Shown: piece by piece, positions 1 to 64,000 of the stretch | How positions within the stretch are numbered: position 1 is the stretch's first letter | Layout: every line of letters begins with the position of its first letter | IMG/VR virus record: IMGVR_UViG_3300021185_003522 | Location: 1 to 64,000 of that record | Source: a virus | Reading direction: 5' to 3' (one strand) | Length of the DNA stretch: 64,000 nucleotides | Translations under genes and position numbers: made by a program | Notes under the pieces: generated by a model | The model's database searches: none | Seen by the model: only the letters and a program-made list of their open reading frames with translations | Told to the model about the DNA's origin: nothing

Positions 1-150
1 GAAGTACATTTGAGAAACAACGAAGACTTTGCTAACAATATAAGTCATTTCATTCCAGTATGGGAAGGTGAGTCAACAGTACCACCTGCAGGTTATGCCT
101 ATAGACAGTATCCTGATGTACATGGGCGTATTGGTGCGTTTATTAAATAA
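1..150 (+). CDS. 3' end of a hypothetical phage protein (partial)
   Basis: Frame 1 is open from the window edge (EVHLRNNEDF...GRIGAFIK) to TAA at 148-150. Confidence 0.6.
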   Translation, partial: EVHLRNNEDFANNISHFIPVWEGESTVPPAGYAYRQYPDVHGRIGAFIK

Positions 151-1108
151 TTTCTTTTAACTGTTTGCTGGCTCTATCTTCAATTGATTGCATATAATCA
201 TTCATTAAGAAATCATAATTACGTTCGACTTTGTCTGTAGCAACTCCAATATCAAAGTTGGCACTGATAATACTTTCCAAATTCATTTGTATAGCAGCAT
301 CTAATCTAAATTCGCTTTCAATTACATCATAATCAAGATCAAAAATTTCATTGTAATTTTCAAATCCACGTTCAGCAATCTCTTGATGTATATGTTGATG
401 TCCTACGCACATAAAAGGATGCTTGGCGGCTATTGCTAGTAATGTTTTTTCTGTAATAATACCAGGCCCGTCACTGTAAATACTTTCAGTTACAATACTC
501 ACCCATGCTGATTTGTACAATGTTTTAAGTTTTATAAAATTGTCTACATTATCAAAGTTGTACGTAGCATATGGTGCTTTTTTATAATCGTTATGGGTCC
601 GATGTGATACAAATCCTTGTTTTACATGTTTTAATTTTTTGTAAACTTCATTTCGATGCTTGCGTGGATACCCATTAAGGCATAAAAAATTATACTTCTT
701 TTTTCCTTGTGAGTACACACTTTTCCATTTAGAGTGTTGTGCTTTAAGTCCTTCGACTAATTCCCAACTGTGTGATGGAAACTCTACACAGTGTATAACA
801 CCCTCATACGTGTTCCGCAAGTTGTGATCCCAATGTAGGAAAATAATTTGTCTATGATAATCTCTGTCGTAAAATTTTTCTATTTCTATCAACTCTATAC
901 AAAGTTCGTTATTGTACCAGTTGCAGAAATCTTGTGCATGTAATACTAAACGAAAGTTAGGATTTTTCCAGTTGTCCTTGCTTATTTTTGGAAGGTTTAA
1001 AGTCCAACGACCTTGGATTATTGGCCGTTGTAATATACTTGGTACGAATTCATATACTAATCCAAGATCGTTTAGTAACTTGGTAATTTTTTTATTGAAT
1101 CCGCCCAT
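143..1108 (-). CDS. GT10-like/GT-B glycosyltransferase-like protein, paralog 1 of 5
   Basis: RKHR motif plus VTES...ITEKT...HPF..VG...GF..Y....DLDYD, shared with ORFs at 5627, 6496, 31235 and 32335; resembles the EN...YxTEK motif of GT10 fucosyltransferases. ATG at 1108 (track starts at TTG 1114). Confidence 0.5.
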   Translation of the reverse strand: MGGFNKKITKLLNDLGLVYEFVPSILQRPIIQGRWTLNLPKISKDNWKNPNFRLVLHAQDFCNWYNNELCIELIEIEKFYDRDYHRQIIFLHWDHNLRNTYEGVIHCVEFPSHSWELVEGLKAQHSKWKSVYSQGKKKYNFLCLNGYPRKHRNEVYKKLKHVKQGFVSHRTHNDYKKAPYATYNFDNVDNFIKLKTLYKSAWVSIVTESIYSDGPGIITEKTLLAIAAKHPFMCVGHQHIHQEIAERGFENYNEIFDLDYDVIESEFRLDAAIQMNLESIISANFDIGVATDKVERNYDFLMNDYMQSIEDRASKQLKEII

Positions 1109-1135
1109 TGACAATATCCGTATTTGTGTTATAAT
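1108..1135 (+). promoter_or_regulatory. sigma70-type promoter for ORF 1169
   Basis: TTGACA(1108-1113)-16 nt-TATAAT(1130-1135), with an extended -10 TG. Confidence 0.7.
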
Positions 1136-1168
1136 ATAGTTATATTTAAAACAACAAGGTGCTGATTA

Positions 1169-1852
1169 ATGTACTTACAAACAAAAGATGTTTCGCTTTA
1201 CACAAAAGTCACTAGTCAACTTAAAAACGGCAGGTACTATAGAAACTTTGAACAAGAACGTGCAGGATTACAACTGCAACAGTTTACAGTTCAAAAAACT
1301 GCAAAGGAACAGAGTCTACAGAACCAAAAAGAAATACTATGGCGTGCAGAAGCACTTTCTATACCTACAGTATTAATAACACCAAGACATATACAGTTCA
1401 TAGGCAATAACAATGTGGTAGCAGATGAAATAATGACAGACGCACAGATAAAAGCATTTGATACCAGTGAAAATCATTGGAGTAGAACTACTTGGAGAAG
1501 TGAAGTAAGTGACGAAGGAACCGAATGTCTTGAACTTAATTTAAACTATGAAAATTACTCTGTGCTAACGAGTGAACAAGGATTTTTTCACTATGTAGAT
1601 GGCAAGTTTACTAGAATAAAAAACAGACATACACAGATTGAAATGCTATGGGACTATGGCTTTGCAAGTAAAAGAGGCAGGCCGTTAACAGTGGGCAGAG
1701 CTACACACAGTGGTACCAAGGTTGAAATTATTGGATTGGTTGCCTGGTTACAAAAACTTAAAATGCTTAACAAAGGTAGCGAAATTCAATATAAAACTCA
1801 ACAGATATATAACACACTTAACCGACATTATGCATGGCCAGAACACTGGTAG
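1169..1852 (+). CDS. hypothetical protein
   Basis: 227 aa ORF with an upstream promoter and AAGG RBS; no recognised motif. Confidence 0.75.
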   Translation: MYLQTKDVSLYTKVTSQLKNGRYYRNFEQERAGLQLQQFTVQKTAKEQSLQNQKEILWRAEALSIPTVLITPRHIQFIGNNNVVADEIMTDAQIKAFDTSENHWSRTTWRSEVSDEGTECLELNLNYENYSVLTSEQGFFHYVDGKFTRIKNRHTQIEMLWDYGFASKRGRPLTVGRATHSGTKVEIIGLVAWLQKLKMLNKGSEIQYKTQQIYNTLNRHYAWPEHW

Positions 1853-1865
1853 TAGGAGAATAAAA

Positions 1866-2324
1866 ATGATTATGATAGGAAATAAGTTTCCGTCTGGAAT
1901 TCTATTTAGAAGCAAAAAAGATGAAGTAGACACAGAGTCATATTTTGCAAATAAAAAATTGGTAGTATTTGGTGTGCCAGGTGCATTCGGAGCAACTTGT
2001 TCACAAGAACATCTACCTGGTTTTATTAATTTCACATCAGCATTTAATAGCAAAGGTTACTCTCTTATGTGTATTGCAGTAAATGATCCTAACGTTATGA
2101 AAGCATGGGGCGAATCTGCAGGAGCAGACAATATTGATATGTTATCCGACGGCGATTGTTCAGTAACCAAAGCTCTTGGATTAGATAAAGATTATGGAAG
2201 AAACTTTGGTGTTAGATCAAAACGGTATGCACTCATAGTTGACAACGGAGTTGTTGTAAAGATATTTGTTGACGAATCTGGATTGGATTCTACTTCTGCA
2301 GAGAACCTAATAAACAATTTATAA
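1866..2324 (+). CDS. peroxiredoxin (Prx5/Redoxin family)
   Basis: VPGAFGATCSQEHLPGF (peroxidatic Cys), AVNDPNVMKAW, LSDG, RSKRYALIV; AGGAG RBS before ATG 1866. Confidence 0.92.
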   Translation: MIMIGNKFPSGILFRSKKDEVDTESYFANKKLVVFGVPGAFGATCSQEHLPGFINFTSAFNSKGYSLMCIAVNDPNVMKAWGESAGADNIDMLSDGDCSVTKALGLDKDYGRNFGVRSKRYALIVDNGVVVKIFVDESGLDSTSAENLINNL

Positions 2325-2332
2325 ATATCTGT

Positions 2333-2569
2333 ATGACAAGAGAATTAAAGTTTACAAGCGAAAGTTTTGGAATTGGTAACGCAGAAGACGATTGCTATTT
2401 GGATCCAAACGATCCTATACATGAATTTCTAATAACAGGCAATGCACATGGACTTAATCGCCCAAAAAGAATAAGTGTTGTTGAGCAGGCTGATAACTAC
2501 CAACGTAAATTACAAATAGCAAAAGCACAAGGAATAAAGCCCGGGTCACCGGCATGGTTTATGTTATAA
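2333..2569 (+). CDS. hypothetical protein
   Basis: 78 aa ORF; TAAATA lies 5 nt upstream of the ATG. Confidence 0.7.
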   Translation: MTRELKFTSESFGIGNAEDDCYLDPNDPIHEFLITGNAHGLNRPKRISVVEQADNYQRKLQIAKAQGIKPGSPAWFML

Positions 2570-2577
2570 ATATTTGT

Positions 2578-2820
2578 ATGAAACTATTCGATCAAGACAA
2601 ACTAGTTACTATACAAATAATATACTACATGCCAGACTACCAAAAGTTAATCAACGAATTTGTTTGGCAAACACATGACACCGTACCAGATTATCCTCGC
2701 AGTGAACGTTTCATAAAATACTGGCACACAGACATCGATGCAGTAATTAAAGAAGCATACCTATATCATAAAAATTATTGGGGCGGAACAACCTACAGAG
2801 ACATCACTGTAATCAATTAG
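2578..2820 (+). CDS. Usg-like protein
   Basis: IIYYMPDYQKLINEFVWQTHDTVPDYP...FIKYW matches the Usg pattern (ILYxMPDxPxLLQxxVWQxxDxAPxxP...FLxFW); TAAATA-N5-ATG start. Confidence 0.75.
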   Translation: MKLFDQDKLVTIQIIYYMPDYQKLINEFVWQTHDTVPDYPRSERFIKYWHTDIDAVIKEAYLYHKNYWGGTTYRDITVIN

Positions 2821-2821
2821 G

Positions 2822-2872
2822 TTGACAAACTGCTTTTATGATGCTACAATAAGTACATATTCACAGTTAGAA
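2822..2872 (+). promoter_or_regulatory. sigma70-type promoter with ACAGTTAGAA box
   Basis: TTGACA(2822)-17-TACAAT(2845); ACAGTTAGAA at 2863-2872. Confidence 0.7.
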
Positions 2873-2887
2873 CAAAGGAAAAAGAAT

Positions 2888-3097
2888 ATGGCATTAATAG
2901 TACTAGCATTATTATTTTCAATGGGCAATACAGAATTCCATGACACAGTTGCAGAACAAAAAGCAGCAGGTTTCAAATGGTACAACCTAGCAGAATGTAG
3001 AGTTGTTACTGAAGGATTGCCTGCATTAACTATTGACAGTGTTAAAGGCAAAAGAGTTTGTTATAAACTTGCACTAACACGTGATGGTGCAAAATAA
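2888..3097 (+). CDS. small exported/membrane hypothetical protein
   Basis: AAGGA RBS, ATG 2888, hydrophobic N-terminus MALIVLALLF. Confidence 0.65.
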   Translation: MALIVLALLFSMGNTEFHDTVAEQKAAGFKWYNLAECRVVTEGLPALTIDSVKGKRVCYKLALTRDGAK

Positions 3098-3328
3098 TTG
3101 CTTGAATGGTTTATAGTTGCCTTTATCTCTATGCCCAACGACCGCATAGAGATAAAATTAATGCAAGAAAGTTTTACTAGCGAAGCATCCTGTATTAAAT
3201 ACATGCGAGAAACACCTGGGATTGTCAATGACATTATGATTATTGAACCAAGCAATACAGGAATGTATTTTCAGTGTCTTGACACTGAATCTATTGCTCG
3301 TTACAAAGTAAAACGTAAATCAATTTAA
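3098..3328 (+). CDS. hypothetical protein
   Basis: 76 aa ORF abutting the previous stop codon. Confidence 0.6.
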   Translation: MLEWFIVAFISMPNDRIEIKLMQESFTSEASCIKYMRETPGIVNDIMIIEPSNTGMYFQCLDTESIARYKVKRKSI

Positions 3329-3338
3329 GGACAATTAG

Positions 3339-3542
3339 ATGGCTGCTAAGAAGAACAAAGATTCAAAAGCATGGATGATACCTGAAGGCGAGAAACGTGA
3401 AAATGCAACCTATCATTATCTAGCACATAAAACTGTTAGTATGATACGTGAAGGCAAAAAGATACGTGTAAAGAAGTATCATCCTAAATTACAAAAGCAT
3501 GTTTGGTTCATTGAAACTAAAATGCCAAGTCACAGTAAGTAG
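3339..3542 (+). CDS. rpmG: 50S ribosomal protein bL33-like (zinc-free type)
   Basis: TYHYLAHK...KKIRVKKYHPKLQKHVWFIETK matches bL33 GHFYTTTK...KLELKKYDPxxRKHVxFxExK; no Cys. Confidence 0.72.
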   Translation: MAAKKNKDSKAWMIPEGEKRENATYHYLAHKTVSMIREGKKIRVKKYHPKLQKHVWFIETKMPSHSK

Positions 3543-4300
3543 TGCAATTCCAAATTCCAGCAGAAACCCTTAGGCGTAGAGGACAATATTTTCCGTACTT
3601 GCTTAAAAATTTTGACTGTAAAATAATCAACAATGCAGAAGAAGTAGAACTAAACAGAATAGTTGTATGGGGTACTCCTTTTGACCAATACATACATGAT
3701 GCTATAAAACTGCACGACTTAGAATACTACTATATGGACAATGGCTACATTGGCAATTGGAACTATAAGAAGCCTTGGTATGTGAGAATATGCCATAACA
3801 ATTTACAAAATGCAAAACTAGGCACACCCGGCAAAAGCCGAATACATACATTAGAACTAGATAGGTTTGAAGATTGGAATGCAGAAGGAGATTATAATCT
3901 GCTTATGACTCCTTTGGATAATAAATTCTTCAGTTGGTTTGGATACAATTACGACACATGGAGAACAGAGACCATAGCACGTTTAGAAGCAACAGGTGTA
4001 CCACTTGTGATACGTGATAAACCAGGTGGTCGTGCAAGCCGTTCGATGCGTTTTGACGAACTGCCAGATATTATGCGAAAAGCAAAGAAAATAATAACAC
4101 ACCATAGTATTGGTGCCGTAGAAGCAATGTGTTTAGGAAAGCCTGTTGAGATACTAGGCGTAAGTGCAGTAGAACATTGGCAGAACCAATTTGGATTTGA
4201 TCGTACTCCAATGCTAGAACATATAGCACATTGTCAGTTCAGCAGAGACGAGCTAGAAGATGGCACTGCTTGGAAAGTAACAATGGAGTATCAACAATGA
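3542..4300 (+). CDS. KpsS/KpsC-like capsule-biosynthesis GT-B domain protein
   Basis: YYMDNGY, LVIRDKP and ITHHSIGAVEAMCLGKPV resemble the C-terminal motif (xxSxxxxEAxxxGKPV) of capsule polysaccharide biosynthesis proteins. Confidence 0.5.
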   Translation: MQFQIPAETLRRRGQYFPYLLKNFDCKIINNAEEVELNRIVVWGTPFDQYIHDAIKLHDLEYYYMDNGYIGNWNYKKPWYVRICHNNLQNAKLGTPGKSRIHTLELDRFEDWNAEGDYNLLMTPLDNKFFSWFGYNYDTWRTETIARLEATGVPLVIRDKPGGRASRSMRFDELPDIMRKAKKIITHHSIGAVEAMCLGKPVEILGVSAVEHWQNQFGFDRTPMLEHIAHCQFSRDELEDGTAWKVTMEYQQ

Positions 4301-4404
4301 TTTATGCAATGTGGTATGTATTCGGGATACTAACAGTATTAGCCCTGCCTTGGGCCGCACGTAACAGCGAAATGCTACAGTTTTTAAGTACCTGTGTAGG
4401 TTAA
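4297..4404 (+). CDS. small membrane peptide (35 aa)
   Basis: MIYAMWYVFGILTVLALPWAARNSEMLQFLSTCVG fills the gap exactly, with an ATGA overlap on the upstream stop. Confidence 0.5.
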   Translation: MIYAMWYVFGILTVLALPWAARNSEMLQFLSTCVG

Positions 4405-4405
4405 T

Positions 4406-4942
4406 ATGCGAGCAATAACACACAATACTCCATGGAAACATTGGATCGTTGATGACTTTCTTGACAAGGATACTCTCAATGAAGTTAAGTCTGTTGAACA
4501 TGTTGTTGAACAAGCCAAGCCCGGAAAACGTGTAGACAGTGTAAGATTGTTTATAACTGAAGAGCATGAGTATCAATATCCTCATTTATATCATCTATAT
4601 AGAAGTTTACACAATGGGGCGTATAAAACATTCTTTGAATACTATACTGGTATTGATTATAGTGAAATGTTTCCGCGTGTAGAAGTTATCAGCGATATAG
4701 GAGACTTTTGGTTAGAACCACATTATGATCGCCCGGCAAAGAAACTCAGTGCATTGTTATACACTGATTATACAAAATTATTTCCAGGAACAGGATTAGG
4801 AGACGGTACTAGAGTAGAAAGCAAAGACAATAGATGCTTTTTCTTTGTGGCTGGTGAGCATAGTTTACACGACTATCCGTTAGTGCATTTTCCTACAGTA
4901 CGTCGTTGTTTACAGATCAATTATTGGACTTATCAAGACTAG
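4406..4942 (+). CDS. 2OG-Fe(II) oxygenase
   Basis: HxD (EPHYD), distal His (SLHDY) and RxxxxxN (RRCLQIN). Confidence 0.8.
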   Translation: MRAITHNTPWKHWIVDDFLDKDTLNEVKSVEHVVEQAKPGKRVDSVRLFITEEHEYQYPHLYHLYRSLHNGAYKTFFEYYTGIDYSEMFPRVEVISDIGDFWLEPHYDRPAKKLSALLYTDYTKLFPGTGLGDGTRVESKDNRCFFFVAGEHSLHDYPLVHFPTVRRCLQINYWTYQD

Positions 4943-5612
4943 CCCAATCCACTGGCTTATCAAACCAGTTTGGTGTAAACACTTTATTAGGATACTTTTC
5001 TAAATAATTACGCATTACAGTTTCACACCAATCATAGCCCGGAGTCACTGCACGTGTACGGTCGCTATCATATTCAAACCAATACATGCCGTAAGGCGCA
5101 TCTGGATCAGTAAGTGTAAAACTGTGTTGAGTGCCAACGGGTGTGCGTAATATTTCACACCACTGTTCAAAGTTCTCAATGAGTGGCAAGTGTTTGAACT
5201 GATCAGCATGATCCTCATGGGTTGTAATAAAACTCTCAAAAAACTCTAGCTCTGGCAAAAGTTCACTGGCTCGCATACGATTCTCACCAGTATGCCCGCC
5301 AAACTTTTCATTGCCATCATAGTATAATAACATAGGCTTCACCACACCTTGGCGTTTGATATCTTCAACATAGATGTTTAACTTAACCACACTTGCAACC
5401 CTAAAAGGATCTTGCCATATGTCACTGTTGTTCAACCAATCGCATTGTTCTTGTATTGTATTATTATACCGTATCCTTGCTTTATGCACTCCAGGATCAT
5501 AAAACAAAACATGTTTGCCCGAGTGTGAGCTGGCACGTATAGGATCAGTGTCCAAAGGATAAGGCAACACCGTTTGACTGTATTGAATTTTTGGGTTGTT
5601 CCAATATTCCAT
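4917..5612 (-). CDS. hypothetical protein with a ParB/sulfiredoxin-like motif
   Basis: DIKRQGVVKPML...TGENRMRASELL resembles ParB-N (I..xG...P....xGxxRxxA); ATG 5612 lies 5 nt after TAATTA. Confidence 0.45.
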   Translation of the reverse strand: MEYWNNPKIQYSQTVLPYPLDTDPIRASSHSGKHVLFYDPGVHKARIRYNNTIQEQCDWLNNSDIWQDPFRVASVVKLNIYVEDIKRQGVVKPMLLYYDGNEKFGGHTGENRMRASELLPELEFFESFITTHEDHADQFKHLPLIENFEQWCEILRTPVGTQHSFTLTDPDAPYGMYWFEYDSDRTRAVTPGYDWCETVMRNYLEKYPNKVFTPNWFDKPVDWASLDKSNN

Positions 5613-5626
5613 ATAACTAATTAGTA

Positions 5627-6499
5627 ATGAAAACACATACCGATGGAATTTGGATCAGTGAGCCAAGAGAACAACAAACTGTTAAACAATTAACAGAACA
5701 TATACTCTCCTGCGGTTATTCTGTAGTTACACAAAACTCAGATAATTTTGGTTTTCCATATGAATTTATAAAAGGTGATACAAAATTAAACTGTAGATTA
5801 GTAGATAAAGTTGATTATACAGATGCCACAGTAACAGATAATTATTCTTTAGTGCCTGTAGAAGGTGTAGTACATAGTGTACTTCCTGAATTTTGGAGTC
5901 AATGGAGATTTGATCCTGTATATATTGAACGTCCAGCGATTTACGATTATAACTGCTTTATGGCCAGAGAACGTGGAGATAGAGATAGAATATTTCAAAA
6001 GCTACAGGAAAGAAACATACTTACTCAAGGACTAGTAAGTTATCTTGCCAAAGAATATGATACTGTCAATTCGCATGGCACACTCGAACAATGTATAATT
6101 GATAGCCGGGTAAGTGTAGTAGTTGAAACCTATACCCTTCACACACAAATAGTGTTCAGCGAAAAAGTTTTTAGAGCATTACAATTACCTCGGCCTTGGT
6201 TATTGTATTGTAGTCCTCATAGTATTGCTTTACTTAAAACACATGGATTTGATGTGTTAGAAGACTATGTCGATATTTCCTATGACACTGTGGAGCAACA
6301 TTGGGACAGGATGGATCTTATAATTAATCAACTAGAAACATTTATTAATCGCCAGTATACACGTAGAGACTACGAGCGATTTGAGCAGGCCGCAGTAAGC
6401 AATCAAGTACTGCTTGATCAATTTGCACGAGACTGGCCAATTGAACTCGAAGGCATAAAACTTGAAATATCAACTCCTGGAATGGACTGGTCACTTTGA
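5627..6499 (+). CDS. GT10-like glycosyltransferase-like protein, paralog 2
   Basis: RGDR; VVETY...FSEKVFRALQLPRPW...HGFDVLEDYVDISYD. Confidence 0.5.
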   Translation: MKTHTDGIWISEPREQQTVKQLTEHILSCGYSVVTQNSDNFGFPYEFIKGDTKLNCRLVDKVDYTDATVTDNYSLVPVEGVVHSVLPEFWSQWRFDPVYIERPAIYDYNCFMARERGDRDRIFQKLQERNILTQGLVSYLAKEYDTVNSHGTLEQCIIDSRVSVVVETYTLHTQIVFSEKVFRALQLPRPWLLYCSPHSIALLKTHGFDVLEDYVDISYDTVEQHWDRMDLIINQLETFINRQYTRRDYERFEQAAVSNQVLLDQFARDWPIELEGIKLEISTPGMDWSL

Positions 6500-7446
6500 T
6501 TATAGATAGTTACTACCGTTATGGGGGAGAAATACTGTCAGAGCCTACAGTAATACATGTGGTGGACCACCATTATGACGAAACTAATAATGTATGGCCA
6601 TTACAACAATTGTTAGATAACAGTAGAGTTGATCCACAATCTCATACTCTTTTGTTTGATATGAATATACACGATGATATTTTATCTAAGTACAAACCAA
6701 AGTGTGTGCCTGTATTCTGTGCAATGCAAGTTGACGATTTTAAAAATGAACAGATAGAAATTGACTGGAAAAACAAAAACTACAAATTTAATTTTATGAT
6801 TAACAAAGCAAGACCACATAGAATTAAATTATTACAAATGATACATGAACTTGCTTTCAAAAACTTTACCTACAGTTTACCTTGGACTGAAAATCCTTTT
6901 ACTAGTTTGCCGGTCACTCATTATATGATTGGTACCGAGAAACAAATGCCGCAAGGTATACGAAGCGGAAAGATTAGCAATAGCAAAAACTACAAACAAC
7001 TTTTACAAAAGAACGTTTTTGAACCTAGTTCTATAAGCCTAATCACTGAAACTGTCTGTATTGAACGCGAAGCACATATTACTGAGAAAACTGTAATGGC
7101 AATCTATGGAGGAACCATACCAATTTGGGTAGGCGGTTGGCGTTGTGCAGACGCCATGAGCAGTTTAGGATTTGATGTGTTTGAGGATATTGTTGACCAC
7201 AGTTATCAGGCACTTGAAGACCCTTGGCAGAGAGTTGAGAAATCAATCTACCTTAACCAAGACTTACTAAGTAATTTTACAATATCACCTAAGATACTCA
7301 CAAGACTACAATATAATCTTGATCTATTGTTGAGCGGAGTATTTAAAAAACAAGTAGAGCAACAACTTCAGGAAGCATTAGATGACAGTATACCATCATT
7401 GGGATCCACTATTAGAATGTGTTGTAGGGAAGGGCTACCCGCCTGA
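6496..7446 (+). CDS. GT10-like glycosyltransferase-like protein, paralog 3
   Basis: RPHR; ITET...ITEKT...PIWVGG...GFDVFEDIVDHSY. Confidence 0.5.
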   Translation: MIIDSYYRYGGEILSEPTVIHVVDHHYDETNNVWPLQQLLDNSRVDPQSHTLLFDMNIHDDILSKYKPKCVPVFCAMQVDDFKNEQIEIDWKNKNYKFNFMINKARPHRIKLLQMIHELAFKNFTYSLPWTENPFTSLPVTHYMIGTEKQMPQGIRSGKISNSKNYKQLLQKNVFEPSSISLITETVCIEREAHITEKTVMAIYGGTIPIWVGGWRCADAMSSLGFDVFEDIVDHSYQALEDPWQRVEKSIYLNQDLLSNFTISPKILTRLQYNLDLLLSGVFKKQVEQQLQEALDDSIPSLGSTIRMCCREGLPA

Positions 7447-8416
7447 ATACTATTCATGGATTCAAGATGTTCCTACACGTAAGTTGTTTGAACAACTGGC
7501 AATAGAAACAGAAGAAGATTTCCAAAAACTCTGTAAACTGTTAGCACGGTTTGGAGTCGATGTTGTACGTCCGACCATACCAGACTTTGAGAAGTGCATG
7601 GTAAACGGTATATTGGTACCACCGCCAGTGCAACCACGTGATCATTTTATACAGATTAGAGATAAACTTTGGGTATGCACAAAACCAAATGCAAACTTTG
7701 CCCGCAATGCATTTGCTGGTCAAGATATACTAACATGGGACCAGTTTCAAGCACGTGACCAAGAGAAACATGATATCAAACTAAGTTTTTACAAAGATAT
7801 ATTTGAGAACAGACCGATACAGGAAACTGAACTCAGTTACATCAGTGGCTGTTTTGTAAGCAGACTAGGAGAAGACTTGTACTTTGCAACACAGACAATC
7901 TATGATGACTGGGATAAAATACAATCAGAAGTAGACGCACATTTCCCCGATACTTGTAATCACATTGTGGATGCACAAGGACATGGTGATGCAGTGTATT
8001 GTCCAGTATCCGACGGATTGATAATAAGTATCGCAGATGAAGACTATGCCCACACCTTTCCAGGTTGGGAAGTTGTGCATCTAGCAGAAAGCGATTATGC
8101 GAAACACAATCGTTTTATGAGCAGTATGAAACTCAACGCAGGCAAGTGGTATATTCCAGGCTTTGATAAAAATCCAAAGATATTAGAAACTGTTGACCAG
8201 TACTTTAATGAATGGGTTGGTGAAGCCCATGAAACCGTGTTTGGTGTAAACATTCTAATAATTAATACAACAAATGTTGTACTTGCTGAATATAATAAGA
8301 TTGCAGTTGATGCACTCAAACGTTATGGCATCACTGCACATATCTCTCCCTTTCGACACAAATACTTTTGGGATGCCGGAATACACTGTGTCACAAACGA
8401 TTTGAGGCGAAAATGA
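7382..8416 (+). CDS. amidinotransferase-family (pentein) protein 1
   Basis: WDPLLECVVG, PRD, GHGD and C-terminal FWDAGIHCVTNDLRR. Confidence 0.85.
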   Translation: MTVYHHWDPLLECVVGKGYPPEYYSWIQDVPTRKLFEQLAIETEEDFQKLCKLLARFGVDVVRPTIPDFEKCMVNGILVPPPVQPRDHFIQIRDKLWVCTKPNANFARNAFAGQDILTWDQFQARDQEKHDIKLSFYKDIFENRPIQETELSYISGCFVSRLGEDLYFATQTIYDDWDKIQSEVDAHFPDTCNHIVDAQGHGDAVYCPVSDGLIISIADEDYAHTFPGWEVVHLAESDYAKHNRFMSSMKLNAGKWYIPGFDKNPKILETVDQYFNEWVGEAHETVFGVNILIINTTNVVLAEYNKIAVDALKRYGITAHISPFRHKYFWDAGIHCVTNDLRRK

Positions 8417-9366
8417 TTATTAACAGTAGTAATAGCTGGAGTCCTTTAAAAGAGGTCTGGCTTGGTGATGTCTATCCAGCTGATTGGTACGATCATTTAC
8501 CAACACAAGTGAGAGATGCATTTCGTACTATTACTGAAATTACCAAAGAAGACCTAGACATAATACAAACTAAGATTGAATCGTTTGGAGTGCATGTTCG
8601 CAGACCAACCTATGACAATATTGATTCATTCATTGATACATACACAAGACAACTAATTAAGCCTCAAATTACACCAAGAGATCAATTTGTTACACTGGGC
8701 AATAAATTAATTGCACACAAATGGCATACAAAAGCCTGGGAATCGATATTAGAAGAATACAAACTTGATACAGAATGCAGTGTCATTCTAACTGATAATG
8801 TAGCTCTAAATGGTGCAAATGTTGTAAGAATGAACAAAGACCTTATAATTGATACCCCGCACGGTGAACAAATGAATAATGATTTTCTGTCAGATTACAA
8901 TGTAACTATCGTAAACAATGGTGGACACATAGATGGATGCTTTGCTATTCTTAAACCAGGACTATTGATTGCAAACAATTATTTTCCTAGTTACGATGAA
9001 ACTTTTCCTAGATGGACAAAGATCAATCTTAGTAATCCAGAGTTTGGGGAACACACAAAACGTAAAAAAGATTTTGATGAAAACGGAAAATGGTGGATTC
9101 CAGATGTAAACATAAATGACAACAAAAGTTTTGGAAAACATATCGAACAACACGCAGTAGACTGGGTAGGCGATTATACCGAAACGTATTTCGAATTAAA
9201 CTGTTTGGTCATTGACGAACAAAATGTTATAATGTTAGGTAGTAATAAAAACTTAGAATTAGAACTAGCCAAACAAGATATACAAGTTCATTGGGTTCCG
9301 TTTCGTACAAGAAGTTTCTGGGATGGTGGTATGCACTGTTTAACAGTTGATATACATAGAAGATGA
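8413..9366 (+). CDS. amidinotransferase-family (pentein) protein 2
   Basis: WSPLKEVWLG, TPRD, GHIDG and FWDGGMHCLTVDIHRR; ATGA-coupled start at 8413. Confidence 0.87.
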   Translation: MIINSSNSWSPLKEVWLGDVYPADWYDHLPTQVRDAFRTITEITKEDLDIIQTKIESFGVHVRRPTYDNIDSFIDTYTRQLIKPQITPRDQFVTLGNKLIAHKWHTKAWESILEEYKLDTECSVILTDNVALNGANVVRMNKDLIIDTPHGEQMNNDFLSDYNVTIVNNGGHIDGCFAILKPGLLIANNYFPSYDETFPRWTKINLSNPEFGEHTKRKKDFDENGKWWIPDVNINDNKSFGKHIEQHAVDWVGDYTETYFELNCLVIDEQNVIMLGSNKNLELELAKQDIQVHWVPFRTRSFWDGGMHCLTVDIHRR

Positions 9367-9515
9367 TGTTAACAGTGTTAAAAGATTACATATGGTGGTA
9401 CAAAAAGCAAGCACCAAAATATGGATACATCAGCAGTATATACACTGCTTACTTTAATGCTCGCCATTTTAAAAGAGACGGAACCTACAGAAAGGCCACA
9501 TATGAAACCAAGTGA
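9363..9515 (+). CDS. small hypothetical protein (50 aa)
   Basis: MMLTVLKDYIWWYKK...YETK, ATGA-coupled to the upstream stop. Confidence 0.5.
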   Translation: MMLTVLKDYIWWYKKQAPKYGYISSIYTAYFNARHFKRDGTYRKATYETK

Positions 9516-9587
9516 ATATCTATTACTATACATCGTTAGTGTTGCAATAATCTATGCTAGTGTTGGCGTCATGATGGAGGCATACAG

Positions 9588-10181
9588 TTGAAAGCAATAG
9601 TTGTAGGTTGCTCGCATGCAGCCGGTGCCAAAATGCATCTTGGTCCTGAATGTACACTCGCAGACCCTGATGCACAAACCAACTGGGAATTACAAAATAG
9701 TTTTCCTATGCAATTTGCCCGTAGAAAAGGCTATACGCCATACAATTATAGCATAAGTGGTGGCAGCAATGATGCTATGTTTCGTATCTGTGCTGAAAAA
9801 ATTCCGGATACAGATGTTGTTATTGCATGTTGGACTGGCAGTGATAGATATGAAGTTGCAGGACACGTTGTACAAGATGGAGAATACTATAAACAAAGAG
9901 TTGCACACGAAACAGTTGAAGATGGTAGATTAAATAAGATTAAAAACATACTCGCAGTCAATTCACTTGCTACCTATTACAATTGTTTAATATTTAACTT
10001 TGATAGTTTTCAAGGTATATATGATTTTGATTGGCCGGCTAATGTGAATCGTCCTATGCTTACACCAGAACAAGAGTTTTGTACATGGAGTTTTGCACAA
10101 GGATTCAAAACCGAATCAACAGGACATTTCTTTTTAGATGCACACGACGCATATGCCAAATATCTGGTTGACTTATTCTAA
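9588..10181 (+). CDS. SGNH/GDSL-like hydrolase or acyltransferase
   Basis: GCSHAAG (block I), NYSISGGSN (block II) and GHF...AH (block V-like). Confidence 0.6.
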   Translation: MKAIVVGCSHAAGAKMHLGPECTLADPDAQTNWELQNSFPMQFARRKGYTPYNYSISGGSNDAMFRICAEKIPDTDVVIACWTGSDRYEVAGHVVQDGEYYKQRVAHETVEDGRLNKIKNILAVNSLATYYNCLIFNFDSFQGIYDFDWPANVNRPMLTPEQEFCTWSFAQGFKTESTGHFFLDAHDAYAKYLVDLF

Positions 10182-10195
10182 ATAGGTGTTATACT
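10168..10195 (+). promoter_or_regulatory. sigma70-type promoter for the small ORF and tRNA pair
   Basis: TTGACT(10168)-16-TATACT(10190), with an extended -10 TG. Confidence 0.65.
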
Positions 10196-10234
10196 GTATA
10201 CATGTTTTTAAAGAAGCAGTGAGAGGAAAATAAA

Positions 10235-10318
10235 ATGGCACCAAATCCACATTATGTAAATATGTTAATAAACATTGGAATTTTTGCATTATTAGTTTAC
10301 GTAGCAATAAACATATAA
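10235..10318 (+). CDS. small membrane peptide (27 aa)
   Basis: GAGGA RBS; MAPNPHYVNMLINIGIFALLVYVAINI. Confidence 0.5.
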   Translation: MAPNPHYVNMLINIGIFALLVYVAINI

Positions 10319-10325
10319 TTATTAA

Positions 10326-10402
10326 GGACTGTTAGCTCAGCTGGATAGAGCATCTGACTACGAATCAGAAGGTCGGGAGTTCGAATCTCTCACAGTTCAC
10401 CA
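10326..10402 (+). tRNA. tRNA-Arg(ACG)
   Basis: Cloverleaf: D-arm GCTCAGCTGGATAGAGC, anticodon arm TCTGA-CTACGAA-TCAGA, GTTCGAATC T-loop, encoded CCA. Confidence 0.96.
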
Positions 10403-10407
10403 AACAC

Positions 10408-10483
<76 letters not shown>

Positions 10484-10502
10484 CTATACAATAAGTATCG
10501 AT

Positions 10503-10937
10503 ATGGAAACAATAGCAATACAGTTTGATCTAACCTCAGACGACGTACACAGTGGTTTATGTTTAGAAATATCTTTTAACAATCAGCTGTTGCAAAAGAT
10601 AGATGCAACAGAGACAACACAAAAAATACAGTTTGGTATTGATTGTGAACCTGGAGATCAACTGTTAGGTTTCACTCTGAAAAACAAAACTCCGCAACAT
10701 ACTGTAATAGATGACCAAGGAGAGATAGTTAAAGATAGTTCTATTGGTATTGAAAACTTTGTGGTCAACCATGTAGCATTAGAACACACATTTTATGAAC
10801 AATGCAGATATAATCATGACTTCAATGGATCACAGGAATCAATAGATGATGACTTCTTTGGAACTATCGGCTGTAATGGTACTGTTTCACTGAAGTTTAC
10901 CAGTCCTGTTTATCGCTGGTTAGTTGACACTATGTAA
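10503..10937 (+). CDS. hypothetical protein
   Basis: 144 aa ORF; TAAGTA-N5-ATG start. Confidence 0.75.
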   Translation: METIAIQFDLTSDDVHSGLCLEISFNNQLLQKIDATETTQKIQFGIDCEPGDQLLGFTLKNKTPQHTVIDDQGEIVKDSSIGIENFVVNHVALEHTFYEQCRYNHDFNGSQESIDDDFFGTIGCNGTVSLKFTSPVYRWLVDTM

Positions 10938-10939
10938 TA

Positions 10940-11269
10940 CTAATCATTCCAATTGTATTCAAAATACATGTTTACAATTTCTGTAAAAAAATACACTGTT
11001 ATCAGCACAAATGGCAATACAATTAAAAACAATACAAGCAATAATCTACGCACTGGTTTTGAACGCTTCTCCCACCAATGTATAGCAATCTTTATGCCTG
11101 ATTTAATTTTGTTTACTATGTAGTCGCCAATTACATAACGTATGAGTCTTACAATAATCAGCACTGGTGACGCAATAACATCAATCAACAATAGCACAAG
11201 GTCAACTGCTACATCAACACTATGATCCACTGTCCACCGTTCACGCCATTGTTTAAACTTTTTTAACAT
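10940..11269 (-). CDS. hypothetical membrane protein
   Basis: Two hydrophobic segments; TAAATA-N5-ATG gives a start at 11269. Confidence 0.7.
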   Translation of the reverse strand: MLKKFKQWRERWTVDHSVDVAVDLVLLLIDVIASPVLIIVRLIRYVIGDYIVNKIKSGIKIAIHWWEKRSKPVRRLLLVLFLIVLPFVLITVYFFTEIVNMYFEYNWND

Positions 11270-11284
11270 AAGCATATTTATAGG

Positions 11285-11329
11285 TTGACAAAACAAAGAT
11301 TTCGCCATATACTGTATATAGAGTTAGAG
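11285..11329 (+). promoter_or_regulatory. sigma70-type promoter with AGTTAGA box
   Basis: TTGACA(11285)-17-TATACT(11308); GAGTTAGAG at 11321-11329. Confidence 0.7.
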
Positions 11330-11338
11330 GATAATTAA

Positions 11339-11836
11339 GTGTATAGAGTTACTGGCTATTGGCGTGATACAAAAATTGTACAATATTTTTACAATAGATT
11401 TGATGCAATTGATTTCAAAGACATAGTTGATGCTAATTATCCTTTAAATGTAACATTTGAAAAAGGAGTATATCCAGTGAGAGAATGGATAGTAAGCAGT
11501 TGGAATATAATTATGGATGACCGAAGAAATCCACTAAGTGCTATTCCAGATACCAACGTTAGACATATGGTTATGCAGGTACTTGCATGGATGTGGTGTA
11601 TTATTTTTAGCATGAGCTTGGGCAGTATTACAGTATTTGCATATACCGCAGTAGCACACACATTATTAATTGCAGGAATTGTTGCAACAGTTGTAATATT
11701 CGAAACTGCTAAACGCAAGCCAGGTTTCTTTTTAGATACCTTATACCACACACCAAGCAGAAGCAGAGGCTACATGTGGGTAAATGGCAAAAAAATTAAA
11801 CTAGATAAAAATGATCCAGGAGGGGAACATGAATAA
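11339..11836 (+). CDS. hypothetical membrane protein
   Basis: 165 aa with two TM-like segments (QVLAWMWCIIF..., LLIAGIVATVVIF). Confidence 0.7.
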   Translation: MYRVTGYWRDTKIVQYFYNRFDAIDFKDIVDANYPLNVTFEKGVYPVREWIVSSWNIIMDDRRNPLSAIPDTNVRHMVMQVLAWMWCIIFSMSLGSITVFAYTAVAHTLLIAGIVATVVIFETAKRKPGFFLDTLYHTPSRSRGYMWVNGKKIKLDKNDPGGEHE

Positions 11837-12275
11837 GATAGTAATTGGTACCATTGTAGCGGCAATTTTAGTTGCTGTTTTCTTTCAACAGGCACGTGCT
11901 GATAGTGTAAATGCACATATACAAGACCATTACAAAAGTGTTGTGCAACAAAAGCCACACAACCAACAGGTGTGTAGTGAAGTATATGTTCCTAATAGAA
12001 ATACTGTTGGTCCTGACAATATGTTATCAGGTGCAATTATTGGTGGTATAATCGGAAACAATGTTACTAAAAACTTACCAGATGGCGGTACCGCCGGTGC
12101 TATCATTGGAGGACTACTAGGCTTGCAAAATGAACAGAACGCAGGTGGCAACTATCAAACTAGATGCACTACACGTACTTCATATACTGAAACACAAAGC
12201 ACAGTGTATTCGCATAGTACTATTACATTCACAGATAACAACGGTGTAAGACGTAAGTTAAGATTTGTAAAATAA
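11829..12275 (+). CDS. glycine-zipper (2TM) exported protein
   Basis: Signal peptide plus GAIIGGIIGN...TAGAIIGGLLG. Confidence 0.75.
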   Translation: MNKIVIGTIVAAILVAVFFQQARADSVNAHIQDHYKSVVQQKPHNQQVCSEVYVPNRNTVGPDNMLSGAIIGGIIGNNVTKNLPDGGTAGAIIGGLLGLQNEQNAGGNYQTRCTTRTSYTETQSTVYSHSTITFTDNNGVRRKLRFVK

Positions 12276-12289
12276 TATGCAAATAAAGG

Positions 12290-12337
12290 TTGACAGACAC
12301 AATATGTTGTGTTACTATTAAGTATAAAGTTAGAAAA
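12290..12337 (+). promoter_or_regulatory. sigma70-type promoter with AGTTAGAAAA box
   Basis: TTGACA(12290)-17-TACTAT(12313); AAGTTAGAAAA at 12327-12337. Confidence 0.7.
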
Positions 12338-12352
12338 TGAAAGGACTTTAAT

Positions 12353-12568
12353 ATGGAAAAAGTAAAATATATTGTCAAAGGCTTAGGTGCAGTTCTTGCA
12401 GGTGTAGGCTTAATGTTAGCACTAGGATATGGTTTAGTTGCAATTGGTAAACTATTAGGCTTAGAAGCAGAACATGTTACAGGTGGTGTTGTTGTTCTTA
12501 TAGCACTTGGTATGATGGTGTTTTGGTTATCAGAAGATTATGAGCTTAAAAAACTTAAAGACAAGTAA
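12353..12568 (+). CDS. small two-TM membrane protein
   Basis: 71 aa, two hydrophobic helices, AAGGA RBS. Confidence 0.7.
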   Translation: MEKVKYIVKGLGAVLAGVGLMLALGYGLVAIGKLLGLEAEHVTGGVVVLIALGMMVFWLSEDYELKKLKDK

Positions 12569-12574
12569 ACTGAA

Positions 12575-12776
12575 TTACAATGCAGAGTGTGTGAATGGTA
12601 ATTAGTGAAATATTTGCAACGGTGTTGCAAGGATTATTACAGCCTAACTGCAAAGAGCACGGGGGCCATAGCCTCTATTAGATATGCATGGTGGGCCTGG
12701 TCGGCGGTGAAACTCAGCACTGCCCGTTTAGATCGTGAGAGGGTCCTTAAACGCGATGCAGTACTCTGTATTGTAA
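12575..12776 (+). ncRNA. putative structured ncRNA of unknown family (~200 nt)
   Basis: 15-bp closing helix (12575-12589 with 12762-12776, two G-U pairs) enclosing several hairpins; GC-richer than its flanks. Confidence 0.55.
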
Positions 12777-12790
12777 CACAAGGAGATAAA

Positions 12791-12997
12791 ATGTACTTAG
12801 AAAACAGAGATACAAAGTATAAAAAAGTCGGCAACAAACACTATGTCGAGTTTTACGAGGACAACACGATGATAGGTGTGATTGATTATAGCAAGCACAG
12901 TATGCATTATGTTGAAGATGCTGTGAACAACTTTCGCAGTGGATTAATGAAAACAGAAACAATAAAAGGATATGATATCAATGGCAAGAATCAGTAA
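12791..12997 (+). CDS. hypothetical protein
   Basis: AGGAG RBS before ATG 12791; the upstream part of track ORF 12605 overlaps the structured RNA. Confidence 0.7.
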   Translation: MYLENRDTKYKKVGNKHYVEFYEDNTMIGVIDYSKHSMHYVEDAVNNFRSGLMKTETIKGYDINGKNQ

Positions 12998-13247
12998 TAC
13001 CAAAGGAATAAAAGCAACCGGCGGAAGCCAGTTTGAACTAATAATGGCTGCTTCTGGACGTGCTAGAAGTTATAGTGCTGATAATCAGCCTCTAACGCCT
13101 CATTTTAATAAAAGAGGAATGACTGCTCTTAGAGAAATCGAACAAGGCTTAGTTGCATATGATGATATCAAAGAAATGATGATAAACAAAAATCAGACTG
13201 TTAGACCTAAAGAAGAAACAGAAGCAGATTCTATTTTAGATATATAA
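12981..13247 (+). CDS. rpoZ: RNA polymerase omega subunit
   Basis: MARIS...SQFELIMAASGRAR...TALREIEQG matches omega MARVT...NRFELVLxAAxRAR...VALREI. Confidence 0.8.
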   Translation: MARISNTKGIKATGGSQFELIMAASGRARSYSADNQPLTPHFNKRGMTALREIEQGLVAYDDIKEMMINKNQTVRPKEETEADSILDI

Positions 13248-13263
13248 GGTAAAGGAGGCTTAG

Positions 13264-13830
13264 ATGAAAGCATTATTAATACTGTTAGCTCTACTTTGGA
13301 GCACCTCCGCTTTTGCAAATAAAGGAATAACAATATGCCACGGCCCGTTTGCATTATGTGCCGCTAGTGCTTGTGAACCAACCGGCGGAAGAATAACAAA
13401 CCAAAACGGTGATTCATTTCCAGAAGTAAAATGCACATGTCCGATAGTCTATGGCGATAATGTAGCAGATCTTAATGCAGGTAATATGACTTCATGTGAG
13501 CCAACAGATGACAAGCATGTGTGGAGCACATTTTGGCCACGAACCAACTATCCTCGGCAACAAAATGACTTCTCACACTCAGACGAACTTATGAAAGGCA
13601 ATGTTGTTGAATGTCCTGCTAATCTCAAACAAGGACATGCCGCATCAAATTGTTTTTCATGGAACTGTGAGATAGACAGGAATGGATTGGCCATCTGTTC
13701 TTGCCCAATGGGTCAAGAGCCGCCTGAAACAGACTTTCTGATACAAAGTACAGACACCAGCACAGATCGTTGCTTTCAGCATCCTGTGAGTCTGCCCTTG
13801 GTTGCAGAATTTTTTTGGACTAAAAAATAA
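13264..13830 (+). CDS. secreted cysteine-rich protein
   Basis: AGGAGG RBS, signal peptide ending AFA, 12 Cys. Confidence 0.75.
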   Translation: MKALLILLALLWSTSAFANKGITICHGPFALCAASACEPTGGRITNQNGDSFPEVKCTCPIVYGDNVADLNAGNMTSCEPTDDKHVWSTFWPRTNYPRQQNDFSHSDELMKGNVVECPANLKQGHAASNCFSWNCEIDRNGLAICSCPMGQEPPETDFLIQSTDTSTDRCFQHPVSLPLVAEFFWTKK

Positions 13831-13949
13831 TTAATAAATATCTTTATGAGTAGAGAAGAATTTAGAGAACTTATGGGGCAAATGTTATTTGCCTTTCTCT
13901 TTGTCATGTTACAACTTTTGGGCGTTTTGATTATTTTTAAGGATCAACT

Positions 13950-14135
13950 ATGAAGTGGGAAGACTTTGAAGAAGGTATAATAGCACTTGACCCTGCTGAA
14001 CGTCCTTGGGAATATGACGGAGACGGCTTACAAATATATAAACTAGAGTGTGGCTTTACTGGCAAAACACTGTGGGACGGTGGTTATGCATTATGGTTAA
14101 AGCAATATGGAAGTGAATGGGATGACAAACGGTAG
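13950..14135 (+). CDS. hypothetical protein
   Basis: 61 aa ORF with AAGGA RBS. Confidence 0.55.
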   Translation: MKWEDFEEGIIALDPAERPWEYDGDGLQIYKLECGFTGKTLWDGGYALWLKQYGSEWDDKR

Positions 14136-14331
14136 TAAATTTGCAAACGAACTAATGTTTGGAGTAAAAGGACAACTTATACCAGACGAATATACTGCGT
14201 CAGATATCCGTCATATGGAAAACCAATATATCAAAAGACTTTGGGGCAATCACGAACGTCTTCCGCGTTGCGAAGAACGTTTTGAACAAGTATGGAGACA
14301 AGCAAATGGGCAAGAAGAAATCAAGAACTAG
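14122..14331 (+). CDS. hypothetical protein
   Basis: ORF overlapping both neighbours in operon fashion. Confidence 0.55.
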   Translation: MTNGSKFANELMFGVKGQLIPDEYTASDIRHMENQYIKRLWGNHERLPRCEERFEQVWRQANGQEEIKN

Positions 14332-14563
14332 TCAAACATCAACTGGTACAGTTGGAAGATCAAATCAGTATGCTAGTAAACTAAAACGTAGAGAATATCG
14401 TGGCACTGCTGAACACTCAAGCAATCAATTGGCTGCATTCTACAGAGGTAGAAACGTAGTACTAACAGTTGAAAATCCTAACAAGAACGAAACCAACAAA
14501 CGTTTTATACGTGTAAATGCACGTGATGTTTGGTCAGGTGGCGGCAAAGAAAAGAAACGATAG
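14306..14563 (+). CDS. basic hypothetical phage protein
   Basis: GGAG RBS; MGKKKSR...NVVLTVENPNKNETNKRFIRV. Confidence 0.65.
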   Translation: MGKKKSRTSQTSTGTVGRSNQYASKLKRREYRGTAEHSSNQLAAFYRGRNVVLTVENPNKNETNKRFIRVNARDVWSGGGKEKKR

Positions 14564-15132
14564 TGCTTGGTGCATTTCAAGATTATGGAAATGGATTATA
14601 CTATCTCGACCAAGTATTTAAAGACGGCATCAACTTAGCAAATATCAAGAGAACTTACCGGGAGACACCTACACAGTGGCAAATGCTAACGCCGAATAGG
14701 CTGATGGCAATACCAAACAACAATGACTATGATCATTATAACATAGGCAAACAGTTGGTAGAACCAATTTGTGATGTTACTGGCTTTGACAACCTCTCAT
14801 TATCAAATATAGATGTATTCATTGATTTACCCGGACATACACTAAGTTGGCACTTTGATCACGATCATTATAGAGTATTATTGCAGGTATACACTGGTGA
14901 TGTTGCAATACCAGATGGTGGGACGTGTTGGTATATTGGCGAAGAAAACAAAAAATTATTTGAAACTTACGGTACTGACAAACAGGTGAATAAATCTGGT
15001 CTTAGTGTTACAGAAACACAATACAAGCCAGGAGCTGGTTACATAAATGATAATACTCAAAGAAAAGCACATGGCACAAATTGTGTGCGTCCAGGCACGT
15101 TACGTGAAAGTGTGCTATTTACGTTTAATTAA
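14563..15132 (+). CDS. 2OG-Fe(II) oxygenase-like protein
   Basis: HxD (WHFD), distal His (KAHG) and RxS (RESV); start codon uncertain. Confidence 0.65.
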   Translation: MLGAFQDYGNGLYYLDQVFKDGINLANIKRTYRETPTQWQMLTPNRLMAIPNNNDYDHYNIGKQLVEPICDVTGFDNLSLSNIDVFIDLPGHTLSWHFDHDHYRVLLQVYTGDVAIPDGGTCWYIGEENKKLFETYGTDKQVNKSGLSVTETQYKPGAGYINDNTQRKAHGTNCVRPGTLRESVLFTFN

Positions 15133-16255
15133 TAAATCCATTTGGTATTAGTTCTTGTTGTGTGAATACTTCCAAGCTGTCTATATCAATAAACCATGCA
15201 AATTTTCCTGGAATATTTTTGTTAGCATAATCTGGTAACAATTCGTTACACTTTTTCATTGCAGTAAAATAATTTAACAGCAGATCCATTCTTCCTGCTG
15301 ATAGAGCATCGTGCATTCTTTGCAATCCTTTAGTGGTAGGCAAATTATGCTTACCGCTAGAGCTTGTCTTCTTTAACAATTGTTTGTCATAATTAGGTAC
15401 CTTGCTTCTACCTAATACGTTATTAAGTTGTATATCTTGACTTGGTTTAAAAAACTGTAAATTAGTTTGGTCGACTCTATTGGATTCCAGCAAATGTTTT
15501 CTGTACAGTATAGAATCTTTTACATAACTTTTAATATTCTCAGCATCTAACCAAAATGCTTTCACATTTGAATATCTCCAATCTCCCTGGGAGCCAGTGT
15601 CCTGATGAACTGTGTACCAACTGTTTTTATACCTTATCAACTGTGGTTTATCGACACCTTTGATGTAACATGCATTATCTTTTATTTTGTAGTTAGGATG
15701 TTGGGATAAACTAGCAGGAGTAAAAGGTAAAGTATGCAAACCTGGACGTCGAAAAAAGGACATTTCATCTGCAAACATCTCATTTTGTTCATCCCAGGTG
15801 ACAGTAGCAATCTCATATGATCCATACTTGCCTTTGTATTTTTCAATTATTGGTAAAGCACAGTGTTTGAATTCTCTATTGTTTTCTAGTTCAATATCAT
15901 CACATGCGAAATAAATCAGCTTATCCAAAACAATATTATTTCTTACGGCAGTATCCAAGATAGTTAGACTGTCTGCACCGCCGCTAAAACAAAGGTTCAC
16001 CTCATTATAGTTTGCTTTCAAATATTCAAGGTAATTTTTGTTGTAATCTTGATTCATATCAATTGAAATATCACTGAGTTGGTTACGTATTTCTTCTAGT
16101 TGTGTATCTACAAAAGTAACAAAATTATTTGTGCTGATTTCATACCATAAGGCTAATAGTTTGTTATCAAACTTATAGCCATTTGCGGTCCAATAGCAAG
16201 TATGCTTTTCTTCTTCTACACGTTTTGTTGAATCTAATATTATGTTTATGTCCAT
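15125..16255 (-). CDS. PP-loop (adenine nucleotide alpha hydrolase) protein
   Basis: LCFSGGADS PP-loop motif. Confidence 0.65.
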   Translation of the reverse strand: MDINIILDSTKRVEEEKHTCYWTANGYKFDNKLLALWYEISTNNFVTFVDTQLEEIRNQLSDISIDMNQDYNKNYLEYLKANYNEVNLCFSGGADSLTILDTAVRNNIVLDKLIYFACDDIELENNREFKHCALPIIEKYKGKYGSYEIATVTWDEQNEMFADEMSFFRRPGLHTLPFTPASLSQHPNYKIKDNACYIKGVDKPQLIRYKNSWYTVHQDTGSQGDWRYSNVKAFWLDAENIKSYVKDSILYRKHLLESNRVDQTNLQFFKPSQDIQLNNVLGRSKVPNYDKQLLKKTSSSGKHNLPTTKGLQRMHDALSAGRMDLLLNYFTAMKKCNELLPDYANKNIPGKFAWFIDIDSLEVFTQQELIPNGFIN

Positions 16256-17508
16256 TAACTTGCAAACCTAGTTTTGTTAAGTGTTATAGGGTAGTCATGC
16301 TCTTGCATGTATGAAACCTGCCAATGTTTATACCCTGAATTTTTTAATTTGGCAGTTGTGTTTAAAAAACATTGAAATAGTCTTTGATCTGTAAGAGGGT
16401 ACCTGCCTTCAATTCCGTGATGCCCGCATATCATATCGCTTCTGTGTATTTGCCTATGTAGTTTACTGTCTGCATAATCATGCCATGGGTATATAGTCCG
16501 TAGATCAGCAGGCCATCCACCTATTATTTTTCCTATTCTGCCAAAAGCAGTTTTGTCCGGCTGATAGTCATCATATAACTCATCTCCTCCTATACCGCTT
16601 ATGCAAATTTTTTGACTACGAGGCAAAAAATGATTTTGAAGTATACTAGTAAGTGCTTGAGCATTCTGTCCTTTGGTGTATTCAAAATTATAAAGTTTAA
16701 ACATAGCCAATGTGACAGGAATGACTGCACTGTCATCTGCCCGATCAATCAATGGTTTCAATTGTAAACTCATTCTCTCTGACAGTACATCAGGATCTTC
16801 TCTACCAATTTTGCTAACAGTATACATATCTGCGTTGAAGAATTTTCTTGCACTGCATACAATAACACCTGCATCTATACCAGAACTAAGCATATACGTA
16901 GAACGTCCTGGTTCATGTCTATCTTTGATGGCTTGTTCAAAGGCGTCAAATACTTTATCATAGTTGTCTACCGTTTGACTTAGATTCCATTCAGTGGTTG
17001 TTTGTATATCTAATTCAAAGGTGTGTTTATCTATAGTATAAATTCTATTTTCTTGTGCTCTAACTGCACTAGGCGCATGGCTCAGTACAAAGTCGACTGT
17101 GCTACCTGCTATAAAACTTCTAGTTTCTCTATCATAATAAAAGAAAAGATTTTTTGAACTCCATTGATCTACTGCAAAGACAATGTGGGTATCAGTTACG
17201 TATGTAAGGCTGTATTCTCCAATGAGACTTTTAATTAGATCTACAGTAGTATCTAAATGACGGTCAAGATTGTTTACAATCCAATCAGTATCGTTACCGT
17301 TGCTATTGTACGTGCTACCGTTGTATACCAAGGTGCCGTGTTTATTCTGTATTGGTTGCGGTGGGCTAGTGCCTTGAGTGCTGAGAAGAGCATGTCCGAA
17401 ATGCTCATTCTCAACATCAAGTCGATTAAATTGCTCAGGGCCTCTGAGCAGGATACTATTGGTTACCGTTTTGATCGGTATGTTATAAGAATAATAGTAT
17501 CCACACAT
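16255..17508 (-). CDS. asparagine synthetase-like amidotransferase (AsnB family)
   Basis: N-terminal MCG, RGPE, QP, YNG, LSSGIDA, SGIGGDELY and EGRYP. Confidence 0.85.
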   Translation of the reverse strand: MCGYYYSYNIPIKTVTNSILLRGPEQFNRLDVENEHFGHALLSTQGTSPPQPIQNKHGTLVYNGSTYNSNGNDTDWIVNNLDRHLDTTVDLIKSLIGEYSLTYVTDTHIVFAVDQWSSKNLFFYYDRETRSFIAGSTVDFVLSHAPSAVRAQENRIYTIDKHTFELDIQTTTEWNLSQTVDNYDKVFDAFEQAIKDRHEPGRSTYMLSSGIDAGVIVCSARKFFNADMYTVSKIGREDPDVLSERMSLQLKPLIDRADDSAVIPVTLAMFKLYNFEYTKGQNAQALTSILQNHFLPRSQKICISGIGGDELYDDYQPDKTAFGRIGKIIGGWPADLRTIYPWHDYADSKLHRQIHRSDMICGHHGIEGRYPLTDQRLFQCFLNTTAKLKNSGYKHWQVSYMQEHDYPITLNKTRFAS

Positions 17509-17510
17509 TT

Positions 17511-18398
17511 TTATTTAGAAGCTAATTTGTTTCCGGTTAATGTGCTAACAATATCCCAAAATGCTTTCTTTTGGTCTTTGATTTCAGTTCCTGGAATCAT
17601 GAAAGCCTTTTTAAGATAATTTGCTACAGTTTCGCTTTCTATAACTCTGTTAAGATCAGCTTTAACTGTTGCACGTTGATCTGCAGGAATGTTTACTGCA
17701 TGCCAATACTTTAATGTACCAGTTTTGTTTAGGTGCCATGTTGGGAATACAACACTTAATGGTTGCTTTCCGCCAACTTCTACTGGCGAACTTACTGCTA
17801 AACATTTAATATGCTTGTTACTGATCTCACGTTTTGTAAATCCAGTGTACATCATGTCAACATCGCCAGCAACTAAACCTTTAAGTGTTTTTTTACTGCC
17901 TTTAAAGTCAACTCTTACAAATTTGATTCCTGTGTCTTTTGATAAGTCATCATAGATACCATCAATTAATGTAGCAGTGTTACCAACAGTAACTTTCTTT
18001 TTACCTTTTAAAAATTCTGGAATACTGTTTGCAGCTTCATCAGCTCTGATACACATTGTTTGGTTTCTATTGTAGAACACACTTATGAAACTATCATCAT
18101 TGACTTCAACATGGCAACCTCTTGATTCATCTTTAACATATCTACCTGTGTCACGTAAAAATACTCCAGGTCTGCCTGTGTCTTTGGCCATGTATACTTT
18201 GTTGTTTACACAGTTTCTTGTTACTACTACTTCACTGTCATAACCTAATCCTTTAAGAGCGTCGCTTATAAGGTTACTTTCTGCGAAAGCATTTCCACTA
18301 GTACCACTTGGTACTATTACATCTAATACTGGCTTAGCATATGCACTAGATGTTATTGCAAAGAATATTGCAATTATCGTCAACTTAATTTTTGTCAT
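17511..18398 (-). CDS. TctC/Bug-like periplasmic substrate-binding protein
   Basis: Signal peptide, VIVPSGTSG, VDFKGSKKTLKGLVAGDVDM; adjacent to TctA. Confidence 0.7.
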   Translation of the reverse strand: MTKIKLTIIAIFFAITSSAYAKPVLDVIVPSGTSGNAFAESNLISDALKGLGYDSEVVVTRNCVNNKVYMAKDTGRPGVFLRDTGRYVKDESRGCHVEVNDDSFISVFYNRNQTMCIRADEAANSIPEFLKGKKKVTVGNTATLIDGIYDDLSKDTGIKFVRVDFKGSKKTLKGLVAGDVDMMYTGFTKREISNKHIKCLAVSSPVEVGGKQPLSVVFPTWHLNKTGTLKYWHAVNIPADQRATVKADLNRVIESETVANYLKKAFMIPGTEIKDQKKAFWDIVSTLTGNKLASK

Positions 18399-18408
18399 TT
18401 TTAATCCT

Positions 18409-19788
18409 CTATGAAAAATGTATTTGATAAAATATTCCTAAACTTTCGCTTAGTTTGTCTTGTAGTACGAACGCAATGATTAAACACATTGGTTCTGTTT
18501 TCCTTAGCAAGTATCCTAACGGAGCCAGTACTAATAGAATGGTCATATAGTAACGTGCTTCATGACCCATTGCACCTAGATAGTATGTTAAGCAAACTAG
18601 AAAAATACCAGTGCCCCACAACATGTGTTTGACACTTATTTTCTTAAGTACGTTTACATATCTAACTAGTGGCCAGGCCATTAAAAAACATGTTGCATTT
18701 ATGATTATAAACCATAGTGCAATCTGTTCAAACATTCCTACTTCAACAGTTGTTTCATAACTGATGTGGTAGCTCTTTATATCCATGAAACTTAAAAGCA
18801 CAGCTTCACTTACACTAATAGGTATTCCTATCAACATCAATGGCAATAAACTTACAAGTCCTGTACTGTTGTTAGCAGTCTCTGCACTCACTAAACTTTT
18901 AATGTCACCTTTGTCGTCGTAGGAGCCTTGTTTAACACGCATCTTCTTCTCAATTGCATAGCTGATATTCGAACTTACGTTGCTACCAATATGAGGTACT
19001 AATCCTATAAATGCTCCAAATGCACTACCACGAAGACTGCTTGGAAGATGTTTTAAAAACTCTTTAAGGTGTTCATAAAAACTATTCTTATCTTCATATT
19101 CAAGATTGCTGGTATAATTGTTAAACATACCAGCTGTCTGTAACAGTGTAGGAAACACATACAGTGCAACAATTACCGGAAACAATGGTATTTGATGCAT
19201 TAGTAATGGAAAGGTTTCGTAAGGAATAACTTCAGGAAGAAACACAAAGTAGGGGCTCCAATTTGTGCCAATTAATCCTAAAAGTATACCAATACTAAAC
19301 ACAAGAATATTCTGTATAATACTCTTGCCTAATAGAAAACATATGCTTGTACTTGCTAAGAACAAAATTATAATTTGTACATTGTTGTTGTAAAAATTTT
19401 TAATCAAGTCTATAGCAAAAGGCATTACCATGTACACACTAATCAGTGCAACAAATGATCCTAGTACACTGCCCAAGGCCGCATTTGAAATAGCAAAGTT
19501 ACCTACTCCGCGATTGAACATTCTATTGCCTTCAACCACTGCGGGTAAACTTGAACTTTCTCCTGGCACACCAAACACTGTGGCAACAATACTTCCTGAA
19601 AACTGACTACTGCTTATCACAGCAAGATAGTACAGTAACATTTGCAACATACTAGCATCTTTTAACAGAGGGTAGCTCATCACAATCATTATGGTATTGC
19701 CTACACCAGGCACAAACCCAGAAATAAATCCAAGCAGTGTTCCTAGTACAACAAAAAGTGTATCGTCCATCAATATGCTTTCCATCAC
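18409..19788 (-). CDS. tctA: tripartite tricarboxylate transporter large permease TctA
   Basis: GFVPGVG, GVPGESSS, GLVPHIG, ETANNS, GIP; many TM segments. Confidence 0.85.
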   Translation of the reverse strand: MMESILMDDTLFVVLGTLLGFISGFVPGVGNTIMIVMSYPLLKDASMLQMLLYYLAVISSSQFSGSIVATVFGVPGESSSLPAVVEGNRMFNRGVGNFAISNAALGSVLGSFVALISVYMVMPFAIDLIKNFYNNNVQIIILFLASTSICFLLGKSIIQNILVFSIGILLGLIGTNWSPYFVFLPEVIPYETFPLLMHQIPLFPVIVALYVFPTLLQTAGMFNNYTSNLEYEDKNSFYEHLKEFLKHLPSSLRGSAFGAFIGLVPHIGSNVSSNISYAIEKKMRVKQGSYDDKGDIKSLVSAETANNSTGLVSLLPLMLIGIPISVSEAVLLSFMDIKSYHISYETTVEVGMFEQIALWFIIINATCFLMAWPLVRYVNVLKKISVKHMLWGTGIFLVCLTYYLGAMGHEARYYMTILLVLAPLGYLLRKTEPMCLIIAFVLQDKLSESLGIFYQIHFS

Positions 19789-19790
19789 TA

Positions 19791-19819
19791 ATGATATAAT
19801 ACATTATTCAAACTGTCAA
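19791..19819 (-). promoter_or_regulatory. sigma70-type promoter for the tctA operon
   Basis: Minus strand TTGACA(19819-19814)-17-TATCAT(19796-19791). Confidence 0.55.
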
Positions 19820-19857
19820 ACAGTTTGGTAAAAGTATTAGGTTTATTTTAAATTAAA

Positions 19858-19955
19858 AACTAGGCGGTATGCCGTACGGTGGGCGTTCTGTTAAGTAAAG
19901 GGTTTCCCCTGGCGTCCATTTAGTCCGAAGTCACTGAATGTGGCTTTGTTACATC
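19858..19955 (-). ncRNA. putative small structured RNA
   Basis: GC-rich intergenic island right after a minus-strand TAAATA (19961-19956), with AAGCCAC/GTGACTT and AGGG-GAAA-CCCT hairpins and a terminal T run. Confidence 0.4.
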
Positions 19956-19971
19956 TATTTACACAAAAAGG

Positions 19972-20017
19972 TTGACAGGTTGTAATTTTGTGTTATACTG
20001 TATGTACAGTTAGAAAA
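19972..20017 (+). promoter_or_regulatory. sigma70-type promoter with ACAGTTAGAAAA box
   Basis: TTGACA(19972)-16-TATACT(19994), then GTATGTACAGTTAGAAA, identical to the copy at 22631. Confidence 0.8.
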
Positions 20018-20030
20018 TAGGAGATAGTAT

Positions 20031-20249
20031 ATGACAAATCCAATTAGTATAAATTCACTTAAAAAAATTATTGAGAAGTCGCCTAATAGAATTGCTTTAT
20101 TATGCAGGACACTTCCTTATACAATTGAAGTGGAACAAGCACGTGATGAGCCTAACAAAAAGGTTATTGATGGACTTATTCAAAAATTGTTAATGGTTAG
20201 ATCATTAGCAAGAAAAAATAATATTCCAACACACGGATTAATAGGTTGA
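20031..20249 (+). CDS. hypothetical protein
   Basis: AGGAG RBS; 72 aa. Confidence 0.7.
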   Translation: MTNPISINSLKKIIEKSPNRIALLCRTLPYTIEVEQARDEPNKKVIDGLIQKLLMVRSLARKNNIPTHGLIG

Positions 20250-20292
20250 CATATACTAAAAGTATGTTATTATAAAGACACAGTTAGAAAAC
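20246..20292 (+). promoter_or_regulatory. sigma70-type promoter with ACAGTTAGAAAA box
   Basis: TTGACA(20246)-16-TATTAT(20268); ACAGTTAGAAAAC at 20280-20292. Confidence 0.75.
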
Positions 20293-20311
20293 AAACAGAA
20301 GGATATAGCCC

Positions 20312-21406
20312 ATGTCAAGTTCAAGTCAAGTAGAATATAGAACAGTTACTACTGCTGGTGCAAAAAGTGCAATTAAAGTAGCATTCAAAAAACAAAGACC
20401 AATATTTTTATGGGGCCCTCCAGGTGTTGGTAAGTCAGATATAGTTCAGCAGATCACAGATGATGCTGGTGGTTATATGTTTGATTTACGTTTAGGTCAA
20501 ATGGATCCAACAGACCTTAGAGGTATGCCTTACTTTAACAAAGAAGATGGTGTAATGGACTGGGCTCCGCCTGTTGATCTTCCAACACCTGAGTTTGCTA
20601 AAGACTATCCAATGATCACAGTGTTCTTGGATGAGATGAATTCAGCTCCAGCAAGTGTGCAAGCGGCCGCTTATCAGTTGGTGCTTAACAGAAGACTAGG
20701 CAAGTATGTGTTGCCGGACAATGTGGTTATTATTGCCGCTGGTAATAGAGAGTCAGACAAAGGTGTTACGTTCCGTATGCCTACTCCGCTTGCAAATAGA
20801 TTTGTACATGTTGAAATACGTGCAGATTTTGAGGCTTGGTTAGATTGGGCAGTGGATAAAAACATTCATCCTGATGTAGTAGGTTACTTGAGTTTTGCCA
20901 AGCAGGACCTGTATGACTTTGATGCTAAGAGTGCTTCAAGAGCTTTTGCTACTCCAAGATCATGGAGTTTTGTAAGTGAGCTTATTGAAGAAGACATGAG
21001 TGATACTACTGCAACTGATCTTATTGCAGGTACTGTGGGTGAAGGCTTAGCAGTAAAGTTTCAAGCACACAGAAAGATTGCTGGTAAACTTCCTAATCCA
21101 ACTGATGTACTTGCTGGTAAGGTAAGCAAATTAGATGTACAAGAAGTTAGTGCAATGTATTCACTTACTATTAGTATGTGCTATGAGCTTAAAGAAGCAT
21201 TAGCAACTGTTAAAGATGCTGAGTTTCACAAGATGAGTGATAACTTCTTTAGGTTTATGATGGATAACTTTGAAACTGAGTTAGTTGTTATGGGTGCAAG
21301 GATTGCATTGACAACATATGCTATTCCGTTTCAACCTACTAAACTTAAAAACTTTGATGAGTTTCATCAACGTTATGGAAAATATATCCTTGCAAGTCAA
21401 GGGTAA
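20312..21406 (+). CDS. MoxR-like AAA+ ATPase
   Basis: Walker A GPPGVGKS, Walker B VFLDEMN, sensor AAGN, arginine finger LANRF. Confidence 0.9.
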   Translation: MSSSSQVEYRTVTTAGAKSAIKVAFKKQRPIFLWGPPGVGKSDIVQQITDDAGGYMFDLRLGQMDPTDLRGMPYFNKEDGVMDWAPPVDLPTPEFAKDYPMITVFLDEMNSAPASVQAAAYQLVLNRRLGKYVLPDNVVIIAAGNRESDKGVTFRMPTPLANRFVHVEIRADFEAWLDWAVDKNIHPDVVGYLSFAKQDLYDFDAKSASRAFATPRSWSFVSELIEEDMSDTTATDLIAGTVGEGLAVKFQAHRKIAGKLPNPTDVLAGKVSKLDVQEVSAMYSLTISMCYELKEALATVKDAEFHKMSDNFFRFMMDNFETELVVMGARIALTTYAIPFQPTKLKNFDEFHQRYGKYILASQG

Positions 21407-21410
21407 GGCA

Positions 21411-21474
21411 TTGGTTGAGGGCCGTTTTCTAACTGTAAATCGAAAAGCATAGGGCTATGCAGGCCCTCAACCAA
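21411..21474 (+). other. perfect 13-bp inverted repeat enclosing the reverse complement of the promoter box
   Basis: TTGGTTGAGGGCC(21411-21423)/GGCCCTCAACCAA(21462-21474); the interior holds GTTTTCTAACTGTA and GCATAG/CTATGC. Confidence 0.75.
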
Positions 21475-21486
21475 ATCACAGGCGCT

Positions 21487-21768
21487 ATGGATGACATAGA
21501 CACAATACTACAGAAGCACTTGAGAAATTATACTCAAGTGTTTCGTCGTTATACACCGTATGATCCTCGAGAATGGACCGAATTACTGAAACGTGTTCAC
21601 CGAGACTTTGGCCGACCCAGTGAACGTTGGGCTTGGATGATTGATCATGAGTGGCAAAAACAAATGATGGAAGATCCAGAATGGCGTGGTGTTGCAGTTA
21701 ATGAATGGCATGTGATATTTTACTTCAAAGAAGAATCAGACGCTGTGATGTTTGGACTTAAATACTAG
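21487..21768 (+). CDS. hypothetical protein
   Basis: Ends FYFKEESDAVMFGLKY, a motif echoed by the next ORF. Confidence 0.65.
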   Translation: MDDIDTILQKHLRNYTQVFRRYTPYDPREWTELLKRVHRDFGRPSERWAWMIDHEWQKQMMEDPEWRGVAVNEWHVIFYFKEESDAVMFGLKY

Positions 21769-21769
21769 C

Positions 21770-22111
21770 ATGAAATATTTTGTTAAACAATTAGATGGCC
21801 GTTATGCACACAATAATTATTTTGATTATTGTATTGACTTTCCTCGCAATCAATTTGGTCCAATGGAGTTTCACACTGTTATGGGTTGGCTGATTGAAAC
21901 CTATGGCTATAGTGCAGAAGTACGTGACTTTATGTGGATACGAGGCATGCTACAAAAACGGCAACAGTTTAATGTTCCTGATTCAGACGCACCTCCTTTT
22001 GTTAATAGACAGTGGAGTTGGACAAATGGAACAAACAATCTAAGAGTATACTTAAAATCAGAAAAAGAATTAAGTTTTTTTAAACTAAAGTGGCCACATG
22101 AGAACAATTGA
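21770..22111 (+). CDS. hypothetical protein
   Basis: Ends VYLKSEKELSFFKLKW; TAAATA-N5-ATG start. Confidence 0.7.
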   Translation: MKYFVKQLDGRYAHNNYFDYCIDFPRNQFGPMEFHTVMGWLIETYGYSAEVRDFMWIRGMLQKRQQFNVPDSDAPPFVNRQWSWTNGTNNLRVYLKSEKELSFFKLKWPHENN

Positions 22112-22322
22112 TTTACATGGCAAAACCATACACGATGCATGGAAGGTATTCATAGCATTTGCATATGAGAAATGGCTGGATAAAGAAAAAGAAATACGTG
22201 TTATTACTGGACATGGTGCAATACAAAAAGAATTCCCTAGTTGGTGTGATGCTTGTCAACATGTGAAACGTTATGAAACAGAACCATATAACAGAGGAAG
22301 TTTTAAGGTGAGATTACGATGA
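22098..22322 (+). CDS. stand-alone Smr domain protein
   Basis: IDLHG, VITGHG and NRGSFKV motifs of the Smr/MutS2 C-terminal domain. Confidence 0.85.
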   Translation: MRTIDLHGKTIHDAWKVFIAFAYEKWLDKEKEIRVITGHGAIQKEFPSWCDACQHVKRYETEPYNRGSFKVRLR

Positions 22323-22525
22323 CACAGAGTATCTATGTGGTTGAAAAATGCAGTGCCAACACTTCCTATCGAGAATTGGTAGGAGTTTATAGCACCAGGG
22401 AATTAGCAGACCGTGGTGGTGAAGAAAGTTTAGAATTTAATGAACCTACAAATTGGAACATTACTATTACAATAGTGCCTCTTGATGGCAAATTAGTTTC
22501 TTGTGTCTCAGGAGAGGGTAACTGA
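22319..22525 (+). CDS. hypothetical protein
   Basis: 68 aa, ATGA overlap; IYVV...LVGVYSTRELA. Confidence 0.6.
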   Translation: MTQSIYVVEKCSANTSYRELVGVYSTRELADRGGEESLEFNEPTNWNITITIVPLDGKLVSCVSGEGN

Positions 22526-22602
22526 GAGTCGGGGTGCAACGTTCTGTGTTGCACATGATAGTGGGCGAGGTTAGGTGGCAGCTATCTTTTCTGTTAAAAA
22601 GG

Positions 22603-22647
22603 TTGACACAGTTCATATATGTGTTATACTGTATGTACAGTTAGAAA
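22603..22647 (+). promoter_or_regulatory. sigma70-type promoter with ACAGTTAGAAA box
   Basis: TTGACA(22603)-16-TATACT(22625), then GTATGTACAGTTAGAAA. Confidence 0.8.
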
Positions 22648-22660
22648 TTAGGAGTGGCAC

Positions 22661-23920
22661 ATGGCAGATACAGTAAACAAGGATATTGCAGATAAGTTCA
22701 AGGACATACTAGGTCCAATGGATCCTGCACGTGATAGAGAAGTACGTGAAATATTAATTACTGCAAGGGTTGGTATGCTGTTACGTGCTAGTTTCTTTGG
22801 TAACCTAGCAACACGTTTGAAACTTGTTAATGCTGATGAATGGTGTTCTACTGCAGCAACTGATGGTAGAAACTTTTACTACAATTCAAAGTTTATTAAA
22901 ATGCTACGTCCTAAAGAAGTTGAATTCTTGTTTGGACATGAAGTATTACATTGTGTATATGATCATATGGGCAGACGTGGTGACAGAGATCCACAGTTGC
23001 ATAACATAGCCGCTGACTATTGTGTTAATGCTGATCTATCAAAGCACAGAGTAGGTGAGTTTATTAAAACTGTTCCATGTTTGTATGATTCTAAATATGA
23101 AGGTTGGAGTTCAGAAGAAGTATATGATGACCTTTATGAGAATGCTGATAAGATTGATATGGACGAACTTGTTAAGCAGATGATTGATCAGCACTTGGAT
23201 GGTAAAGAAGGTGAAGGCGATGAGGGAGAAGATGGCAAGAGTGGACCAGCAAAGTTCAGCAAAGAAGAACGTGAAAAGATCAAAGAAGAAATAAAAGAAG
23301 CAATGCTAAGTGCCGCACAGGCATCGGATCCAGGCAATGTACCAGCAGGTGTTAAACGTATTGTTGCACAACTTACTGAGCCTAAGATGAACTGGAGAGA
23401 CTTGCTACGTATGCAGATGCAAAGCACTATCAAATCAGACTATACATTTAAACGTATGCACCGTAAGGGTTGGCACATGGATGCTATACTTCCGGGTATG
23501 GACAATGATGAATATGTTGATATCTTTTGTGCATTGGACATGAGTGGTTCAATTGGCTCTGAACAGGGTAGAGACTTTATGAGTGAAGTCAAAGGCATTA
23601 TGGAAGAATATGGACAGTTCCGTGTTACCATTTGTTGTTTTGATACTGATGTTTATAATGTGCAGGTGTTTACAGATGACAACATAGATGAGATCGACGA
23701 GTATGAAATCAAAGGTGGTGGCGGTACTGACTTTGATTGTGTGTTCAATTACCTAAAAGAAGAAGGCATTGATCCTAAAAGATTGGTTATGTTTACAGAT
23801 GGTTATCCTTATGATAGTTGGGGTGATCCTAACTACTGTGATACAGTGTTTATTATACATGGCGATAAGAATCCTAATCCGCCCTTTGGTACTTGGGCAA
23901 TATATGAAGATGATTCATGA
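22661..23920 (+). CDS. metallopeptidase-like + VWA domain protein (DUF2201-type MoxR partner)
   Basis: TAATDG, HEVLH (HExxH), MIDAS DMSGS, GGGTDF, FTDG. Confidence 0.88.
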   Translation: MADTVNKDIADKFKDILGPMDPARDREVREILITARVGMLLRASFFGNLATRLKLVNADEWCSTAATDGRNFYYNSKFIKMLRPKEVEFLFGHEVLHCVYDHMGRRGDRDPQLHNIAADYCVNADLSKHRVGEFIKTVPCLYDSKYEGWSSEEVYDDLYENADKIDMDELVKQMIDQHLDGKEGEGDEGEDGKSGPAKFSKEEREKIKEEIKEAMLSAAQASDPGNVPAGVKRIVAQLTEPKMNWRDLLRMQMQSTIKSDYTFKRMHRKGWHMDAILPGMDNDEYVDIFCALDMSGSIGSEQGRDFMSEVKGIMEEYGQFRVTICCFDTDVYNVQVFTDDNIDEIDEYEIKGGGGTDFDCVFNYLKEEGIDPKRLVMFTDGYPYDSWGDPNYCDTVFIIHGDKNPNPPFGTWAIYEDDS

Positions 23921-24092
23921 TCCTGAACATTTAGACCTCGAAGAAACTACTTGTTTAGAAGAAGTAACCAATCATGACTATAGCGATGCACCAGAATGGG
24001 CATGTCCAAGAGATTGGTTTATACGTAGCAAGTATGAATTAGAATGGAATGATCCTGAAACTGCTTGTTTTATGGAACGACCGGACTACTAA
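23910..24092 (+). CDS. acidic hypothetical protein
   Basis: 3' part of track ORF 23769, starting at the end of the VWA gene. Confidence 0.45.
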   Translation: MIHDPEHLDLEETTCLEEVTNHDYSDAPEWACPRDWFIRSKYELEWNDPETACFMERPDY

Positions 24093-24160
24093 TTTTACCT
24101 AAACCCGCTAAAACCAGTAAATAAACTACGTAGTTAACTCACAATAGGATAATTAAAAGT

Positions 24161-24415
24161 ATGACAGATACTAAAGAAAACAAAGAAATTCCCTTGCCTA
24201 AAACAGAGGCACCAGAAGAGGTTCAACTTACCATTGGTGATATTTCAACAGTGAAAACAATAATTGAAATTGCATCCTCTAAAGGTGCATTCAAAGCAGA
24301 AGAGCTACATGTGGTAGGTTTAACCTACGATAGAATAACTAAATGGCTCTTAGCTAACCAACCCCCAAAAGATGCAGAAGAGACGTCTACTGCTAAAGGA
24401 GATGAAAATGATTAA
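24161..24415 (+). CDS. hypothetical protein
   Basis: AGGA RBS; LTIGDI...IEIASSKGAFKAEEL. Confidence 0.75.
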   Translation: MTDTKENKEIPLPKTEAPEEVQLTIGDISTVKTIIEIASSKGAFKAEELHVVGLTYDRITKWLLANQPPKDAEETSTAKGDEND

Positions 24416-25145
24416 ACACGTAGGAAAACACGCCGATCGCAAAATAGTAATTGTGTTCAATGAAGTACCAAATGAAGAACATATGTGTATTGCACTTTAT
24501 CCAGACTTACTACAAAAAAATATGCATGACGATATAATGGCTGCTATTGAAAGTACTGAAGGACAAGCGGCTGAAAATTTAGGCGACGCATTGGGCAGTA
24601 AGTATTTCAGTGATGGTACAGTAATATTGAACAGACTACATTCTGAGAATCTTCTTAAGAAGATACAATGTGAGCAAGTTATATTAACTCCAACACCGAA
24701 CAGTAGTGTGTATTTGGATCAAATGAATAAAATTCTTAAAGAAATGAAGACTGGCAAAGAAGCAGTTGAGAGATTAGCAAAGATTGATAGTGAAACAGGT
24801 ATGTCTGGTCAACAGGTACCAAGAGATGCTATGGGTAGACGCATGGATGGCAAAGGAATGGACATTGGTGGACCTGGTGCTAATGTTCCATTACCAGGAG
24901 CATTAAATGAGTCATCGCACAAAGGTATAGTCAATGAAAATACAATGGCTGCACCACAAACAGGTGCACTTAGTGATGACGTAATTGCTAATAACATGAA
25001 AGCTCAAGCTGATAAAATGGCTGCTGAAGCACAAGGAATGATTGCAGAAGCACAGCGTATGCAGGACGAAGCAAACGCCATGATGGGTGTACCAGCAACA
25101 CCTGCTAAAAAGAAACGTGGAAGACCTGCTAAAGCAAAAGCATAA
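24408..25145 (+). CDS. hypothetical protein
   Basis: AGGAG RBS, MIKHVG start, coiled-coil and KKKRGRP (AT-hook-like) C-terminus. Confidence 0.75.
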   Translation: MIKHVGKHADRKIVIVFNEVPNEEHMCIALYPDLLQKNMHDDIMAAIESTEGQAAENLGDALGSKYFSDGTVILNRLHSENLLKKIQCEQVILTPTPNSSVYLDQMNKILKEMKTGKEAVERLAKIDSETGMSGQQVPRDAMGRRMDGKGMDIGGPGANVPLPGALNESSHKGIVNENTMAAPQTGALSDDVIANNMKAQADKMAAEAQGMIAEAQRMQDEANAMMGVPATPAKKKRGRPAKAKA

Positions 25146-25451
25146 ATGTATCTACCATTAACAAAACTTGATAAATGGAAACAGGTAATTGACTCTATCG
25201 ATCAAGAGATAATTCCTATTGATGTTGTTAAAAAAGTTGTTTTCAAACTTGAAGATGGTAAGCAAAAAACAATTAACCTAAGTACACTGCGTAAACAAGG
25301 CTTAGATATCGAAGACATCGAAGTTGTTGTAAACAAAAACATGACTGCTATTACCGATTCAGGCATAGTAAAACTGGACTTTGTTGTTGATGTAAACGCA
25401 GTGGCTGATCGTATAGAACCATTCACAAAAAGGTATTTAGAAAAAATATGA
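25146..25451 (+). CDS. hypothetical protein
   Basis: 101 aa, operonic. Confidence 0.7.
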   Translation: MYLPLTKLDKWKQVIDSIDQEIIPIDVVKKVVFKLEDGKQKTINLSTLRKQGLDIEDIEVVVNKNMTAITDSGIVKLDFVVDVNAVADRIEPFTKRYLEKI

Positions 25452-26128
25452 AAGTAAGATTAGTATCATATAGCAAGCCAAGTGAGTTTGAAGCATATGA
25501 CGAACCACTTAAAAGCACACAGGATCTAATTGCCTATTGTGCAAAAGTTTCCAATCCTAATCATCAAATAAACACTGCTACTCACGAAAGGTTGCTCAAT
25601 TATTTGGTTAAGCACAAACATTGGAGCCCTTTCGAAATGGCAAGTGCTTGTTTAGAAATTCAAACCACTCGTGATATTGCACATCAAATAGTGCGACATA
25701 GAAGTTTTAGTTTCCAAGAGTTTTCGCAACGATATGCCAATCCTGAAGAACAAGGCGACATGTTTGAATATTCAGAAGCCCGACTACAGGATCCAAAGAA
25801 CAGGCAAAACAGTATCAAAACGGATGATGGAAAACTCCAACAGGAATGGGAACAGGCACAAAGACGGGTTGCAGACCTTGCCAAAAAAGAATACAACTGG
25901 GCAATAGACAACGGCATTGCCAAAGAACAAGCACGTAAGGTACTACCTGAAGGCATAACAAAGACCACACTGTATATGAATGGCACCATACGTAGTTGGA
26001 TACACTATGTTGAACTACGTGGTGCAAATGGCACACAACAGGAACACATGGATATTGCACATGCCTGTGCTGATGCAATAGCAAAAATATTCCCAAATAT
26101 AGAGGCCTATGCAAATGACAACAACTAA
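25448..26128 (+). CDS. thyX: FAD-dependent thymidylate synthase
   Basis: HWSPFE, RHRSFSFQEFSQRY (RHRx7S), EQARKVLP. Confidence 0.95.
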   Translation: MKVRLVSYSKPSEFEAYDEPLKSTQDLIAYCAKVSNPNHQINTATHERLLNYLVKHKHWSPFEMASACLEIQTTRDIAHQIVRHRSFSFQEFSQRYANPEEQGDMFEYSEARLQDPKNRQNSIKTDDGKLQQEWEQAQRRVADLAKKEYNWAIDNGIAKEQARKVLPEGITKTTLYMNGTIRSWIHYVELRGANGTQQEHMDIAHACADAIAKIFPNIEAYANDNN

Positions 26129-27089
26129 AAAGAAAAAGATACTTGTAACAGGCGGGCTAGGAAATATTGGACACCATGTTGTAAAGAAATTACAAGCAAT
26201 GAAACATGAAGTCCAGGTAATAGATGCTTTAACCACATACGGCATAACACCTGCAGACGAACTTGAAGATTTAATTAATCAAAGACTTTTGCAAATTAAT
26301 AAAAAAACACCAATCTATAAAGAAGACATTTGCACACCAGCAGTTGATCAAGTATTTGATCTTTTCAAACCAGATGTTGTAGTTCATCTAGCAGGTTTTC
26401 CAGGACCTTACTATGTAGAGAAAAACCCTATTGAAGCAAGCCGAACAATGTGTGTTGGCGTAGCAAACGTTTTAGATTGTTGTACTAGACATAAAACAGA
26501 TAGGTTTGTGTACATAAGCTCAGATAGCGTATATGGCGACTTTGATCATGCACTAGAAGATGATAAACTAGATCCAAATGGTCAATTCAGTATTTGGAAA
26601 ATAGCCGGAGAAGAATTAGTAAAAAACTATACCAATGAAACTGGACAGTCACATGTAATTTTACGTCCAAGTGTAGTCTATGGAGAACGTGAACAGTCAG
26701 ATCGAATGATTGGAGATTATTTTAAACGTGCTATAGCAAACACTACATTATATGTAAAAGGCAAAGATCAAATGCTTGATTTTACCTATGTCAAAGACCT
26801 TGCTGATGGCATTGCGTTGGCGAGTACTACAGAAAATGTAGCCGGCATATACAACATCAGCCGTGGAAAAAAAGAAAAAATTGTTGACGTTGCAAATTTG
26901 ATAGTAAAACTAGTAGGTAAAGGAAAAGTCAAAACCATTGATAAGAAGAAAAACTTTATTAACTATGGCACCTTAGACTGTTCAAAGGCAGAAGACGAAT
27001 TTAAATTCAAACCAAAAACAAACATTGAAAAAGGCTTAGACCTTTATTATAATTGGCTTAAGAAAACAAAAAGAACATGGCCAGAGTAA
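26109..27089 (+). CDS. NAD-dependent epimerase/dehydratase (extended SDR), catalytic Tyr replaced by Phe
   Basis: TGGLGNIG, HLAG, ISSDSVYG, FSIWK where YxxxK is expected, DFTYVKD. Confidence 0.85.
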   Translation: MQMTTTKKKKILVTGGLGNIGHHVVKKLQAMKHEVQVIDALTTYGITPADELEDLINQRLLQINKKTPIYKEDICTPAVDQVFDLFKPDVVVHLAGFPGPYYVEKNPIEASRTMCVGVANVLDCCTRHKTDRFVYISSDSVYGDFDHALEDDKLDPNGQFSIWKIAGEELVKNYTNETGQSHVILRPSVVYGEREQSDRMIGDYFKRAIANTTLYVKGKDQMLDFTYVKDLADGIALASTTENVAGIYNISRGKKEKIVDVANLIVKLVGKGKVKTIDKKKNFINYGTLDCSKAEDEFKFKPKTNIEKGLDLYYNWLKKTKRTWPE

Positions 27090-27697
27090 TTGTTGTATCT
27101 GCACATCCTGATGACGTTGAGATTGGTTGTGCCGGAACATTACAAAAACACTTTTTAAAAGGCGCTGATATAACCAGTGTTATAACTGTACGTCCTAGTG
27201 CTGAAATTCGCACTGGTAGAGATTCGCTTACTGTAAAGATGGAACTTGGAGACAGTTACAAACACAGTAAATGGACACTTAAAGTTCATCATACCGCAGA
27301 ACATGCAAATGGCAGACCTAATCTCGTATGTAATAATAATACAATGACAGCCATTGCAGAACATTTACACACTGCTGATATTGCTATACTGCCTAATCCA
27401 GAAGACTATCATCAAGACCATAGAAACACCTACGCACTAGCACTGCCATTGGTTAGACACTGCAACGAAATATGGTTGCAACATTCTTATCCGTATAATG
27501 AATTCTATAAGACCATGCCAAACATGTTAGTTGATATATCAGACACTTGGAAATTTAAAAAAGAATTGCTAAAATGCTATCCAAGTTATATTGATAATGA
27601 TTACATAGACAAAATTCGACGTACAAACAGTGCATGGGGTGCTCAAAGAAATTGTGAGTATGCTGAAGCATTTACTGTGATTAAAAGACATGCATAA
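27077..27697 (+). CDS. PIG-L/LmbE family N-acetyl-sugar deacetylase
   Basis: AHPDDVEIG and HQDH motifs; YAEAF. Confidence 0.88.
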   Translation: MARVIVVSAHPDDVEIGCAGTLQKHFLKGADITSVITVRPSAEIRTGRDSLTVKMELGDSYKHSKWTLKVHHTAEHANGRPNLVCNNNTMTAIAEHLHTADIAILPNPEDYHQDHRNTYALALPLVRHCNEIWLQHSYPYNEFYKTMPNMLVDISDTWKFKKELLKCYPSYIDNDYIDKIRRTNSAWGAQRNCEYAEAFTVIKRHA

Positions 27698-28733
27698 TAT
27701 TGGTTTATTCCAAAATCAACGCAATTGGCAAACTATTAAAGAACAAGTATTAGATCTTGTAAATGAAGATCACACCATTGGACGAGCACAAAATGGCACA
27801 CTAATGAATCGTCTTGAAACTGTATTGGCAGAACGTTTTAAAAGGCAGTATTGTGTTACAGTCGCAAGTTGTACAGATGCACTGGTAATCAGCATGTTAG
27901 CAATGGATTTAAAGCCCAACAGTAAGGTTGCAGTACCAAACTATACATTTACTGCATCAGCACACGCAGTGGCACGTGCTGGGCATACAGTTGTGCCTGT
28001 TGATGTAGGCGCTAACTATTGCTATGATCCCATAGCAGAGGCACCCATTGTAGATGCTATTGTTGGTGTTGATATGTTTGGTAATATGTGCGATTGGGAA
28101 GTAATACAACACCTCGGGTTGCCTATTGTAAATGATGCAGCTCAAAGTATTGAATCACACAATGGAAAGAAACACAGTGCAGAATATGGAGATGTTGCGT
28201 GTTTAAGTTTTTCACCAACTAAAACAATCAGCAGTTGGGGAAGTGGCGGTGCAATATTAACCAATGATAAACGTATTGCTGATAAAGCTCGCAAACTAAG
28301 ACTACACGGAAAAGAAACCAACAATGCTACTGCAATACATGCAGGAATGAATTCCATGATGAGTTCGTTTGAGTGTGCTTGTGTGCTTGTAGGCTTAGAG
28401 CACAGTGAGGAATGGCAAACACGTAGACATCGTATCAGTGAGTATCTAATTGAAAAGTCCACATACGAATCTGCTTGTGAAAAATTACCAAAGCATACAT
28501 ATAGTAAACTTGTGTTTCAAAGTGATAATCGTCAACAAACTCTTGAACACTTACACAAACAAGGCATAGGTACTGCAATCCACTATAACATGATGCTAAC
28601 TGATGAAGCACTTTATAGAGGTGGCAAAACACTACCGCTAAGTATTCAATTAAAAGCAAAAAGTTTTACAGTGCCGAATCAACACACACTTACAGATGCT
28701 GAAGTGGAACACATAGGAAAGAATTTACAATGA
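27690..28733 (+). CDS. DegT/DnrJ/EryC1/StrS sugar aminotransferase
   Basis: SCTDAL, TFTAS, NDAAQS, SFSPTK (PLP Lys), GSGG, GMNS. Confidence 0.9.
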   Translation: MHNIGLFQNQRNWQTIKEQVLDLVNEDHTIGRAQNGTLMNRLETVLAERFKRQYCVTVASCTDALVISMLAMDLKPNSKVAVPNYTFTASAHAVARAGHTVVPVDVGANYCYDPIAEAPIVDAIVGVDMFGNMCDWEVIQHLGLPIVNDAAQSIESHNGKKHSAEYGDVACLSFSPTKTISSWGSGGAILTNDKRIADKARKLRLHGKETNNATAIHAGMNSMMSSFECACVLVGLEHSEEWQTRRHRISEYLIEKSTYESACEKLPKHTYSKLVFQSDNRQQTLEHLHKQGIGTAIHYNMMLTDEALYRGGKTLPLSIQLKAKSFTVPNQHTLTDAEVEHIGKNLQ

Positions 28734-29707
28734 GAGTATTAATACTAGGCGGACATGGCTTTATTGGCAGCCATATAAGCAACATACTAAGACAACAAGG
28801 ACATGTAGTTGGAGTTGTAGACTGTTATCATCAGTATCATACATTTCCAGATGATGAATATTCTTGTGTACTAGCACAAAGACAGGCACACTGCGGTGCT
28901 GACGAAGTCTATGTTGGCAAAATAGAAGATGGTGAATTCTTAAACAGGGCTTTTGATACATTTAATCCAAATACTGTTATACATGTTGCAACCTATCCAA
29001 ACGCATATATGGTAAAACGTAATGTTGTAGATGCGACGGGTAACATGATAACAGCAACTGCACTCGTACTAGATGCGTGTGTTAAACACAACGTAGAGAA
29101 AATAGTATTTGCCAGTTCTAGTATGGCATATGGAAACTTTCTAGTGTCAGCACCAGATGAAACTGCACCAACCAATCCACTTACACTATATGGTAGTTAC
29201 AAACTACAAGGTGAACGCATGTGTAAAATATGGCACAAAGAACATGGATTGAACTACAGTATTCTACGCCCTAGTGCATTGTACGGAACAAGAGATATGA
29301 TTACACGGGTGCTTAGTCAGTTAGTACGTGCTAGATTTACAACTGGTACAATGCGAGTGCAAGGGCCAGAAAACAAACTGGACTTCAGTAATGTTTTAGA
29401 TGTTGCAAGTGCGTTTGCAATTTGTGCAACTGACCCACAAACAATAAATGAAATTTTCAATTGTACTCGAGGACAAGGTAGACCAATACTAGAAGCCGCT
29501 GAAATGATACAAGCACGTATCGGCGGTGATATAGAAACACTACCACATGATGAATTCTATCCTAACAGAGATACACTGAACAGTGACAAGTTGCAAGAAT
29601 ATACTCACTGGCGTCCTAGTATAGACATCGAACAAGGAATACCTGCATACCTAGATTGGGTACTAGAACAACCTTATATAAAGAACATGCCGCTTTACCA
29701 AAGTTGA
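28730..29707 (+). CDS. NAD-dependent epimerase/dehydratase (extended SDR)
   Basis: GGHGFIG, ASSSMAYG, YGSYK (YxxxK intact), LRPSALYG. Confidence 0.9.
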   Translation: MRVLILGGHGFIGSHISNILRQQGHVVGVVDCYHQYHTFPDDEYSCVLAQRQAHCGADEVYVGKIEDGEFLNRAFDTFNPNTVIHVATYPNAYMVKRNVVDATGNMITATALVLDACVKHNVEKIVFASSSMAYGNFLVSAPDETAPTNPLTLYGSYKLQGERMCKIWHKEHGLNYSILRPSALYGTRDMITRVLSQLVRARFTTGTMRVQGPENKLDFSNVLDVASAFAICATDPQTINEIFNCTRGQGRPILEAAEMIQARIGGDIETLPHDEFYPNRDTLNSDKLQEYTHWRPSIDIEQGIPAYLDWVLEQPYIKNMPLYQS

Positions 29708-31236
29708 ACGCCATGCTTGTCCAAATAGAACTGTTGTAACCAAGGCCAATCAAAACTAAGTTTTAGCATTTCATAATCGCCGTCTACACTTATATAATAT
29801 TCAAGAGCATCATTTGCTCCTTGTAAACAGTAGTCTGCATTTTCACCTTCAGCACGTTCACACCATACTTTGAGTCTATGTTGCAGTTCAAACCCAGCAC
29901 CTTGATCAACTTCAAGTTTCAGTTTAAGTACTTCACGGAATGCACTACGCCATGTTATCCATGGATCAGTATTGAATCTACTGATACTGGCAACTTCCGG
30001 AACAACAGTATGTAATTGACTAAGTGTAAAGTCCAAACCAGGTTTGGTATCAAGTACTAATTGTACATTGTACAAATTAATATTCATTGCACCGTATTCT
30101 AAACCATTCAGTGGATTCCTACTGTGAAAAATGTAATGTTTAGGTGCTTGTAGTCTATCAGGTTGAAATTCAAAAGTGAAATCTTTTAACACTTCTGTTT
30201 TAGCAAATACTGCAAAAAACCAATCAGTATCACTGAGTGAAGCTGCAGTCTTGTAGGCCTCTTCACGTCCATTCACACCATCACTACGTTTTGCACGTGG
30301 ACAGATTGATCGAAGCAGTTGCCAATTCTCTTCAGCCATTGGTTCGCCATTGCTTATAAAAACTACATCTTGCGATTCGCTTTCTGATTGAGGATGCTTC
30401 TTATTAATATATGGATAGTCATAGACTTGCGTATTCAGTTTATTTTTTACTTCTCTTGGAATCAATACACTAGTTGCACCTGTACGCAGTGGCACAACAG
30501 TTTTAGTCTGCTCCTGCCATAAACTTATAGTAGGAGGTACAACATGTTCATGTCTACTAAAAACTGCTAAAGGATTTTTAAATTCGTGTGTCCATATTGC
30601 ATTTACAACACTGTCGCTTTCATAAGGTACATAATCAACTCCGTATCGTGGTACTTGTGCATCTATAAAATGTAAGGTTTCAAACCATTCTAATATCTTT
30701 AGTTCTTTAGTCTTTTCTAAGAAACTTGGTACATGTACATAAAAGGTATCACCAAACTTTTGTTCACGTGAACTAAACACATGCAACATGTCATGTTGAT
30801 ATTCACTTGGGTGCCATGAAAAATCAAAGTGTTGATAACTGCAAACATCAGTGGTTACCCAACAATACTCCCAGGATTGCTTTGCTAGTACTCTACGCAT
30901 TGTTCCTAAGTAATCACTTATATAACGTGTGTTCACATCTCCTTGATCTTGACTATTAGGATTGTGCTTAATATGCAGTCTAGGCACACTAATTTTACGT
31001 TGCACAATACTGTGATTGTAATTGCGAATTTTGGCTCCTGCCTTTGGAAACAACATAGTGCCTGAATTTTCTTGGTGCTGACTTGGCCAGATGTGAATTT
31101 GTTCTGCTTCCCATGGTGCAGGTTCCCATGTAAAATCAAAGTCAGAATAATCACAGTGCTTATCTAGTACCCATAAGTACCTAGTCTTGCATTTTGCAAG
31201 TGAATAATTATCTATAGAGTATGTTTTATCAAACAT
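29695..31236 (-). CDS. multi-domain GT-A-like glycosyltransferase-like protein
   Basis: C-terminal DVVFISNGEP...NPLNGLEYG...WRSAFRE is paralogous to ORF 46932 (DCIYLSYDEP...NGLMYG...FRAGFRE); N-terminal FDFxWxP repeat. Confidence 0.55.
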   Translation of the reverse strand: MFDKTYSIDNYSLAKCKTRYLWVLDKHCDYSDFDFTWEPAPWEAEQIHIWPSQHQENSGTMLFPKAGAKIRNYNHSIVQRKISVPRLHIKHNPNSQDQGDVNTRYISDYLGTMRRVLAKQSWEYCWVTTDVCSYQHFDFSWHPSEYQHDMLHVFSSREQKFGDTFYVHVPSFLEKTKELKILEWFETLHFIDAQVPRYGVDYVPYESDSVVNAIWTHEFKNPLAVFSRHEHVVPPTISLWQEQTKTVVPLRTGATSVLIPREVKNKLNTQVYDYPYINKKHPQSESESQDVVFISNGEPMAEENWQLLRSICPRAKRSDGVNGREEAYKTAASLSDTDWFFAVFAKTEVLKDFTFEFQPDRLQAPKHYIFHSRNPLNGLEYGAMNINLYNVQLVLDTKPGLDFTLSQLHTVVPEVASISRFNTDPWITWRSAFREVLKLKLEVDQGAGFELQHRLKVWCERAEGENADYCLQGANDALEYYISVDGDYEMLKLSFDWPWLQQFYLDKHGVQLW

Positions 31237-32341
31237 GATTAGAATTGACGAAATTTACGATGGTGTTTTTGTACCACGTATTATAAATTACACTTTGGAA
31301 GATCAGAATAACAATACCTATAAAGTTGGGTTGCATTGGTTTGACCCGTTTGGCAGTACAGATTTCAAAAATATGTGTAATAAACCTCCAGTAGTGTGGA
31401 TGAATCCTGACGGGAGAGGTCCAAAAGGTAGCACCAGAGTTATAATGTGGGATCAGGAACCTTTGCATCGTTATCGGTTTACTCCTTTTTTTAAGCAGTT
31501 TCTTGAACGGCCTTATCGAGCAGAAACCTACAGACTTGTTACCAGTGAATGGCAAAGTGAAGACGTTGCCTGGGCCACTGATACTTATGGACTAGAGTCA
31601 GACTACTATTTCTTTCATGGTTGGGCAGCTCTTGACTGGTACCGTGGTTATAATCGTACTAGTTTAGCACAACCTTTTAAAGAACGCAAGCCTTTTAATA
31701 CTTTTCTTTGTCCTAATAATATAATTGGTGGTGAACGTAGACACAGAATAGAAATGCTTCAACAGTTTGTTGGGCGTGATTTGCTAGATAAAAACCTTAT
31801 ATCTTTTCCTGACGTATGTCCATATGAAGGACAAAGTTTACAATTGCTATGTGTAAAATATGATTTAGATTGTCCTCAAGTAAAACTACCATTAATGATT
31901 GATAACGGTTCAGGACATGCGGCACAGAGTCATCAAATTGATCTATGGGACCAAGCAAATAACAGTTTAATTCATGTTGTAACTGAAACTGTTTACAAAG
32001 GCCGTAAAAATCATTTAACTGAAAAATCATTTAAGCCTATTGTAATGCAACAACCATTTATAATACAAAGTTGTAAGGGCAGTTTAGAGTATCTGCGTAG
32101 GTATGGATTTCGTACATTTGGCGACTTTTGGGACGAATCATACGATGAAGCAGATGATTCAGTACGCACATATGAGATAGGTAAACTGCTACAAGACATT
32201 AACACTATGAGTCAAAAAGAAAAGGCCCAACTACAAACCGCAGTAAATAGTACTGTAGAGCACAATTACAATTGGTTTTACGGAGAAGAGTTTGAAAAGC
32301 AGTTATGGAACGAATTAACTACGATGACAAATAAATGGTAA
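31235..32341 (+). CDS. GT10-like glycosyltransferase-like protein, paralog 4
   Basis: RRHR; VTET...LTEKSFKPI...QPF...YGFRTFGDFWDESYD. Confidence 0.55.
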   Translation: MIRIDEIYDGVFVPRIINYTLEDQNNNTYKVGLHWFDPFGSTDFKNMCNKPPVVWMNPDGRGPKGSTRVIMWDQEPLHRYRFTPFFKQFLERPYRAETYRLVTSEWQSEDVAWATDTYGLESDYYFFHGWAALDWYRGYNRTSLAQPFKERKPFNTFLCPNNIIGGERRHRIEMLQQFVGRDLLDKNLISFPDVCPYEGQSLQLLCVKYDLDCPQVKLPLMIDNGSGHAAQSHQIDLWDQANNSLIHVVTETVYKGRKNHLTEKSFKPIVMQQPFIIQSCKGSLEYLRRYGFRTFGDFWDESYDEADDSVRTYEIGKLLQDINTMSQKEKAQLQTAVNSTVEHNYNWFYGEEFEKQLWNELTTMTNKW

Positions 32342-33510
32342 ATTTTTGTGCAGATAAATTTGTAAATGGAAAGCCCTACCCAAACTGTGCTACATGGGAA
32401 GCAGAGCCGTATACACCTGAATGGAAACAATTTAGTGTTAATGCTCCGTTTAGTGAGCCTGTACATTTTTATGAGTATTTAGATAAAGAAGGCATAGACT
32501 ATCTGGTACATGATAGTGTCCTGGCACCTTGGGATAGCATTTACCCTATAAGTCTAAGTTTCTTTGATTTTAATGTGGAGTGGGATAAAATTATCCCAAT
32601 GGAAGTACAAAATAGAGTACGTAGGAACGAGCTAAAAATTTGGTTTTTGTACAGCGAAGGCGACAACCCTTTTCGCATACAAAAAACCCTTAATAAACAG
32701 TTAGTTAAAGCTGGTATTCCGCTGGAAAATGTCCATTTTACCAGTGCAAACACTAAAAGTCGTGATCTTACAGGCTTTGGCTACATGTGTGACGATGAAT
32801 TATTGTACCGGCTCCGTAATGAGTCTTTAGCATTACCGTATCACGAGAACATCCGAAGTAAAAACTTTACTGCATTAGTGCGTACACATAAAAGTTGGCG
32901 TGCAAATACAATGGCACGTTTGTGGAGTAAAGGATTACACGAACGTGGGTATTTCAGTTATAATAATAAAATTAGTGTTGAAGAAACACCAGAAGACAAC
33001 CCAATTGAAATAGATAGTTTTGGTAGTCTAAAACATCATACTGAATTCTTTTTAAAATTATGTCCTTTCCATGCAGATCTACTATCTAGCAACGAACACA
33101 ATATGTATCATCATACAGTACAAGCTCACCACGACGATGCCTACTTTAACTTTGTGCTTGAAACACATCTAGACACGGACCAAAGTGGTGGTGTATTTTT
33201 AACAGAAAAAACTTTTAAACCTATAAAACATTGTCAACCCTTTCTAATTGCCGGAGCGAAAGGTAGCATTGAACAACTTCGCATTATGGGATATAGAACA
33301 TTTGATCATGTAGTAAATCACGACTATGACAGCATTGAAAATAACACACAACGCTGGAATGCAGTTTGCACCGAAGTTGAACGTATTGTTAAATCAAAAA
33401 AGATACATGAAATGTTTATAGAATGCAAAGATGATTTATTACATAATCAAGAATTATTTTTAAGTAATAAAAAGGCAACATTAGAAAGCATTTTAGAATG
33501 GGCAAAGTAA
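32335..33510 (+). CDS. GT10-like glycosyltransferase-like protein, paralog 5
   Basis: VLET...LTEKTFKPI...QPF...GYRTFDHVVNHDYD. Confidence 0.55.
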   Translation: MVNFCADKFVNGKPYPNCATWEAEPYTPEWKQFSVNAPFSEPVHFYEYLDKEGIDYLVHDSVLAPWDSIYPISLSFFDFNVEWDKIIPMEVQNRVRRNELKIWFLYSEGDNPFRIQKTLNKQLVKAGIPLENVHFTSANTKSRDLTGFGYMCDDELLYRLRNESLALPYHENIRSKNFTALVRTHKSWRANTMARLWSKGLHERGYFSYNNKISVEETPEDNPIEIDSFGSLKHHTEFFLKLCPFHADLLSSNEHNMYHHTVQAHHDDAYFNFVLETHLDTDQSGGVFLTEKTFKPIKHCQPFLIAGAKGSIEQLRIMGYRTFDHVVNHDYDSIENNTQRWNAVCTEVERIVKSKKIHEMFIECKDDLLHNQELFLSNKKATLESILEWAK

Positions 33511-34523
33511 GTAGTTACACAAGTTGGCAACCACTAGAAGAAGTTATTGTTGGAAGAGCATATACTCCAGATTACTTTGACTTCATAGAAGATGCACAAG
33601 TTAGAAATCAACTACAACAGATACTTGCTGAAACAAACGAAGACTTAAACAACTTACAAAAAACTTGCGAACAGTATGGCGCAGTCGTAAAACGGCCTTC
33701 TTTACCAGATAAAGACCAATTCATGAAATGGCAAACAACAGACGGAGGTGCACCATTACCCCCACTTACTCCAAGAGACTGGCAAATCAGTCTGGGCGAT
33801 AAACTGCTAAGAGTGTTACCAGTTGCGGAACTAAATGACATATGCGATGGATATGAAAACCAAGTGATAAATCCTCATGGAGAATACTTTGATCCTGCCT
33901 GTATACTAAATGGTGCTAGTGCAAGTTGCATCGTGCGTGTAGGCACTGATATATTTTTTGATAATAGCGACCACCTGCAACCTAATCAAAGTCGTTGGAT
34001 ACAAGAAAATTGTTTAGACAGCAGATATAGATTTCATGAAGCAATTACAGATGGACATGGCGATGCAGTGTTTGCAATCCTAAAGCCAGGCGTACTGCTT
34101 AGTAGCAAATGGGATGATCAATTGGATTTAGCAGGTGATTTTCCTGGATGGGACATTTGTAAAATATGGGATAGTAGCATTTGGGCCGCCATGGAAGTTG
34201 GAAAGTTTAAAGAACAAAACTTTAATGGTGCGTGGTATGTACAAGGACAAACTCCTACACAAGAGTTTACACAATTTGTTGACACTTATTTAAAGAAATG
34301 GGTTGGCTTTGTAAGTGATACTGTTTTTGATGTCAATTGTCTTGTACTAGATGAAGAGAATGTTATTTTCAGTGCCTATAACAAACAAGTATTCGACTAC
34401 TGCAAAAAACACAAGATAAATCCAATTATAGCAGAACTTAGACACAGTTACTTCTGGGATGGTGGTGTAAGTTGTTGTACACAAGATATACGTCGTAAAG
34501 GTGGTTTGGAAACTTATCTCTAA
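33498..34523 (+). CDS. amidinotransferase-family (pentein) protein 3
   Basis: WQPLEEVIVG, TPRD, GHGD and FWDGGVSCCTQDIRR. Confidence 0.87.
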   Translation: MGKVSSYTSWQPLEEVIVGRAYTPDYFDFIEDAQVRNQLQQILAETNEDLNNLQKTCEQYGAVVKRPSLPDKDQFMKWQTTDGGAPLPPLTPRDWQISLGDKLLRVLPVAELNDICDGYENQVINPHGEYFDPACILNGASASCIVRVGTDIFFDNSDHLQPNQSRWIQENCLDSRYRFHEAITDGHGDAVFAILKPGVLLSSKWDDQLDLAGDFPGWDICKIWDSSIWAAMEVGKFKEQNFNGAWYVQGQTPTQEFTQFVDTYLKKWVGFVSDTVFDVNCLVLDEENVIFSAYNKQVFDYCKKHKINPIIAELRHSYFWDGGVSCCTQDIRRKGGLETYL

Positions 34524-34837
34524 TACCAACCCATAATTAATTTGGTTTCTTCTGGAACCATTTCCATTGTAAACTGCGGTTCGAATACCAACTGTCTATC
34601 TATAGCACGCACACCTTCAGTATTAATCATTGCTTGTTCAATGTCATTACAGATTTGATCAGCAAACGGACATGCCATTGATGTTAGTGTGTGCTCCACC
34701 CGACACCTATCGCCATCTATTTCAATTTTGTAAATTAACCCTAAGTCGTATACACTAACACTGGGCATTTCTGGGTCATAGACTTTTTGTAATGATTCAA
34801 TCACACGTTGTCTAAGATCATTTTCTTCTAACTGCAT
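34520..34837 (-). CDS. DUF59/SufT (MIP18) Fe-S cluster maturation protein
   Basis: VYDPEMP..VYDLGLIY, TLTSMACP, FEP. Confidence 0.9.
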   Translation of the reverse strand: MQLEENDLRQRVIESLQKVYDPEMPSVSVYDLGLIYKIEIDGDRCRVEHTLTSMACPFADQICNDIEQAMINTEGVRAIDRQLVFEPQFTMEMVPEETKLIMGWY

Positions 34838-36333
34838 ACTGTTACGCCGTATTCTTTTTCAAAGCGATTAGCATCAGACCTGTCATCAACCATTGGCTCG
34901 CCTCTTATGTTAAGGCTAGTATTTAACAACATGGGACAACCTGTCTTTCTATACCATGCACTCAATAACCGCCTTATGCCACTATCATTATCTGGAACTG
35001 TTTGTACTCTGCTTGTTCCATCCACATGTATAATAGCCGGAAACTCTTCTGGCTTGGTGCAACGAGCAACCACCTGCATGTAACGACTTGTGGGTTGATA
35101 AAGAGGCATTGCAAAATAGTCATGTACATGCTCTTCAAGTATTACAGGAGCAAAAGGTCTAAACTTTTGTCTACGTTTAATTTCATTTACTCGATCTTTA
35201 ATGTCTGCTCCGCGTGGATCAGCAAGTAAACTTCTATTGCCCAGTGCTCTTGGACCAAATTCTGCACGTCCATTTGCAACTCCAACAATTTGATTTGTTT
35301 CTAATTCTTTCAACAGTTCGTCTACTGGATATTCTCCTGAGATATTTGAGCCCAGATAAGGTGTTGTAAAGTTTATGTCTCTACCATATGCATAAGCGGC
35401 CGCACCTAAACTGCTTCCTGCATCGCCTGGGTTTGGCATTATCCATATTTTGTTAAACAGTTCTCCCAATCGTCGATTGATAACACAGTTAAGAGCAACA
35501 CCGCCCATGTAAACTAGATTTTTACTAGTGCCAAGAGCCTTTGCTCTACGCATCACACCCATAACCATTTCTTCGCATAACCGTTGTCCTGCGGCGGCAA
35601 TATCCTCTACTGTAACATCAGCTGCAAACTCAACGTCATCAATGCCAAGGTGTAGATTATCTTTGAACAGTGGAATATCTGTAAATCGCACAGTTGCACG
35701 TTTTAATGTATTGTATGCCTTGTCAGCATCGCCGTAAGCAGCCATACCCATTGTGATGTATTCTTCATCCATTGGCTTTAATCCGCAACGTTTGGTTACT
35801 GCACTGTAGAACATACCAATACTGTGTGGATATGATTGCTTGTATAACAGTTTGTAATTTGCTTTAGCGTGTTCGCCTGCTAGGCATGCACCGTTGTAGT
35901 ATGCATGGTATATGCTGATTGTATCTGATTCACCAATAGCATCTATTACCACAACTGTTGCATCATCAAATGGTGATGTTTGAAAGCCTGCGGCCGCATG
36001 AGATAGATGATGTCCAACACTGCTGATTTCTGCAGATGTTTCATTCATTATATAAGGAATAGTACGTAGTAGTTCAGTTTGTGTACGCCAAGCACCGCCC
36101 CAACTTTCTCCGCTTTTGATTTTACGCAGTTGTCGTAGATGTGGCTTTTCATAGTATACTATCTTATCAAAAGGTCCGTATTCTTTTGCCTTCTGTTGTA
36201 GACTTACTGGAATAGTGCTATCGTTTTTGATCTTGCTGTAACGTTCTGCATGTCCTGCAAACAATACTCGGTGATTGTGCAGTACAGTTAAAGCCGCGTC
36301 GTGAAATCCTGCACTAACTCCTAGTATTCTCAT
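34828..36333 (-). CDS. O-carbamoyltransferase (NodU/CmcH/TobZ family)
   Basis: GFHDAA, ERYS, HHLSHAA, DAIGE, GGVALN, PGDAG, EFGPRALGNRS, FRPFAP, HVDGTSRVQTV, LNTSLN. Confidence 0.95.
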   Translation of the reverse strand: MRILGVSAGFHDAALTVLHNHRVLFAGHAERYSKIKNDSTIPVSLQQKAKEYGPFDKIVYYEKPHLRQLRKIKSGESWGGAWRTQTELLRTIPYIMNETSAEISSVGHHLSHAAAGFQTSPFDDATVVVIDAIGESDTISIYHAYYNGACLAGEHAKANYKLLYKQSYPHSIGMFYSAVTKRCGLKPMDEEYITMGMAAYGDADKAYNTLKRATVRFTDIPLFKDNLHLGIDDVEFAADVTVEDIAAAGQRLCEEMVMGVMRRAKALGTSKNLVYMGGVALNCVINRRLGELFNKIWIMPNPGDAGSSLGAAAYAYGRDINFTTPYLGSNISGEYPVDELLKELETNQIVGVANGRAEFGPRALGNRSLLADPRGADIKDRVNEIKRRQKFRPFAPVILEEHVHDYFAMPLYQPTSRYMQVVARCTKPEEFPAIIHVDGTSRVQTVPDNDSGIRRLLSAWYRKTGCPMLLNTSLNIRGEPMVDDRSDANRFEKEYGVTVCS

Positions 36334-36863
36334 TATAACCTGTCTTCGTATTCAGATACCGGAGGTATTTCACCGGTAGTCATTTCAGTATCTTGTGTGG
36401 AAAATGTTATTGTAGCAACATAGTCGCATTTGTTGTTGCATATTGGATCTACTATTGGTGTGAATACCATGCCTTCTTCATAGGTCCAGTTGCCTGTTTG
36501 CCATCCAGTTTTGTTCTCACTAGTACCTGAGGTCTGACTGGTAGCAGTAACATCAAAATACATTTTTATATTTTGATCATCTGCAGGTAAGTCACCTCTG
36601 TTTACTGTATAGCCATTGTTGCCATCCGCAGTAATCTCAGCAGTCATCCATACAGGATCTGTGCCTTGAAAAAAGTCTAGCCAATCTTTTAAGGTTTTTT
36701 TCCAATCTTTGTCAACAGTGTTGGTAATTGTGCCACCATTGGGATCAACAGTATGAATGTGATGTTTGGTACGCACTGCACTACTGCGATCCTCTATCCA
36801 ATTAATTGTGTAGGGAGTATTGTTTACAATTGTTAATACATTAGACCAATGATTTTTACTCAT
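36333..36863 (-). CDS. hypothetical protein
   Basis: 176 aa, beta-rich, translationally coupled between metK and the carbamoyltransferase. Confidence 0.7.
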   Translation of the reverse strand: MSKNHWSNVLTIVNNTPYTINWIEDRSSAVRTKHHIHTVDPNGGTITNTVDKDWKKTLKDWLDFFQGTDPVWMTAEITADGNNGYTVNRGDLPADDQNIKMYFDVTATSQTSGTSENKTGWQTGNWTYEEGMVFTPIVDPICNNKCDYVATITFSTQDTEMTTGEIPPVSEYEDRL

Positions 36864-37967
36864 TTACCAACCTATCTTCTCCCAAGGAACATCTTTGTTG
36901 CCAAAGTGTCCGTATGTGCAATTTGCACTGTAGTTGTAAAAGTTGAAAAGATCAAATCTATCAATTATACCTTTAGGTGTGAGATCAATGTTTTCACGTA
37001 TAAACTTTTGTATACTGCGATTGTGTCCATTTGAATCTATGTAGACACTGGTAGGTTCTTTTACACCAATGGCATATGATATCTGTATTTGACACCAGTC
37101 TGCCATGTCGTCTGCTACAACGTTCTTTGCTAACCAACGTGCCATATATGCTGCCGTTCTATCTACTTTTGTAGGATCTTTTCCTGAGAAAGCACCACCA
37201 CCATGAGGAGCAAAGCCGCCATAGGTATCAACGATAATTTTGCGTCCTGTAAGGCCAGTGTCACCATCAGGACCACCAATGACAAAATTGCCAGTTGGAT
37301 TAAGATGGAATACAGTCTTGTCATCTATTAAATCTCCTAGTACTTCTTCGCATGCCGATCTTGTAGCCATACGTGCGGGTTCATAAAAGCTCTCATCTTT
37401 GTGTTGTTGACTTACCACAACTTGATCAATACGTTTTACCTTACCGCCGTCATACTCTACACTAACTTGACTCTTAGCATCAGGTCCAAGATATTTGTAT
37501 CCATCTACACGTTTTTCTTTTATATTTTTTAATATTTCATGAGAATAGTAAATTGGGGCGGGCAGATACGCATCATTCCCATTGCATGCGTAACCAAACA
37601 TAATACCTTGATCACCTGCACCAAAATCGTCTGTGCCCAGTGCAATGTCGGCACTTTGTGAGTGCAATTGATTGTTGATTGTTTTATTATCAACTGTCAG
37701 TTTATCCCAATGAAATCCCGCTTGCTCGTAGCCAATCTCTTTTACTTTGTCTCTTATAATTTGTTCAACTTGTTCATCAGAGATATTAAAGTTTTTAACT
37801 TCACCTGCTAGTACAACATAGTTTGTTGTGACCATTGTTTCAACTGCTACTCTGGTTGTTTCATCACCGGCTTTGAGTCCAGCGTCAACCAATGCATCTG
37901 ATATTTGGTCTGCTATTTTGTCAGGATGCCCTTCGCTCACTGACTCTGATGTAAAAATATAACTCAT
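36864..37967 (-). CDS. metK: S-adenosylmethionine synthetase
   Basis: FTSESVSEGHPDK, GAGDQG, GGPDGDTGLTGRKIIVDTYGG, GGGAFSGKDPTKVDR. Confidence 0.98.
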   Translation of the reverse strand: MSYIFTSESVSEGHPDKIADQISDALVDAGLKAGDETTRVAVETMVTTNYVVLAGEVKNFNISDEQVEQIIRDKVKEIGYEQAGFHWDKLTVDNKTINNQLHSQSADIALGTDDFGAGDQGIMFGYACNGNDAYLPAPIYYSHEILKNIKEKRVDGYKYLGPDAKSQVSVEYDGGKVKRIDQVVVSQQHKDESFYEPARMATRSACEEVLGDLIDDKTVFHLNPTGNFVIGGPDGDTGLTGRKIIVDTYGGFAPHGGGAFSGKDPTKVDRTAAYMARWLAKNVVADDMADWCQIQISYAIGVKEPTSVYIDSNGHNRSIQKFIRENIDLTPKGIIDRFDLFNFYNYSANCTYGHFGNKDVPWEKIGW

Positions 37968-38068
37968 TTGTATATAAAAGGATCCCTTTTCCGTAGTTCT
38001 TTAAGTTTCTTACGATATCGTATTTCTAGTTTTATCTTATTAAAAAGATTCTTAATCCATGTTATCAT
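37964..38068 (-). CDS. 34-aa basic peptide ending DPFIYK
   Basis: MITWIKNLFNKIKLEIRYRKKLKELRKRDPFIYK; its TGA overlaps the metK ATG. Below the ORF-track size cutoff. Confidence 0.6.
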   Translation of the reverse strand: MITWIKNLFNKIKLEIRYRKKLKELRKRDPFIYK

Positions 38069-38738
38069 TATACACACCTTTTGTCTGTTTGTCAAGTAGT
38101 TCTGGATCAAATAATGGAACTGCACAAAAAGTTAAAGTACCTTTGTTTATCTTTGATACAGAACGCTTATAAGCAATTACAGTTTCTAAGTTATAGTAAT
38201 TATACTCAGGATCAATAGGGGTTGTCCATTTTAAACTGCTGCCAATTTGTGTTCCATGTTGAACATCATAGTTTGGTTCAACAGTACCTGCAAATTCATT
38301 GAAGTCAGTGTTCCAGTCTAGTAAGTATGGCAGTATTAGCAGGCGCCATCCTTTTGACATTTTTGCACGCCAAGGATAGTTAAGAATTTTAAATCTATAT
38401 TCATATAGACTGTAATCATCATCTGCCCAAGGTTTATCTCCTTTATTACCAAATATTGTGCCGTCAACCATTGGGGCTGATACTCTGCCCCTTGCAAAAT
38501 ATGTGTCGTATCCATCTAAGTCTTCTGGTAATGGAATAGTATAACCAATACTTGCAAGTCCTCTAAAACCTAAACAATTTCTTATTGTTTGTTGTTCAGC
38601 AAATGTAACTTCATCTCTTTTTCCTTTAAGTTTTTTAAACCATTCAGGCATGTGGTTACGCATAGGTGTAGGTGCTGGACATTTAAGGTACTGTATTTCT
38701 GGATCATCACAGTATTCCCACTCAAGAAAATTATTCAT
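38052..38738 (-). CDS. hypothetical protein (DUF6065-like)
   Basis: PEWFKKL...TIRNCLG...GYTIPLP...PW...GW pattern; family name from memory only. Confidence 0.45.
   Translation of the reverse strand: MNNFLEWEYCDDPEIQYLKCPAPTPMRNHMPEWFKKLKGKRDEVTFAEQQTIRNCLGFRGLASIGYTIPLPEDLDGYDTYFARGRVSAPMVDGTIFGNKGDKPWADDDYSLYEYRFKILNYPWRAKMSKGWRLLILPYLLDWNTDFNEFAGTVEPNYDVQHGTQIGSSLKWTTPIDPEYNYYNLETVIAYKRSVSKINKGTLTFCAVPLFDPELLDKQTKGVYNDNMD
38067..38095 (-). promoter_or_regulatory. consensus sigma70 promoter upstream of metK
   Basis: Minus strand TTGACA(38095-38090)-17-TATAAT(38072-38067), inside the 3' end of ORF 38052-38738. Confidence 0.7.
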
Positions 38739-39787
38739 ATCAAAGGTACCTGCAGTTGTTTACTATCTGCCCAAGTGTAATCATATTCAGCATATGAATC
38801 ACTGGTTTTAATACTATATACATCAAGATGATTAGTTAATATACTTAAAACTCCTTGAAAATCTTTACAAGCAAAACTTTTCTCCAGATCAACCTGTCCA
38901 ATTTTTGGGTGTCCTATTGTTAAACTTGGATCGTCAGGATCAAAATTATTAGCAACTAGCCATTTCCTAAACTCGTTTAGTTTAGTTTGCATAAAAGGCC
39001 TATCACGGGTATCTTGTCCCCATTCTATGTCAAAGTCACCAGCAGCCTCTGTTTGTGGTTTTAATGTTGTAGTTGTTAATTCATCAATACGACTGTCTGC
39101 ACCTTCATCCTGGAACACTTCATAATGGTGTTTACCAACTGCTTTGTTAACTCCAACATACACACCGCCGTGGTCTCTTGCTATAGAATCAATTCCAAAC
39201 AGGTTGTAGTCTTCGTCGTCTAGTATAAACCGCGGTGCATGTAACCAACACATTACGTTACTCGGACGTACCCATTCTGGAGCACTGGTTACTTTACCTA
39301 AGCTCATGATTAAACATTCTGCCTCGTGACATAGTAAGTTCAATTGTCTTATGTGCCATCGTGTTTCTGCATCTGCATTTGTGTAATGTTTGCTCATTGC
39401 ACCACTTACTCCTTGTGTTTCTTCAAAGTATAAATGCAACTGGTTAAGTTTGTCATGATTGAGGCCAATAATTTCGCAATTTCCTAATTTGCTCCAACGC
39501 TTAGTTGTCATGTTTGCAACTGTAAAATAGTCTTTTATTTCGTAGTCAATGCTACTACCGTTTATAGCCGCAATGGTTTGATTTATTTGCGTTACAATCA
39601 CATCAAGATCACGTTCGCAATTTGGAAAGCCCATAAAACAGTAATTCTTTTCGAGATGTAGTTTATTATCTAAAACATCATTGAATGCATTTAACCATTT
39701 TTTACTTAGACTGTTATCATAAACATCAAAGTATACGTGTAATAAACCATCTGCTCCACGCAGTTTCATTTCTATTCTATCCAGCAT
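38735..39787 (-). CDS. hypothetical protein in the radical SAM operon
   Basis: 350 aa, coupled to the last rSAM gene; LNQLHLYFE, LNLLCHEAE and VGKH motifs. Confidence 0.75.
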   Translation of the reverse strand: MLDRIEMKLRGADGLLHVYFDVYDNSLSKKWLNAFNDVLDNKLHLEKNYCFMGFPNCERDLDVIVTQINQTIAAINGSSIDYEIKDYFTVANMTTKRWSKLGNCEIIGLNHDKLNQLHLYFEETQGVSGAMSKHYTNADAETRWHIRQLNLLCHEAECLIMSLGKVTSAPEWVRPSNVMCWLHAPRFILDDEDYNLFGIDSIARDHGGVYVGVNKAVGKHHYEVFQDEGADSRIDELTTTTLKPQTEAAGDFDIEWGQDTRDRPFMQTKLNEFRKWLVANNFDPDDPSLTIGHPKIGQVDLEKSFACKDFQGVLSILTNHLDVYSIKTSDSYAEYDYTWADSKQLQVPLI

Positions 39788-41105
39788 CGATTCTATCCCA
39801 CCATTCTAATGTTTCTTCGCATCCTTGCGGGCCAGCAAATATATCTCTCATGCATAGTGCATTAGGACGTATATTTTCTAAAGTAAGTATTCTGCGTTTA
39901 CCTTTACGCATACCTCTCCAGTATTCTTCTTCGCTATACTGCTCTTGAAGGGTAGGTCTATTTTTAAGTTGCAGTAGTACATCACGCAGTGCGTTTCCAA
40001 GTATAAATTTATTTACTATGCTATCAATCTTGCGGTCAAGTAAATCACGTGGCAGTGCAAGTGGCGACATTATAACATCAGGCGTAAAAGTGAATATTAC
40101 TTTTGCTAATATATCCACATCCAAATCATCAGCCAGTGCCTGCATATTACTTACGTCCTGCATACCTGGCAGTGTAAGAGTGTAGTCTAAACGCATCATA
40201 CGTCTATTATGAGCTAATGGTAAAAGCACTTTAAAATTATCAACAAATTCTTTATACTTCAATCCTGTACGTATGTATTCGCCGATTGCACCTGTACCAT
40301 CTAAACTAGCACATATTTGCCAGTCACGTATATTTTTTAGTATATCATGGCCTAAGTGTATACCTTTGTATTTTATTCTACTCAAGTTTGTATTATACCT
40401 TGCATACAACTTTGGACCATCACCAAGTTCCACTATACGTTTCATGTACCGCCAGTGCTGTTCGTACATCAGTGGTTCGCCACCTACCCAATATATCTCT
40501 TCGACCCTGTGTTCCTCAACTGCATCTGAAAACTCTTTTTCAATTTGTGTGTCTTGAAATTTGCTTATTTCTTTACGAACCTCTGGACGCATCCAGTTGT
40601 TTTTTGGGTTGTCTAAATTAACCATGTTGTGTTTTTTCTGTTCTGTTTCCCAACTTGAACTTAGCATATCACCGCAGGTACGACACTTAAAGTTACACAA
40701 GTTTGAAAATCTATAATCCCAACTGATTGGCTTCATGCTGGTCCAACCTGTATCGTCTGTACTGGTCCACAGTTCATCATAACGGTGTTGAAACAAATGC
40801 CAAAAGTATGTTCTATATACATCAGTGTTTAACAGTTTGTCTGTACAGACTTCGCACTCGCTAAGTTTTTCGCCTGCCATCATTCTGCGTCTAACACTAC
40901 GCATGTGTTCGCTATTCCAATGTTCTTCTAATGTATTTGGGTTGTACTTTCCTGTGCCTGATGCAGTATCAATATACTGTTCAAAGCTCTGTGCTGGTTC
41001 ACGTGATGCACAACACATTCTACGTTCAGTCTGGGGAGACAGATAGGTATGTGTCCAAGGAGCCATGCACAATGTTTCAGGCTTTTGTTCAGGCCTGTCT
41101 ACCAT
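39777..41105 (-). CDS. N-terminal twitch-domain radical SAM protein (5)
   Basis: CMAPW...MCC...CEVC, then CNFKCRTC (CxxxCxxC), GGEP, YNTN, SLDG. Confidence 0.9.
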   Translation of the reverse strand: MVDRPEQKPETLCMAPWTHTYLSPQTERRMCCASREPAQSFEQYIDTASGTGKYNPNTLEEHWNSEHMRSVRRRMMAGEKLSECEVCTDKLLNTDVYRTYFWHLFQHRYDELWTSTDDTGWTSMKPISWDYRFSNLCNFKCRTCGDMLSSSWETEQKKHNMVNLDNPKNNWMRPEVRKEISKFQDTQIEKEFSDAVEEHRVEEIYWVGGEPLMYEQHWRYMKRIVELGDGPKLYARYNTNLSRIKYKGIHLGHDILKNIRDWQICASLDGTGAIGEYIRTGLKYKEFVDNFKVLLPLAHNRRMMRLDYTLTLPGMQDVSNMQALADDLDVDILAKVIFTFTPDVIMSPLALPRDLLDRKIDSIVNKFILGNALRDVLLQLKNRPTLQEQYSEEEYWRGMRKGKRRILTLENIRPNALCMRDIFAGPQGCEETLEWWDRIDAG

Positions 41106-41665
41106 ACAAATGCTATCTGTTCTTGTTCAGTGAGTATTGTTTTTTTAAACAGTTCTGCACCTTTGTGAACATTCTCACGCCATTCATTGCCCTGTGCATC
41201 GCCATCTGAATCACTATCTGAAATATACTTGTAACAGTCAAACGGAATCATAAACTTTGTTGCAACCTTGGCAAGTGCATATGCTTCCATTTCGCATATC
41301 TGATAGTTAATATGTGGTACACTAAAACTATCACCTGTGCCACAAACAAATAAACTGTCGTGCTTTGTTTGGCAAACGATCATCTGTTCTTCGTCTCCTG
41401 GGCTTACATACAGAGGCAGTCCCAATGGTGTGCAATCCATGTCTCTTTCTATCACTGCACTTATACCTACTAGTTCGCCTTTAATTTCTTTACTACCGCC
41501 TGCTGAACCATAATTTATTATTTTGCTATATCTATCATTATAACACAATTCTGCAGTAAGAGCAATACTAGCGTTTACTTTTCCTACACCTGTAACTAGC
41601 TTTTTATATCCACTTGGCAAAGTTCCCGGCAGTTCTTCTTCTAATGCGATAACAACTAGTATCAT
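41099..41665 (-). CDS. 5'-methylthioadenosine/SAH nucleosidase-like protein
   Basis: ALEEE, TGVGKVNA, NYGSAG, TGDSF, EMEAYA, KYISD. Confidence 0.85.
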   Translation of the reverse strand: MILVVIALEEELPGTLPSGYKKLVTGVGKVNASIALTAELCYNDRYSKIINYGSAGGSKEIKGELVGISAVIERDMDCTPLGLPLYVSPGDEEQMIVCQTKHDSLFVCGTGDSFSVPHINYQICEMEAYALAKVATKFMIPFDCYKYISDSDSDGDAQGNEWRENVHKGAELFKKTILTEQEQIAFVW

Positions 41666-42867
41666 GTGTTTGGTCCTTTGTATTCTATAGCTTCTGCTAA
41701 TTCAGCATGATGTGTACATAAATCTTGTTTCCTACGCCAATCTACATCAGCAACTTTCATGCGTAAAATGTTTCCATCTAAACTTGCACCACCATTTATA
41801 AAGTCAATTATGTTGTTGAATTCTTTTCTGTGATATTCTGTTACTTTTGCGTTTTTTAATTTTCCTATTGCAACTTTTTTTGCACGGTCTGGTAATGTTC
41901 CAACACTATGATAATACGCTTCGTGCAACATGTTCCAATATACAAAGTCAAAATTGCGTTGATCAATCCAATTTGCAAGTCCTTCTAAATACATTACATT
42001 AAAAACGTTTACTGTGGAGCAAACCTGTAACTGTATGTTTGTATTACGATCACGCATCGCCTCAAACCGATCCATGTTAGTGTTCACTTCTTCCCATATA
42101 GCATTAGCACGTTGATATTCAAAACGTTCACCAACATCATCAATACTAAATGCTATCTCAATTAACTTAAAATGTTTCCATATCTCTTCTGCATGTTCTG
42201 GAAACTGTGTTCCATTAGTATTATAGTGTATTTCAACATTATGTGCAATACCTTTATCAACCATTCTTTGTAGTAAATCAAAATGTTCTTGTATCATGAA
42301 AGGTTCGCCACCGGTAAACTCTAAGTACCGGACTTGCTCCATTAGTTTGTCAATCTCTGTCCAAAACTTTTGATTGCGTCTTGGCCATGCTCCATCTTTA
42401 AGCATTTGGTAATGAAAGCTGTCTTTGCCCTCAAACTTAACTTCTTCAGCCGCAAACGTACTTGAACTCCAACTACCGCATATACGGCATTTTAGGTTAC
42501 AAATGTTGCCCAGTTTAAAATCTATAAACACCAGTGGCTTTGCATCAGCAGTCCATTCAGTATCGGTAACAATATGTTCTAATCTGTTAAGAGTGTGCAT
42601 ACGTTTTGATGTACGCCCTGAACGTTCTTCATTCCAGCACTTACGGCATGTTTGTGGCTTCTTGCCATCTAAAAATTCTTGACGTAGTTTTTGCATGTAT
42701 TTGCTAGTATGAACTTCGTTAAGATCTGTTGTTAATAGGCTATACTTGTTTCCATCTGTATCTGTAATCTCATCCTCTGCTAAACAACAAGGCCTGGTAG
42801 TGCCAATAGGTGACGTTTCTAAACTTACCCAAGGCAAGACACAAAATGTTTCATGTGGTAATTTCAC
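41662..42867 (-). CDS. N-terminal twitch-domain radical SAM protein (4)
   Basis: CVLPW...PCC...CRKC; CNLKCRIC; GGEP; YNTNG. Confidence 0.9.
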   Translation of the reverse strand: MKLPHETFCVLPWVSLETSPIGTTRPCCLAEDEITDTDGNKYSLLTTDLNEVHTSKYMQKLRQEFLDGKKPQTCRKCWNEERSGRTSKRMHTLNRLEHIVTDTEWTADAKPLVFIDFKLGNICNLKCRICGSWSSSTFAAEEVKFEGKDSFHYQMLKDGAWPRRNQKFWTEIDKLMEQVRYLEFTGGEPFMIQEHFDLLQRMVDKGIAHNVEIHYNTNGTQFPEHAEEIWKHFKLIEIAFSIDDVGERFEYQRANAIWEEVNTNMDRFEAMRDRNTNIQLQVCSTVNVFNVMYLEGLANWIDQRNFDFVYWNMLHEAYYHSVGTLPDRAKKVAIGKLKNAKVTEYHRKEFNNIIDFINGGASLDGNILRMKVADVDWRRKQDLCTHHAELAEAIEYKGPNT

Positions 42868-44147
42868 TTTAATGCTCCAAGTTCTGGTATTACATCTAGT
42901 ATATTCTCATTTCGTATACCATCAAGTTGATTGGTCTTTTGCCAAAACTTTTCTAGTAAATGTGTATTGTCTGTTTTGAGATATTGTATTGCACTTTCAA
43001 ACCCTACAGTTGCTCTGTTTAATTGGTCAAGTGGTCGTAACCATTCAAGATGTTTTTCATACTTTGAGATAATCTGATCTTTATACTCTTGTGGTGCAAT
43101 ATCTATTCTGTAATAATCTGGATCTTGAAGTATGTTTATATTAAGATCTTGTGCTCTTATCAAACCTTTACCAGCCCATTCTCTATGAAAGTGAGGAATG
43201 TGCAGTGCATTCATTATGCTTAACGTCGGGCTGATATAAAAGTCAACCTGTGGACATATCTCCATCATCTGTCGTCTGTTCTCTTCAACAACACTCCATT
43301 TGGTACCTTTGCGTATGTATTCAGCACGTGTACCCATTGCATCTAAACTTGCACCAACTGCAACACTGTCAAACTTTTTCCAGTAGTCAAATACGAGTCT
43401 ATCTTTTAATTGTACATGTGTAAAATTTGTATTGTAAATCAGTCTGACATCAAATCTGCCTCTGCGTTCCAGTTCTTCTAAGATAACATAGTGTTCATCC
43501 ATCATGCAAGGTTCGCCGCCAGCAAAGTATATCTGCTCAACATGATCTAAATGTTCCATTAGTTGGTCCATCATGTCAGTTTTGAAACGTCCAGCATAGT
43601 TTAACACATTGTTGTTCTTTGCCCATTCAGGACCTGCTAGTGCAGTTTGGTCTTTATACCAACTGCTGGAAAATATATGTCCACAACTTCTGCAACTTAG
43701 GTTACAAAGATTTGAAAAACGTATGTCCCAATAGGTCATTTCAAAATCTTTGTATTCACCGTCTGGTGTTGTGTCTTTTGTTCTGTGTATGTGATGTCCG
43801 TGATGCTTGTTAGCACTTTGTCTACCTGAGAAGAAGCCTGACTTCTCCTGTTCGTAACAACGTCCGCATGCACTGTTCTCTGTTTCTGTTAGCATGTCTT
43901 TACGTAGTTGCTTTTGTTCTGCACTATTCCATATTTCAGTCATGGTGTTTGTTTTACAGTTGCCTACCTGTCCTACGCCCATTTCAGCATGACAACAAGG
44001 ATATGCTTCGCCTGTTGGATATGCGTGTAGATGTATCCAAGGATACATACAAAATGTTTTGCTTTCACTAAGCAAAAACTGTTCGCGTTGCTCTAGGTCG
44101 CTTAACTTTATCTTAATAGGATCACTGCTATTATAATTATAACTCAC
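42864..44147 (-). CDS. N-terminal twitch-domain radical SAM protein (3)
   Basis: CMYPW...PCC...CGRC; CNLSCRSC; GGEP; YNTN. Confidence 0.9.
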   Translation of the reverse strand: MSYNYNSSDPIKIKLSDLEQREQFLLSESKTFCMYPWIHLHAYPTGEAYPCCHAEMGVGQVGNCKTNTMTEIWNSAEQKQLRKDMLTETENSACGRCYEQEKSGFFSGRQSANKHHGHHIHRTKDTTPDGEYKDFEMTYWDIRFSNLCNLSCRSCGHIFSSSWYKDQTALAGPEWAKNNNVLNYAGRFKTDMMDQLMEHLDHVEQIYFAGGEPCMMDEHYVILEELERRGRFDVRLIYNTNFTHVQLKDRLVFDYWKKFDSVAVGASLDAMGTRAEYIRKGTKWSVVEENRRQMMEICPQVDFYISPTLSIMNALHIPHFHREWAGKGLIRAQDLNINILQDPDYYRIDIAPQEYKDQIISKYEKHLEWLRPLDQLNRATVGFESAIQYLKTDNTHLLEKFWQKTNQLDGIRNENILDVIPELGALK

Positions 44148-45489
44148 TGAACCACTCTTTCATGCTTGGAAATGCTTTGTTAAAATTTTTGTTGCGACGT
44201 ATATCATATTGATTATAAAACTGTTTAAAATCATTGTGCAACTTTGGAGTTTCAAATGCTTCACTGTGAGGTGTTTTTACAACATCTAAATAGTCGAGCA
44301 ATCTCTGTGTTTGATTTAATTCGTGTTCATGAAGAAATTTATTATCTGCATTTTCATCATACCATTCTTGTAATCTATTCTTATGCAATGTGCGTAAATG
44401 ATCAGGTAAAGCAAGTGCAGATTGAAAACTAGGAAAACGTAATATATTCAATGTAAAACTTGGATAGTCTCTACCGTACATTTCTTTAAACTTTAATAGG
44501 TAACCTAAAAATTCTGGTAATGTTTCTAAGCACAGTGCATTCACTGTACACATATTATGTAAACCACGTAACTTGCCACTGCCTGCTAACAAATGCATGT
44601 TTCTTGCCCATGTACTCCATTCTAAGCCATCACGTATATACTCAGCTTGATGTACTAAACTTTCGTTTGATGTATAGATATCAAGTGGAGCACTATCAGC
44701 TCTATCAAGTAATTTATAAATTTGCGAATCGTCGCATTGTAAGTTACTATTAATTGCGATGCGAGTCTTGCTTGCACCTTTGTTCTCTTTAAACCAGTCT
44801 AACAGTTTCCACAAGTGTCCACTCATCATCGGTTCGCCACCAGTAATACGTAGCTCGTCTAGGGTATAGTGCAAATCACTTTCCCACCATTTGAAGAATG
44901 CTTCAATGTAGGGGTTAGTTTCATTAAACTTATACAATTGACTACTATCATGTGGATGTGTAAAATGATTACGCCCATCGCTGATTAAATTTTCATATGA
45001 ACCATTCTTCTTAATGTCTTTTACCCATGTGGTTGAGAAAGCAGGATTGCAATAGCTACACGCAAGTTGACAAGTTCTATCAAATGCAATTTCTAGTGTC
45101 TTAAGATTAACGTCAATTTGATGATCACGTTCATATGCGGCCTGCAGTGCATTATCCTCATAGATTACACTTTTATAGACTCTATCACTGATATTATCTC
45201 TGCCTATGTCTTCTACTTTCCAACAGTATTCGCAACCCTTAGGACGCTCACCACACTGCATTTGTCTACGTTCTTCTTTTTTCTCAGGTGTGTTGTGTAG
45301 TGCCTTTGGATTAGCAATCACATCTTCCACACTTACTTTATGTGGCAGTGGATGATGGCAACTTGTAGTCATACCAGACCCTAGCCAGATGGTTGCATTG
45401 TACCATTTGGCGCCACACATACTTGAACTTAGTGGATCAAGCACTCGTTGTTTATAATTTAGGTCAGTTTCATTTGCTTGTTTGGGCAT
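44137..45489 (-). CDS. N-terminal twitch-domain radical SAM protein (2)
   Basis: CGAKW...SCHHP...CEYCW; CQLACSYC; GGEP; TAATTA-N5-ATG start. Confidence 0.9.
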   Translation of the reverse strand: MPKQANETDLNYKQRVLDPLSSSMCGAKWYNATIWLGSGMTTSCHHPLPHKVSVEDVIANPKALHNTPEKKEERRQMQCGERPKGCEYCWKVEDIGRDNISDRVYKSVIYEDNALQAAYERDHQIDVNLKTLEIAFDRTCQLACSYCNPAFSTTWVKDIKKNGSYENLISDGRNHFTHPHDSSQLYKFNETNPYIEAFFKWWESDLHYTLDELRITGGEPMMSGHLWKLLDWFKENKGASKTRIAINSNLQCDDSQIYKLLDRADSAPLDIYTSNESLVHQAEYIRDGLEWSTWARNMHLLAGSGKLRGLHNMCTVNALCLETLPEFLGYLLKFKEMYGRDYPSFTLNILRFPSFQSALALPDHLRTLHKNRLQEWYDENADNKFLHEHELNQTQRLLDYLDVVKTPHSEAFETPKLHNDFKQFYNQYDIRRNKNFNKAFPSMKEWFSEL

Positions 45490-45507
45490 ATGTATAATTA
45501 TACAGAT

Positions 45508-46995
45508 TTAGATGTTAGCAAGATATTTGCACTCTTCCCACCATGTAGACATTTCAGGAAAAGTTTTTAAAAAATTTGTATTACGGCGTCTATCATGTTC
45601 GTTAAAGAATCTGTAGAAGTCTGCTTTGTTCTGTTTTATATATTCTGGATCTAGATTTTGTCCGCTACGCATCCATGCAATGTCTCTATCAAGTCTAGCA
45701 ACTTCGTAATCTTTGAATCCTTTAAAACGGTTCTCTTCTGTTTCTAAATTATCTTGCATCCATTTTTTACTTATTTCAAGTTCGTGGACATAGCTTTCAG
45801 GAAGTATCTGTAAACTTTGCCATGTGGGTGTACGGAGCACAGGCGTATCAAACCATATACGTTGGTAAGTGTTACTGTATATTTGACGCAACCCCAGTAT
45901 TGAAGTAAAAAGTTTTTGTAAACTTGTGATGCTTAAATTATTCATTGTAATAATAAACGTTAAACTGCTACGTTCTGGTACATCTATTAGAAACTGATTT
46001 ACTCTGTCCCAAAGCAAGTTAAAGTCCAATCCATGACGCATGTATTCTGCTGGTTCAAACATGCCATCGAGGCTTACATACTGCATAAAGTGTTCAACTG
46101 TTCCTTGCTTTTCACAAAGCATTGTTACATAAGCCTTGTACTTTTGCCAAAGTTTCTCTTCAACACTGAAGTTGGATGTAGTACTAAGATGTAACTTTGG
46201 TGATGGGTTCATTAGAACATGATCGAATACTCTGTATGTGTTTTTATCCATCATTGGTTCACCACCAGTCATTCTAAAATGTTCAAGCTCAGGATATAAT
46301 GTTGGCCACCATTTCCAAAATGCTTCAACATAAGGATTGTGTTCTCTTGCGGGTATGGGCCTGCGTTCTCCTACAAAGTGACTAGGATCATTGTGTGGTG
46401 TTGAAGTTGGCCATGCACCTTCACGTTGTGTTTCTTTCATCCAACTACTACTATACTGAGGTGAACAATAACTACAACTTAGATTACAAGCACTGTTAAA
46501 GTCAACCTCAACATAACTAGGAACTATATCCTGATCCCACGGTGCATTCTTAATAGTTTCAAAGTCTTTCATTGCCCACGGCTCGCCTGAACGATAGTGT
46601 CTATCACTGAGTTTGTTGTTGTCTTCCATAGCCCAACAATAACTACACTCTGGCGGTCTAGTGCCTTCAAGCATAAGTTTACGTTGTTGCTTCTTGTGTT
46701 CTGTGTTGTGCAATGCACTTGGATTAGTTTTTATTGCTTCAGCATCTGCTCTGTGCAGTGGAGGATGATAACAACTGTTGTTCATACCAGTTGTTAAATG
46801 CAAACTCAGTTGTTTCCATTTTGCCAAACAGAAACTAGGCGACACAGTATCTAGTTTCTGTTGTGCCCGTTCAGCATCACTTAGAAACTTACTTTTAAAG
46901 TCTTTGCTAACTTCATCACCTTTATTTTGAGTTACCAACCTTCTTGACTCCGGATCACATCTATTTCTCTTGTCATAATTGATTGATTGTGCCAA
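45508..46995 (-). CDS. N-terminal twitch-domain radical SAM protein (1)
   Basis: CLAKW...SCYHP...CSYCW; CNLSCSYC; GGEP; the true start may be TTG near 46938. Confidence 0.9.
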   Translation of the reverse strand: MAQSINYDKRNRCDPESRRLVTQNKGDEVSKDFKSKFLSDAERAQQKLDTVSPSFCLAKWKQLSLHLTTGMNNSCYHPPLHRADAEAIKTNPSALHNTEHKKQQRKLMLEGTRPPECSYCWAMEDNNKLSDRHYRSGEPWAMKDFETIKNAPWDQDIVPSYVEVDFNSACNLSCSYCSPQYSSSWMKETQREGAWPTSTPHNDPSHFVGERRPIPAREHNPYVEAFWKWWPTLYPELEHFRMTGGEPMMDKNTYRVFDHVLMNPSPKLHLSTTSNFSVEEKLWQKYKAYVTMLCEKQGTVEHFMQYVSLDGMFEPAEYMRHGLDFNLLWDRVNQFLIDVPERSSLTFIITMNNLSITSLQKLFTSILGLRQIYSNTYQRIWFDTPVLRTPTWQSLQILPESYVHELEISKKWMQDNLETEENRFKGFKDYEVARLDRDIAWMRSGQNLDPEYIKQNKADFYRFFNEHDRRRNTNFLKTFPEMSTWWEECKYLANI

Positions 46996-47852
46996 TTACT
47001 ACGATAGTGATGTTTGAAAAATTTGCTTTGCTCAGGATTGTAGGTATTCATTGGTAGACCTAGTTGACGTTCTAAGTCTTGTTCTTTATCAGTGACTAAT
47101 TCATTGGATGAACGGTCTTTGACTTCGTTCCATATGTCTTCTAATAGATTAAAATCTTGAACTTTTTTGTAGTCCCAATCGCTTAACATTGTTTTCCAAG
47201 TTCCTAGTCTTGCGCCTGCAATTGCCCATAGTCCATGTTCTGTGTCTGCACCAATGTTGTGCCATATGGTTAGATGGTCTAGGTTTCTATTGTGTACACT
47301 TTCTCTAAATTCACTTACACTTGGTTTTGAACCTCTGTCAAGACACATTTTTACGCCTTCTCTAAAGCCTGCACGGAACGCATGTTTTGCACTTTCTCCA
47401 GGATAGGTAGTTGAATAACAGTTGTACATTGGCCAATATAGATCATCAAAGCAAAACTCTACGTCAGTGTCATCTGCGCCTTCAGAGGCTTCGTGTGTAC
47501 GCATGTTTTGTACAAATGTTTTTGTCCATGAGCTTATTCCGCCGTTGCCGTACATTAGTCCATTTATATCGTTCCTTGCACGCCATCTGTAAACTGCTTG
47601 TTCATACTGTTCTGTTTTATATTCTATAGTTTCGTTAAAAAAACTTTCTTGCGGCAAGTTATCACCGTCAATCAAGATAAAACGTTCAGTATCGCTGGCA
47701 TCAGCAGCCGCTTTGTGTGCAGCATCAGAACCTTTGACTCCGTCTACACGTTTTGCCCACGGAACCATATTGCGTATCTTTATCCAAAACTCTTCTTTTT
47801 TAGGTTCATCATAGCTCAGGTATATGCAATCTAAATCAGCAACATCAATCAT
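46932..47852 (-). CDS. GT-A-like glycosyltransferase-like protein
   Basis: DCIYLSYDEP and DxD motif (LIDGDN); paralog of the C-terminal domain of ORF 29695; AGGAG RBS before ATG 47852. Confidence 0.6.
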   Translation of the reverse strand: MIDVADLDCIYLSYDEPKKEEFWIKIRNMVPWAKRVDGVKGSDAAHKAAADASDTERFILIDGDNLPQESFFNETIEYKTEQYEQAVYRWRARNDINGLMYGNGGISSWTKTFVQNMRTHEASEGADDTDVEFCFDDLYWPMYNCYSTTYPGESAKHAFRAGFREGVKMCLDRGSKPSVSEFRESVHNRNLDHLTIWHNIGADTEHGLWAIAGARLGTWKTMLSDWDYKKVQDFNLLEDIWNEVKDRSSNELVTDKEQDLERQLGLPMNTYNPEQSKFFKHHYRSNWHNQSIMTREIDVIRSQEGW

Positions 47853-48225
47853 TCTTTCTATACTCTCCTGAGAATGGTGTAAAATCAGTACCGCCAGCAA
47901 TTACGCAGGCAACGTTAAAGCCATTAACTTTTTGATAACTGAAAATGGTAAATGTCCTTGTTTTTGGATTCACATACATAAGCAAATCAACAGTGACCAT
48001 ATCAGGTTTCATAAGTGGTTTAATTGCAAATACTCCACTTGCAAACTCTTGTTCGCCATGCTTGTTTACTATATCTGAAAGATAGTCAATGCCTTGCTCA
48101 CTGCATGGTACCTGCATGTTTAACAATAGCTGTGTTCTGTCTGGCTTTGGCTTTGGTTTTGGTATTTCTTGAGCGTTGGTGTTAAATGCGGTAAGCAGTA
48201 ACACCAGTATAATTAGGTGTTTCAT
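47845..48225 (-). CDS. exported hypothetical protein
   Basis: Signal peptide MKHLIILVLLLTAFNTNA; two Cys. Confidence 0.7.
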   Translation of the reverse strand: MKHLIILVLLLTAFNTNAQEIPKPKPKPDRTQLLLNMQVPCSEQGIDYLSDIVNKHGEQEFASGVFAIKPLMKPDMVTVDLLMYVNPKTRTFTIFSYQKVNGFNVACVIAGGTDFTPFSGEYRKND

Positions 48226-48242
48226 TGTTTTTCCAATCTATT

Positions 48243-48590
48243 TTAATCAGCATAATAGGTTTTGACTTTCCATTTTACTGAACTATTAGTATCAACAATC
48301 ATTACATTGTCAACTGCACAAGCAACTCCTTCATTTCCAGGTACTAACTTTCGCCACCGAACTGCATCTATAATGCTTGTCAACTTACCATTTAGTACAA
48401 TGCTATCGTAACGACTTTCAGCATACTGTTGTTTGGTAATCTCAATATAATCACCGTCTAGATCCTCAGTTGAATACTGTAAGGCCTTACCTGTTTGTTT
48501 ATTATAGTATAATTTATATTTTTTGTCAACCTGTTTTACTGGTTTTCCATGTTCTTCAAATATTTTGAAGAAGTCTACTGACTCAGTCAT
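48243..48590 (-). CDS. hypothetical protein
   Basis: 115 aa, operonic. Confidence 0.7.
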   Translation of the reverse strand: MTESVDFFKIFEEHGKPVKQVDKKYKLYYNKQTGKALQYSTEDLDGDYIEITKQQYAESRYDSIVLNGKLTSIIDAVRWRKLVPGNEGVACAVDNVMIVDTNSSVKWKVKTYYAD

Positions 48591-49347
48591 AACAATTCCC
48601 TAGTTCTGTTGCAAGATATTTTTGATGATAATGTACAAACCCATATTGATTATGCCCATTTATACGCATTACACCATTGGCGATTTCCCAGATCAGTTCC
48701 TTGTTCCAATCTTCTGCAGTAGTTCCAAGTATTGCTGGTTTCATATGAACAATCTGTGGGCCATAACCAGGTGTACAATAATTATCTTCGCATAAAGCAT
48801 AAATTAAATCAGTGTTAGCTACTTCATCGTGTCCACCTTGTATTATATCTTTTGCACTATCCCAGTTTTCAAACGTTTTTTGTACTTCTGTAAAAAATTG
48901 TTTTGCTTCAACACTCATACGCCAATACGTAATAGCATTATAAACATCTGTCAATTTATTTTTATCAAATATTTTTCTATACTTTCTTACTTTACTTGGA
49001 ATATTATGAAAGTTTCTACAACCAGTTGATATCCAAACTGGCTTTGTTCTATACAAGTTCCACCAATGATCCACCGGACCGCTTACAATCATATCTGCTT
49101 CTAACTTTACAGTTTCGTGAAAAGGACTAGCGTGAAAAACTTGCCAATCAGTTGTCCATCCACCTGTATTACCATAAGGAAACTGTTTAACATAATCAAA
49201 TAATGCATTAGTGTATTCAACATCAGTGAGTAAACATATTTTTACATCTGGGTGCCAATAACGCAGACTTTTTGCTAGTGTTTCAGCACATACAATATAA
49301 TCTTTACTACCAACTATTAAGTACCCTCTATCTGCTTCATACGGCAT
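48583..49347 (-). CDS. GT-A (GT8-like) glycosyltransferase-like protein
   Basis: LAKSLR...ICLLTD...SPFHETVKLEADM (xAD), IVHMK, VHY. Confidence 0.6.
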   Translation of the reverse strand: MPYEADRGYLIVGSKDYIVCAETLAKSLRYWHPDVKICLLTDVEYTNALFDYVKQFPYGNTGGWTTDWQVFHASPFHETVKLEADMIVSGPVDHWWNLYRTKPVWISTGCRNFHNIPSKVRKYRKIFDKNKLTDVYNAITYWRMSVEAKQFFTEVQKTFENWDSAKDIIQGGHDEVANTDLIYALCEDNYCTPGYGPQIVHMKPAILGTTAEDWNKELIWEIANGVMRINGHNQYGFVHYHQKYLATELGNCYD

Positions 49348-50083
49348 AGAGCTTCTCCAGATATTCTTTGCCCATAATATGCAGGTCGTTGTGTTCAATA
49401 CATAAACGTCTGGTGGTGTGTTCTAACCACCATTTTCCGTCATATGTGACTTTGATTTTTGGGTCAACATTAAATAATGGCCAAGGTATATCACATTGTT
49501 CAGTGCCTGTACCATTACATATGAGTAATGCAATACTCAAAGCAAAATCATTACGGAACTGTCTTGGGTCAAATTCAAATATACTTGCATAATGGTAGTA
49601 ATTCTGCTCAACCATTTTCCAACAGTCAAATACATCATTGCTGAATGTGCTTTTGTCAAAAACAACAACAGTAGCCCACCACATGTGGGTATCTCTAATA
49701 CCAAATTTTTCAATATGTTTATTCTTAAACACAGGTTGAACAGTTTTATGTGCAAAAAAAGACTGGGTAGAGTTAATGCAAGTTAATAAATTACTGCCAT
49801 TCAACATATAGTCGGTATCTAGTATTATAGTTCTTTGATATGGTGTATAATCAAATGCATGACTACGTCTGCCATTGTACCATATTCGTGATTGGTGACG
49901 ATTTTTATTAGTTGGTTTCTCAACAATTACTTGTTGGTCGTATAAATCTGTATCTAGTTTTATATCAGTCACAAGGCTAACTGGAATATTGAGATACCTT
50001 TTAATTCTTTTTGCACATTCATTTGCGAGTAATGTATATTTTACTTCGCTATCAAATGCAAATAGTAAAGCACCAGTGGTCAT
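49337..50083 (-). CDS. GT-A (GT8-like) glycosyltransferase-like protein
   Basis: PVSLVTD...TPYQRTIILDTDY (DxD), FRNDFALS, LHIMGK. Confidence 0.62.
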   Translation of the reverse strand: MTTGALLFAFDSEVKYTLLANECAKRIKRYLNIPVSLVTDIKLDTDLYDQQVIVEKPTNKNRHQSRIWYNGRRSHAFDYTPYQRTIILDTDYMLNGSNLLTCINSTQSFFAHKTVQPVFKNKHIEKFGIRDTHMWWATVVVFDKSTFSNDVFDCWKMVEQNYYHYASIFEFDPRQFRNDFALSIALLICNGTGTEQCDIPWPLFNVDPKIKVTYDGKWWLEHTTRRLCIEHNDLHIMGKEYLEKLYAV

Positions 50084-50382
50084 CTGTTTTGGGACACTGC
50101 GTCGTATTCATCTAGCCAAGCGTTCATTTGTTCTTGCCATAGTTCCATTGCATAATTATACAAAAGTCCTGTATCTACTTTCACAGGCGTATCATAGATA
50201 TCTTGTAGTACTGCTTCGCCGGCACATAGTTTACATATGTTTAAAAGCTCTGGTCCAGCACGCCACATGCCGCCATTGTGTGCAAATATCATTTTTGCTT
50301 GATAGGTTTCTTTTAGCACAAGCCTTGCCTGTTTATGGTCAAATCTTGTACGGATTCTTTGTCTCAAGGATTCTGTGTTCAT
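50080..50382 (-). CDS. hypothetical protein
   Basis: TAAGTA-N5-ATG start at 50382; first gene of the GT/rSAM operon. Confidence 0.7.
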   Translation of the reverse strand: MNTESLRQRIRTRFDHKQARLVLKETYQAKMIFAHNGGMWRAGPELLNICKLCAGEAVLQDIYDTPVKVDTGLLYNYAMELWQEQMNAWLDEYDAVSQNR

Positions 50383-50398
50383 ATTTTTACTTAGCCAC

Positions 50399-50433
50399 AA
50401 AAAAACCCTAGTTAATAAAAACTAGAGTTTTTT
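50399..50433 (-). terminator. rho-independent terminator after structural gene 50454-51407
   Basis: Minus strand AACTCTAG...CTAGGGTT hairpin followed by a T run; an A/T run on both sides suggests it may be bidirectional. Confidence 0.65.
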
Positions 50434-50453
50434 AGGTTTTCTATATTAAAATA

Positions 50454-51407
50454 TTATGACTGTGCCCAACTTGGTGTGTTTTGTGTAATAGTGCCCCAAG
50501 TGTCTGAAATATTTGACGTACTTGGTGGACGTACAGTTGTAATTTGTGATAGTGTTCCATCAACGTTATCCGGTGATGCTGGATCTGGCGGAGTATAGTC
50601 ATCTGATAAGTCTGTGTAAATTGTTAATACTGCACCTGACACACTGTATGAAACTTCAATTTCGTTTGCACCATATGTACCTGATGGTATTTGTTTAAAG
50701 TTTAAACTTGGTGTTCCGTCTAGTGCATAGTAACCTTCAGTTGTTGTAAGCGTAGTTGGTGTACCTGATCCACCTATTTTTGTTAGTCCTGTGTATGCAA
50801 CACTATTAATGGTTTTACTTGCGGCTGCACCTGTAAGTACTAATGTACCTGAAGCAGTTAACAAGTTGGTCCATGTAGTGTTCTGTGTACTTGTAGTACC
50901 ACCTGATCTACTCCATGACAATCTAATTTGTCCACCTGCGTTAAAAAAATATCGTGCAGCATTGGCACTTGCAAAAGTAATTGTTTTTGATAGTGTTGAA
51001 CTAGTATTCCAACCTGATGTTGAACTTGATGTTACAGATGCGTCACTTCCTTCTGCGGCAGCATTGTTTCTGGCATTAAATACTGCGGTAATATTCGCAC
51101 TGAGTGCCGCATATGCACTGATTGTGTCGCCAGCACTTGGAGCACTTATTGCCGTAATAGATGTTCCTTGATGTGATGCTAATGAAGCATTTCTAGCAAC
51201 TAGGTTTGCCCAACTTGTAGCTGATACTGTTGCTCCAGCCGCTACTGCGGGCAACGTACTTGATTGTCCGTAGCCTTTATCGCCTGTACCACTGCCCCAA
51301 ATTGTGTTAATATTTGCAACTGAGTCATCGCCAGAGCCTGCGGCGTTACCTGTAGCGAAAATGTTGTAGTCGTCGTCTACAATGGTGTTGCCTGCTGAAT
51401 ATGTCAT
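50454..51407 (-). CDS. virion structural protein (Ser/Thr/Ala-rich, tail/baseplate-associated)
   Basis: GYGQ and ARYFFNAGGQIR motifs, very S/T/A/G-rich, inside the structural block. Confidence 0.6.
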   Translation of the reverse strand: MTYSAGNTIVDDDYNIFATGNAAGSGDDSVANINTIWGSGTGDKGYGQSSTLPAVAAGATVSATSWANLVARNASLASHQGTSITAISAPSAGDTISAYAALSANITAVFNARNNAAAEGSDASVTSSSTSGWNTSSTLSKTITFASANAARYFFNAGGQIRLSWSRSGGTTSTQNTTWTNLLTASGTLVLTGAAASKTINSVAYTGLTKIGGSGTPTTLTTTEGYYALDGTPSLNFKQIPSGTYGANEIEVSYSVSGAVLTIYTDLSDDYTPPDPASPDNVDGTLSQITTVRPPSTSNISDTWGTITQNTPSWAQS

Positions 51408-51543
51408 CCTAATTTTATCCTTTGTATTAGTATTTCTACGCTATAGTTTACGGCGTTCTCTTACGAGTCAGTTTTTATACCTTAGTTACCCACGTCGTGT
51501 GCTTTTACCATAGCTGGTTATCTTATAATCATATTTATTTTAC

Positions 51544-52896
51544 TTAGACGATCTTCACAATCGCTTCTATACTACCAATTCCTTCGTCTGTTTTGCTCTG
51601 TAGAGCACGGCCAATTACGTTAAAACTTGTAATCTCATCCAAGTTTGCTGATCTTGCAGTTCCGTTTCCGGCACTTACAAGTCTGTCACCTTTAGTAACA
51701 AATCCCATTACGTTAACAGGCACTCTTCCACTCATCGCAATTGGTGGATGTGTAGCATTTGATCCTGCATTGCCGTTCATCAAGTATGCTGGTTGTGTTG
51801 AAACAACACCAAATACTTTAGCACTTAATTCTTCTACGCAAAGTGTAACTTCGTTTACACCGCCTAGTTCGACAATTGTTCCTGGAGAATATTCTGCATC
51901 TGCATGAAAACGCTCAGCCATATCAGCGTATTGTGCTGATGTTGCTTTAGCATGTACTGTGTTAAAAGCAGTTGTTGATGTTCCGATATTTCCAACACCG
52001 TCTGCTTGTAAATTTGTTATATCTCTAACACCTACAGTTGAAGTTGCTCCGTCAATTTGAATTACTGTTGTAGTTACACCACCATCATTTACTGTGAATA
52101 GTGTATCGCCATCTGATGTTTGATTCGAAACATAAACATCTGATCCTGAAACAAACAATCTTCCATCACTATCAGCACCAACATACAATCCTGTATCAGC
52201 AAGTACGCTTATACTTGTGTTGTTACTTGTGGCAGCATCTGATCTCATAAACGAAGTTGAGTTTAGTGTATCTAGTGTGTCAGCATTAGTTGCAGTTCCG
52301 TTAAACACTGCGTTTGATACTGTTGTACTCATGTTCAAACCTGGACCAATCGTAGCAAATCCTGATATAGCTGATGCCGGAGTAAAAGTTGCATCTTTTG
52401 AGAATATACTTACAATTGTATTGTTAACAAACATTTGTACCACAACGTGATCTGTTGCACCGTTATCTGTGATAGTTGTTACAATAGCGCCTGATGTTCC
52501 TTCACCTGATGTAAAAGCAGGACCGATTGTAATAAAACTAGATCCATTATAAACTTTAAGTTGATCGTTTGTTGTATCAAACCATAAATCACCAGCAATA
52601 TTAGAAGTTGGTTGACTAGTTGATGCAGTCGCTGCAGAAATAACTTTAAAAGTTGTTCCGTTGTACACTTTCATCACGTTGTTTGTTTTATCGTACCAAA
52701 GTTGACCTGTTAATGGTGCACCCGGTGCAGATGTGTTTGCGGCATTTTCAAGCAAACGAATGAAGTTCTCATCTAAGAACTCACCGTAACCAGCGTAGTT
52801 TTTTCCTACTAGCGTTTGGCTCGAATCGTTATTGATAGTACCATCCGCAACTACTGCAAAAATTGTACCATCTGTTAGGTTAATGGTATATGACAT
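51544..52896 (-). CDS. tail fibre/baseplate-associated structural protein with C-terminal chaperone-like domain
   Basis: LVGKNYAGYG..ENF, repeated GQLWYD/GDLWFD, AQYADMAE...GVVST.PAYLMN...GRVPV. Confidence 0.7.
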   Translation of the reverse strand: MSYTINLTDGTIFAVVADGTINNDSSQTLVGKNYAGYGEFLDENFIRLLENAANTSAPGAPLTGQLWYDKTNNVMKVYNGTTFKVISAATASTSQPTSNIAGDLWFDTTNDQLKVYNGSSFITIGPAFTSGEGTSGAIVTTITDNGATDHVVVQMFVNNTIVSIFSKDATFTPASAISGFATIGPGLNMSTTVSNAVFNGTATNADTLDTLNSTSFMRSDAATSNNTSISVLADTGLYVGADSDGRLFVSGSDVYVSNQTSDGDTLFTVNDGGVTTTVIQIDGATSTVGVRDITNLQADGVGNIGTSTTAFNTVHAKATSAQYADMAERFHADAEYSPGTIVELGGVNEVTLCVEELSAKVFGVVSTQPAYLMNGNAGSNATHPPIAMSGRVPVNVMGFVTKGDRLVSAGNGTARSANLDEITSFNVIGRALQSKTDEGIGSIEAIVKIV

Positions 52897-52924
52897 TTTG
52901 TTTTACTCCGTTTTCTAAGTGTAT

Positions 52925-53584
52925 TTATGTTGCACTAAGATTAGTTAATGTTTGTATACGAACTGTATAATCAATTTGTATCTGTCTGTTCAATGATTTT
53001 TGAACAGGATGAAAGATAACATGTGTTATCAATCTAAGGTCTGTTGCACTTCCGTTCCAAGTTTTTAATCCTAGTTCATCAAATACATAATCACCGTTAA
53101 AATCTGTTGAATTATCAAATGCTTGTTGCCCTGATGGCTCACCATAATCTAATAAACAACTTACAAGTATATCAGTATAAACTTTACCTGTTGAATGAGT
53201 AACCGTTAAATTATTTCTGCTTGTATCAGTATTTGCTGAGCTATTGTCGTCTACTACTTTTGAGTAGGTTGGATTGTACAAATTAGCATTCTGTCCGGTT
53301 GTGTTTGGTGGCAAGTATGTAATTACACCTGTAGGGTCTACACTGCTACCGCCGTTACCAAATGCCATTTCATAAATTTGCCCGATCGTTTTATTGGCCA
53401 AGCTGTTTGCCAATGCTTCACTGATATTTTCATAATGAATAGCGTTTCTTTTATCAACAATCACTTCTTCCGTGTTTGGATCAAAGATTTTTATGTGCCC
53501 ACTTATAGCAAGTTGTCCAGCTTCATTTGGACGTTTTTCTTCTTCTTGATCCACTATGGCCTCATTGTTTGTTTTTTGTTCCAT
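52925..53584 (-). CDS. virion structural protein (baseplate-associated)
   Basis: GHIKIFD, FGNGG, FDELGL, HPVQKS; lies between structural genes; TAAATA 4 nt upstream. Confidence 0.6.
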   Translation of the reverse strand: MEQKTNNEAIVDQEEEKRPNEAGQLAISGHIKIFDPNTEEVIVDKRNAIHYENISEALANSLANKTIGQIYEMAFGNGGSSVDPTGVITYLPPNTTGQNANLYNPTYSKVVDDNSSANTDTSRNNLTVTHSTGKVYTDILVSCLLDYGEPSGQQAFDNSTDFNGDYVFDELGLKTWNGSATDLRLITHVIFHPVQKSLNRQIQIDYTVRIQTLTNLSAT

Positions 53585-53615
53585 ACTGTATTTACCTTAT
53601 TACTTAACCTGGGTT

Positions 53616-56600
53616 TTAACTCTTTAAGAATTTTACTGCTGGGGTAGTTTGATCTTGCAATGCAATGCCGTTACTTGCAGTATTTGTGCCTTGAGCGTAC
53701 ATAACATTTGCAGTAACCTGGCTAAACCAAACTTCCACATTAGCCTCTGGTGCAGTTGTTAGAGTTATTTCAGTAAACGTACTATCTGTTGCAGTAACAG
53801 TGTAATCTGTGTCTGGTACAAGCACTGTACCAGCAACTGTAACTGTGACTGATTCAGCAAGTTCAGTACTGTCTAATCCAGTTGGTACTATTATACTTGT
53901 TGTAAATCTAGTAGTTGTACCATCACCAACATTTGTTTTATCAGTTGTTGTTTTTTGCTGATATGTACTTGGCAACTGCTCGCCTGGACCAACGTCACTT
54001 GCCTGCGTAGAAATCACATGTGACATTGCACTTGTTCCAGCAACACCCCTACGTAATCCACTAATTGAATTACTACCGGTATCTCTTGTTCTATATGTAA
54101 TTCTTTCTGCACCCACCATTACTTGGCCAAACAGGTTAGCAGATAGATTTGGTTCACTGAGCTTTGTTACATCTGTAAAGTAGATTGTATCTGCATCAGC
54201 AGTTATATCTTGTAATAATTCTGTTGTATTATTTGAATTCAGCCTTAGTAATTTTTGATTTCCTAACATGTCTTGAAATATTCTGAAGTTTAAACTATTA
54301 GGAACTATTGTGTTAGTAAACATTGTAACTACTAAAACATCAGACCCATTTATTGTATTTCTATCTAAAGTTAATGTTGTAATGTTGTTTGTAGAATTAC
54401 TTAAATTATATTCTGTTTGTTGTATGTACACTCCGTTAAGTGTTACAATCAGTCTTTCCGGACTTGTTATAAGTCTACCAAGATTAAAGTCATTTGTATC
54501 AATAGTTGTTCCAATTGTTTTGTCGAACTCCGAACTATCGTATGGTACTTCATCATATGCGTCTCCAGTTGTAACACCACTGGTTGTTGGACCAACAAAT
54601 ACTTTTGTTAATATATTCTGCTGAGCAGTATCGTTGTAGGTAAACACTCCAAAAACTGCATTGGCAGCTGCACCAACACGAAGTTCAATTTGATCTCCCA
54701 TAACAATATAATCTGCTTCAGTAGTTGTGAAAATCTTAATATCACTATTAGCAGGAGGCATACTACCTACAGTAAATTCAATGTATCTATCGCTTGATCC
54801 ATCCCATGCACTTAGGTTATAATCAACTGCGAGGTTTTGTTTTACATTATCAACATATACTAGCATATCGTTATCAGAGACCAATGCTTGATTGCTTATA
54901 CCTGTTGTGCTAATATAATATGGACCTGCACTTGATCCATCACCTGTGTATTCGATACCCTCTGGCGGACGTAATCTTAGTCCTTCGCGATTAACAACTA
55001 GGTTAGCAATGTTTGTACCTTGTAAACTATTTGTTAGAGAATCGAGTAGACTTGATCCATCATATGTCATATATTGTACTAGAGGGGTACTCCAACTATA
55101 CTGTGTTGGTGTTGTTGTTCCTAAAGCAACTATTGTTATCCATGCAGTACTCGGAATTGTTGAACCAAATGTTATTTTAGTAAAAAAACTGCCACTCGCC
55201 GCATAAGTGTAATCTGTGGTAACAACACCATTATTGAAAATAACCATTTGATTAATTTCACTAAATGTAACAGGAATGGTTTGTGTGTTAGATGCAATTT
55301 CTGTACCAGCAAAACTTTCTTTATAAAGTTGCGAACCTCCACCTAATCCAAAAACCTTGACACCAATTGTATTTCCAACTGCACTAGGCATTGTTGCTCC
55401 AAGAGTTACAATTTTGCTGATCCAATTAATTGTATACGCAGTGTTTACTATGGCTTGTCCTGTAGTAAAATCAACAATTTCAATACCAACTGGATGTAGC
55501 ATTGTGTTTGTAAAATCTATTACGGTTCCAGCACCAAGGAACTCAATTGTTGTAGTAGCAATATTAAATCCGTGTCCGTCACTGCTCCAATCACTTCCAG
55601 GGCGTGTATATACTTTTAGATCAAGTGTGTCAAATTCACTGCCTGGAATTAACTCTTCTGGAGCATGCGAACTATATAGGTCGATGAATTCTCCGCCTTC
55701 GACGTTGATGTCTGTTGACCTTGTGCCTAAGTAGGTGTCGGAAAATACACTTTCATATATTACATCTAATATTCCTGGATCATAAGTTGGCAATCCTTCT
55801 GGACCAAAATCAATATTATCAAATGGATTGATATCAAAGTTGCCAACATCATATCCAGTATTTTGATTGAAATCTGGACCTTGAACTTGTACGCCAGGAT
55901 AGTCTATTCCGCTCATTACTTGAGCAAGTTCTCTTCCTGGCTCGTTTGGTTCAGGAGTGTATAGGCCAATAGTTCTGTCTGCACCATCAAGAGTACTTTG
56001 ATCAACTTTTGTATAACTTTCCGGGTCAAATGTCGCACCACTTGTTAAATTTGTGTCAACACTGTATACTTCAGGTAGCGTTGCTGAAACTACACCAACA
56101 GTTGGCACCGGAAATCGAATTAATTGTCCTGCGAGATAAAACGTATTCTCAGTCCAATCCACTACCTTACTAGTATATGTAATTCTGTCGTATGCTATAG
56201 TTGTTGTAAAATCACGCACCTGTTGCGGTTCTAGAACTGCTATTGCAGTTGCGCCAGTGCCATTGCCACCTGTAATACTAATTGTTGGAGTGCTAATATA
56301 TCCACTTCCTTGTGTGATTAAGTTTACTCTTACTAGCACACCAGCAGTATTGACCGTTGCAGTCATTGTTGCTTGTGTTGTTGCATCGCCGGTGATAGTA
56401 ACCTGCGGTGGCACTGTGTACCCTGAACCGCCATTGGTAACTGTTACACTTTTAATTTGTAATTTATAATTGTTAAACCACTGACTCCAAGGAAACGTTT
56501 GCCACACAACACTTGTGCTTGGCAATGCACTTAGCGATTTAGGATTTTCACTATCGTCAAGTATTGGAGAAACAAATTGCCCACGTAGACTATCATAGTA

Positions 56601-59600
56601 GGCTGGAAGATCAAAGTCTGTAATACTACCGTTATAGGTATCCTCGCCTTCATAGCGTAGATTAAATTCTCTTACCTGTACATGGTATGGTTTAACTTCT
56701 TGTATGTATTGACTTACAAAATCCTGATTGTCTCTTCTAAAAATTGGATATTCTATTAGGTCACGTATTTTATGATTTACATCAATAAGACTTGTTTTGA
56801 ACAACCAATCTGGAGCAGCTTGTTCAGTCATAATAAATTCAAACGTTAGTATAAGCAATTCATTTCTAAATTTTTGTAGATCAGTAGTAAAAATTTCTTC
56901 GTTCAGAGCCTTAAGTATTTGACGGGTTTCAATATTTGGTGCTTGATCAAAACGTTGTGCATCAAATACTTCAACATCAAATCCAAAATTTCCATCTGCA
57001 TAATTGTAGACTGTGCTATCAATTGCTATTGTACCATCTTGAAGAAATACTCTTGTCCATTCTGTAGTAGATGTACTATACTGATAAACTTCTTGCTTGC
57101 CAAAACTGTTTGCTTCCACAGTTGCCCATTCACCATTTTTTACATTTGGTAAGGCTAATAAATCACTATAAACTTTTACATCATATGAACTTTCATTTAC
57201 ACTACTATAAGTGGTAAAATCAGCATTTGTTCCGTTCCAATCAATATAACTCCAGTAGAGTTTTGTATCATAGTTTTGTACTCTTGATAACATCAGTGTT
57301 TGATCTGCTTGGACTGTATAGATTGTCCATAATCCTTCTTGTGTACTATCACTAGCAACAAGATATTTGTAACCTACTGCCACCTGTCGCAAATCTTGAT
57401 AGGTAAGCTCGGCATAGGTTAATACACGCTTGTTCCATTCCCCACTTGCAGAAGTTGGCTCAGGCTCTTGGCTGTTCAATAACTTTAAACTTTTGCTATC
57501 AGATATAGGATATAGTTTCATTATTGCATTTGCACGTTTTATATAATTTTCAAGTGCTAGAAATCTGTTTGTGAAGAAGCTCTGTCTAGGTCGAAAACTT
57601 ACTCCATACTTGTCTGCTATACTCAATGTTGCATCTGGTACTAGATTTCCAAGAGTATCCTCTCCGCAAAAACTATCTAAAAATTTTCTGTAGAGTCCAT
57701 CGCCCAAGAAGCTCTTATTATCGCCTACAGTAATTAAATCATATTCACTGTGAACATTGTCATTGTTCGCAATCTTATCAAATTCTATGTGTAAGATTGT
57801 ATCACTAGCTGAAAACAGATTTCTACAATTATACAAACTTACTGTGCTTTGACTTATGGCAGCACTATATGCAACTCCACTTGAACGAGGACTTTCAATG
57901 TATTGTGCAATTCCACTTGCACTCAAAGTCTTATCAGAACTTACCGCAGTTAATCCTTTAACCCAATAGTAGTAATAGGTAACAAATGTTCCTGCACTAT
58001 CAAGCTCACTGGTGATTACATAACTTGTAGTACTGAATACAGTACCGTTGCCTGTGTAGTTTGCTGGTTCAACTGTGTTCTTAGTCCATTGATAAACATC
58101 AACCGACGAACCTGGAAACAGTTGCCCCCAACGTCTGGCTTTGTACTCTATTGTGTCTTGATGATAATCAATAAATCTTACTGTGCTTAAATCCCACCAT
58201 ATTTTGCCAAGATAGCTTGATGTCCATTGTGTACCATAATTATTCACGTCTCCAGTGTTGTATGCCGCTGGATCAATTCCACCTGTGTAGTCAATGTTTG
58301 CTTGTGCAGCTCCTAGTATTTTTCCTTGTAATGGATCTATAAAGTCAAGATAGGTTGTCACTTCGTTGTTGATTTTATTATATGTAAATACACTGTTTAA
58401 CAGTGTAGCATCAACTATTGGTTGCTGGTTGTATCTTATCTTCCATGCTGATTCTTTGTTTGGATTTACAAGTTGTGTGACTCGTCCAAAATCACCTGAA
58501 CTATCATTTAAATCATCGTTAGGAGCACCAACTAATAGTACACCATCATAATAGTCAACTGCACTACCAAACTTATCAAAGCTCATTATACTTGTATCAA
58601 AAATCTGTTGTCCAAACGCAAACTTTCCTGGATTTGTTGCACTTGCATTTGCACTTGGCAGGAAGTTATACGTGTACGCTACACCAGACTGATCCAATGG
58701 ATCAGTAAGAGAAGTACTCTTACTATCAAAGTAAGTTGTATTGCTATCAAAAGTTGTTGGCAAATTAGCAGTGGAATCAGGTGCACCTACGACCAACGTG
58801 GTAGCAGAGTTATCAATTTTAATACTTGTTCCAAAGTGTCCATAATCGTTTGGAATAGGTGCAACAATAGTTTGTGAATATACAATTGGTTTTAACCCAA
58901 GATCTGCAAACGCAGACCCGGCTCCAGGTGCTACTTGTAGTTTTATAAATTCTTCACCTGCTTGTATGTCTACCAGTGTTAGTTGTAATGCTCCGCCTAC
59001 GTTGGTTGCGGTAATGTTTGGTATATCAGCAGTTGTAATATCTGTAACTAGACTATCAACAGTTGTTCCTGTTAATGTCACATAATAATTGTTAATCCTA
59101 ATACTATCAGTAGCAGTCAAGACAGGATTTGTTACAGTGCCTGTAATTGTGCCAAATAATCTTGATTGGTTAATCCATCTGTCAACACTTCCGCCCTCTG
59201 GAACTATTAAACTATCATTTGGTTCTGCAATATATATGCTACAATTTGTTGAACAAACATCAACTACACTTCCAAATTTATAATTTCCGCCAACTGTTGT
59301 AGCATTTACTGTTTGTGCCAATCTAAAAGTATTTGTTTCAATCTCTACTATATCACCAACATTAAGTGTATATGGATTAGTAGAAGTTCCAATTGTAATT
59401 GTAGTTCCACTGTTTGTAAATTGTGCGTCATTTGCATTATCACTTGGTACTAAGTAAGTGCCGTTGACAGTTACCGCTGGCGTTCCAACTGGTGTATCTA
59501 CAGTAGTGAAACTTTGTGTGGTAGTTGATGCAGTTGTTACTTGAAAACGTTCAACGCTTCTATCATAGAAATGAACACTACCTGCATCTGTTGAAGTTAC

Positions 59601-62600
59601 AGAACCAACTGTAACCTCTGCATTAGGAGCTCCAATTACTAACTGTCTACCATCAGTTGTAGTGCTGATACTTTGTCCTGCTAAGTCACCTGCACTAGCA
59701 CCTGATACTGCGATGCTAGATACAAAGTCCCAATGGTCTTTTGAATCAATCAGCAGTGTACCGCTGTTGATAGCTACTAATAAAGTGACCGTGGAACCTG
59801 CAAAGGTGTAATCAAATGTAGGACGTAAAAGAGCACCATTATAAAACACTGAAAAACTATAAATGTCGTTCACGGTAAAAAGTTTAGCTGTACTAAATGT
59901 TGTTGTTGGTACACTCGGTAGGTATGTAATGCCTTGACGTCTTGTTATAACAATAGTATCATTTTCATTTGGTGCACTCGCAAATCTTACCACTTGATTT
60001 GTACCTGAAGTTTGTACAGTAAAATCACCACCATCAGTTTGTGAAATGTTGTTTCTAGTCACTGCAATCTGGGTTTGTGCAGTTGCATTTACTGCACTAA
60101 CAACAATAGTGCCTGTGATAATAAAGTCTTTTGTTGTAGCATCGCCAACAAATTTAAGTGTTTGACTTTGCACACCAACTTTGTTATAGGCGTAAATTTT
60201 ATTATCTTCAGGAGCACTAATGTACAACCAACGCTCGTCGTCACTGACTGCAACATCTTGTCCAAACTTATCAGCATCAACAGTTCCTGTATTAAAAAGT
60301 TGTGTTTGTCGAAATTGGCCATTGCTACTATCACGATTTATTGCTACTGCATAACCTTTATTACTATCACTAGCTGGTGCACCGCTGACAATCCATTCAG
60401 TGTTTCCTACGCTTAAACTTGTACCAAACCCAGAAAACCCAGTTGCAGTTGGTTTCATTATTGAAACTTGTTTGTAGGTGTTAGTATCAGATTTACCAAA
60501 ACAGTATACAGCACCTGCTCCACTTACATGACCTGGAGCACCAACTGCTAAGCCTTGTCCAAGCAATCCTTGTTCAACTGTTGTGCCAAAAAGATCATCT
60601 TCTAAAGGTTGATCAGCATCAAGTTCTGTTGCAGTTCCAAAAGGATTTACTTTTTCTAGAACGGCCCAGTTCCCATCACCATAATCATCAACCCATACTT
60701 GGTTACCTGAAGCTATATTATTTGCAAAACTTAAACTTGCAACATCACTGGCTTGAGCTAGACGCACACTTTCAAGCGTAAAACATCTTCCGTCACCGGT
60801 AAGTGTTACTGTCTCTCCTGGAAGACTCAATGCAATGGTCAAGGTTTTCAGGCTAGGTACTGTGCTTACTATATAAGAACCGTCTACTAGTGTATTAAAA
60901 AATTTAATTATTATTCTAGCATTAGCCAACAATCCATGATTGGTATCAAAAGTCACTGTTAAAGTGTCGTTTAGATTATCAGTTACTGAAATTATTGTTG
61001 CATTTACTAAATTGGTACGATAAATGTTCCAATCGTAGCTGTTTGCTTTTGCAACCCAGATATTTGTACCTAAAGAAATATCATCAAGATTAGCAAGGAC
61101 ATTTGTTAGGTCATTATAATTAAAAACCTTAATATTTACATCGTCGTAATTTACATATCCTGCACTTGGTAATGCTACATCTTCTGGAATCTGCCCAACT
61201 GTTGGCAATATGTTTTTGCTTGTAATTTTATAACTTTGTTTCCATATGTTATCAACTAAAACAGTTTGATTAGCAGTTGATACTTCTTGTGTATCAATTA
61301 CTGCAATTGTGCTTGGATTAGATAAAAGTTTGCTTTCATCTGTTCTTAATTCAAAATAACTTCTATTTGCATTGGCACCATAGATACCACGTTGTATCGC
61401 CCAGTTTTCTCTGATTTCATATTCGGCTTCTTCTTTGCCAAGATAGGCACTCTTGAATTGCTCTGCGGCACCTAATGTGCCTTTTGTGCCTAGAAACTGT
61501 GAATACAATCCTGCTTGTGAAATGTCATCTAAGTTTAGATTCTGCATGTACTGTCTTGGACGGAAACCAATTAGTCCTAATCCTAGTAGTGTTGCATCGC
61601 TTTCTAAATTAGCAGTATGTATATCATAGTTCTCACGTAGTGCATTTGCTTTAGTAGCAAGGTTTGGTAACAAGCCAGTTTGTATTTGTGAATAGTCGCT
61701 TTTAATCCAATCTGCAAATACAAATGTTCCGCTTGGAGCTAGTAGTGTGGTAGCACTCCAATATGCATTTTTATAAAGAACTATCTGTCCTTTTGTATAA
61801 GATTGATTTGGCACCCATTCTCTAATGTTATCTTGGTTAAGTATAAAACCCTGAGCGTCTAAGGTACCATTCCAGTCAAAGACAGTATTGCCATTCACTA
61901 AAAGTCTATTTTGCCTTGCTCCTGTGATTGGCTGATATATTAAATCGTTGAATATACTTACATTGTCAAATACAATTATATGTTCATATGCAGTAAATCT
62001 TGCTAAAAGCAAACTGAAAGTATTATTATTCAATCCAATTAGTTTTAATTCGTTGCCCAGTCTTTCAACTGCATAATCTTTAGTTGTCATCGGAAGAAAG
62101 TTTTGATTTAGAATAATATCATTGATATTTTCATTTGTTAAACTTTCAACAACTGTATTTGGTTGTTCTAATTTTAGGATATTAGCGGCTGGATTTAAGT
62201 TTATAATACTTCCTTCAGTCCAACTCTGGTTTACCCAGTATAGAAACTCTTGCGACATCTGTGTCCAATTTATGATATATTCATTTTCTACAGTGTCAAA
62301 AGTTAAGCCTTTCTTAGTCAGTAATGCCCCATAGCTCACTAAAAAGTCAACTACAGCACTTGCATTTGTAAACACATAACCGTATGGTACTTGTCTCACA
62401 TTCTCGGTAAAACTTTCGGCTATACGAGTTGTTTGTCCAGCAACTGTTATTGTGCTAAATGTACCAGCATTGGCGCTTTGTAGTATTTCAAAATAAGGCT
62501 TTGCAGTTGAGTACCCTGCTACTGCATAACCACCGCTGACTCTTTGAACTGTCACTGCCGAATATTGTATTTCTGCTATACTAGGATTTTTATAGAGAAA

Positions 62601-64000
62601 TAGTTCATAACTTTCATCAGGTAATAAAAGACTGCTGTTTAGACTGTTAGGCGAAGATTTTTCTGAAAATATTTTTAAATAGTTTTGGTCGCTGAATGCC
62701 GCCATTCTGTAACATAATCTGACATCCATGTTGGACAAAGTATCACTTAACAATGTTGTACTATCTAAACCTGTTACTCTATTATAATCAATTATAAAAT
62801 TTATGTAACTTTTCTTAATTGTATTGTTGCCATAAATTTCTATAGTATCAGGATCAATACGGAATCTATTGTTATACAAATATTGACTAAAATCATTATT
62901 GTACTTGTATAAATCTCTATCAGCGAATAAACTAAAATATTGTGCAGGTTTTGTTAACGCTAATAATCTTTGTATAGCAAATGGATATGCACTACTTCTG
63001 CGCCACGCAGTTTCGGTTGGTCCCATATCGCCTGCTACCCAGGATTTAACAAAACTATTTCTGTCATAAGATCCAACTATTGAATCCATCGGCGGTAGTA
63101 AATTGCCTTGAGAGTCTGTTGGTAGTGCGTCGAGTAGTTGTGGTCTTACGTATTCTTTTCTTGTTACATTGCCTGTTGGGTATGCTACAATACCGTTGGC
63201 CATATCGCTCCATAATACTGTATTGCCTGATGTATATGGTGCTGGACCATAAATTGTTTGCCACCAGGAAGGTTCTTCGGTCAACCCAACCATTTCCCAT
63301 GGGCGAGTGTGCGGCGAATCAGTATCGTAGAGGTCAAAGTATATGCCTCTCCAAAATCCAAGCAAGGGTTTTTCAGATAATTTGTTTTCACTTTGACTGT
63401 AGTTCCATGTAAATTCGTTATCAGCAATATAGGTTTGATCTTTATATGGAACTCTATTTTCGCCAACCCACGTTAGAAAACTTGTATTGAGTATTGTCGT
63501 TACTTCGCCTAATGTATAATCTGTAGTTCGAAACTGCCCAGGTATAACATCAACGGCTTGTAATGGTAATGCATATCGATCATCTGCACTTACCTTGATG
63601 TTGTTATAAATTCGTTTTTCAAATTCTAAGAGAACATCGTTTCGATAATCACCTTGTTCGAAAGCAACAGTTAAACTTCCGTCGTGACCTTGAATCACGT
63701 TGGTTGGCGTCACATAGGTGTTATCTAAAAATTCGTATGGACGATATATTCCATACAGTCCCATCATACTAGGTGTAGCAGGTACATAACTTCCATAGGT
63801 AGTTGCGTACTCATTGATTGTGATAATATCACCATCAGCTAGTGTTATTCGATTTGTGTTAATTGTAATACGTGGACCATCTGTAGCAACAGTGTACTCA
63901 TATCCGTCACCGGTGAGTATTGTTTGTACTCCAGTGCTTATAGGTGTATAATAAACAAGTATACCTTTATAGTTTGCAGTTGTTAAATCGTAACTGAACA
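53616..64000 (-). CDS. giant virion structural protein (baseplate wedge-like) with FG-GAP beta-propeller; 5' end outside window
   Basis: Track gives 3383 aa from 63767, but the frame stays open to the window edge; contains VKPYH, GSGY repeats and seven FG...GAP-like repeats. Confidence 0.8.
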   Translation of the reverse strand, partial: FSYDLTTANYKGILVYYTPISTGVQTILTGDGYEYTVATDGPRITINTNRITLADGDIITINEYATTYGSYVPATPSMMGLYGIYRPYEFLDNTYVTPTNVIQGHDGSLTVAFEQGDYRNDVLLEFEKRIYNNIKVSADDRYALPLQAVDVIPGQFRTTDYTLGEVTTILNTSFLTWVGENRVPYKDQTYIADNEFTWNYSQSENKLSEKPLLGFWRGIYFDLYDTDSPHTRPWEMVGLTEEPSWWQTIYGPAPYTSGNTVLWSDMANGIVAYPTGNVTRKEYVRPQLLDALPTDSQGNLLPPMDSIVGSYDRNSFVKSWVAGDMGPTETAWRRSSAYPFAIQRLLALTKPAQYFSLFADRDLYKYNNDFSQYLYNNRFRIDPDTIEIYGNNTIKKSYINFIIDYNRVTGLDSTTLLSDTLSNMDVRLCYRMAAFSDQNYLKIFSEKSSPNSLNSSLLLPDESYELFLYKNPSIAEIQYSAVTVQRVSGGYAVAGYSTAKPYFEILQSANAGTFSTITVAGQTTRIAESFTENVRQVPYGYVFTNASAVVDFLVSYGALLTKKGLTFDTVENEYIINWTQMSQEFLYWVNQSWTEGSIINLNPAANILKLEQPNTVVESLTNENINDIILNQNFLPMTTKDYAVERLGNELKLIGLNNNTFSLLLARFTAYEHIIVFDNVSIFNDLIYQPITGARQNRLLVNGNTVFDWNGTLDAQGFILNQDNIREWVPNQSYTKGQIVLYKNAYWSATTLLAPSGTFVFADWIKSDYSQIQTGLLPNLATKANALRENYDIHTANLESDATLLGLGLIGFRPRQYMQNLNLDDISQAGLYSQFLGTKGTLGAAEQFKSAYLGKEEAEYEIRENWAIQRGIYGANANRSYFELRTDESKLLSNPSTIAVIDTQEVSTANQTVLVDNIWKQSYKITSKNILPTVGQIPEDVALPSAGYVNYDDVNIKVFNYNDLTNVLANLDDISLGTNIWVAKANSYDWNIYRTNLVNATIISVTDNLNDTLTVTFDTNHGLLANARIIIKFFNTLVDGSYIVSTVPSLKTLTIALSLPGETVTLTGDGRCFTLESVRLAQASDVASLSFANNIASGNQVWVDDYGDGNWAVLEKVNPFGTATELDADQPLEDDLFGTTVEQGLLGQGLAVGAPGHVSGAGAVYCFGKSDTNTYKQVSIMKPTATGFSGFGTSLSVGNTEWIVSGAPASDSNKGYAVAINRDSSNGQFRQTQLFNTGTVDADKFGQDVAVSDDERWLYISAPEDNKIYAYNKVGVQSQTLKFVGDATTKDFIITGTIVVSAVNATAQTQIAVTRNNISQTDGGDFTVQTSGTNQVVRFASAPNENDTIVITRRQGITYLPSVPTTTFSTAKLFTVNDIYSFSVFYNGALLRPTFDYTFAGSTVTLLVAINSGTLLIDSKDHWDFVSSIAVSGASAGDLAGQSISTTTDGRQLVIGAPNAEVTVGSVTSTDAGSVHFYDRSVERFQVTTASTTTQSFTTVDTPVGTPAVTVNGTYLVPSDNANDAQFTNSGTTITIGTSTNPYTLNVGDIVEIETNTFRLAQTVNATTVGGNYKFGSVVDVCSTNCSIYIAEPNDSLIVPEGGSVDRWINQSRLFGTITGTVTNPVLTATDSIRINNYYVTLTGTTVDSLVTDITTADIPNITATNVGGALQLTLVDIQAGEEFIKLQVAPGAGSAFADLGLKPIVYSQTIVAPIPNDYGHFGTSIKIDNSATTLVVGAPDSTANLPTTFDSNTTYFDSKSTSLTDPLDQSGVAYTYNFLPSANASATNPGKFAFGQQIFDTSIMSFDKFGSAVDYYDGVLLVGAPNDDLNDSSGDFGRVTQLVNPNKESAWKIRYNQQPIVDATLLNSVFTYNKINNEVTTYLDFIDPLQGKILGAAQANIDYTGGIDPAAYNTGDVNNYGTQWTSSYLGKIWWDLSTVRFIDYHQDTIEYKARRWGQLFPGSSVDVYQWTKNTVEPANYTGNGTVFSTTSYVITSELDSAGTFVTYYYYWVKGLTAVSSDKTLSASGIAQYIESPRSSGVAYSAAISQSTVSLYNCRNLFSASDTILHIEFDKIANNDNVHSEYDLITVGDNKSFLGDGLYRKFLDSFCGEDTLGNLVPDATLSIADKYGVSFRPRQSFFTNRFLALENYIKRANAIMKLYPISDSKSLKLLNSQEPEPTSASGEWNKRVLTYAELTYQDLRQVAVGYKYLVASDSTQEGLWTIYTVQADQTLMLSRVQNYDTKLYWSYIDWNGTNADFTTYSSVNESSYDVKVYSDLLALPNVKNGEWATVEANSFGKQEVYQYSTSTTEWTRVFLQDGTIAIDSTVYNYADGNFGFDVEVFDAQRFDQAPNIETRQILKALNEEIFTTDLQKFRNELLILTFEFIMTEQAAPDWLFKTSLIDVNHKIRDLIEYPIFRRDNQDFVSQYIQEVKPYHVQVREFNLRYEGEDTYNGSITDFDLPAYYDSLRGQFVSPILDDSENPKSLSALPSTSVVWQTFPWSQWFNNYKLQIKSVTVTNGGSGYTVPPQVTITGDATTQATMTATVNTAGVLVRVNLITQGSGYISTPTISITGGNGTGATAIAVLEPQQVRDFTTTIAYDRITYTSKVVDWTENTFYLAGQLIRFPVPTVGVVSATLPEVYSVDTNLTSGATFDPESYTKVDQSTLDGADRTIGLYTPEPNEPGRELAQVMSGIDYPGVQVQGPDFNQNTGYDVGNFDINPFDNIDFGPEGLPTYDPGILDVIYESVFSDTYLGTRSTDINVEGGEFIDLYSSHAPEELIPGSEFDTLDLKVYTRPGSDWSSDGHGFNIATTTIEFLGAGTVIDFTNTMLHPVGIEIVDFTTGQAIVNTAYTINWISKIVTLGATMPSAVGNTIGVKVFGLGGGSQLYKESFAGTEIASNTQTIPVTFSEINQMVIFNNGVVTTDYTYAASGSFFTKITFGSTIPSTAWITIVALGTTTPTQYSWSTPLVQYMTYDGSSLLDSLTNSLQGTNIANLVVNREGLRLRPPEGIEYTGDGSSAGPYYISTTGISNQALVSDNDMLVYVDNVKQNLAVDYNLSAWDGSSDRYIEFTVGSMPPANSDIKIFTTTEADYIVMGDQIELRVGAAANAVFGVFTYNDTAQQNILTKVFVGPTTSGVTTGDAYDEVPYDSSEFDKTIGTTIDTNDFNLGRLITSPERLIVTLNGVYIQQTEYNLSNSTNNITTLTLDRNTINGSDVLVVTMFTNTIVPNSLNFRIFQDMLGNQKLLRLNSNNTTELLQDITADADTIYFTDVTKLSEPNLSANLFGQVMVGAERITYRTRDTGSNSISGLRRGVAGTSAMSHVISTQASDVGPGEQLPSTYQQKTTTDKTNVGDGTTTRFTTSIIVPTGLDSTELAESVTVTVAGTVLVPDTDYTVTATDSTFTEITLTTAPEANVEVWFSQVTANVMYAQGTNTASNGIALQDQTTPAVKFLKS

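Follow-up and report, generated by a model that had tools for sequence, protein, structure and literature searches.

Between a stop codon and a ribosome-binding site upstream of a phage gene for an omega-like (RpoZ) subunit of RNA polymerase, the window analysed here (the whole stretch of 64,000 nucleotides, positions 1 to 64,000 of IMG/VR virus record IMGVR_UViG_3300021185_003522) contains about 200 nt which an earlier note, made from the sequence alone, had read as a multi-stem non-coding RNA on the + strand. The locus raises two questions, whether this segment is a structured RNA and what such an RNA would do at this place. The coordinates agree with a gap filled by the element: the stop TAA of a 71-aa ORF (12566-12568) lies 6 nt before the closing helix, P1, and an AGGAG (12781-12785) follows, with the next ATG at 12791. 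The features around the element are these:

12290..12318, + strand: sigma-70-type promoter-like site (TTGACA, 17 nt, TACTAT), with 10 of 12 consensus matches
12353..12568, + strand: 71-aa ORF, predicted membrane protein, between promoter and RNA; optional
12575..12776, + strand: structured RNA, subtype A, 202 nt, from folding, GC content, relatives and covariation
12781..12785, + strand: ribosome-binding site AGGAG, 5 nt behind P1, from sequence
12791..12997, + strand: 68-aa ORF, one of at least seven different first ORFs behind the RNA
12981..13247, + strand: phage omega-like (RpoZ) gene; the ATG at 12981 is the start conserved in relatives

The element is a GC-rich island (GC 0.47-0.49 against 0.29-0.39 around it) with a minimum free energy of -70 kcal/mol. 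Its folding z-score is -2.64 on the + strand and -0.95 on the - strand, and none of 200 shuffled sequences folded as well on the + strand, as against 35 of 200 on the - strand. The terminal helix taken alone is not more than chance would provide, because the 64-kb window contains 52 comparable inverted repeats (at least 14 nt, within 260 nt, only Watson-Crick pairs being counted). The whole element, on the other hand, is more than chance, as seen from the shuffles, the GC island and the covariation described below. We are highly confident that 12575-12776 (+) is a genuine member of a structured RNA family, and the proposal of a multi-stem non-coding RNA of ~200 nt on the + strand is borne out by the fold, the covariation and the lack of a conserved reading frame.

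Of 80 omega-anchored marine metagenome loci, 57 have a relative upstream of the omega-like (rpoZ) gene (20 of the 23 loci without a match have 424 nt or less upstream), as have 10 of 16 omega loci on viral contigs, one further copy being cut at a contig end. The relatives form two subtypes, A (180-217 nt) and B (229-238 nt). Model R1 gives the window element, one of the five sequences used to build it, 197.3 bits, and relatives outside the build 26-214 bits. Genomes with the RNA have one copy each and belong to a clade of uncultured T4-like giant phages from the sea which carry a T4-type capsid gene; single copies were found in G000, in G001 (complete, 328 kb) and in G002. In searches that were mostly omega-anchored, all members lie on the coding strand upstream of the phage rpoZ-like gene. 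Within subtype A the nucleotide identity of the RNA is 0.77-0.84, compared with 0.70-0.77 for the neighbouring protein gene.

One lineage (G003 and L016-L019) keeps omega and lacks the RNA; omega therefore does not need it. A model search with filters off on L005, L013 and L016-L019 gave hairpin-level scores only (12.8 bits at most). At the same place, L016-L018 have a lone 12-bp P1-like hairpin with the same GCAU/AUGC flanks, in which one U-A to U-G change keeps the pair; since the hairpin stands there alone, the stem has a use of its own. Two pattern scans of viral contigs were also made. The first, with 17 letters from the conserved 3' part, returned 15 stretches, eight of them on contigs already known through omega; the other seven (L029, L030, L031, L035, L037, L038 and L040) were rejected by eye because they are without P1 or any other element. 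The second, with 14 letters, returned at least 118 stretches, and none of the 77 new loci among the matches listed matched model R1. A blastn search (distant mode) of 12250-13300 against 50,697 phage records found no match.

Covariation among the relatives is strong. Over 48 distinct sequences, standard pairs occupy 96.5% of the pair cells, compared with 39-49% after the partners have been slid. Both sides have changed in 24 of the 40 pairs, and none of 500 shuffles reaches this level. MAFFT followed by RNAalifold on 20 sequences independently finds helices P1, P3, P5, P5a and P6, and 16 of its 37 pairs show compensation. A mutual-information analysis of 37 subtype-A rows was kept as a lead only, because a few clades dominate it. 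Two readings without any RNA can practically be dismissed, one in which the segment extends the 68-aa ORF at its N-terminus (as ORF 12605-12997) and one in which it is an inverted repeat due to chance. A GTG-initiated frame is indeed open in the window from 12605 into that ORF, and inverted repeats of comparable size are common, but all three frames are interrupted by stops in 42 of the 48 relatives, lengths vary over 180-238 nt by non-multiples of 3, a different ORF follows the RNA in many relatives, and the changes in the helices are compensatory. ORF 12605 is thus not conserved as a protein.

In the fold derived from this comparison the 14-bp P1 is stacked on the 6-bp P3; P2 is a side hairpin that varies, and there are two three-way junctions with near-invariant joining strands, the inner one formed by P3, P4 and P5/P6. 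The parts of the fold in the window are:

12575..12588, + strand: P1, 5' strand, pairing with 12763-12776 (14 bp); 94.6% of cells paired
12589..12646, + strand: J1/2, hairpin P2 and J2/3, of lineage-dependent length and sequence
12647..12652, + strand: P3, 5' strand, pairing with 12757-12762 and directly stacked on P1; 100% paired
12665..12692, + strand: P4 arm (12665-12669/12688-12692 with the extension 12671-12672/12686-12687), from covariation
12693..12746, + strand: P5, P5a, P6 and the conserved strand 12725-12736, from covariation and de novo recovery
12747..12756, + strand: joining strand J5/3, beginning UUAAAC, from conservation over 48 distinct sequences

Changes on both sides affect 7 of the 14 pairs of P1, a helix of 14-18 bp across the family, and 4 of the 6 pairs of P3, which was also recovered de novo. 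In the first part of P4, 88.3% of cells are paired and both sides have changed in 3 of 5 pairs, and the 2-bp extension of this helix is 100% paired with both pairs so changed; the tip of P4 is variable, and two extra hairpins are found there in subtype B. P5 (12693-12698/12741-12746), P5a (12701-12702/12737-12738) and the hairpin P6 (12703-12709/12718-12724), which has a conserved 8-nt loop, are 100% paired, with 5 of 8 pairs (P5 and P5a) and 5 of 7 pairs (P6) changed on both sides. In the segment from J1/2 to J2/3 identity to relatives is only ~0.5, against ~0.8 for the core, although the 3' end of J2/3 is a conserved CCUA. Across the family 28 positions are invariant and a further 25 are conserved at 90% or more; unpaired positions make up 24 of the 53. 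Among unpaired stretches conservation is highest, in both subtypes, in J5/3, in which U173, U174, A175 and A176 are invariant in 48 of 48 sequences and A177 and C178 are conserved in at least 90%.

Most of the individual stems that the earlier note had described can be placed on this fold, some with amendments. The 15-bp terminal helix is present in the window (12575-12589/12762-12776) and its two G-U pairs are compatible with the + strand only, but the comparison retains 14 pairs: U12762, the fifteenth partner, pairs instead with A12647 in the covarying 6-bp helix P3. The stem GGCGGTG/CACTGCC is real and corresponds to P6. Where one GGCC-flanked stem had been proposed, comparison shows two helices that covary, 12665-12669/12688-12692 and 12693-12698/12741-12746. 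The repeat TTGCAAC-GGT-GTTGCAA (12614-12630) exists as the tip of P2, inside a hairpin that varies among lineages. CGTTTA/TAAACG can be formed in the window, but comparison lends it no support: three lineages have uncompensated changes, as judged by eye, and its 5' half is missing, again by eye, from subtype B, so that we rejected the pairing CGUUUA/UAAACG. Also rejected were a pairing of J3/4 with the CNCU stretch (uncompensated changes, by eye) and a pseudoknot GGG/CNC within the P4 arm (75% paired, with no changes on both sides).

The setting of the RNA varies. Upstream of it, depending on the locus, lies a promoter, the 71-aa ORF (absent in L088/L096/L098 and L014-type loci) or a Gly-zipper gene; behind it come at least seven different ORFs, or omega itself, at a distance to omega of 34 to 1257 nt. 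The gene downstream, which had been called rpoZ, is a true omega homolog (phage-protein profile against the solved E. coli RpoZ, E 3e-13); a pattern scan for bacterial relatives of the phage omega found none. PHROGs and Pfam were uninformative on the neighbours apart from omega and a Gly-zipper. A tRNA-Arg and a tRNA-Thr lie at 10326-10483, 2.1 kb upstream, with ORFs between. In the window the RNA begins 257 nt downstream of the promoter-like site, behind the ORF; in three other lineages promoter-like sites end 4, 10 or 11 nt before P1. Judging from promoter consensus and position, host sigma-70 RNA polymerase would make the RNA early, and the RNA would then be the very 5' end of the operon transcript or, as in the window, stand behind a small ORF.

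The AGGAG of the window is predicted to be mostly unpaired with P1 formed. The same prediction was obtained for 12 relatives, out of 15 folded, after setting aside L014, L111 and L104, in which the start codon was misassigned; in subtype A the ribosome-binding site lies 1-15 nt behind P1. A consensus scan of the + strand detected no terminator-like site between 12319 and 13790 (the Cys-rich gene downstream ends at 13830). With no terminator in the early unit, no switch is therefore seen.

For RNA libraries the region is listed as present in 24 runs from 14 studies, and we compared the contigs of four runs, from four studies, with the window, finding the region in them; ends, strand and level cannot be read from such contigs, and DNA may be included. 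Contigs run from the 71-aa ORF into the RNA (12413-12761) and from the RNA through the 68-aa ORF and omega (12572-13302), and one contig joins 12375 to 12572, omitting the 71-aa ORF and placing the junction at the 5' edge of the RNA. Contigs crossing the edges of the RNA fit plain co-transcription as well as excision. In three runs contigs end at 12593-12603, where the variable P2 starts, which may break assemblies; neither these ends nor the stretches that lack cover are informative.

Our preferred reading, which we hold only tentatively, is that the element would be a constitutively folded, self-contained early RNA module binding a macromolecule, and not a switch. The 20-bp stack of P1 and P3 would shield the core from its flanks, whatever these are, serving as a protecting or processing stem, so that the core would persist as a stable early RNA and present its conserved junction strands to a macromolecular partner. 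Host RNA polymerase, joined by the phage omega that the same transcript encodes, would be the leading candidate for this partner. The modularity of the element favours such a module, since the neighbours on both sides vary and the distance to omega varies; the absent terminator and the ribosome-binding site predicted to be open argue against a switch. Also in its favour are the promoter-like sites just before P1 in three lineages, the P1-like hairpin of L016-L018, the conserved unpaired nucleotides and the presence of the region in RNA libraries of four studies. Against the module stands the fact that omega dispenses with the RNA in G003 and L016-L019. Synteny between related phages could also account for the link to omega, and most searches were omega-anchored. 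In subtype A the placing of the ribosome-binding site, 1-15 nt behind P1, would suit a role in cis just as well. As candidate antisense targets, complements of the conserved single strands occur at about chance level in the 125-kb genome. Long duplexes that enclose structured RNA within a longer transcript are known from rRNA-operon processing stems and T7 early-mRNA RNase III sites; here the duplex is interrupted on the 5' strand by the P2 branch, and cleavage is hypothetical.

A cis role is the most serious alternative, even if we consider it rather unlikely. As a leader or intercistronic element, the fold would protect the mRNA from 5'-end-dependent decay or set up the adjoining ribosome-binding site, resulting in higher expression of the following ORFs and no role in trans. 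P1 starting a few nt from the predicted transcription start in three lineages, the ribosome-binding site close behind P1 and predicted unpaired, the bare P1-like hairpin at the same place in L016-L018 and the lack of a terminator behind the RNA would all agree with it. However, a stabilising stem needs no interior of ~170 nt with 24 conserved unpaired positions and four covarying inner helices, and in the window the RNA is not 5'-terminal but follows an ORF whose stop lies 6 nt before P1.

For the macromolecule-binding module, the partner could be specified further. In an unlikely version, the element would be a candidate RNA-polymerase-directed early RNA whose invariant junction strands dock on host RNA polymerase, nascent or released, possibly at or beside the site where phage omega replaces the host subunit. 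Early transcription would thereby be reprogrammed, for example towards termination resistance or blindness to the stringent response. If true, this would be a new class of polymerase-binding RNA, with a fold unrelated to 6S or put. A search for AsiA found nothing above the cut-off.

The put RNAs of phage HK022 are cis-acting antiterminators, each of two short stem-loops, located just behind early promoters. A similar function here, with the nascent RNA binding its own polymerase for read-through of early-operon terminators, also appears unlikely, and a little more so. As with put, an early phage unit has a structured RNA at its start, read in the coding direction and lacking an expression platform, and RNA polymerase may plausibly be involved. 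The promoter-proximal position is independent of the ORFs that follow, and the gene of a polymerase subunit is constantly nearby. In position, the promoter-like sites lie 4-11 nt before P1 in three lineages and 257 nt before it in the window. But the present RNA is ~200 nt long with two three-way junctions, differing in size and fold from put; the RNA is dispensable in the G003 lineage; and the terminator-free stretch (to 13790 by the consensus scan) reaches from the RNA to about the end of the Cys-rich gene at 13830, so there would be nothing obvious to override.

We regard as improbable a riboswitch, in which a ligand-binding aptamer would control the operon. A 5' leader with conserved nucleotides at its junctions and several covarying, GC-rich helices is what one would look for in an aptamer, and the cobalamin riboswitch (RF00174) in particular resembles the element in size, in being a GC-rich multi-helix leader and in a GGUGAAAC-like stretch, here in P6. 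Yet neither RF00174 nor any other Rfam riboswitch model matched 12250-13000 or 15 relatives, even with E-values up to 10 admitted. There is no expression platform, neither a terminator nor a pairing that hides the ribosome-binding site; P1, of 14-18 bp stacked on 6 more, is probably too stable to depend on a ligand; and the downstream genes are a mosaic of small ORFs without known function.

Small ribozymes are common in phage DNA, and the intercistronic or leader position in a phage operon, with an invariant core at the junctions, would suit an element that cuts the polycistronic early transcript, whether as a new self-cleaving ribozyme or through dedicated processing. This is nevertheless doubtful in the extreme, as no known ribozyme family matches and both edges of the RNA are spanned by RNA-library contigs (possibly DNA or uncut RNA). 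More improbable still is a 6S-like mimic of open promoter DNA sequestering the sigma-70 holoenzyme, about which the earlier note had speculated. Length (~200 nt), paired 5' and 3' ends in a long closing helix, the nearby rpoZ-like gene and a possible link to RNA polymerase are shared with 6S RNA, but the fold is branched, with hairpins P2, P4 and P6 and two three-way junctions, where 6S RNA is rod-like, its long helices flanking a large central bubble. Unlike in 6S RNA, sequence conservation is high in the present family, and no 6S model matched (the window at the gathering score; 12250-13000 and 15 relatives at E up to 10). The fold thus contradicts the speculation.

Among other known RNAs, species 1 and 2 of T4 (rnaC, rnaD) are likewise small structured RNAs of unknown function in T4-type phages. 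Model R1 with filters off reached at best 10.3 bits on the T4 region, which is hairpin level, and rnaC has a tRNA-like arm and lies inside a tRNA cluster, whereas the present RNA is 2.1 kb from two tRNAs. Y RNA/YrlA was rejected, as TROVE (Ro) is absent from G000-G003 (control genomes match) and there is no Rfam match; a retron msr-msd RNA was rejected too, RVT_1 being absent from G000-G003.

A search of the window against Rfam 15 at the gathering score matched no family, and neither did searches of 12250-13000 and of 15 relatives that admitted E-values up to 10, which places the RNA family outside that release. The exclusion of tmRNA, RNase P, SRP and tRNA signatures agrees with this and with the lack of ARAGORN matches.

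Almost nothing is known of the early functions by which the T4-like giant phages of the sea, which are abundant and uncultured, take over their hosts. Here an ornate RNA, about as conserved as the neighbouring protein gene and predicted to be made at the start of infection, always lies near a phage copy of omega, a gene which is itself unusual for phages. Binding to polymerase or to some other host factor would make the RNA a novel takeover device based on RNA. Should it be no more than a stabilising leader, it would still be a family lacking in Rfam, left blank or miscalled as an ORF by annotation pipelines. For experiments, ready-made mutants exist in the two subtypes, in natural deletion variants and in the relic with P1 alone.

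In titles and the openings of abstracts we found no paper on this RNA family or on a phage omega gene. PMC10690425 describes 8,495 structured RNAs of 29-151 nt, predicted from IMG/VR and named DNAVirus_X, and parts of the present element may be among them.

The element lies between two small ORFs, upstream of an omega-like gene (the phage rpoZ homolog), in the following order (window positions):

10326-10483, +, adjacent tRNA-Arg (ACG) and tRNA-Thr (TGT), 2.1 kb upstream of the RNA
11811-12275, +, Gly-zipper membrane protein
12290-12318, +, promoter-like site before the 71-aa ORF
12566-12568, +, stop TAA of the 71-aa ORF
12575-12776, +, structured RNA, subtype A
12781-12785, +, AGGAG (ribosome-binding site)
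12791, +, ATG of the 68-aa ORF
12981-13247, +, omega-like (RpoZ) ORF, profile match to solved E. coli RpoZ
13264-13830, +, Cys-rich secreted protein

It forms a GC island, with a GC content of 0.47-0.49 against 0.29-0.39 in both flanks. The + strand folds with an MFE of -70 kcal/mol (shuffle mean -58.2, sd 4.5, z -2.64), a value equalled by none of 200 shuffles; for the - strand z was -0.95 and 35 of 200 shuffles were equally good. The 15-bp terminal helix described in the earlier note is present in the sequence; by itself it is unremarkable, because the 64-kb window holds 52 inverted repeats of at least 14 nt within 260 nt.

The fold was assessed by comparison among relatives. In a model-based alignment of 53 matches, 48 of them distinct, standard pairs occupied 96.5% of pair cells, against 39-49% when the partners were slid by 1-3 columns. 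The covariation that the earlier note had proposed to look for among homologs was found: both sides had changed in 24 of 40 pairs (shuffle mean 15.8), and the observed score was reached by 0 of 500 shuffles. Since such an alignment leans to its model, MAFFT and RNAalifold were also run on 20 subtype-A sequences, and without guidance they found P1, P3, P5, P5a and P6; compensation was seen in 16 of 37 pairs. The helices are:

12575-12588 with 12763-12776, +, P1, closing helix, 14 bp
within 12589-12646, +, P2, variable hairpin
12647-12652 with 12757-12762, +, P3, 3' strand contiguous with P1
12665-12669 with 12688-12692, +, P4
12671-12672 with 12686-12687, +, P4 extension, 100% paired, both pairs compensated
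12693-12698 with 12741-12746, +, P5
12701-12702 with 12737-12738, +, P5a
12703-12709 with 12718-12724, +, P6

In P1, A-U to G-U changes are frequent, and these are compatible with the + strand only. Invariant positions number 28 (48/48 sequences), and another 25 are conserved in 90% or more. Of these 53 positions 24 are unpaired, chiefly those of the UUAAAC that follows P5 and of the segment joining P6 to P5a. The CGTTTA/TAAACG stem of the earlier note is not retained among relatives, and the comparison gives no support to a pseudoknot proposed inside P4. All three + frames contain stops in 42 of 48 relatives and the RNA lengths differ by non-multiples of three; ORF 12605, whose conservation as protein would have spoken for coding, is therefore an accident of the window sequence, and an ORF extension or a chance inverted repeat has a negligible probability. 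The element is a real, non-coding, strand-specific, covarying fold.

Relatives fall into subtype A (37 distinct rows, 180-217 nt), to which the window element belongs, and subtype B (11 distinct rows, 229-238 nt), which carries additional hairpins behind P6 and at the tip of P4, with four flanking pairs lengthening P1. One subtype-A RNA of 217 nt (locus L084, 38-254) carries an extra GC-rich hairpin of ~24 nt at the P4 tip, where subtype B has its extra hairpins. Another variant (L012, 99-259) has lost hairpin P6 and a portion of the conserved strand that follows it through a 31-nt internal deletion; it may represent a copy in decay or a variant created by assembly.

Rfam 15 returned two tRNAs and nothing else on the window; with E values up to 10 allowed, the element itself had no match, nor did the RNA in 15 diverse relatives; ARAGORN found only the two tRNAs in the window. 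No description of the family was found in the literature searched, and T4 rnaC and rnaD are unrelated to it. Among the short phage RNA candidates catalogued in PMC10690425 there could be fragments of the element.

The phage gene at 12981-13247 is a true omega homolog on profile evidence: nine phage sequences combined in a profile matched solved E. coli RpoZ over residues 1-78 (E 3e-13), and single sequences score just below or above curated cut-offs. The literature searched yielded no account of omega genes in phages, and a pattern scan found no bacterial relative with the MTALREIE motif. The window belongs to a virus record of 125 kb with an estimated completeness of 36%. A major capsid gene of T4 type (E about 1e-98) is found in it and in three relatives of 300-328 kb; the source is therefore an uncultured T4-like giant phage. 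No annotated phage resembled the locus (blastn, 50,697 records).

Omega-like homologs occur in 16 viral loci, retrieved with the protein as anchor, and in no fewer than 80 contigs from marine metagenomes (L004-L019, L042-L121). Among the viral loci the RNA was found in L004 and L006-L012 (nhmmer) and in L014 and L015 (R1, a covariance model built from five RNA sequences, E 4e-11); in L013 a contig edge cuts its 3' end, and L005 and L016-L019 lack it. Among the marine metagenome loci it was detected at E <=0.01 in 57 of 80, always on the omega strand and upstream of omega; of the 23 loci without a match, 20 offer no more than 424 nt upstream, and the remaining three 543, 665 and 936 nt. A scan not anchored on omega (17-letter RNA pattern) returned only contigs already listed for omega plus 7 unrelated stretches. 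Searches of whole virus records gave one copy each in G000, G001 (complete) and G002, and none in G003 (86% complete) or G004. In L005 the frame of the omega-like match (1068-1331 of a 6.8-kb contig) is interrupted by a stop codon, and the 1,067 nt upstream contain no RNA; the copy may be broken or the match shifted.

Comparison of flanks in 38 relatives gave the following upstream neighbours, with distances counted from the end of the neighbour to P1:

L088, L096, L098: TTGACA-17-TATAAT, 4 nt upstream of P1
L111 group of subtype B: TTGACA-17-TATACT, 11 nt upstream of P1
L119 group of subtype B: TTGCTT-17-TATACT, 10 nt upstream of P1
the window element and most of subtype A: 71-aa ORF, stop codon 5-8 nt upstream of P1
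L014: Gly-zipper gene, directly adjoining the RNA

In the first three groups these motifs would have transcription begin at the closing helix or immediately upstream of it. A TTGACA also lies within the last codons of the 71-aa ORF in L087, L089, L111 and related loci; in the L111 group it is the first hexamer of the promoter-like site, with TATACT 17 nt on, and in L087 and L089 (subtype A) it has no second hexamer. The RNA-omega distance is 34-35 nt (5 loci), 200-214 (36), 400-420 (7), 805-847 (8) or 1257 (1), and the Gly-zipper and Cys-rich genes flanking the RNA-omega block are syntenic in L014. The place of the RNA in an early sigma-70-type unit near phage omega is fixed, and its flanks change freely.

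In L016-L018 a 12-bp P1-like hairpin stands alone at the RNA's place, between a similar promoter and omega (2941-2967 in L016 and L017, about 2881-2911 in L018). It has the same GCAU/AUGC flanks as P1 and a single U-A to U-G difference that keeps the pair; L019 has neither RNA nor hairpin. Either the core was deleted, leaving the bare hairpin as a relic, or the hairpin is ancestral and the core was inserted into it.

No switch features were seen in the RNA's setting, and this, with the conserved junction strands and the long stem, leads us to favour, tentatively, a self-contained early module that persists and binds a macromolecule. The junction strands argue for a specific partner, to which they would be offered; the long closing stack and its persistence as a lone hairpin in one lineage argue for a use of the stem itself, which would protect or process the RNA while the core remains as the early module. 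The leading candidate for this partner, as yet unproven, is RNA polymerase together with phage omega. Contigs bridging both element edges, the keeping of omega without RNA in G003, and a genome in which no antisense targets stand out count against a self-contained module, and the link between RNA and omega may be synteny alone.

A plain cis-acting leader, stabilising the message or aiding translation, is rather unlikely. In its favour, subtype A has a ribosome-binding site 1-15 nt behind the RNA, and with P1 formed both this site and the start codon are predicted to be largely unpaired. The RNA is followed either directly by omega or by one of seven or more small ORFs unrelated to each other. 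A put-like antiterminator is improbable, no terminator-like sites having been found on the + strand from the promoter to 13790; a riboswitch appears somewhat less probable again, and a new ribozyme is very doubtful. The 6S-like RNA suggested in the earlier note is contradicted by the fold, which makes a 6S mimic highly improbable. Y-RNA and retron readings were removed because Ro and reverse transcriptase are absent from G000-G003.

Public runs listed with part of 12250-13300 number 24, from 14 studies, and 11 are recorded as RNA. Contigs of the four runs examined, from four studies, cover the region and indicate presence only, as ends, strand and level are not readable from them and DNA may be included. 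One spans 12413-12761 and another, from a relative, 12572-13302. A further RNA-library contig joins 12375 to 12572, leaving out 196 nt that contain almost all of the 71-aa ORF; this naturally occurring variant has its break 3 nt upstream of the RNA.

What the first reader, a model, noticed from the sequence alone, without database searches (positions are those of the whole stretch)
34520..46995. Five N-terminal-twitch radical SAM paralogs with a self-contained SAM/Fe-S support kit
Seen: five rSAM genes nearly in tandem, each with the auxiliary-cluster Cys motif N-terminal to CxxxCxxC, the reverse of the usual SPASM/twitch order. They form two subtypes: CxxPW..CC..CxxC (three copies) and CxAKW..SCxHP..CxYCW (two copies). 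An MTA/SAH nucleosidase is inserted among them, and MetK and SufT/DUF59 follow downstream. Established: MetK makes SAM, the nucleosidase removes inhibitory 5'-deoxyadenosine, and DUF59 proteins aid Fe-S maturation. Inference: high-flux sequential radical chemistry on a shared substrate, which would give context to a family of unknown function.
Basis: partly seen in the sequence, partly recalled or inferred. Interest (0 to 1): 0.8.

Follow-up and report, generated by a model that had tools for sequence, protein, structure and literature searches.

The report
Phage radical-SAM five-gene set plus helpers
An uncultured giant marine phage carries a fixed row of five old copies of a catalogued but never-tested iron-sulfur enzyme, set among sugar-handling genes, and its closest relatives alone have added genes that make the enzymes' cofactor and clear their by-product.

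Summary
Five minus-strand genes (39777-46995) all score above the curated cut-off of NCBIfam NF033640 (N_Twi_rSAM). They share seven invariant Cys and fall into two deep subtypes (D+E, A+B+C).

The five genes are ancient paralogs (19-26% identical), not a recent expansion. 55 of 72 related phage loci hold all five, always in the order E-D-C-B-A. They sit inside a conserved module with GT-A-like proteins, a carbamoyltransferase and an amidinotransferase, behind virion and fibre genes. B and A are fused into one protein in 19 protein clusters from relatives.

The support genes are not part of this core. The nucleosidase occurs only in the closest clade (13 of 55 loci). One complete relative has MetK and a nucleosidase more than 80 kb from its array, and another complete relative has none of the three. 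No flavodoxin, ferredoxin or IscU was found, so the kit is not self-contained.

The most likely role is stepwise editing of a sugar. The chemistry is untested.

This scan had already flagged the same five-gene set on other genomes. I found no paper on the family.

The parts
45508..46995 (-). Radical SAM paralog E (495 aa), N_Twi_rSAM, subtype D/E
   Evidence: NF033640 298.9 bits against cut-off 170. Seven invariant Cys. Ortholog clade has SH-aLRT 99.
44137..45489 (-). Radical SAM paralog D (450 aa), N_Twi_rSAM, subtype D/E
   Evidence: NF033640 279.3 bits. Ortholog clade has SH-aLRT 100.
42864..44147 (-). Radical SAM paralog C (427 aa), the most typical N_Twi_rSAM member here
   Evidence: NF033640 404.4 bits. 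Pfam SPASM at 33-98 lies before Radical_SAM at 143-284. 7400 of 8000 scored candidate proteins match at E <= 1e-10.
41662..42867 (-). Radical SAM paralog B (401 aa), N_Twi_rSAM; fused to A in relatives
   Evidence: NF033640 338.2 bits. It forms the N-terminal half of 19 fused B-A protein clusters at 36-50% identity.
41099..41665 (-). MTA/SAH-type nucleosidase (188 aa), inserted between B and A
   Evidence: PNP_UDP_1 43.9 bits. NF004168 80.2 bits, below its cut-off of 129. All 17 PDB sequence matches are MTA/SAH nucleosidases, and the EMEA and ISD stretches align. Present in 13 of 55 related loci.
39777..41105 (-). Radical SAM paralog A (442 aa), N_Twi_rSAM
   Evidence: NF033640 279.1 bits. Ortholog clade has SH-aLRT 100. 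It forms the C-terminal half of 27 fused protein clusters.
38735..39787 (-). Conserved 350-aa protein of unknown family that always follows A
   Evidence: Found after A in relatives. AlphaFold2 pLDDT 89.7. No Foldseek PDB match at E <= 0.001. VIA gives only middling matches: a helical insert at Z 9.3 and a cyclophilin-like barrel at Z 7-8.
38052..38738 (-). 228-aa protein, accessory (few relatives)
   Evidence: phrog_7084, function unknown. Seen in only a few related loci.
37964..38068 (-). Conserved 34-aa basic peptide that partners with the carbamoyltransferase gene
   Evidence: Translation. Found in 38 of 72 loci, directly before the carbamoyltransferase or MetK. Found in none of the 11 loci that lack the carbamoyltransferase. 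No Pfam match.
38067..38095 (-). Perfect sigma-70 consensus promoter just upstream of MetK
   Evidence: TTGACA-N17-TATAAT. The window has 3 perfect sites against 0.09 expected, and 0 of 100 shuffles reach 3. The same site precedes the peptide and MetK in L001, L002, L003-L005, L010 and L011.
36864..37967 (-). MetK, SAM synthetase (367 aa)
   Evidence: TIGR01034 431.4 bits against cut-off 309.4; all three Pfam MetK domains.
36333..36863 (-). 176-aa protein of unknown family
   Evidence: No Pfam, NCBIfam or PHROG match.
34828..36333 (-). NodU/CmcH-type carbamoyltransferase (501 aa)
   Evidence: Carbam_trans_C 173.3 bits and Carbam_trans_N 119.3 bits. Present in 28 of 39 related loci with enough flank.
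34520..34837 (-). DUF59 / SufT-like Fe-S assembly protein (105 aa)
   Evidence: PF01883 59.3 bits against 23.5. TIGR02945 94.7 bits, below its cut-off of 143.4. Present in 4 of 24 loci with enough flank.
33498..34523 (+). Amidinotransferase (341 aa), convergent with the module
   Evidence: A profile of 17 orthologs and paralogs matches L-arginine:glycine amidinotransferase at E 1.4e-26, and also HsvA, SxtG and StrB1.
46932..47900 (-). Conserved 322-aa GT-A-like protein that precedes E
   Evidence: Invariant DGDN. Atlas lead: 'Glycosyltransferase 2-like'. Foldseek hits are weak, E 0.06-0.3. In VIA all 50 listed rows are GT-A glycosyltransferases or sugar nucleotidyltransferases at Z 5.3-7.2.
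48243..50083 (-). Three conserved unknown genes (248, 271 and 115 aa) at the upstream edge of the module
   Evidence: Syntenic in most related loci. No Pfam match. No PDB sequence match for the 248-aa family.

Best explanation
The five genes are an old, fixed set of distinct enzymes of the uncharacterised N-terminal-twitch radical SAM family (NF033640). They form the core of a conserved module in a lineage of uncultured marine giant phages of about 320-345 kb.

Shown: each enzyme keeps a CxxxCxxC site for the SAM-cleaving cluster and four N-terminal Cys for a second cluster.

Inferred: each enzyme removes a hydrogen atom from a different carbon of one sugar, sugar nucleotide or glycan. Neighbouring GT-A-like, amidino-, carbamoyl-, amino- and methyl-transferases build and decorate that sugar. 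B and A act as a pair. The product probably ends up on a virion or cell-surface structure.

In the window's own clade, three helper genes were inserted into this operon one by one. They are MetK (makes SAM), a nucleosidase (removes 5'-deoxyadenosine, SAH or MTA) and DUF59 (aids Fe-S loading). They are useful add-ons, not required parts. Reductant and Fe-S assembly still come from the host.
For: Family membership and Cys sets.

Age and orthology. The paralogs are 19-26% identical. Each forms its own ortholog clade with SH-aLRT 99-100. 55 of 72 loci have all five, and all 55 are in the order E-D-C-B-A.

Teamwork. 27 fused protein clusters have an A ortholog as the C-terminal half. In 19 of them the N-terminal half is a B ortholog at 36-50% identity.

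Sugar context in the window.
- Two NAD epimerase/dehydratases, a DegT aminotransferase and a LmbE-like motif (by eye) lie at 26-30 kb.
- A carbamoyltransferase and an amidinotransferase flank the array.
- A GT-A-like 322-aa protein precedes E.

Sugar context in relatives. Genes inserted into the module include epimerase/dehydratase (13 ORFs in 11 loci), FkbM and class I methyltransferases, SGNH-like DUF6071 proteins, and further radical SAM and B12-radical SAM genes.

Nearest solved relatives by sequence. These are the BtrN twitch domain (E 5.4e-6), cytosylglucuronate decarboxylase BlsE (6.7e-6), viperin and MoaA. All act on sugar, cyclitol or ribose carbons.

Support genes. Their identities rest. 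They sit at three separate insertion points and are restricted to one clade. A perfect sigma-70 promoter is conserved before MetK. An A-type Fe-S carrier (PF01521) is present in 4 of 4 near-complete relatives.
Against: - No member of NF033640 has a tested reaction, so the sugar substrate rests on gene neighbourhood and distant similarity only.
- The bacterial arrays in Bdellovibrionota contigs are not embedded in obvious sugar genes. In L084 the neighbours are rplU, obg and rsfS, with one nucleotidyltransferase further off.
- SPASM/twitch enzymes as a class often modify peptides.
- The GT-A assignment of the 322-aa protein rests on weak scores (Foldseek E 0.06 or worse, VIA Z 7.2 or less).
- In relative G004, MetK and the nucleosidase sit next to carbamoyltransferase and amidinotransferase paralogs, far from the radical SAM array. 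They may therefore serve the module's SAM and adenine economy in general, not the radical enzymes in particular.
- Homologs of the nucleosidase are fused to a phosphoribosyltransferase, which points to adenine salvage. None was found fused to a radical SAM enzyme.
Confidence: 0.55

Rival explanations
1. The five enzymes modify a peptide or a virion protein, for example the neighbouring fibre-like proteins or the 3383-aa structural protein. They would introduce cross-links, epimerised residues or C-methyl groups, as SPASM/twitch maturases do for RiPPs.
For: - Weak NCBIfam matches of B and C to peptide maturases such as WgkB, StsB, PapB and anaerobic sulfatase maturase, all far under their cut-offs.
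- The module follows virion-structural and tail-fibre-like genes on the same strand.
- A conserved 34-aa peptide lies in the operon.
Against: - The peptide has no Cys.
- It occurs only where the carbamoyltransferase occurs. It is found in 38 loci and in none of the 11 loci that keep the five enzymes but lack the carbamoyltransferase.
- No other conserved short ORF was seen next to the array.
- The best solved matches are sugar or nucleotide enzymes.
- The variable genes inside the module are sugar-type enzymes.
Confidence: 0.2
2. The module makes a free small molecule of the aminoglycoside or guanidino-carbamoyl type, not a surface glycan. It would use twitch radical SAM enzymes, an amidinotransferase and a carbamoyltransferase, as aminocyclitol antibiotic pathways do.
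For: - The amidinotransferase profile matches StrB1 and SxtG as well as AGAT.
- The carbamoyltransferase belongs to the NodU/CmcH type.
- The twitch domain matches BtrN.
Against: - GT-A-like proteins that are conserved in the module suggest transfer onto an acceptor.
- No exporter or resistance gene was recognised in the module.
- The module's position behind structural genes fits a virion or surface target better.
Confidence: 0.12
3. The enzymes act on nucleotides or on phage DNA, either as a hypermodification or as viperin-like nucleotide chemistry.
For: - Weak similarity of the core to viperin and MoaA.
- The sixth copy in this genome sits between Mre11-like and Rad50-like recombination genes.
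- ThyX lies in the window; I identified it by eye from the translation.
Against: - No DNA-modification enzyme family was found in the module.
- The module's conserved partners are sugar-type transferases.
- Viperin scores are 16-39 bits against a cut-off of 180.
Confidence: 0.08

Closest known systems
NCBIfam NF033640, N_Twi_rSAM (twitch domain-containing radical SAM protein)
   Same: All five window proteins and the sixth copy score above the curated cut-off over the whole model. They show the same domain order and Cys pattern.
   Different: The family has no tested member, and I found no paper that names it. Here it occurs as a fixed five-paralog set in giant phages, with B-A fusions in relatives and helper genes inserted in one clade.
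BtrN-type twitch radical SAM enzymes of aminoglycoside pathways (BtrN, PDB 4m7t; HygY, SpeY and AprD4 are cited from recall)
   Same: The N-terminal 70-residue domain aligns to the BtrN twitch domain at whole-sequence E 5.4e-6. Three Cys columns match exactly and the fourth is within one residue. The likely substrates are sugar-like.
   Different: The twitch domain lies before the radical SAM core here, not after it. The similarity is at domain level only (domain i-Evalue 0.009). Substrate and reaction are unknown.
Radical SAM enzymes rescued by MTA/SAH nucleosidase (Pfs relieving 5'-deoxyadenosine inhibition of BioB and LipA; recalled)
   Same: A nucleosidase whose only solved relatives are MTA/SAH nucleosidases (17 of 17) is encoded in the middle of a radical SAM array, together with MetK.
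   Different: The phage encodes it inside the operon, and only in one clade (13 of 55 loci). Its activity on 5'-deoxyadenosine is untested. It scores below all NCBIfam equivalog cut-offs.
T4-like environmental viral genomes with many radical SAM genes plus Fe-S helpers (Nishimura et al. 2017, PMC5332604; passages read)
   Same: That paper reports a 183-kb T4-like genome with 12 radical SAM genes, an A-type carrier, grx, cas4 and paaD (the DUF59 family). It proposes that viral Fe-S assembly genes serve viral Fe-S proteins. Here DUF59 lies in the module, and an A-type carrier is present in 4 of 4 near-complete relatives.
   Different: In the passages I read, that paper does not describe the N-twitch family, the fixed five-gene order, MetK or the nucleosidase. 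Its supplementary tables were not available to me.

Membership tests
NF033640 N_Twi_rSAM | Full-length match above the curated cut-off of 170 bits | tested here: met
   A 279.1, B 338.2, C 404.4, D 279.3 and E 298.9 bits. Six matches over the cut-off in the whole record.
NF033640 N_Twi_rSAM | CxxxCxxC radical SAM motif and a GGE-type SAM-binding motif | tested here: met
   C137, C141, C144 and GGEP are invariant in the five paralogs and in the ortholog sets.
NF033640 N_Twi_rSAM | Twitch/SPASM-like Cys domain placed N-terminal to the core | tested here: met
   Pfam SPASM lies before Radical_SAM in A, B (under cut-off) and C. Four N-terminal Cys are invariant in all five. Profile positions 24-95 align to the BtrN twitch domain. 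In D and E, Pfam SPASM is not detected.
Radical SAM superfamily (functional) | Binds [4Fe-4S] clusters and cleaves SAM to 5'-deoxyadenosine | not testable with these tools
   Only the ligand Cys can be shown. This needs anaerobic reconstitution and assay.
BtrN-like twitch sugar dehydrogenases/epimerases | C-terminal twitch domain after a partial TIM-barrel core | tested here: not met
   The homologous domain is N-terminal here.
RiPP radical SAM/SPASM maturases | Adjacent precursor peptide that co-occurs with the enzyme | tested here: not met
   The only conserved small ORF, the 34-aa peptide, co-occurs with the carbamoyltransferase. It is absent from the 11 loci that keep the five enzymes but lack the carbamoyltransferase.
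MTA/SAH nucleosidase (MTAN/Pfs) | Match above the curated equivalog cut-off | tested here: not met
   The best is NF004168 at 80.2 against 129. NF004079 scores 48.1 against 169 and TIGR01704 30.6 against 73.8. Pfam PNP_UDP_1 is met at 43.9 against 25.1.
MTA/SAH nucleosidase (MTAN/Pfs) | Catalytic Glu and Asp stretches (EME.. and ..SD; residue roles recalled) | tested here: met
   The query's EMEA and ISD stretches align to the DMET/EMEA and ISD stretches of solved MTANs. All 17 PDB matches are MTANs.
MetK (TIGR01034) | Full-length match above cut-off, with three domains | tested here: met
   431.4 bits against 309.4; PF00438, PF02772 and PF02773 all match.
SufT / SUF-associated DUF59 | DUF59 domain, and an equivalog-level match to SufT models | tested here: inconclusive
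   PF01883 is met at 59.3 against 23.5. TIGR02945 (94.7 against 143.4) and TIGR03406 (64.2 against 202.6) are not met, and PaaD models score similarly.
GT-A glycosyltransferases (322-aa protein) | GT-A fold with a DxD motif | tested here: inconclusive
   DGDN is invariant. Foldseek gives E 0.06-0.3 to TarP, ArnC and GtrB. VIA gives Z 5.3-7.2, and all 50 rows are GT-A or nucleotidyltransferase fold. There is no Pfam match.
Amidinotransferase (AGAT/StrB1/SxtG) | Profile match to solved members, including the C-terminal catalytic Cys region | tested here: met
   E 1.4e-26 to AGAT, with the best stretch covering profile positions 279-343. C326 is invariant.

The most novel reading that the evidence does not exclude
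The N-twitch radical SAM family is a new class of sugar C-H-activating enzymes. The five work as an assembly line, with B and A as a physical pair. Together with the amidino- and carbamoyl-transferases they build a heavily edited, aminoglycoside-like guanidino/carbamoyl sugar. The GT-A-like proteins then attach this sugar to virion fibres or to the host surface. One phage clade has added its own SAM synthesis and by-product removal, driven by a strong early promoter, to keep this chemistry running in a SAM-poor host.
Probability: 0.25. Interest if true: 0.8.

Novelty: new variant of a known kind. Interest (0 to 1): 0.55.

Why it matters
NF033640 is a large family. With one of these proteins as query, 7400 of 8000 scored candidates matched at E <= 1e-10. 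It has no known reaction.

A fixed five-enzyme set gives enzymologists a defined system to reconstitute. It comes with Rosetta-stone fusions, conserved transferase partners and, in this clade, its own SAM synthetase and nucleosidase.

It would also be an example of a phage carrying cofactor logistics for its own radical enzymes. That would extend the earlier observation of viral Fe-S helper genes (PMC5332604).

If the product decorates virions or host surfaces, it bears on host recognition in abundant marine phages.

Tried and rejected
Searches that found nothing or gave no lead.
- Megablast of the 12.5-kb stretch against isolated phages: no match.
- tblastn of C against phages: only 3 jumbo-phage records, at 22-23% identity.
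- tblastn of C against plasmids: none.
- Profiles of the 322-aa, 350-aa, 248-aa and 31235/32335-type families against PDB sequences: nothing credible. The 'GT10-like' reading of 31235/32335 therefore rests only on an ET...TEK..P motif seen by eye.
- Atlas search for the 350-aa protein: no usable hit.
- Pfam at E <= 1 for the 34-aa peptide and six unknown proteins: nothing useful.
- The T4 late-promoter word TATAAATA is not enriched: 3 found against 7.8 expected. Generic promoter-like and terminator-like counts equal the shuffles.
- Paper searches for the family name, N-terminal twitch/SPASM, jumbo + radical SAM, metK + AMG + radical SAM, and radical SAM + carbamoyltransferase + phage: no paper on this system.

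Uninformative results.
- Bacterial neighbourhoods of single-copy homologs were housekeeping genes.
- Complex prediction of B with A: no verdict, score 0.00. This is no evidence either way.
- Nucleosidase 'longer' search: no fusion to a radical SAM enzyme. There were 3 hits in all, 2 of them fused to a phosphoribosyltransferase. This is weak evidence of absence.
- RNA libraries: short contigs 90-99% alike from four runs of one study touch 27-29 of 30 bins of 34000-51000. DNA carry-over is not excluded and contigs cannot rank genes, so I do not count this as proof of transcription.

Rows set aside before counts.
- L074-L082 (48-70% identity, filed under bacterial MAGs) were set aside as probable phage contigs without checking.
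- The tree used 9 of 72 phage loci and 12 of 70 bacterial loci, chosen by me for spread.
- L003, L004 and L005 have identical layouts and are probably not independent.

Full report
WHAT IS THERE. The window is the first 64 kb of a 125,233-base linear virus record that CheckV rates 36% complete. From 53584 down to 34520 all genes lie on the minus strand, overlapping or a few bases apart.

The five radical SAM ORFs are A 39777-41105, B 41662-42867, C 42864-44147, D 44137-45489 and E 45508-46995. All match NCBIfam NF033640 (N_Twi_rSAM) over its full length, at 279-404 bits against a cut-off of 170.

Pfam puts the SPASM-type domain before the radical SAM domain in A, B and C. It does not see that domain in D or E. 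Only B passes Pfam's own Radical_SAM cut-off.

The five are 19-26% identical. They share seven invariant Cys, four N-terminal plus CxxxCxxC, and a GGEP motif. The same Cys are invariant in 23 A orthologs and 22 B orthologs.

A sixth family member lies at 81368-82513 of the record, between Mre11-like and Rad50-like genes.

AN OLD, FIXED SET. A scan of viral contigs with C returned 72 loci, on contigs up to 344 kb. By tblastn with the window's proteins, 55 of the 72 hold orthologs (at least 40% identity) of all five, and all 55 have the order E-D-C-B-A. Fourteen of the other 17 stop at a contig end. Three (L064, L066, L067) carry a different, divergent array.

I built a maximum-likelihood tree of 79 sequences: the six window copies, 9 of the 72 phage loci and 12 of the 70 bacterial loci, chosen for spread. 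It separates D+E from A+B+C with SH-aLRT 99 on each side. Each letter gets its own ortholog clade with support of 99-100. The two subtypes are therefore real, and the duplication is ancient.

Whole-record searches show 6-11 family members over the cut-off per genome in five large relatives: G001 11, G002 8, G003 6, G004 6, G005 8.

A search for longer proteins found 31 at E <= 1e-20. In 27 of them the C-terminal half is an A ortholog (42-67% identity). The N-terminal half is a B ortholog (36-50%) in 19, a more distant B- or C-like copy (25-31%) in 7, and unmatched in 1. B and A, which are neighbours in the array, are therefore fused repeatedly. This is classic evidence that they act together.

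THE MODULE AROUND THEM. The conserved order in relatives is:
- 248-aa, 271-aa and 115-aa unknown proteins;
- the 322-aa protein;
- E, D, C, B, A;
- the 350-aa protein;
- the 34-aa peptide;
- the carbamoyltransferase;
- a convergent 341-aa gene.

The 341-aa family is an amidinotransferase: its profile matches AGAT at E 1.4e-26 and also HsvA, SxtG and StrB1.

The 322-aa protein has an invariant DGDN, an Atlas lead to 'glycosyltransferase 2-like' clusters and weak but uniform structural matches to GT-A enzymes. Foldseek gives E 0.06-0.3. VIA gives Z 5.3-7.2, and all 50 rows are GT-A or nucleotidyltransferase fold.

The 350-aa protein folds confidently (pLDDT 89.7) but has no clear solved relative.

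Upstream in the window lie two NAD epimerase/dehydratases and a DegT aminotransferase. Genes inserted into the module in relatives are of the same kind. They include epimerase/dehydratase, FkbM and class I methyltransferases, SGNH-like DUF6071 proteins, further radical SAM and B12-radical SAM genes, and a 71-member family distantly like window genes 31235 and 32335.

The genes just upstream on the same strand match tail-fibre and virion-structural PHROGs. The 3383-aa protein matches phrog_10938 at E 1.3e-200.

THE SUPPORT GENES. These three genes are what sets this finding apart from the bare five-gene set.

The nucleosidase lies between B and A in 13 of the 55 loci that have both. All 13 have C identity of at least 82%. 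It is absent from the 42 loci at 56-76%.

MetK follows the peptide in 5 of the 39 loci with at least 3 kb of flank, and appears in 10 loci in the raw listing. DUF59 follows the carbamoyltransferase in 4 of 24 loci. L003-L005 look like one phage sampled three times.

Whole-record searches give this picture:

| Record | Size, completeness | MetK | Nucleosidase | DUF59 |
|---|---|---|---|---|
| G001 | 328 kb, complete | in the module | in the module | in the module |
| G002 | 316 kb, 91% | absent | present | present |
| G003 | 344 kb, complete | absent | absent | absent |
| G004 | 338 kb, complete | 116 kb from the array | 83 kb from the array | absent |

In G004, MetK (57% identical to the window's) lies three genes from a carbamoyltransferase paralog (46%). 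The nucleosidase (45%) lies beside an amidinotransferase paralog (30%).

The helper genes are therefore optional. In the window's clade they entered the operon at three different points. Their old association may be with the module as a whole, not with the radical enzymes alone.

The kit is also incomplete. An A-type Fe-S carrier is present in 4 of 4 near-complete relatives but far from the array. Flavodoxin, Fer2 ferredoxin and IscU were found in 0 of 5 records.

A perfect TTGACA-N17-TATAAT promoter ends right at the peptide's start codon, just upstream of MetK. The window has 3 such sites against 0.09 expected, and 0 of 100 shuffles reach 3. The same site is kept in seven close relatives that also carry MetK. 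This suggests that host RNA polymerase can drive MetK and the genes behind it.

THE 34-AA PEPTIDE. It is conserved in 38 of the 72 loci, always directly before the carbamoyltransferase or before MetK. It is missing from all 11 loci that keep the five enzymes but lack the carbamoyltransferase. It has no Cys and no Pfam match. It goes with the carbamoyltransferase and is a poor candidate for a radical SAM substrate.

WHAT THE ENZYMES PROBABLY DO. A profile of eight family members finds only distant solved relatives:
- the N-terminal domain aligns to the twitch domain of BtrN (E 5.4e-6), with the Cys columns in register to within one residue;
- the core aligns to cytosylglucuronate decarboxylase BlsE, viperin and MoaA.

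All of these abstract hydrogen from sugar, cyclitol or ribose carbons. Together with the gene neighbourhood, this makes stepwise editing of one sugar-type substrate the best reading (0.55). Peptide or protein modification (0.2), a free aminoglycoside-like metabolite (0.12) and nucleotide or DNA chemistry (0.08) are the rivals. None of this is shown biochemically.

BACTERIA. A genome-contig scan kept 79 loci. I set aside nine at 48-70% identity as probable phage contigs in MAGs. Of the remaining 70, 29 hold two or more family members. These are mostly Bdellovibrionota contigs, with up to eight copies in L084.

L084 carries rplU, obg and rsfS next to its array, so it is bacterial. Its copies sit as sisters to the phage A, B, D and E clades. 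The set is thus shared between these phages and predatory bacteria. The direction of transfer was not tested.

COMPARISON AND NOVELTY. The proteins are members of a catalogued family, so the family itself is not new. I found no paper that names the family or describes this array.

Nishimura et al. 2017 (PMC5332604; passages read) reported a T4-like environmental genome with 12 radical SAM genes plus an A-type carrier and paaD (DUF59), and proposed that viral Fe-S helpers serve viral Fe-S proteins.

This scan has already reported the same five-gene set, its fusions and its Bdellovibrio-type relatives on other genomes. My analysis reached the same picture from this window.

What this window adds is the clade-specific MetK, nucleosidase and DUF59 insertions with their own strong promoter, and the evidence that these are optional. 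I rate it a new variant of a known kind, with interest 0.55.

Noticed in passing
window 1108-1135 (+), 38067-38095 (-), 48501-48529 (-): Three perfect TTGACA-N16-18-TATAAT promoters against 0.09 expected. One lies inside the 115-aa gene and one right before MetK. Relatives carry further perfect sites inside the module, for example just upstream of D in L003-L006 and L008.
   Followed up: partly
G000 81368-82513 = L073:8994-10544 (+): The sixth N_Twi_rSAM copy (516 aa, with a ~125-aa N-terminal extension) is inserted between Mre11-like (gp47-type) and Rad50-like (gp46-type) genes.
   Followed up: partly
window 37964-38068 (-); L001, L026, L034, L071: The 34-aa basic peptide ending in DPFIYK is translationally coupled to its neighbours. 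It is duplicated in four related loci.
   Followed up: partly
window 38735-39787 (-): The 350-aa protein conserved after paralog A gives a confident model (pLDDT 89.7) with no clear solved relative. It looks like a beta-barrel with an inserted four-helix bundle.
   Followed up: partly
window 29695-31236 (-), 31235-32341 (+), 32335-33510 (+): By eye, the C-terminal part of the 513-aa protein resembles the 322-aa GT-A-like protein. The two plus-strand genes belong to a family with 71 extra copies inside the module of 41 related loci. That family has no Pfam, PHROG or PDB match.
   Followed up: partly
L084 6040-18036 (Bacteriovoracaceae MAG contig): A bacterial array of eight N_Twi_rSAM genes next to rplU, obg and rsfS. 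Its members are sister to the phage A, B, D and E clades.
   Followed up: partly
P0153, P0154: Homologs of the phage nucleosidase are fused to a phosphoribosyltransferase domain (PF00156). This suggests coupling of adenine release to salvage.
   Followed up: no
L023-L047 and others; P0002, P0003, P0013, P0014: Many C orthologs are called as 539-573-aa proteins, about 125-145 residues longer at the N-terminus than the window's 427 aa. I did not check whether this is a real extra domain or an over-long ORF call.
   Followed up: no
window 16255-23920: Other cargo in the window: an AsnB-like amidotransferase, a TctA-family transporter subunit, a MoxR-type AAA ATPase and a DUF2201 VWA/metallopeptidase protein. 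tRNA-Arg and tRNA-Thr lie at 10326-10483.
   Followed up: no
L153 (G004 315000-325000): In a distant complete relative, MetK lies in one row with a carbamoyltransferase paralog and a UvdE-type UV endonuclease.
   Followed up: partly
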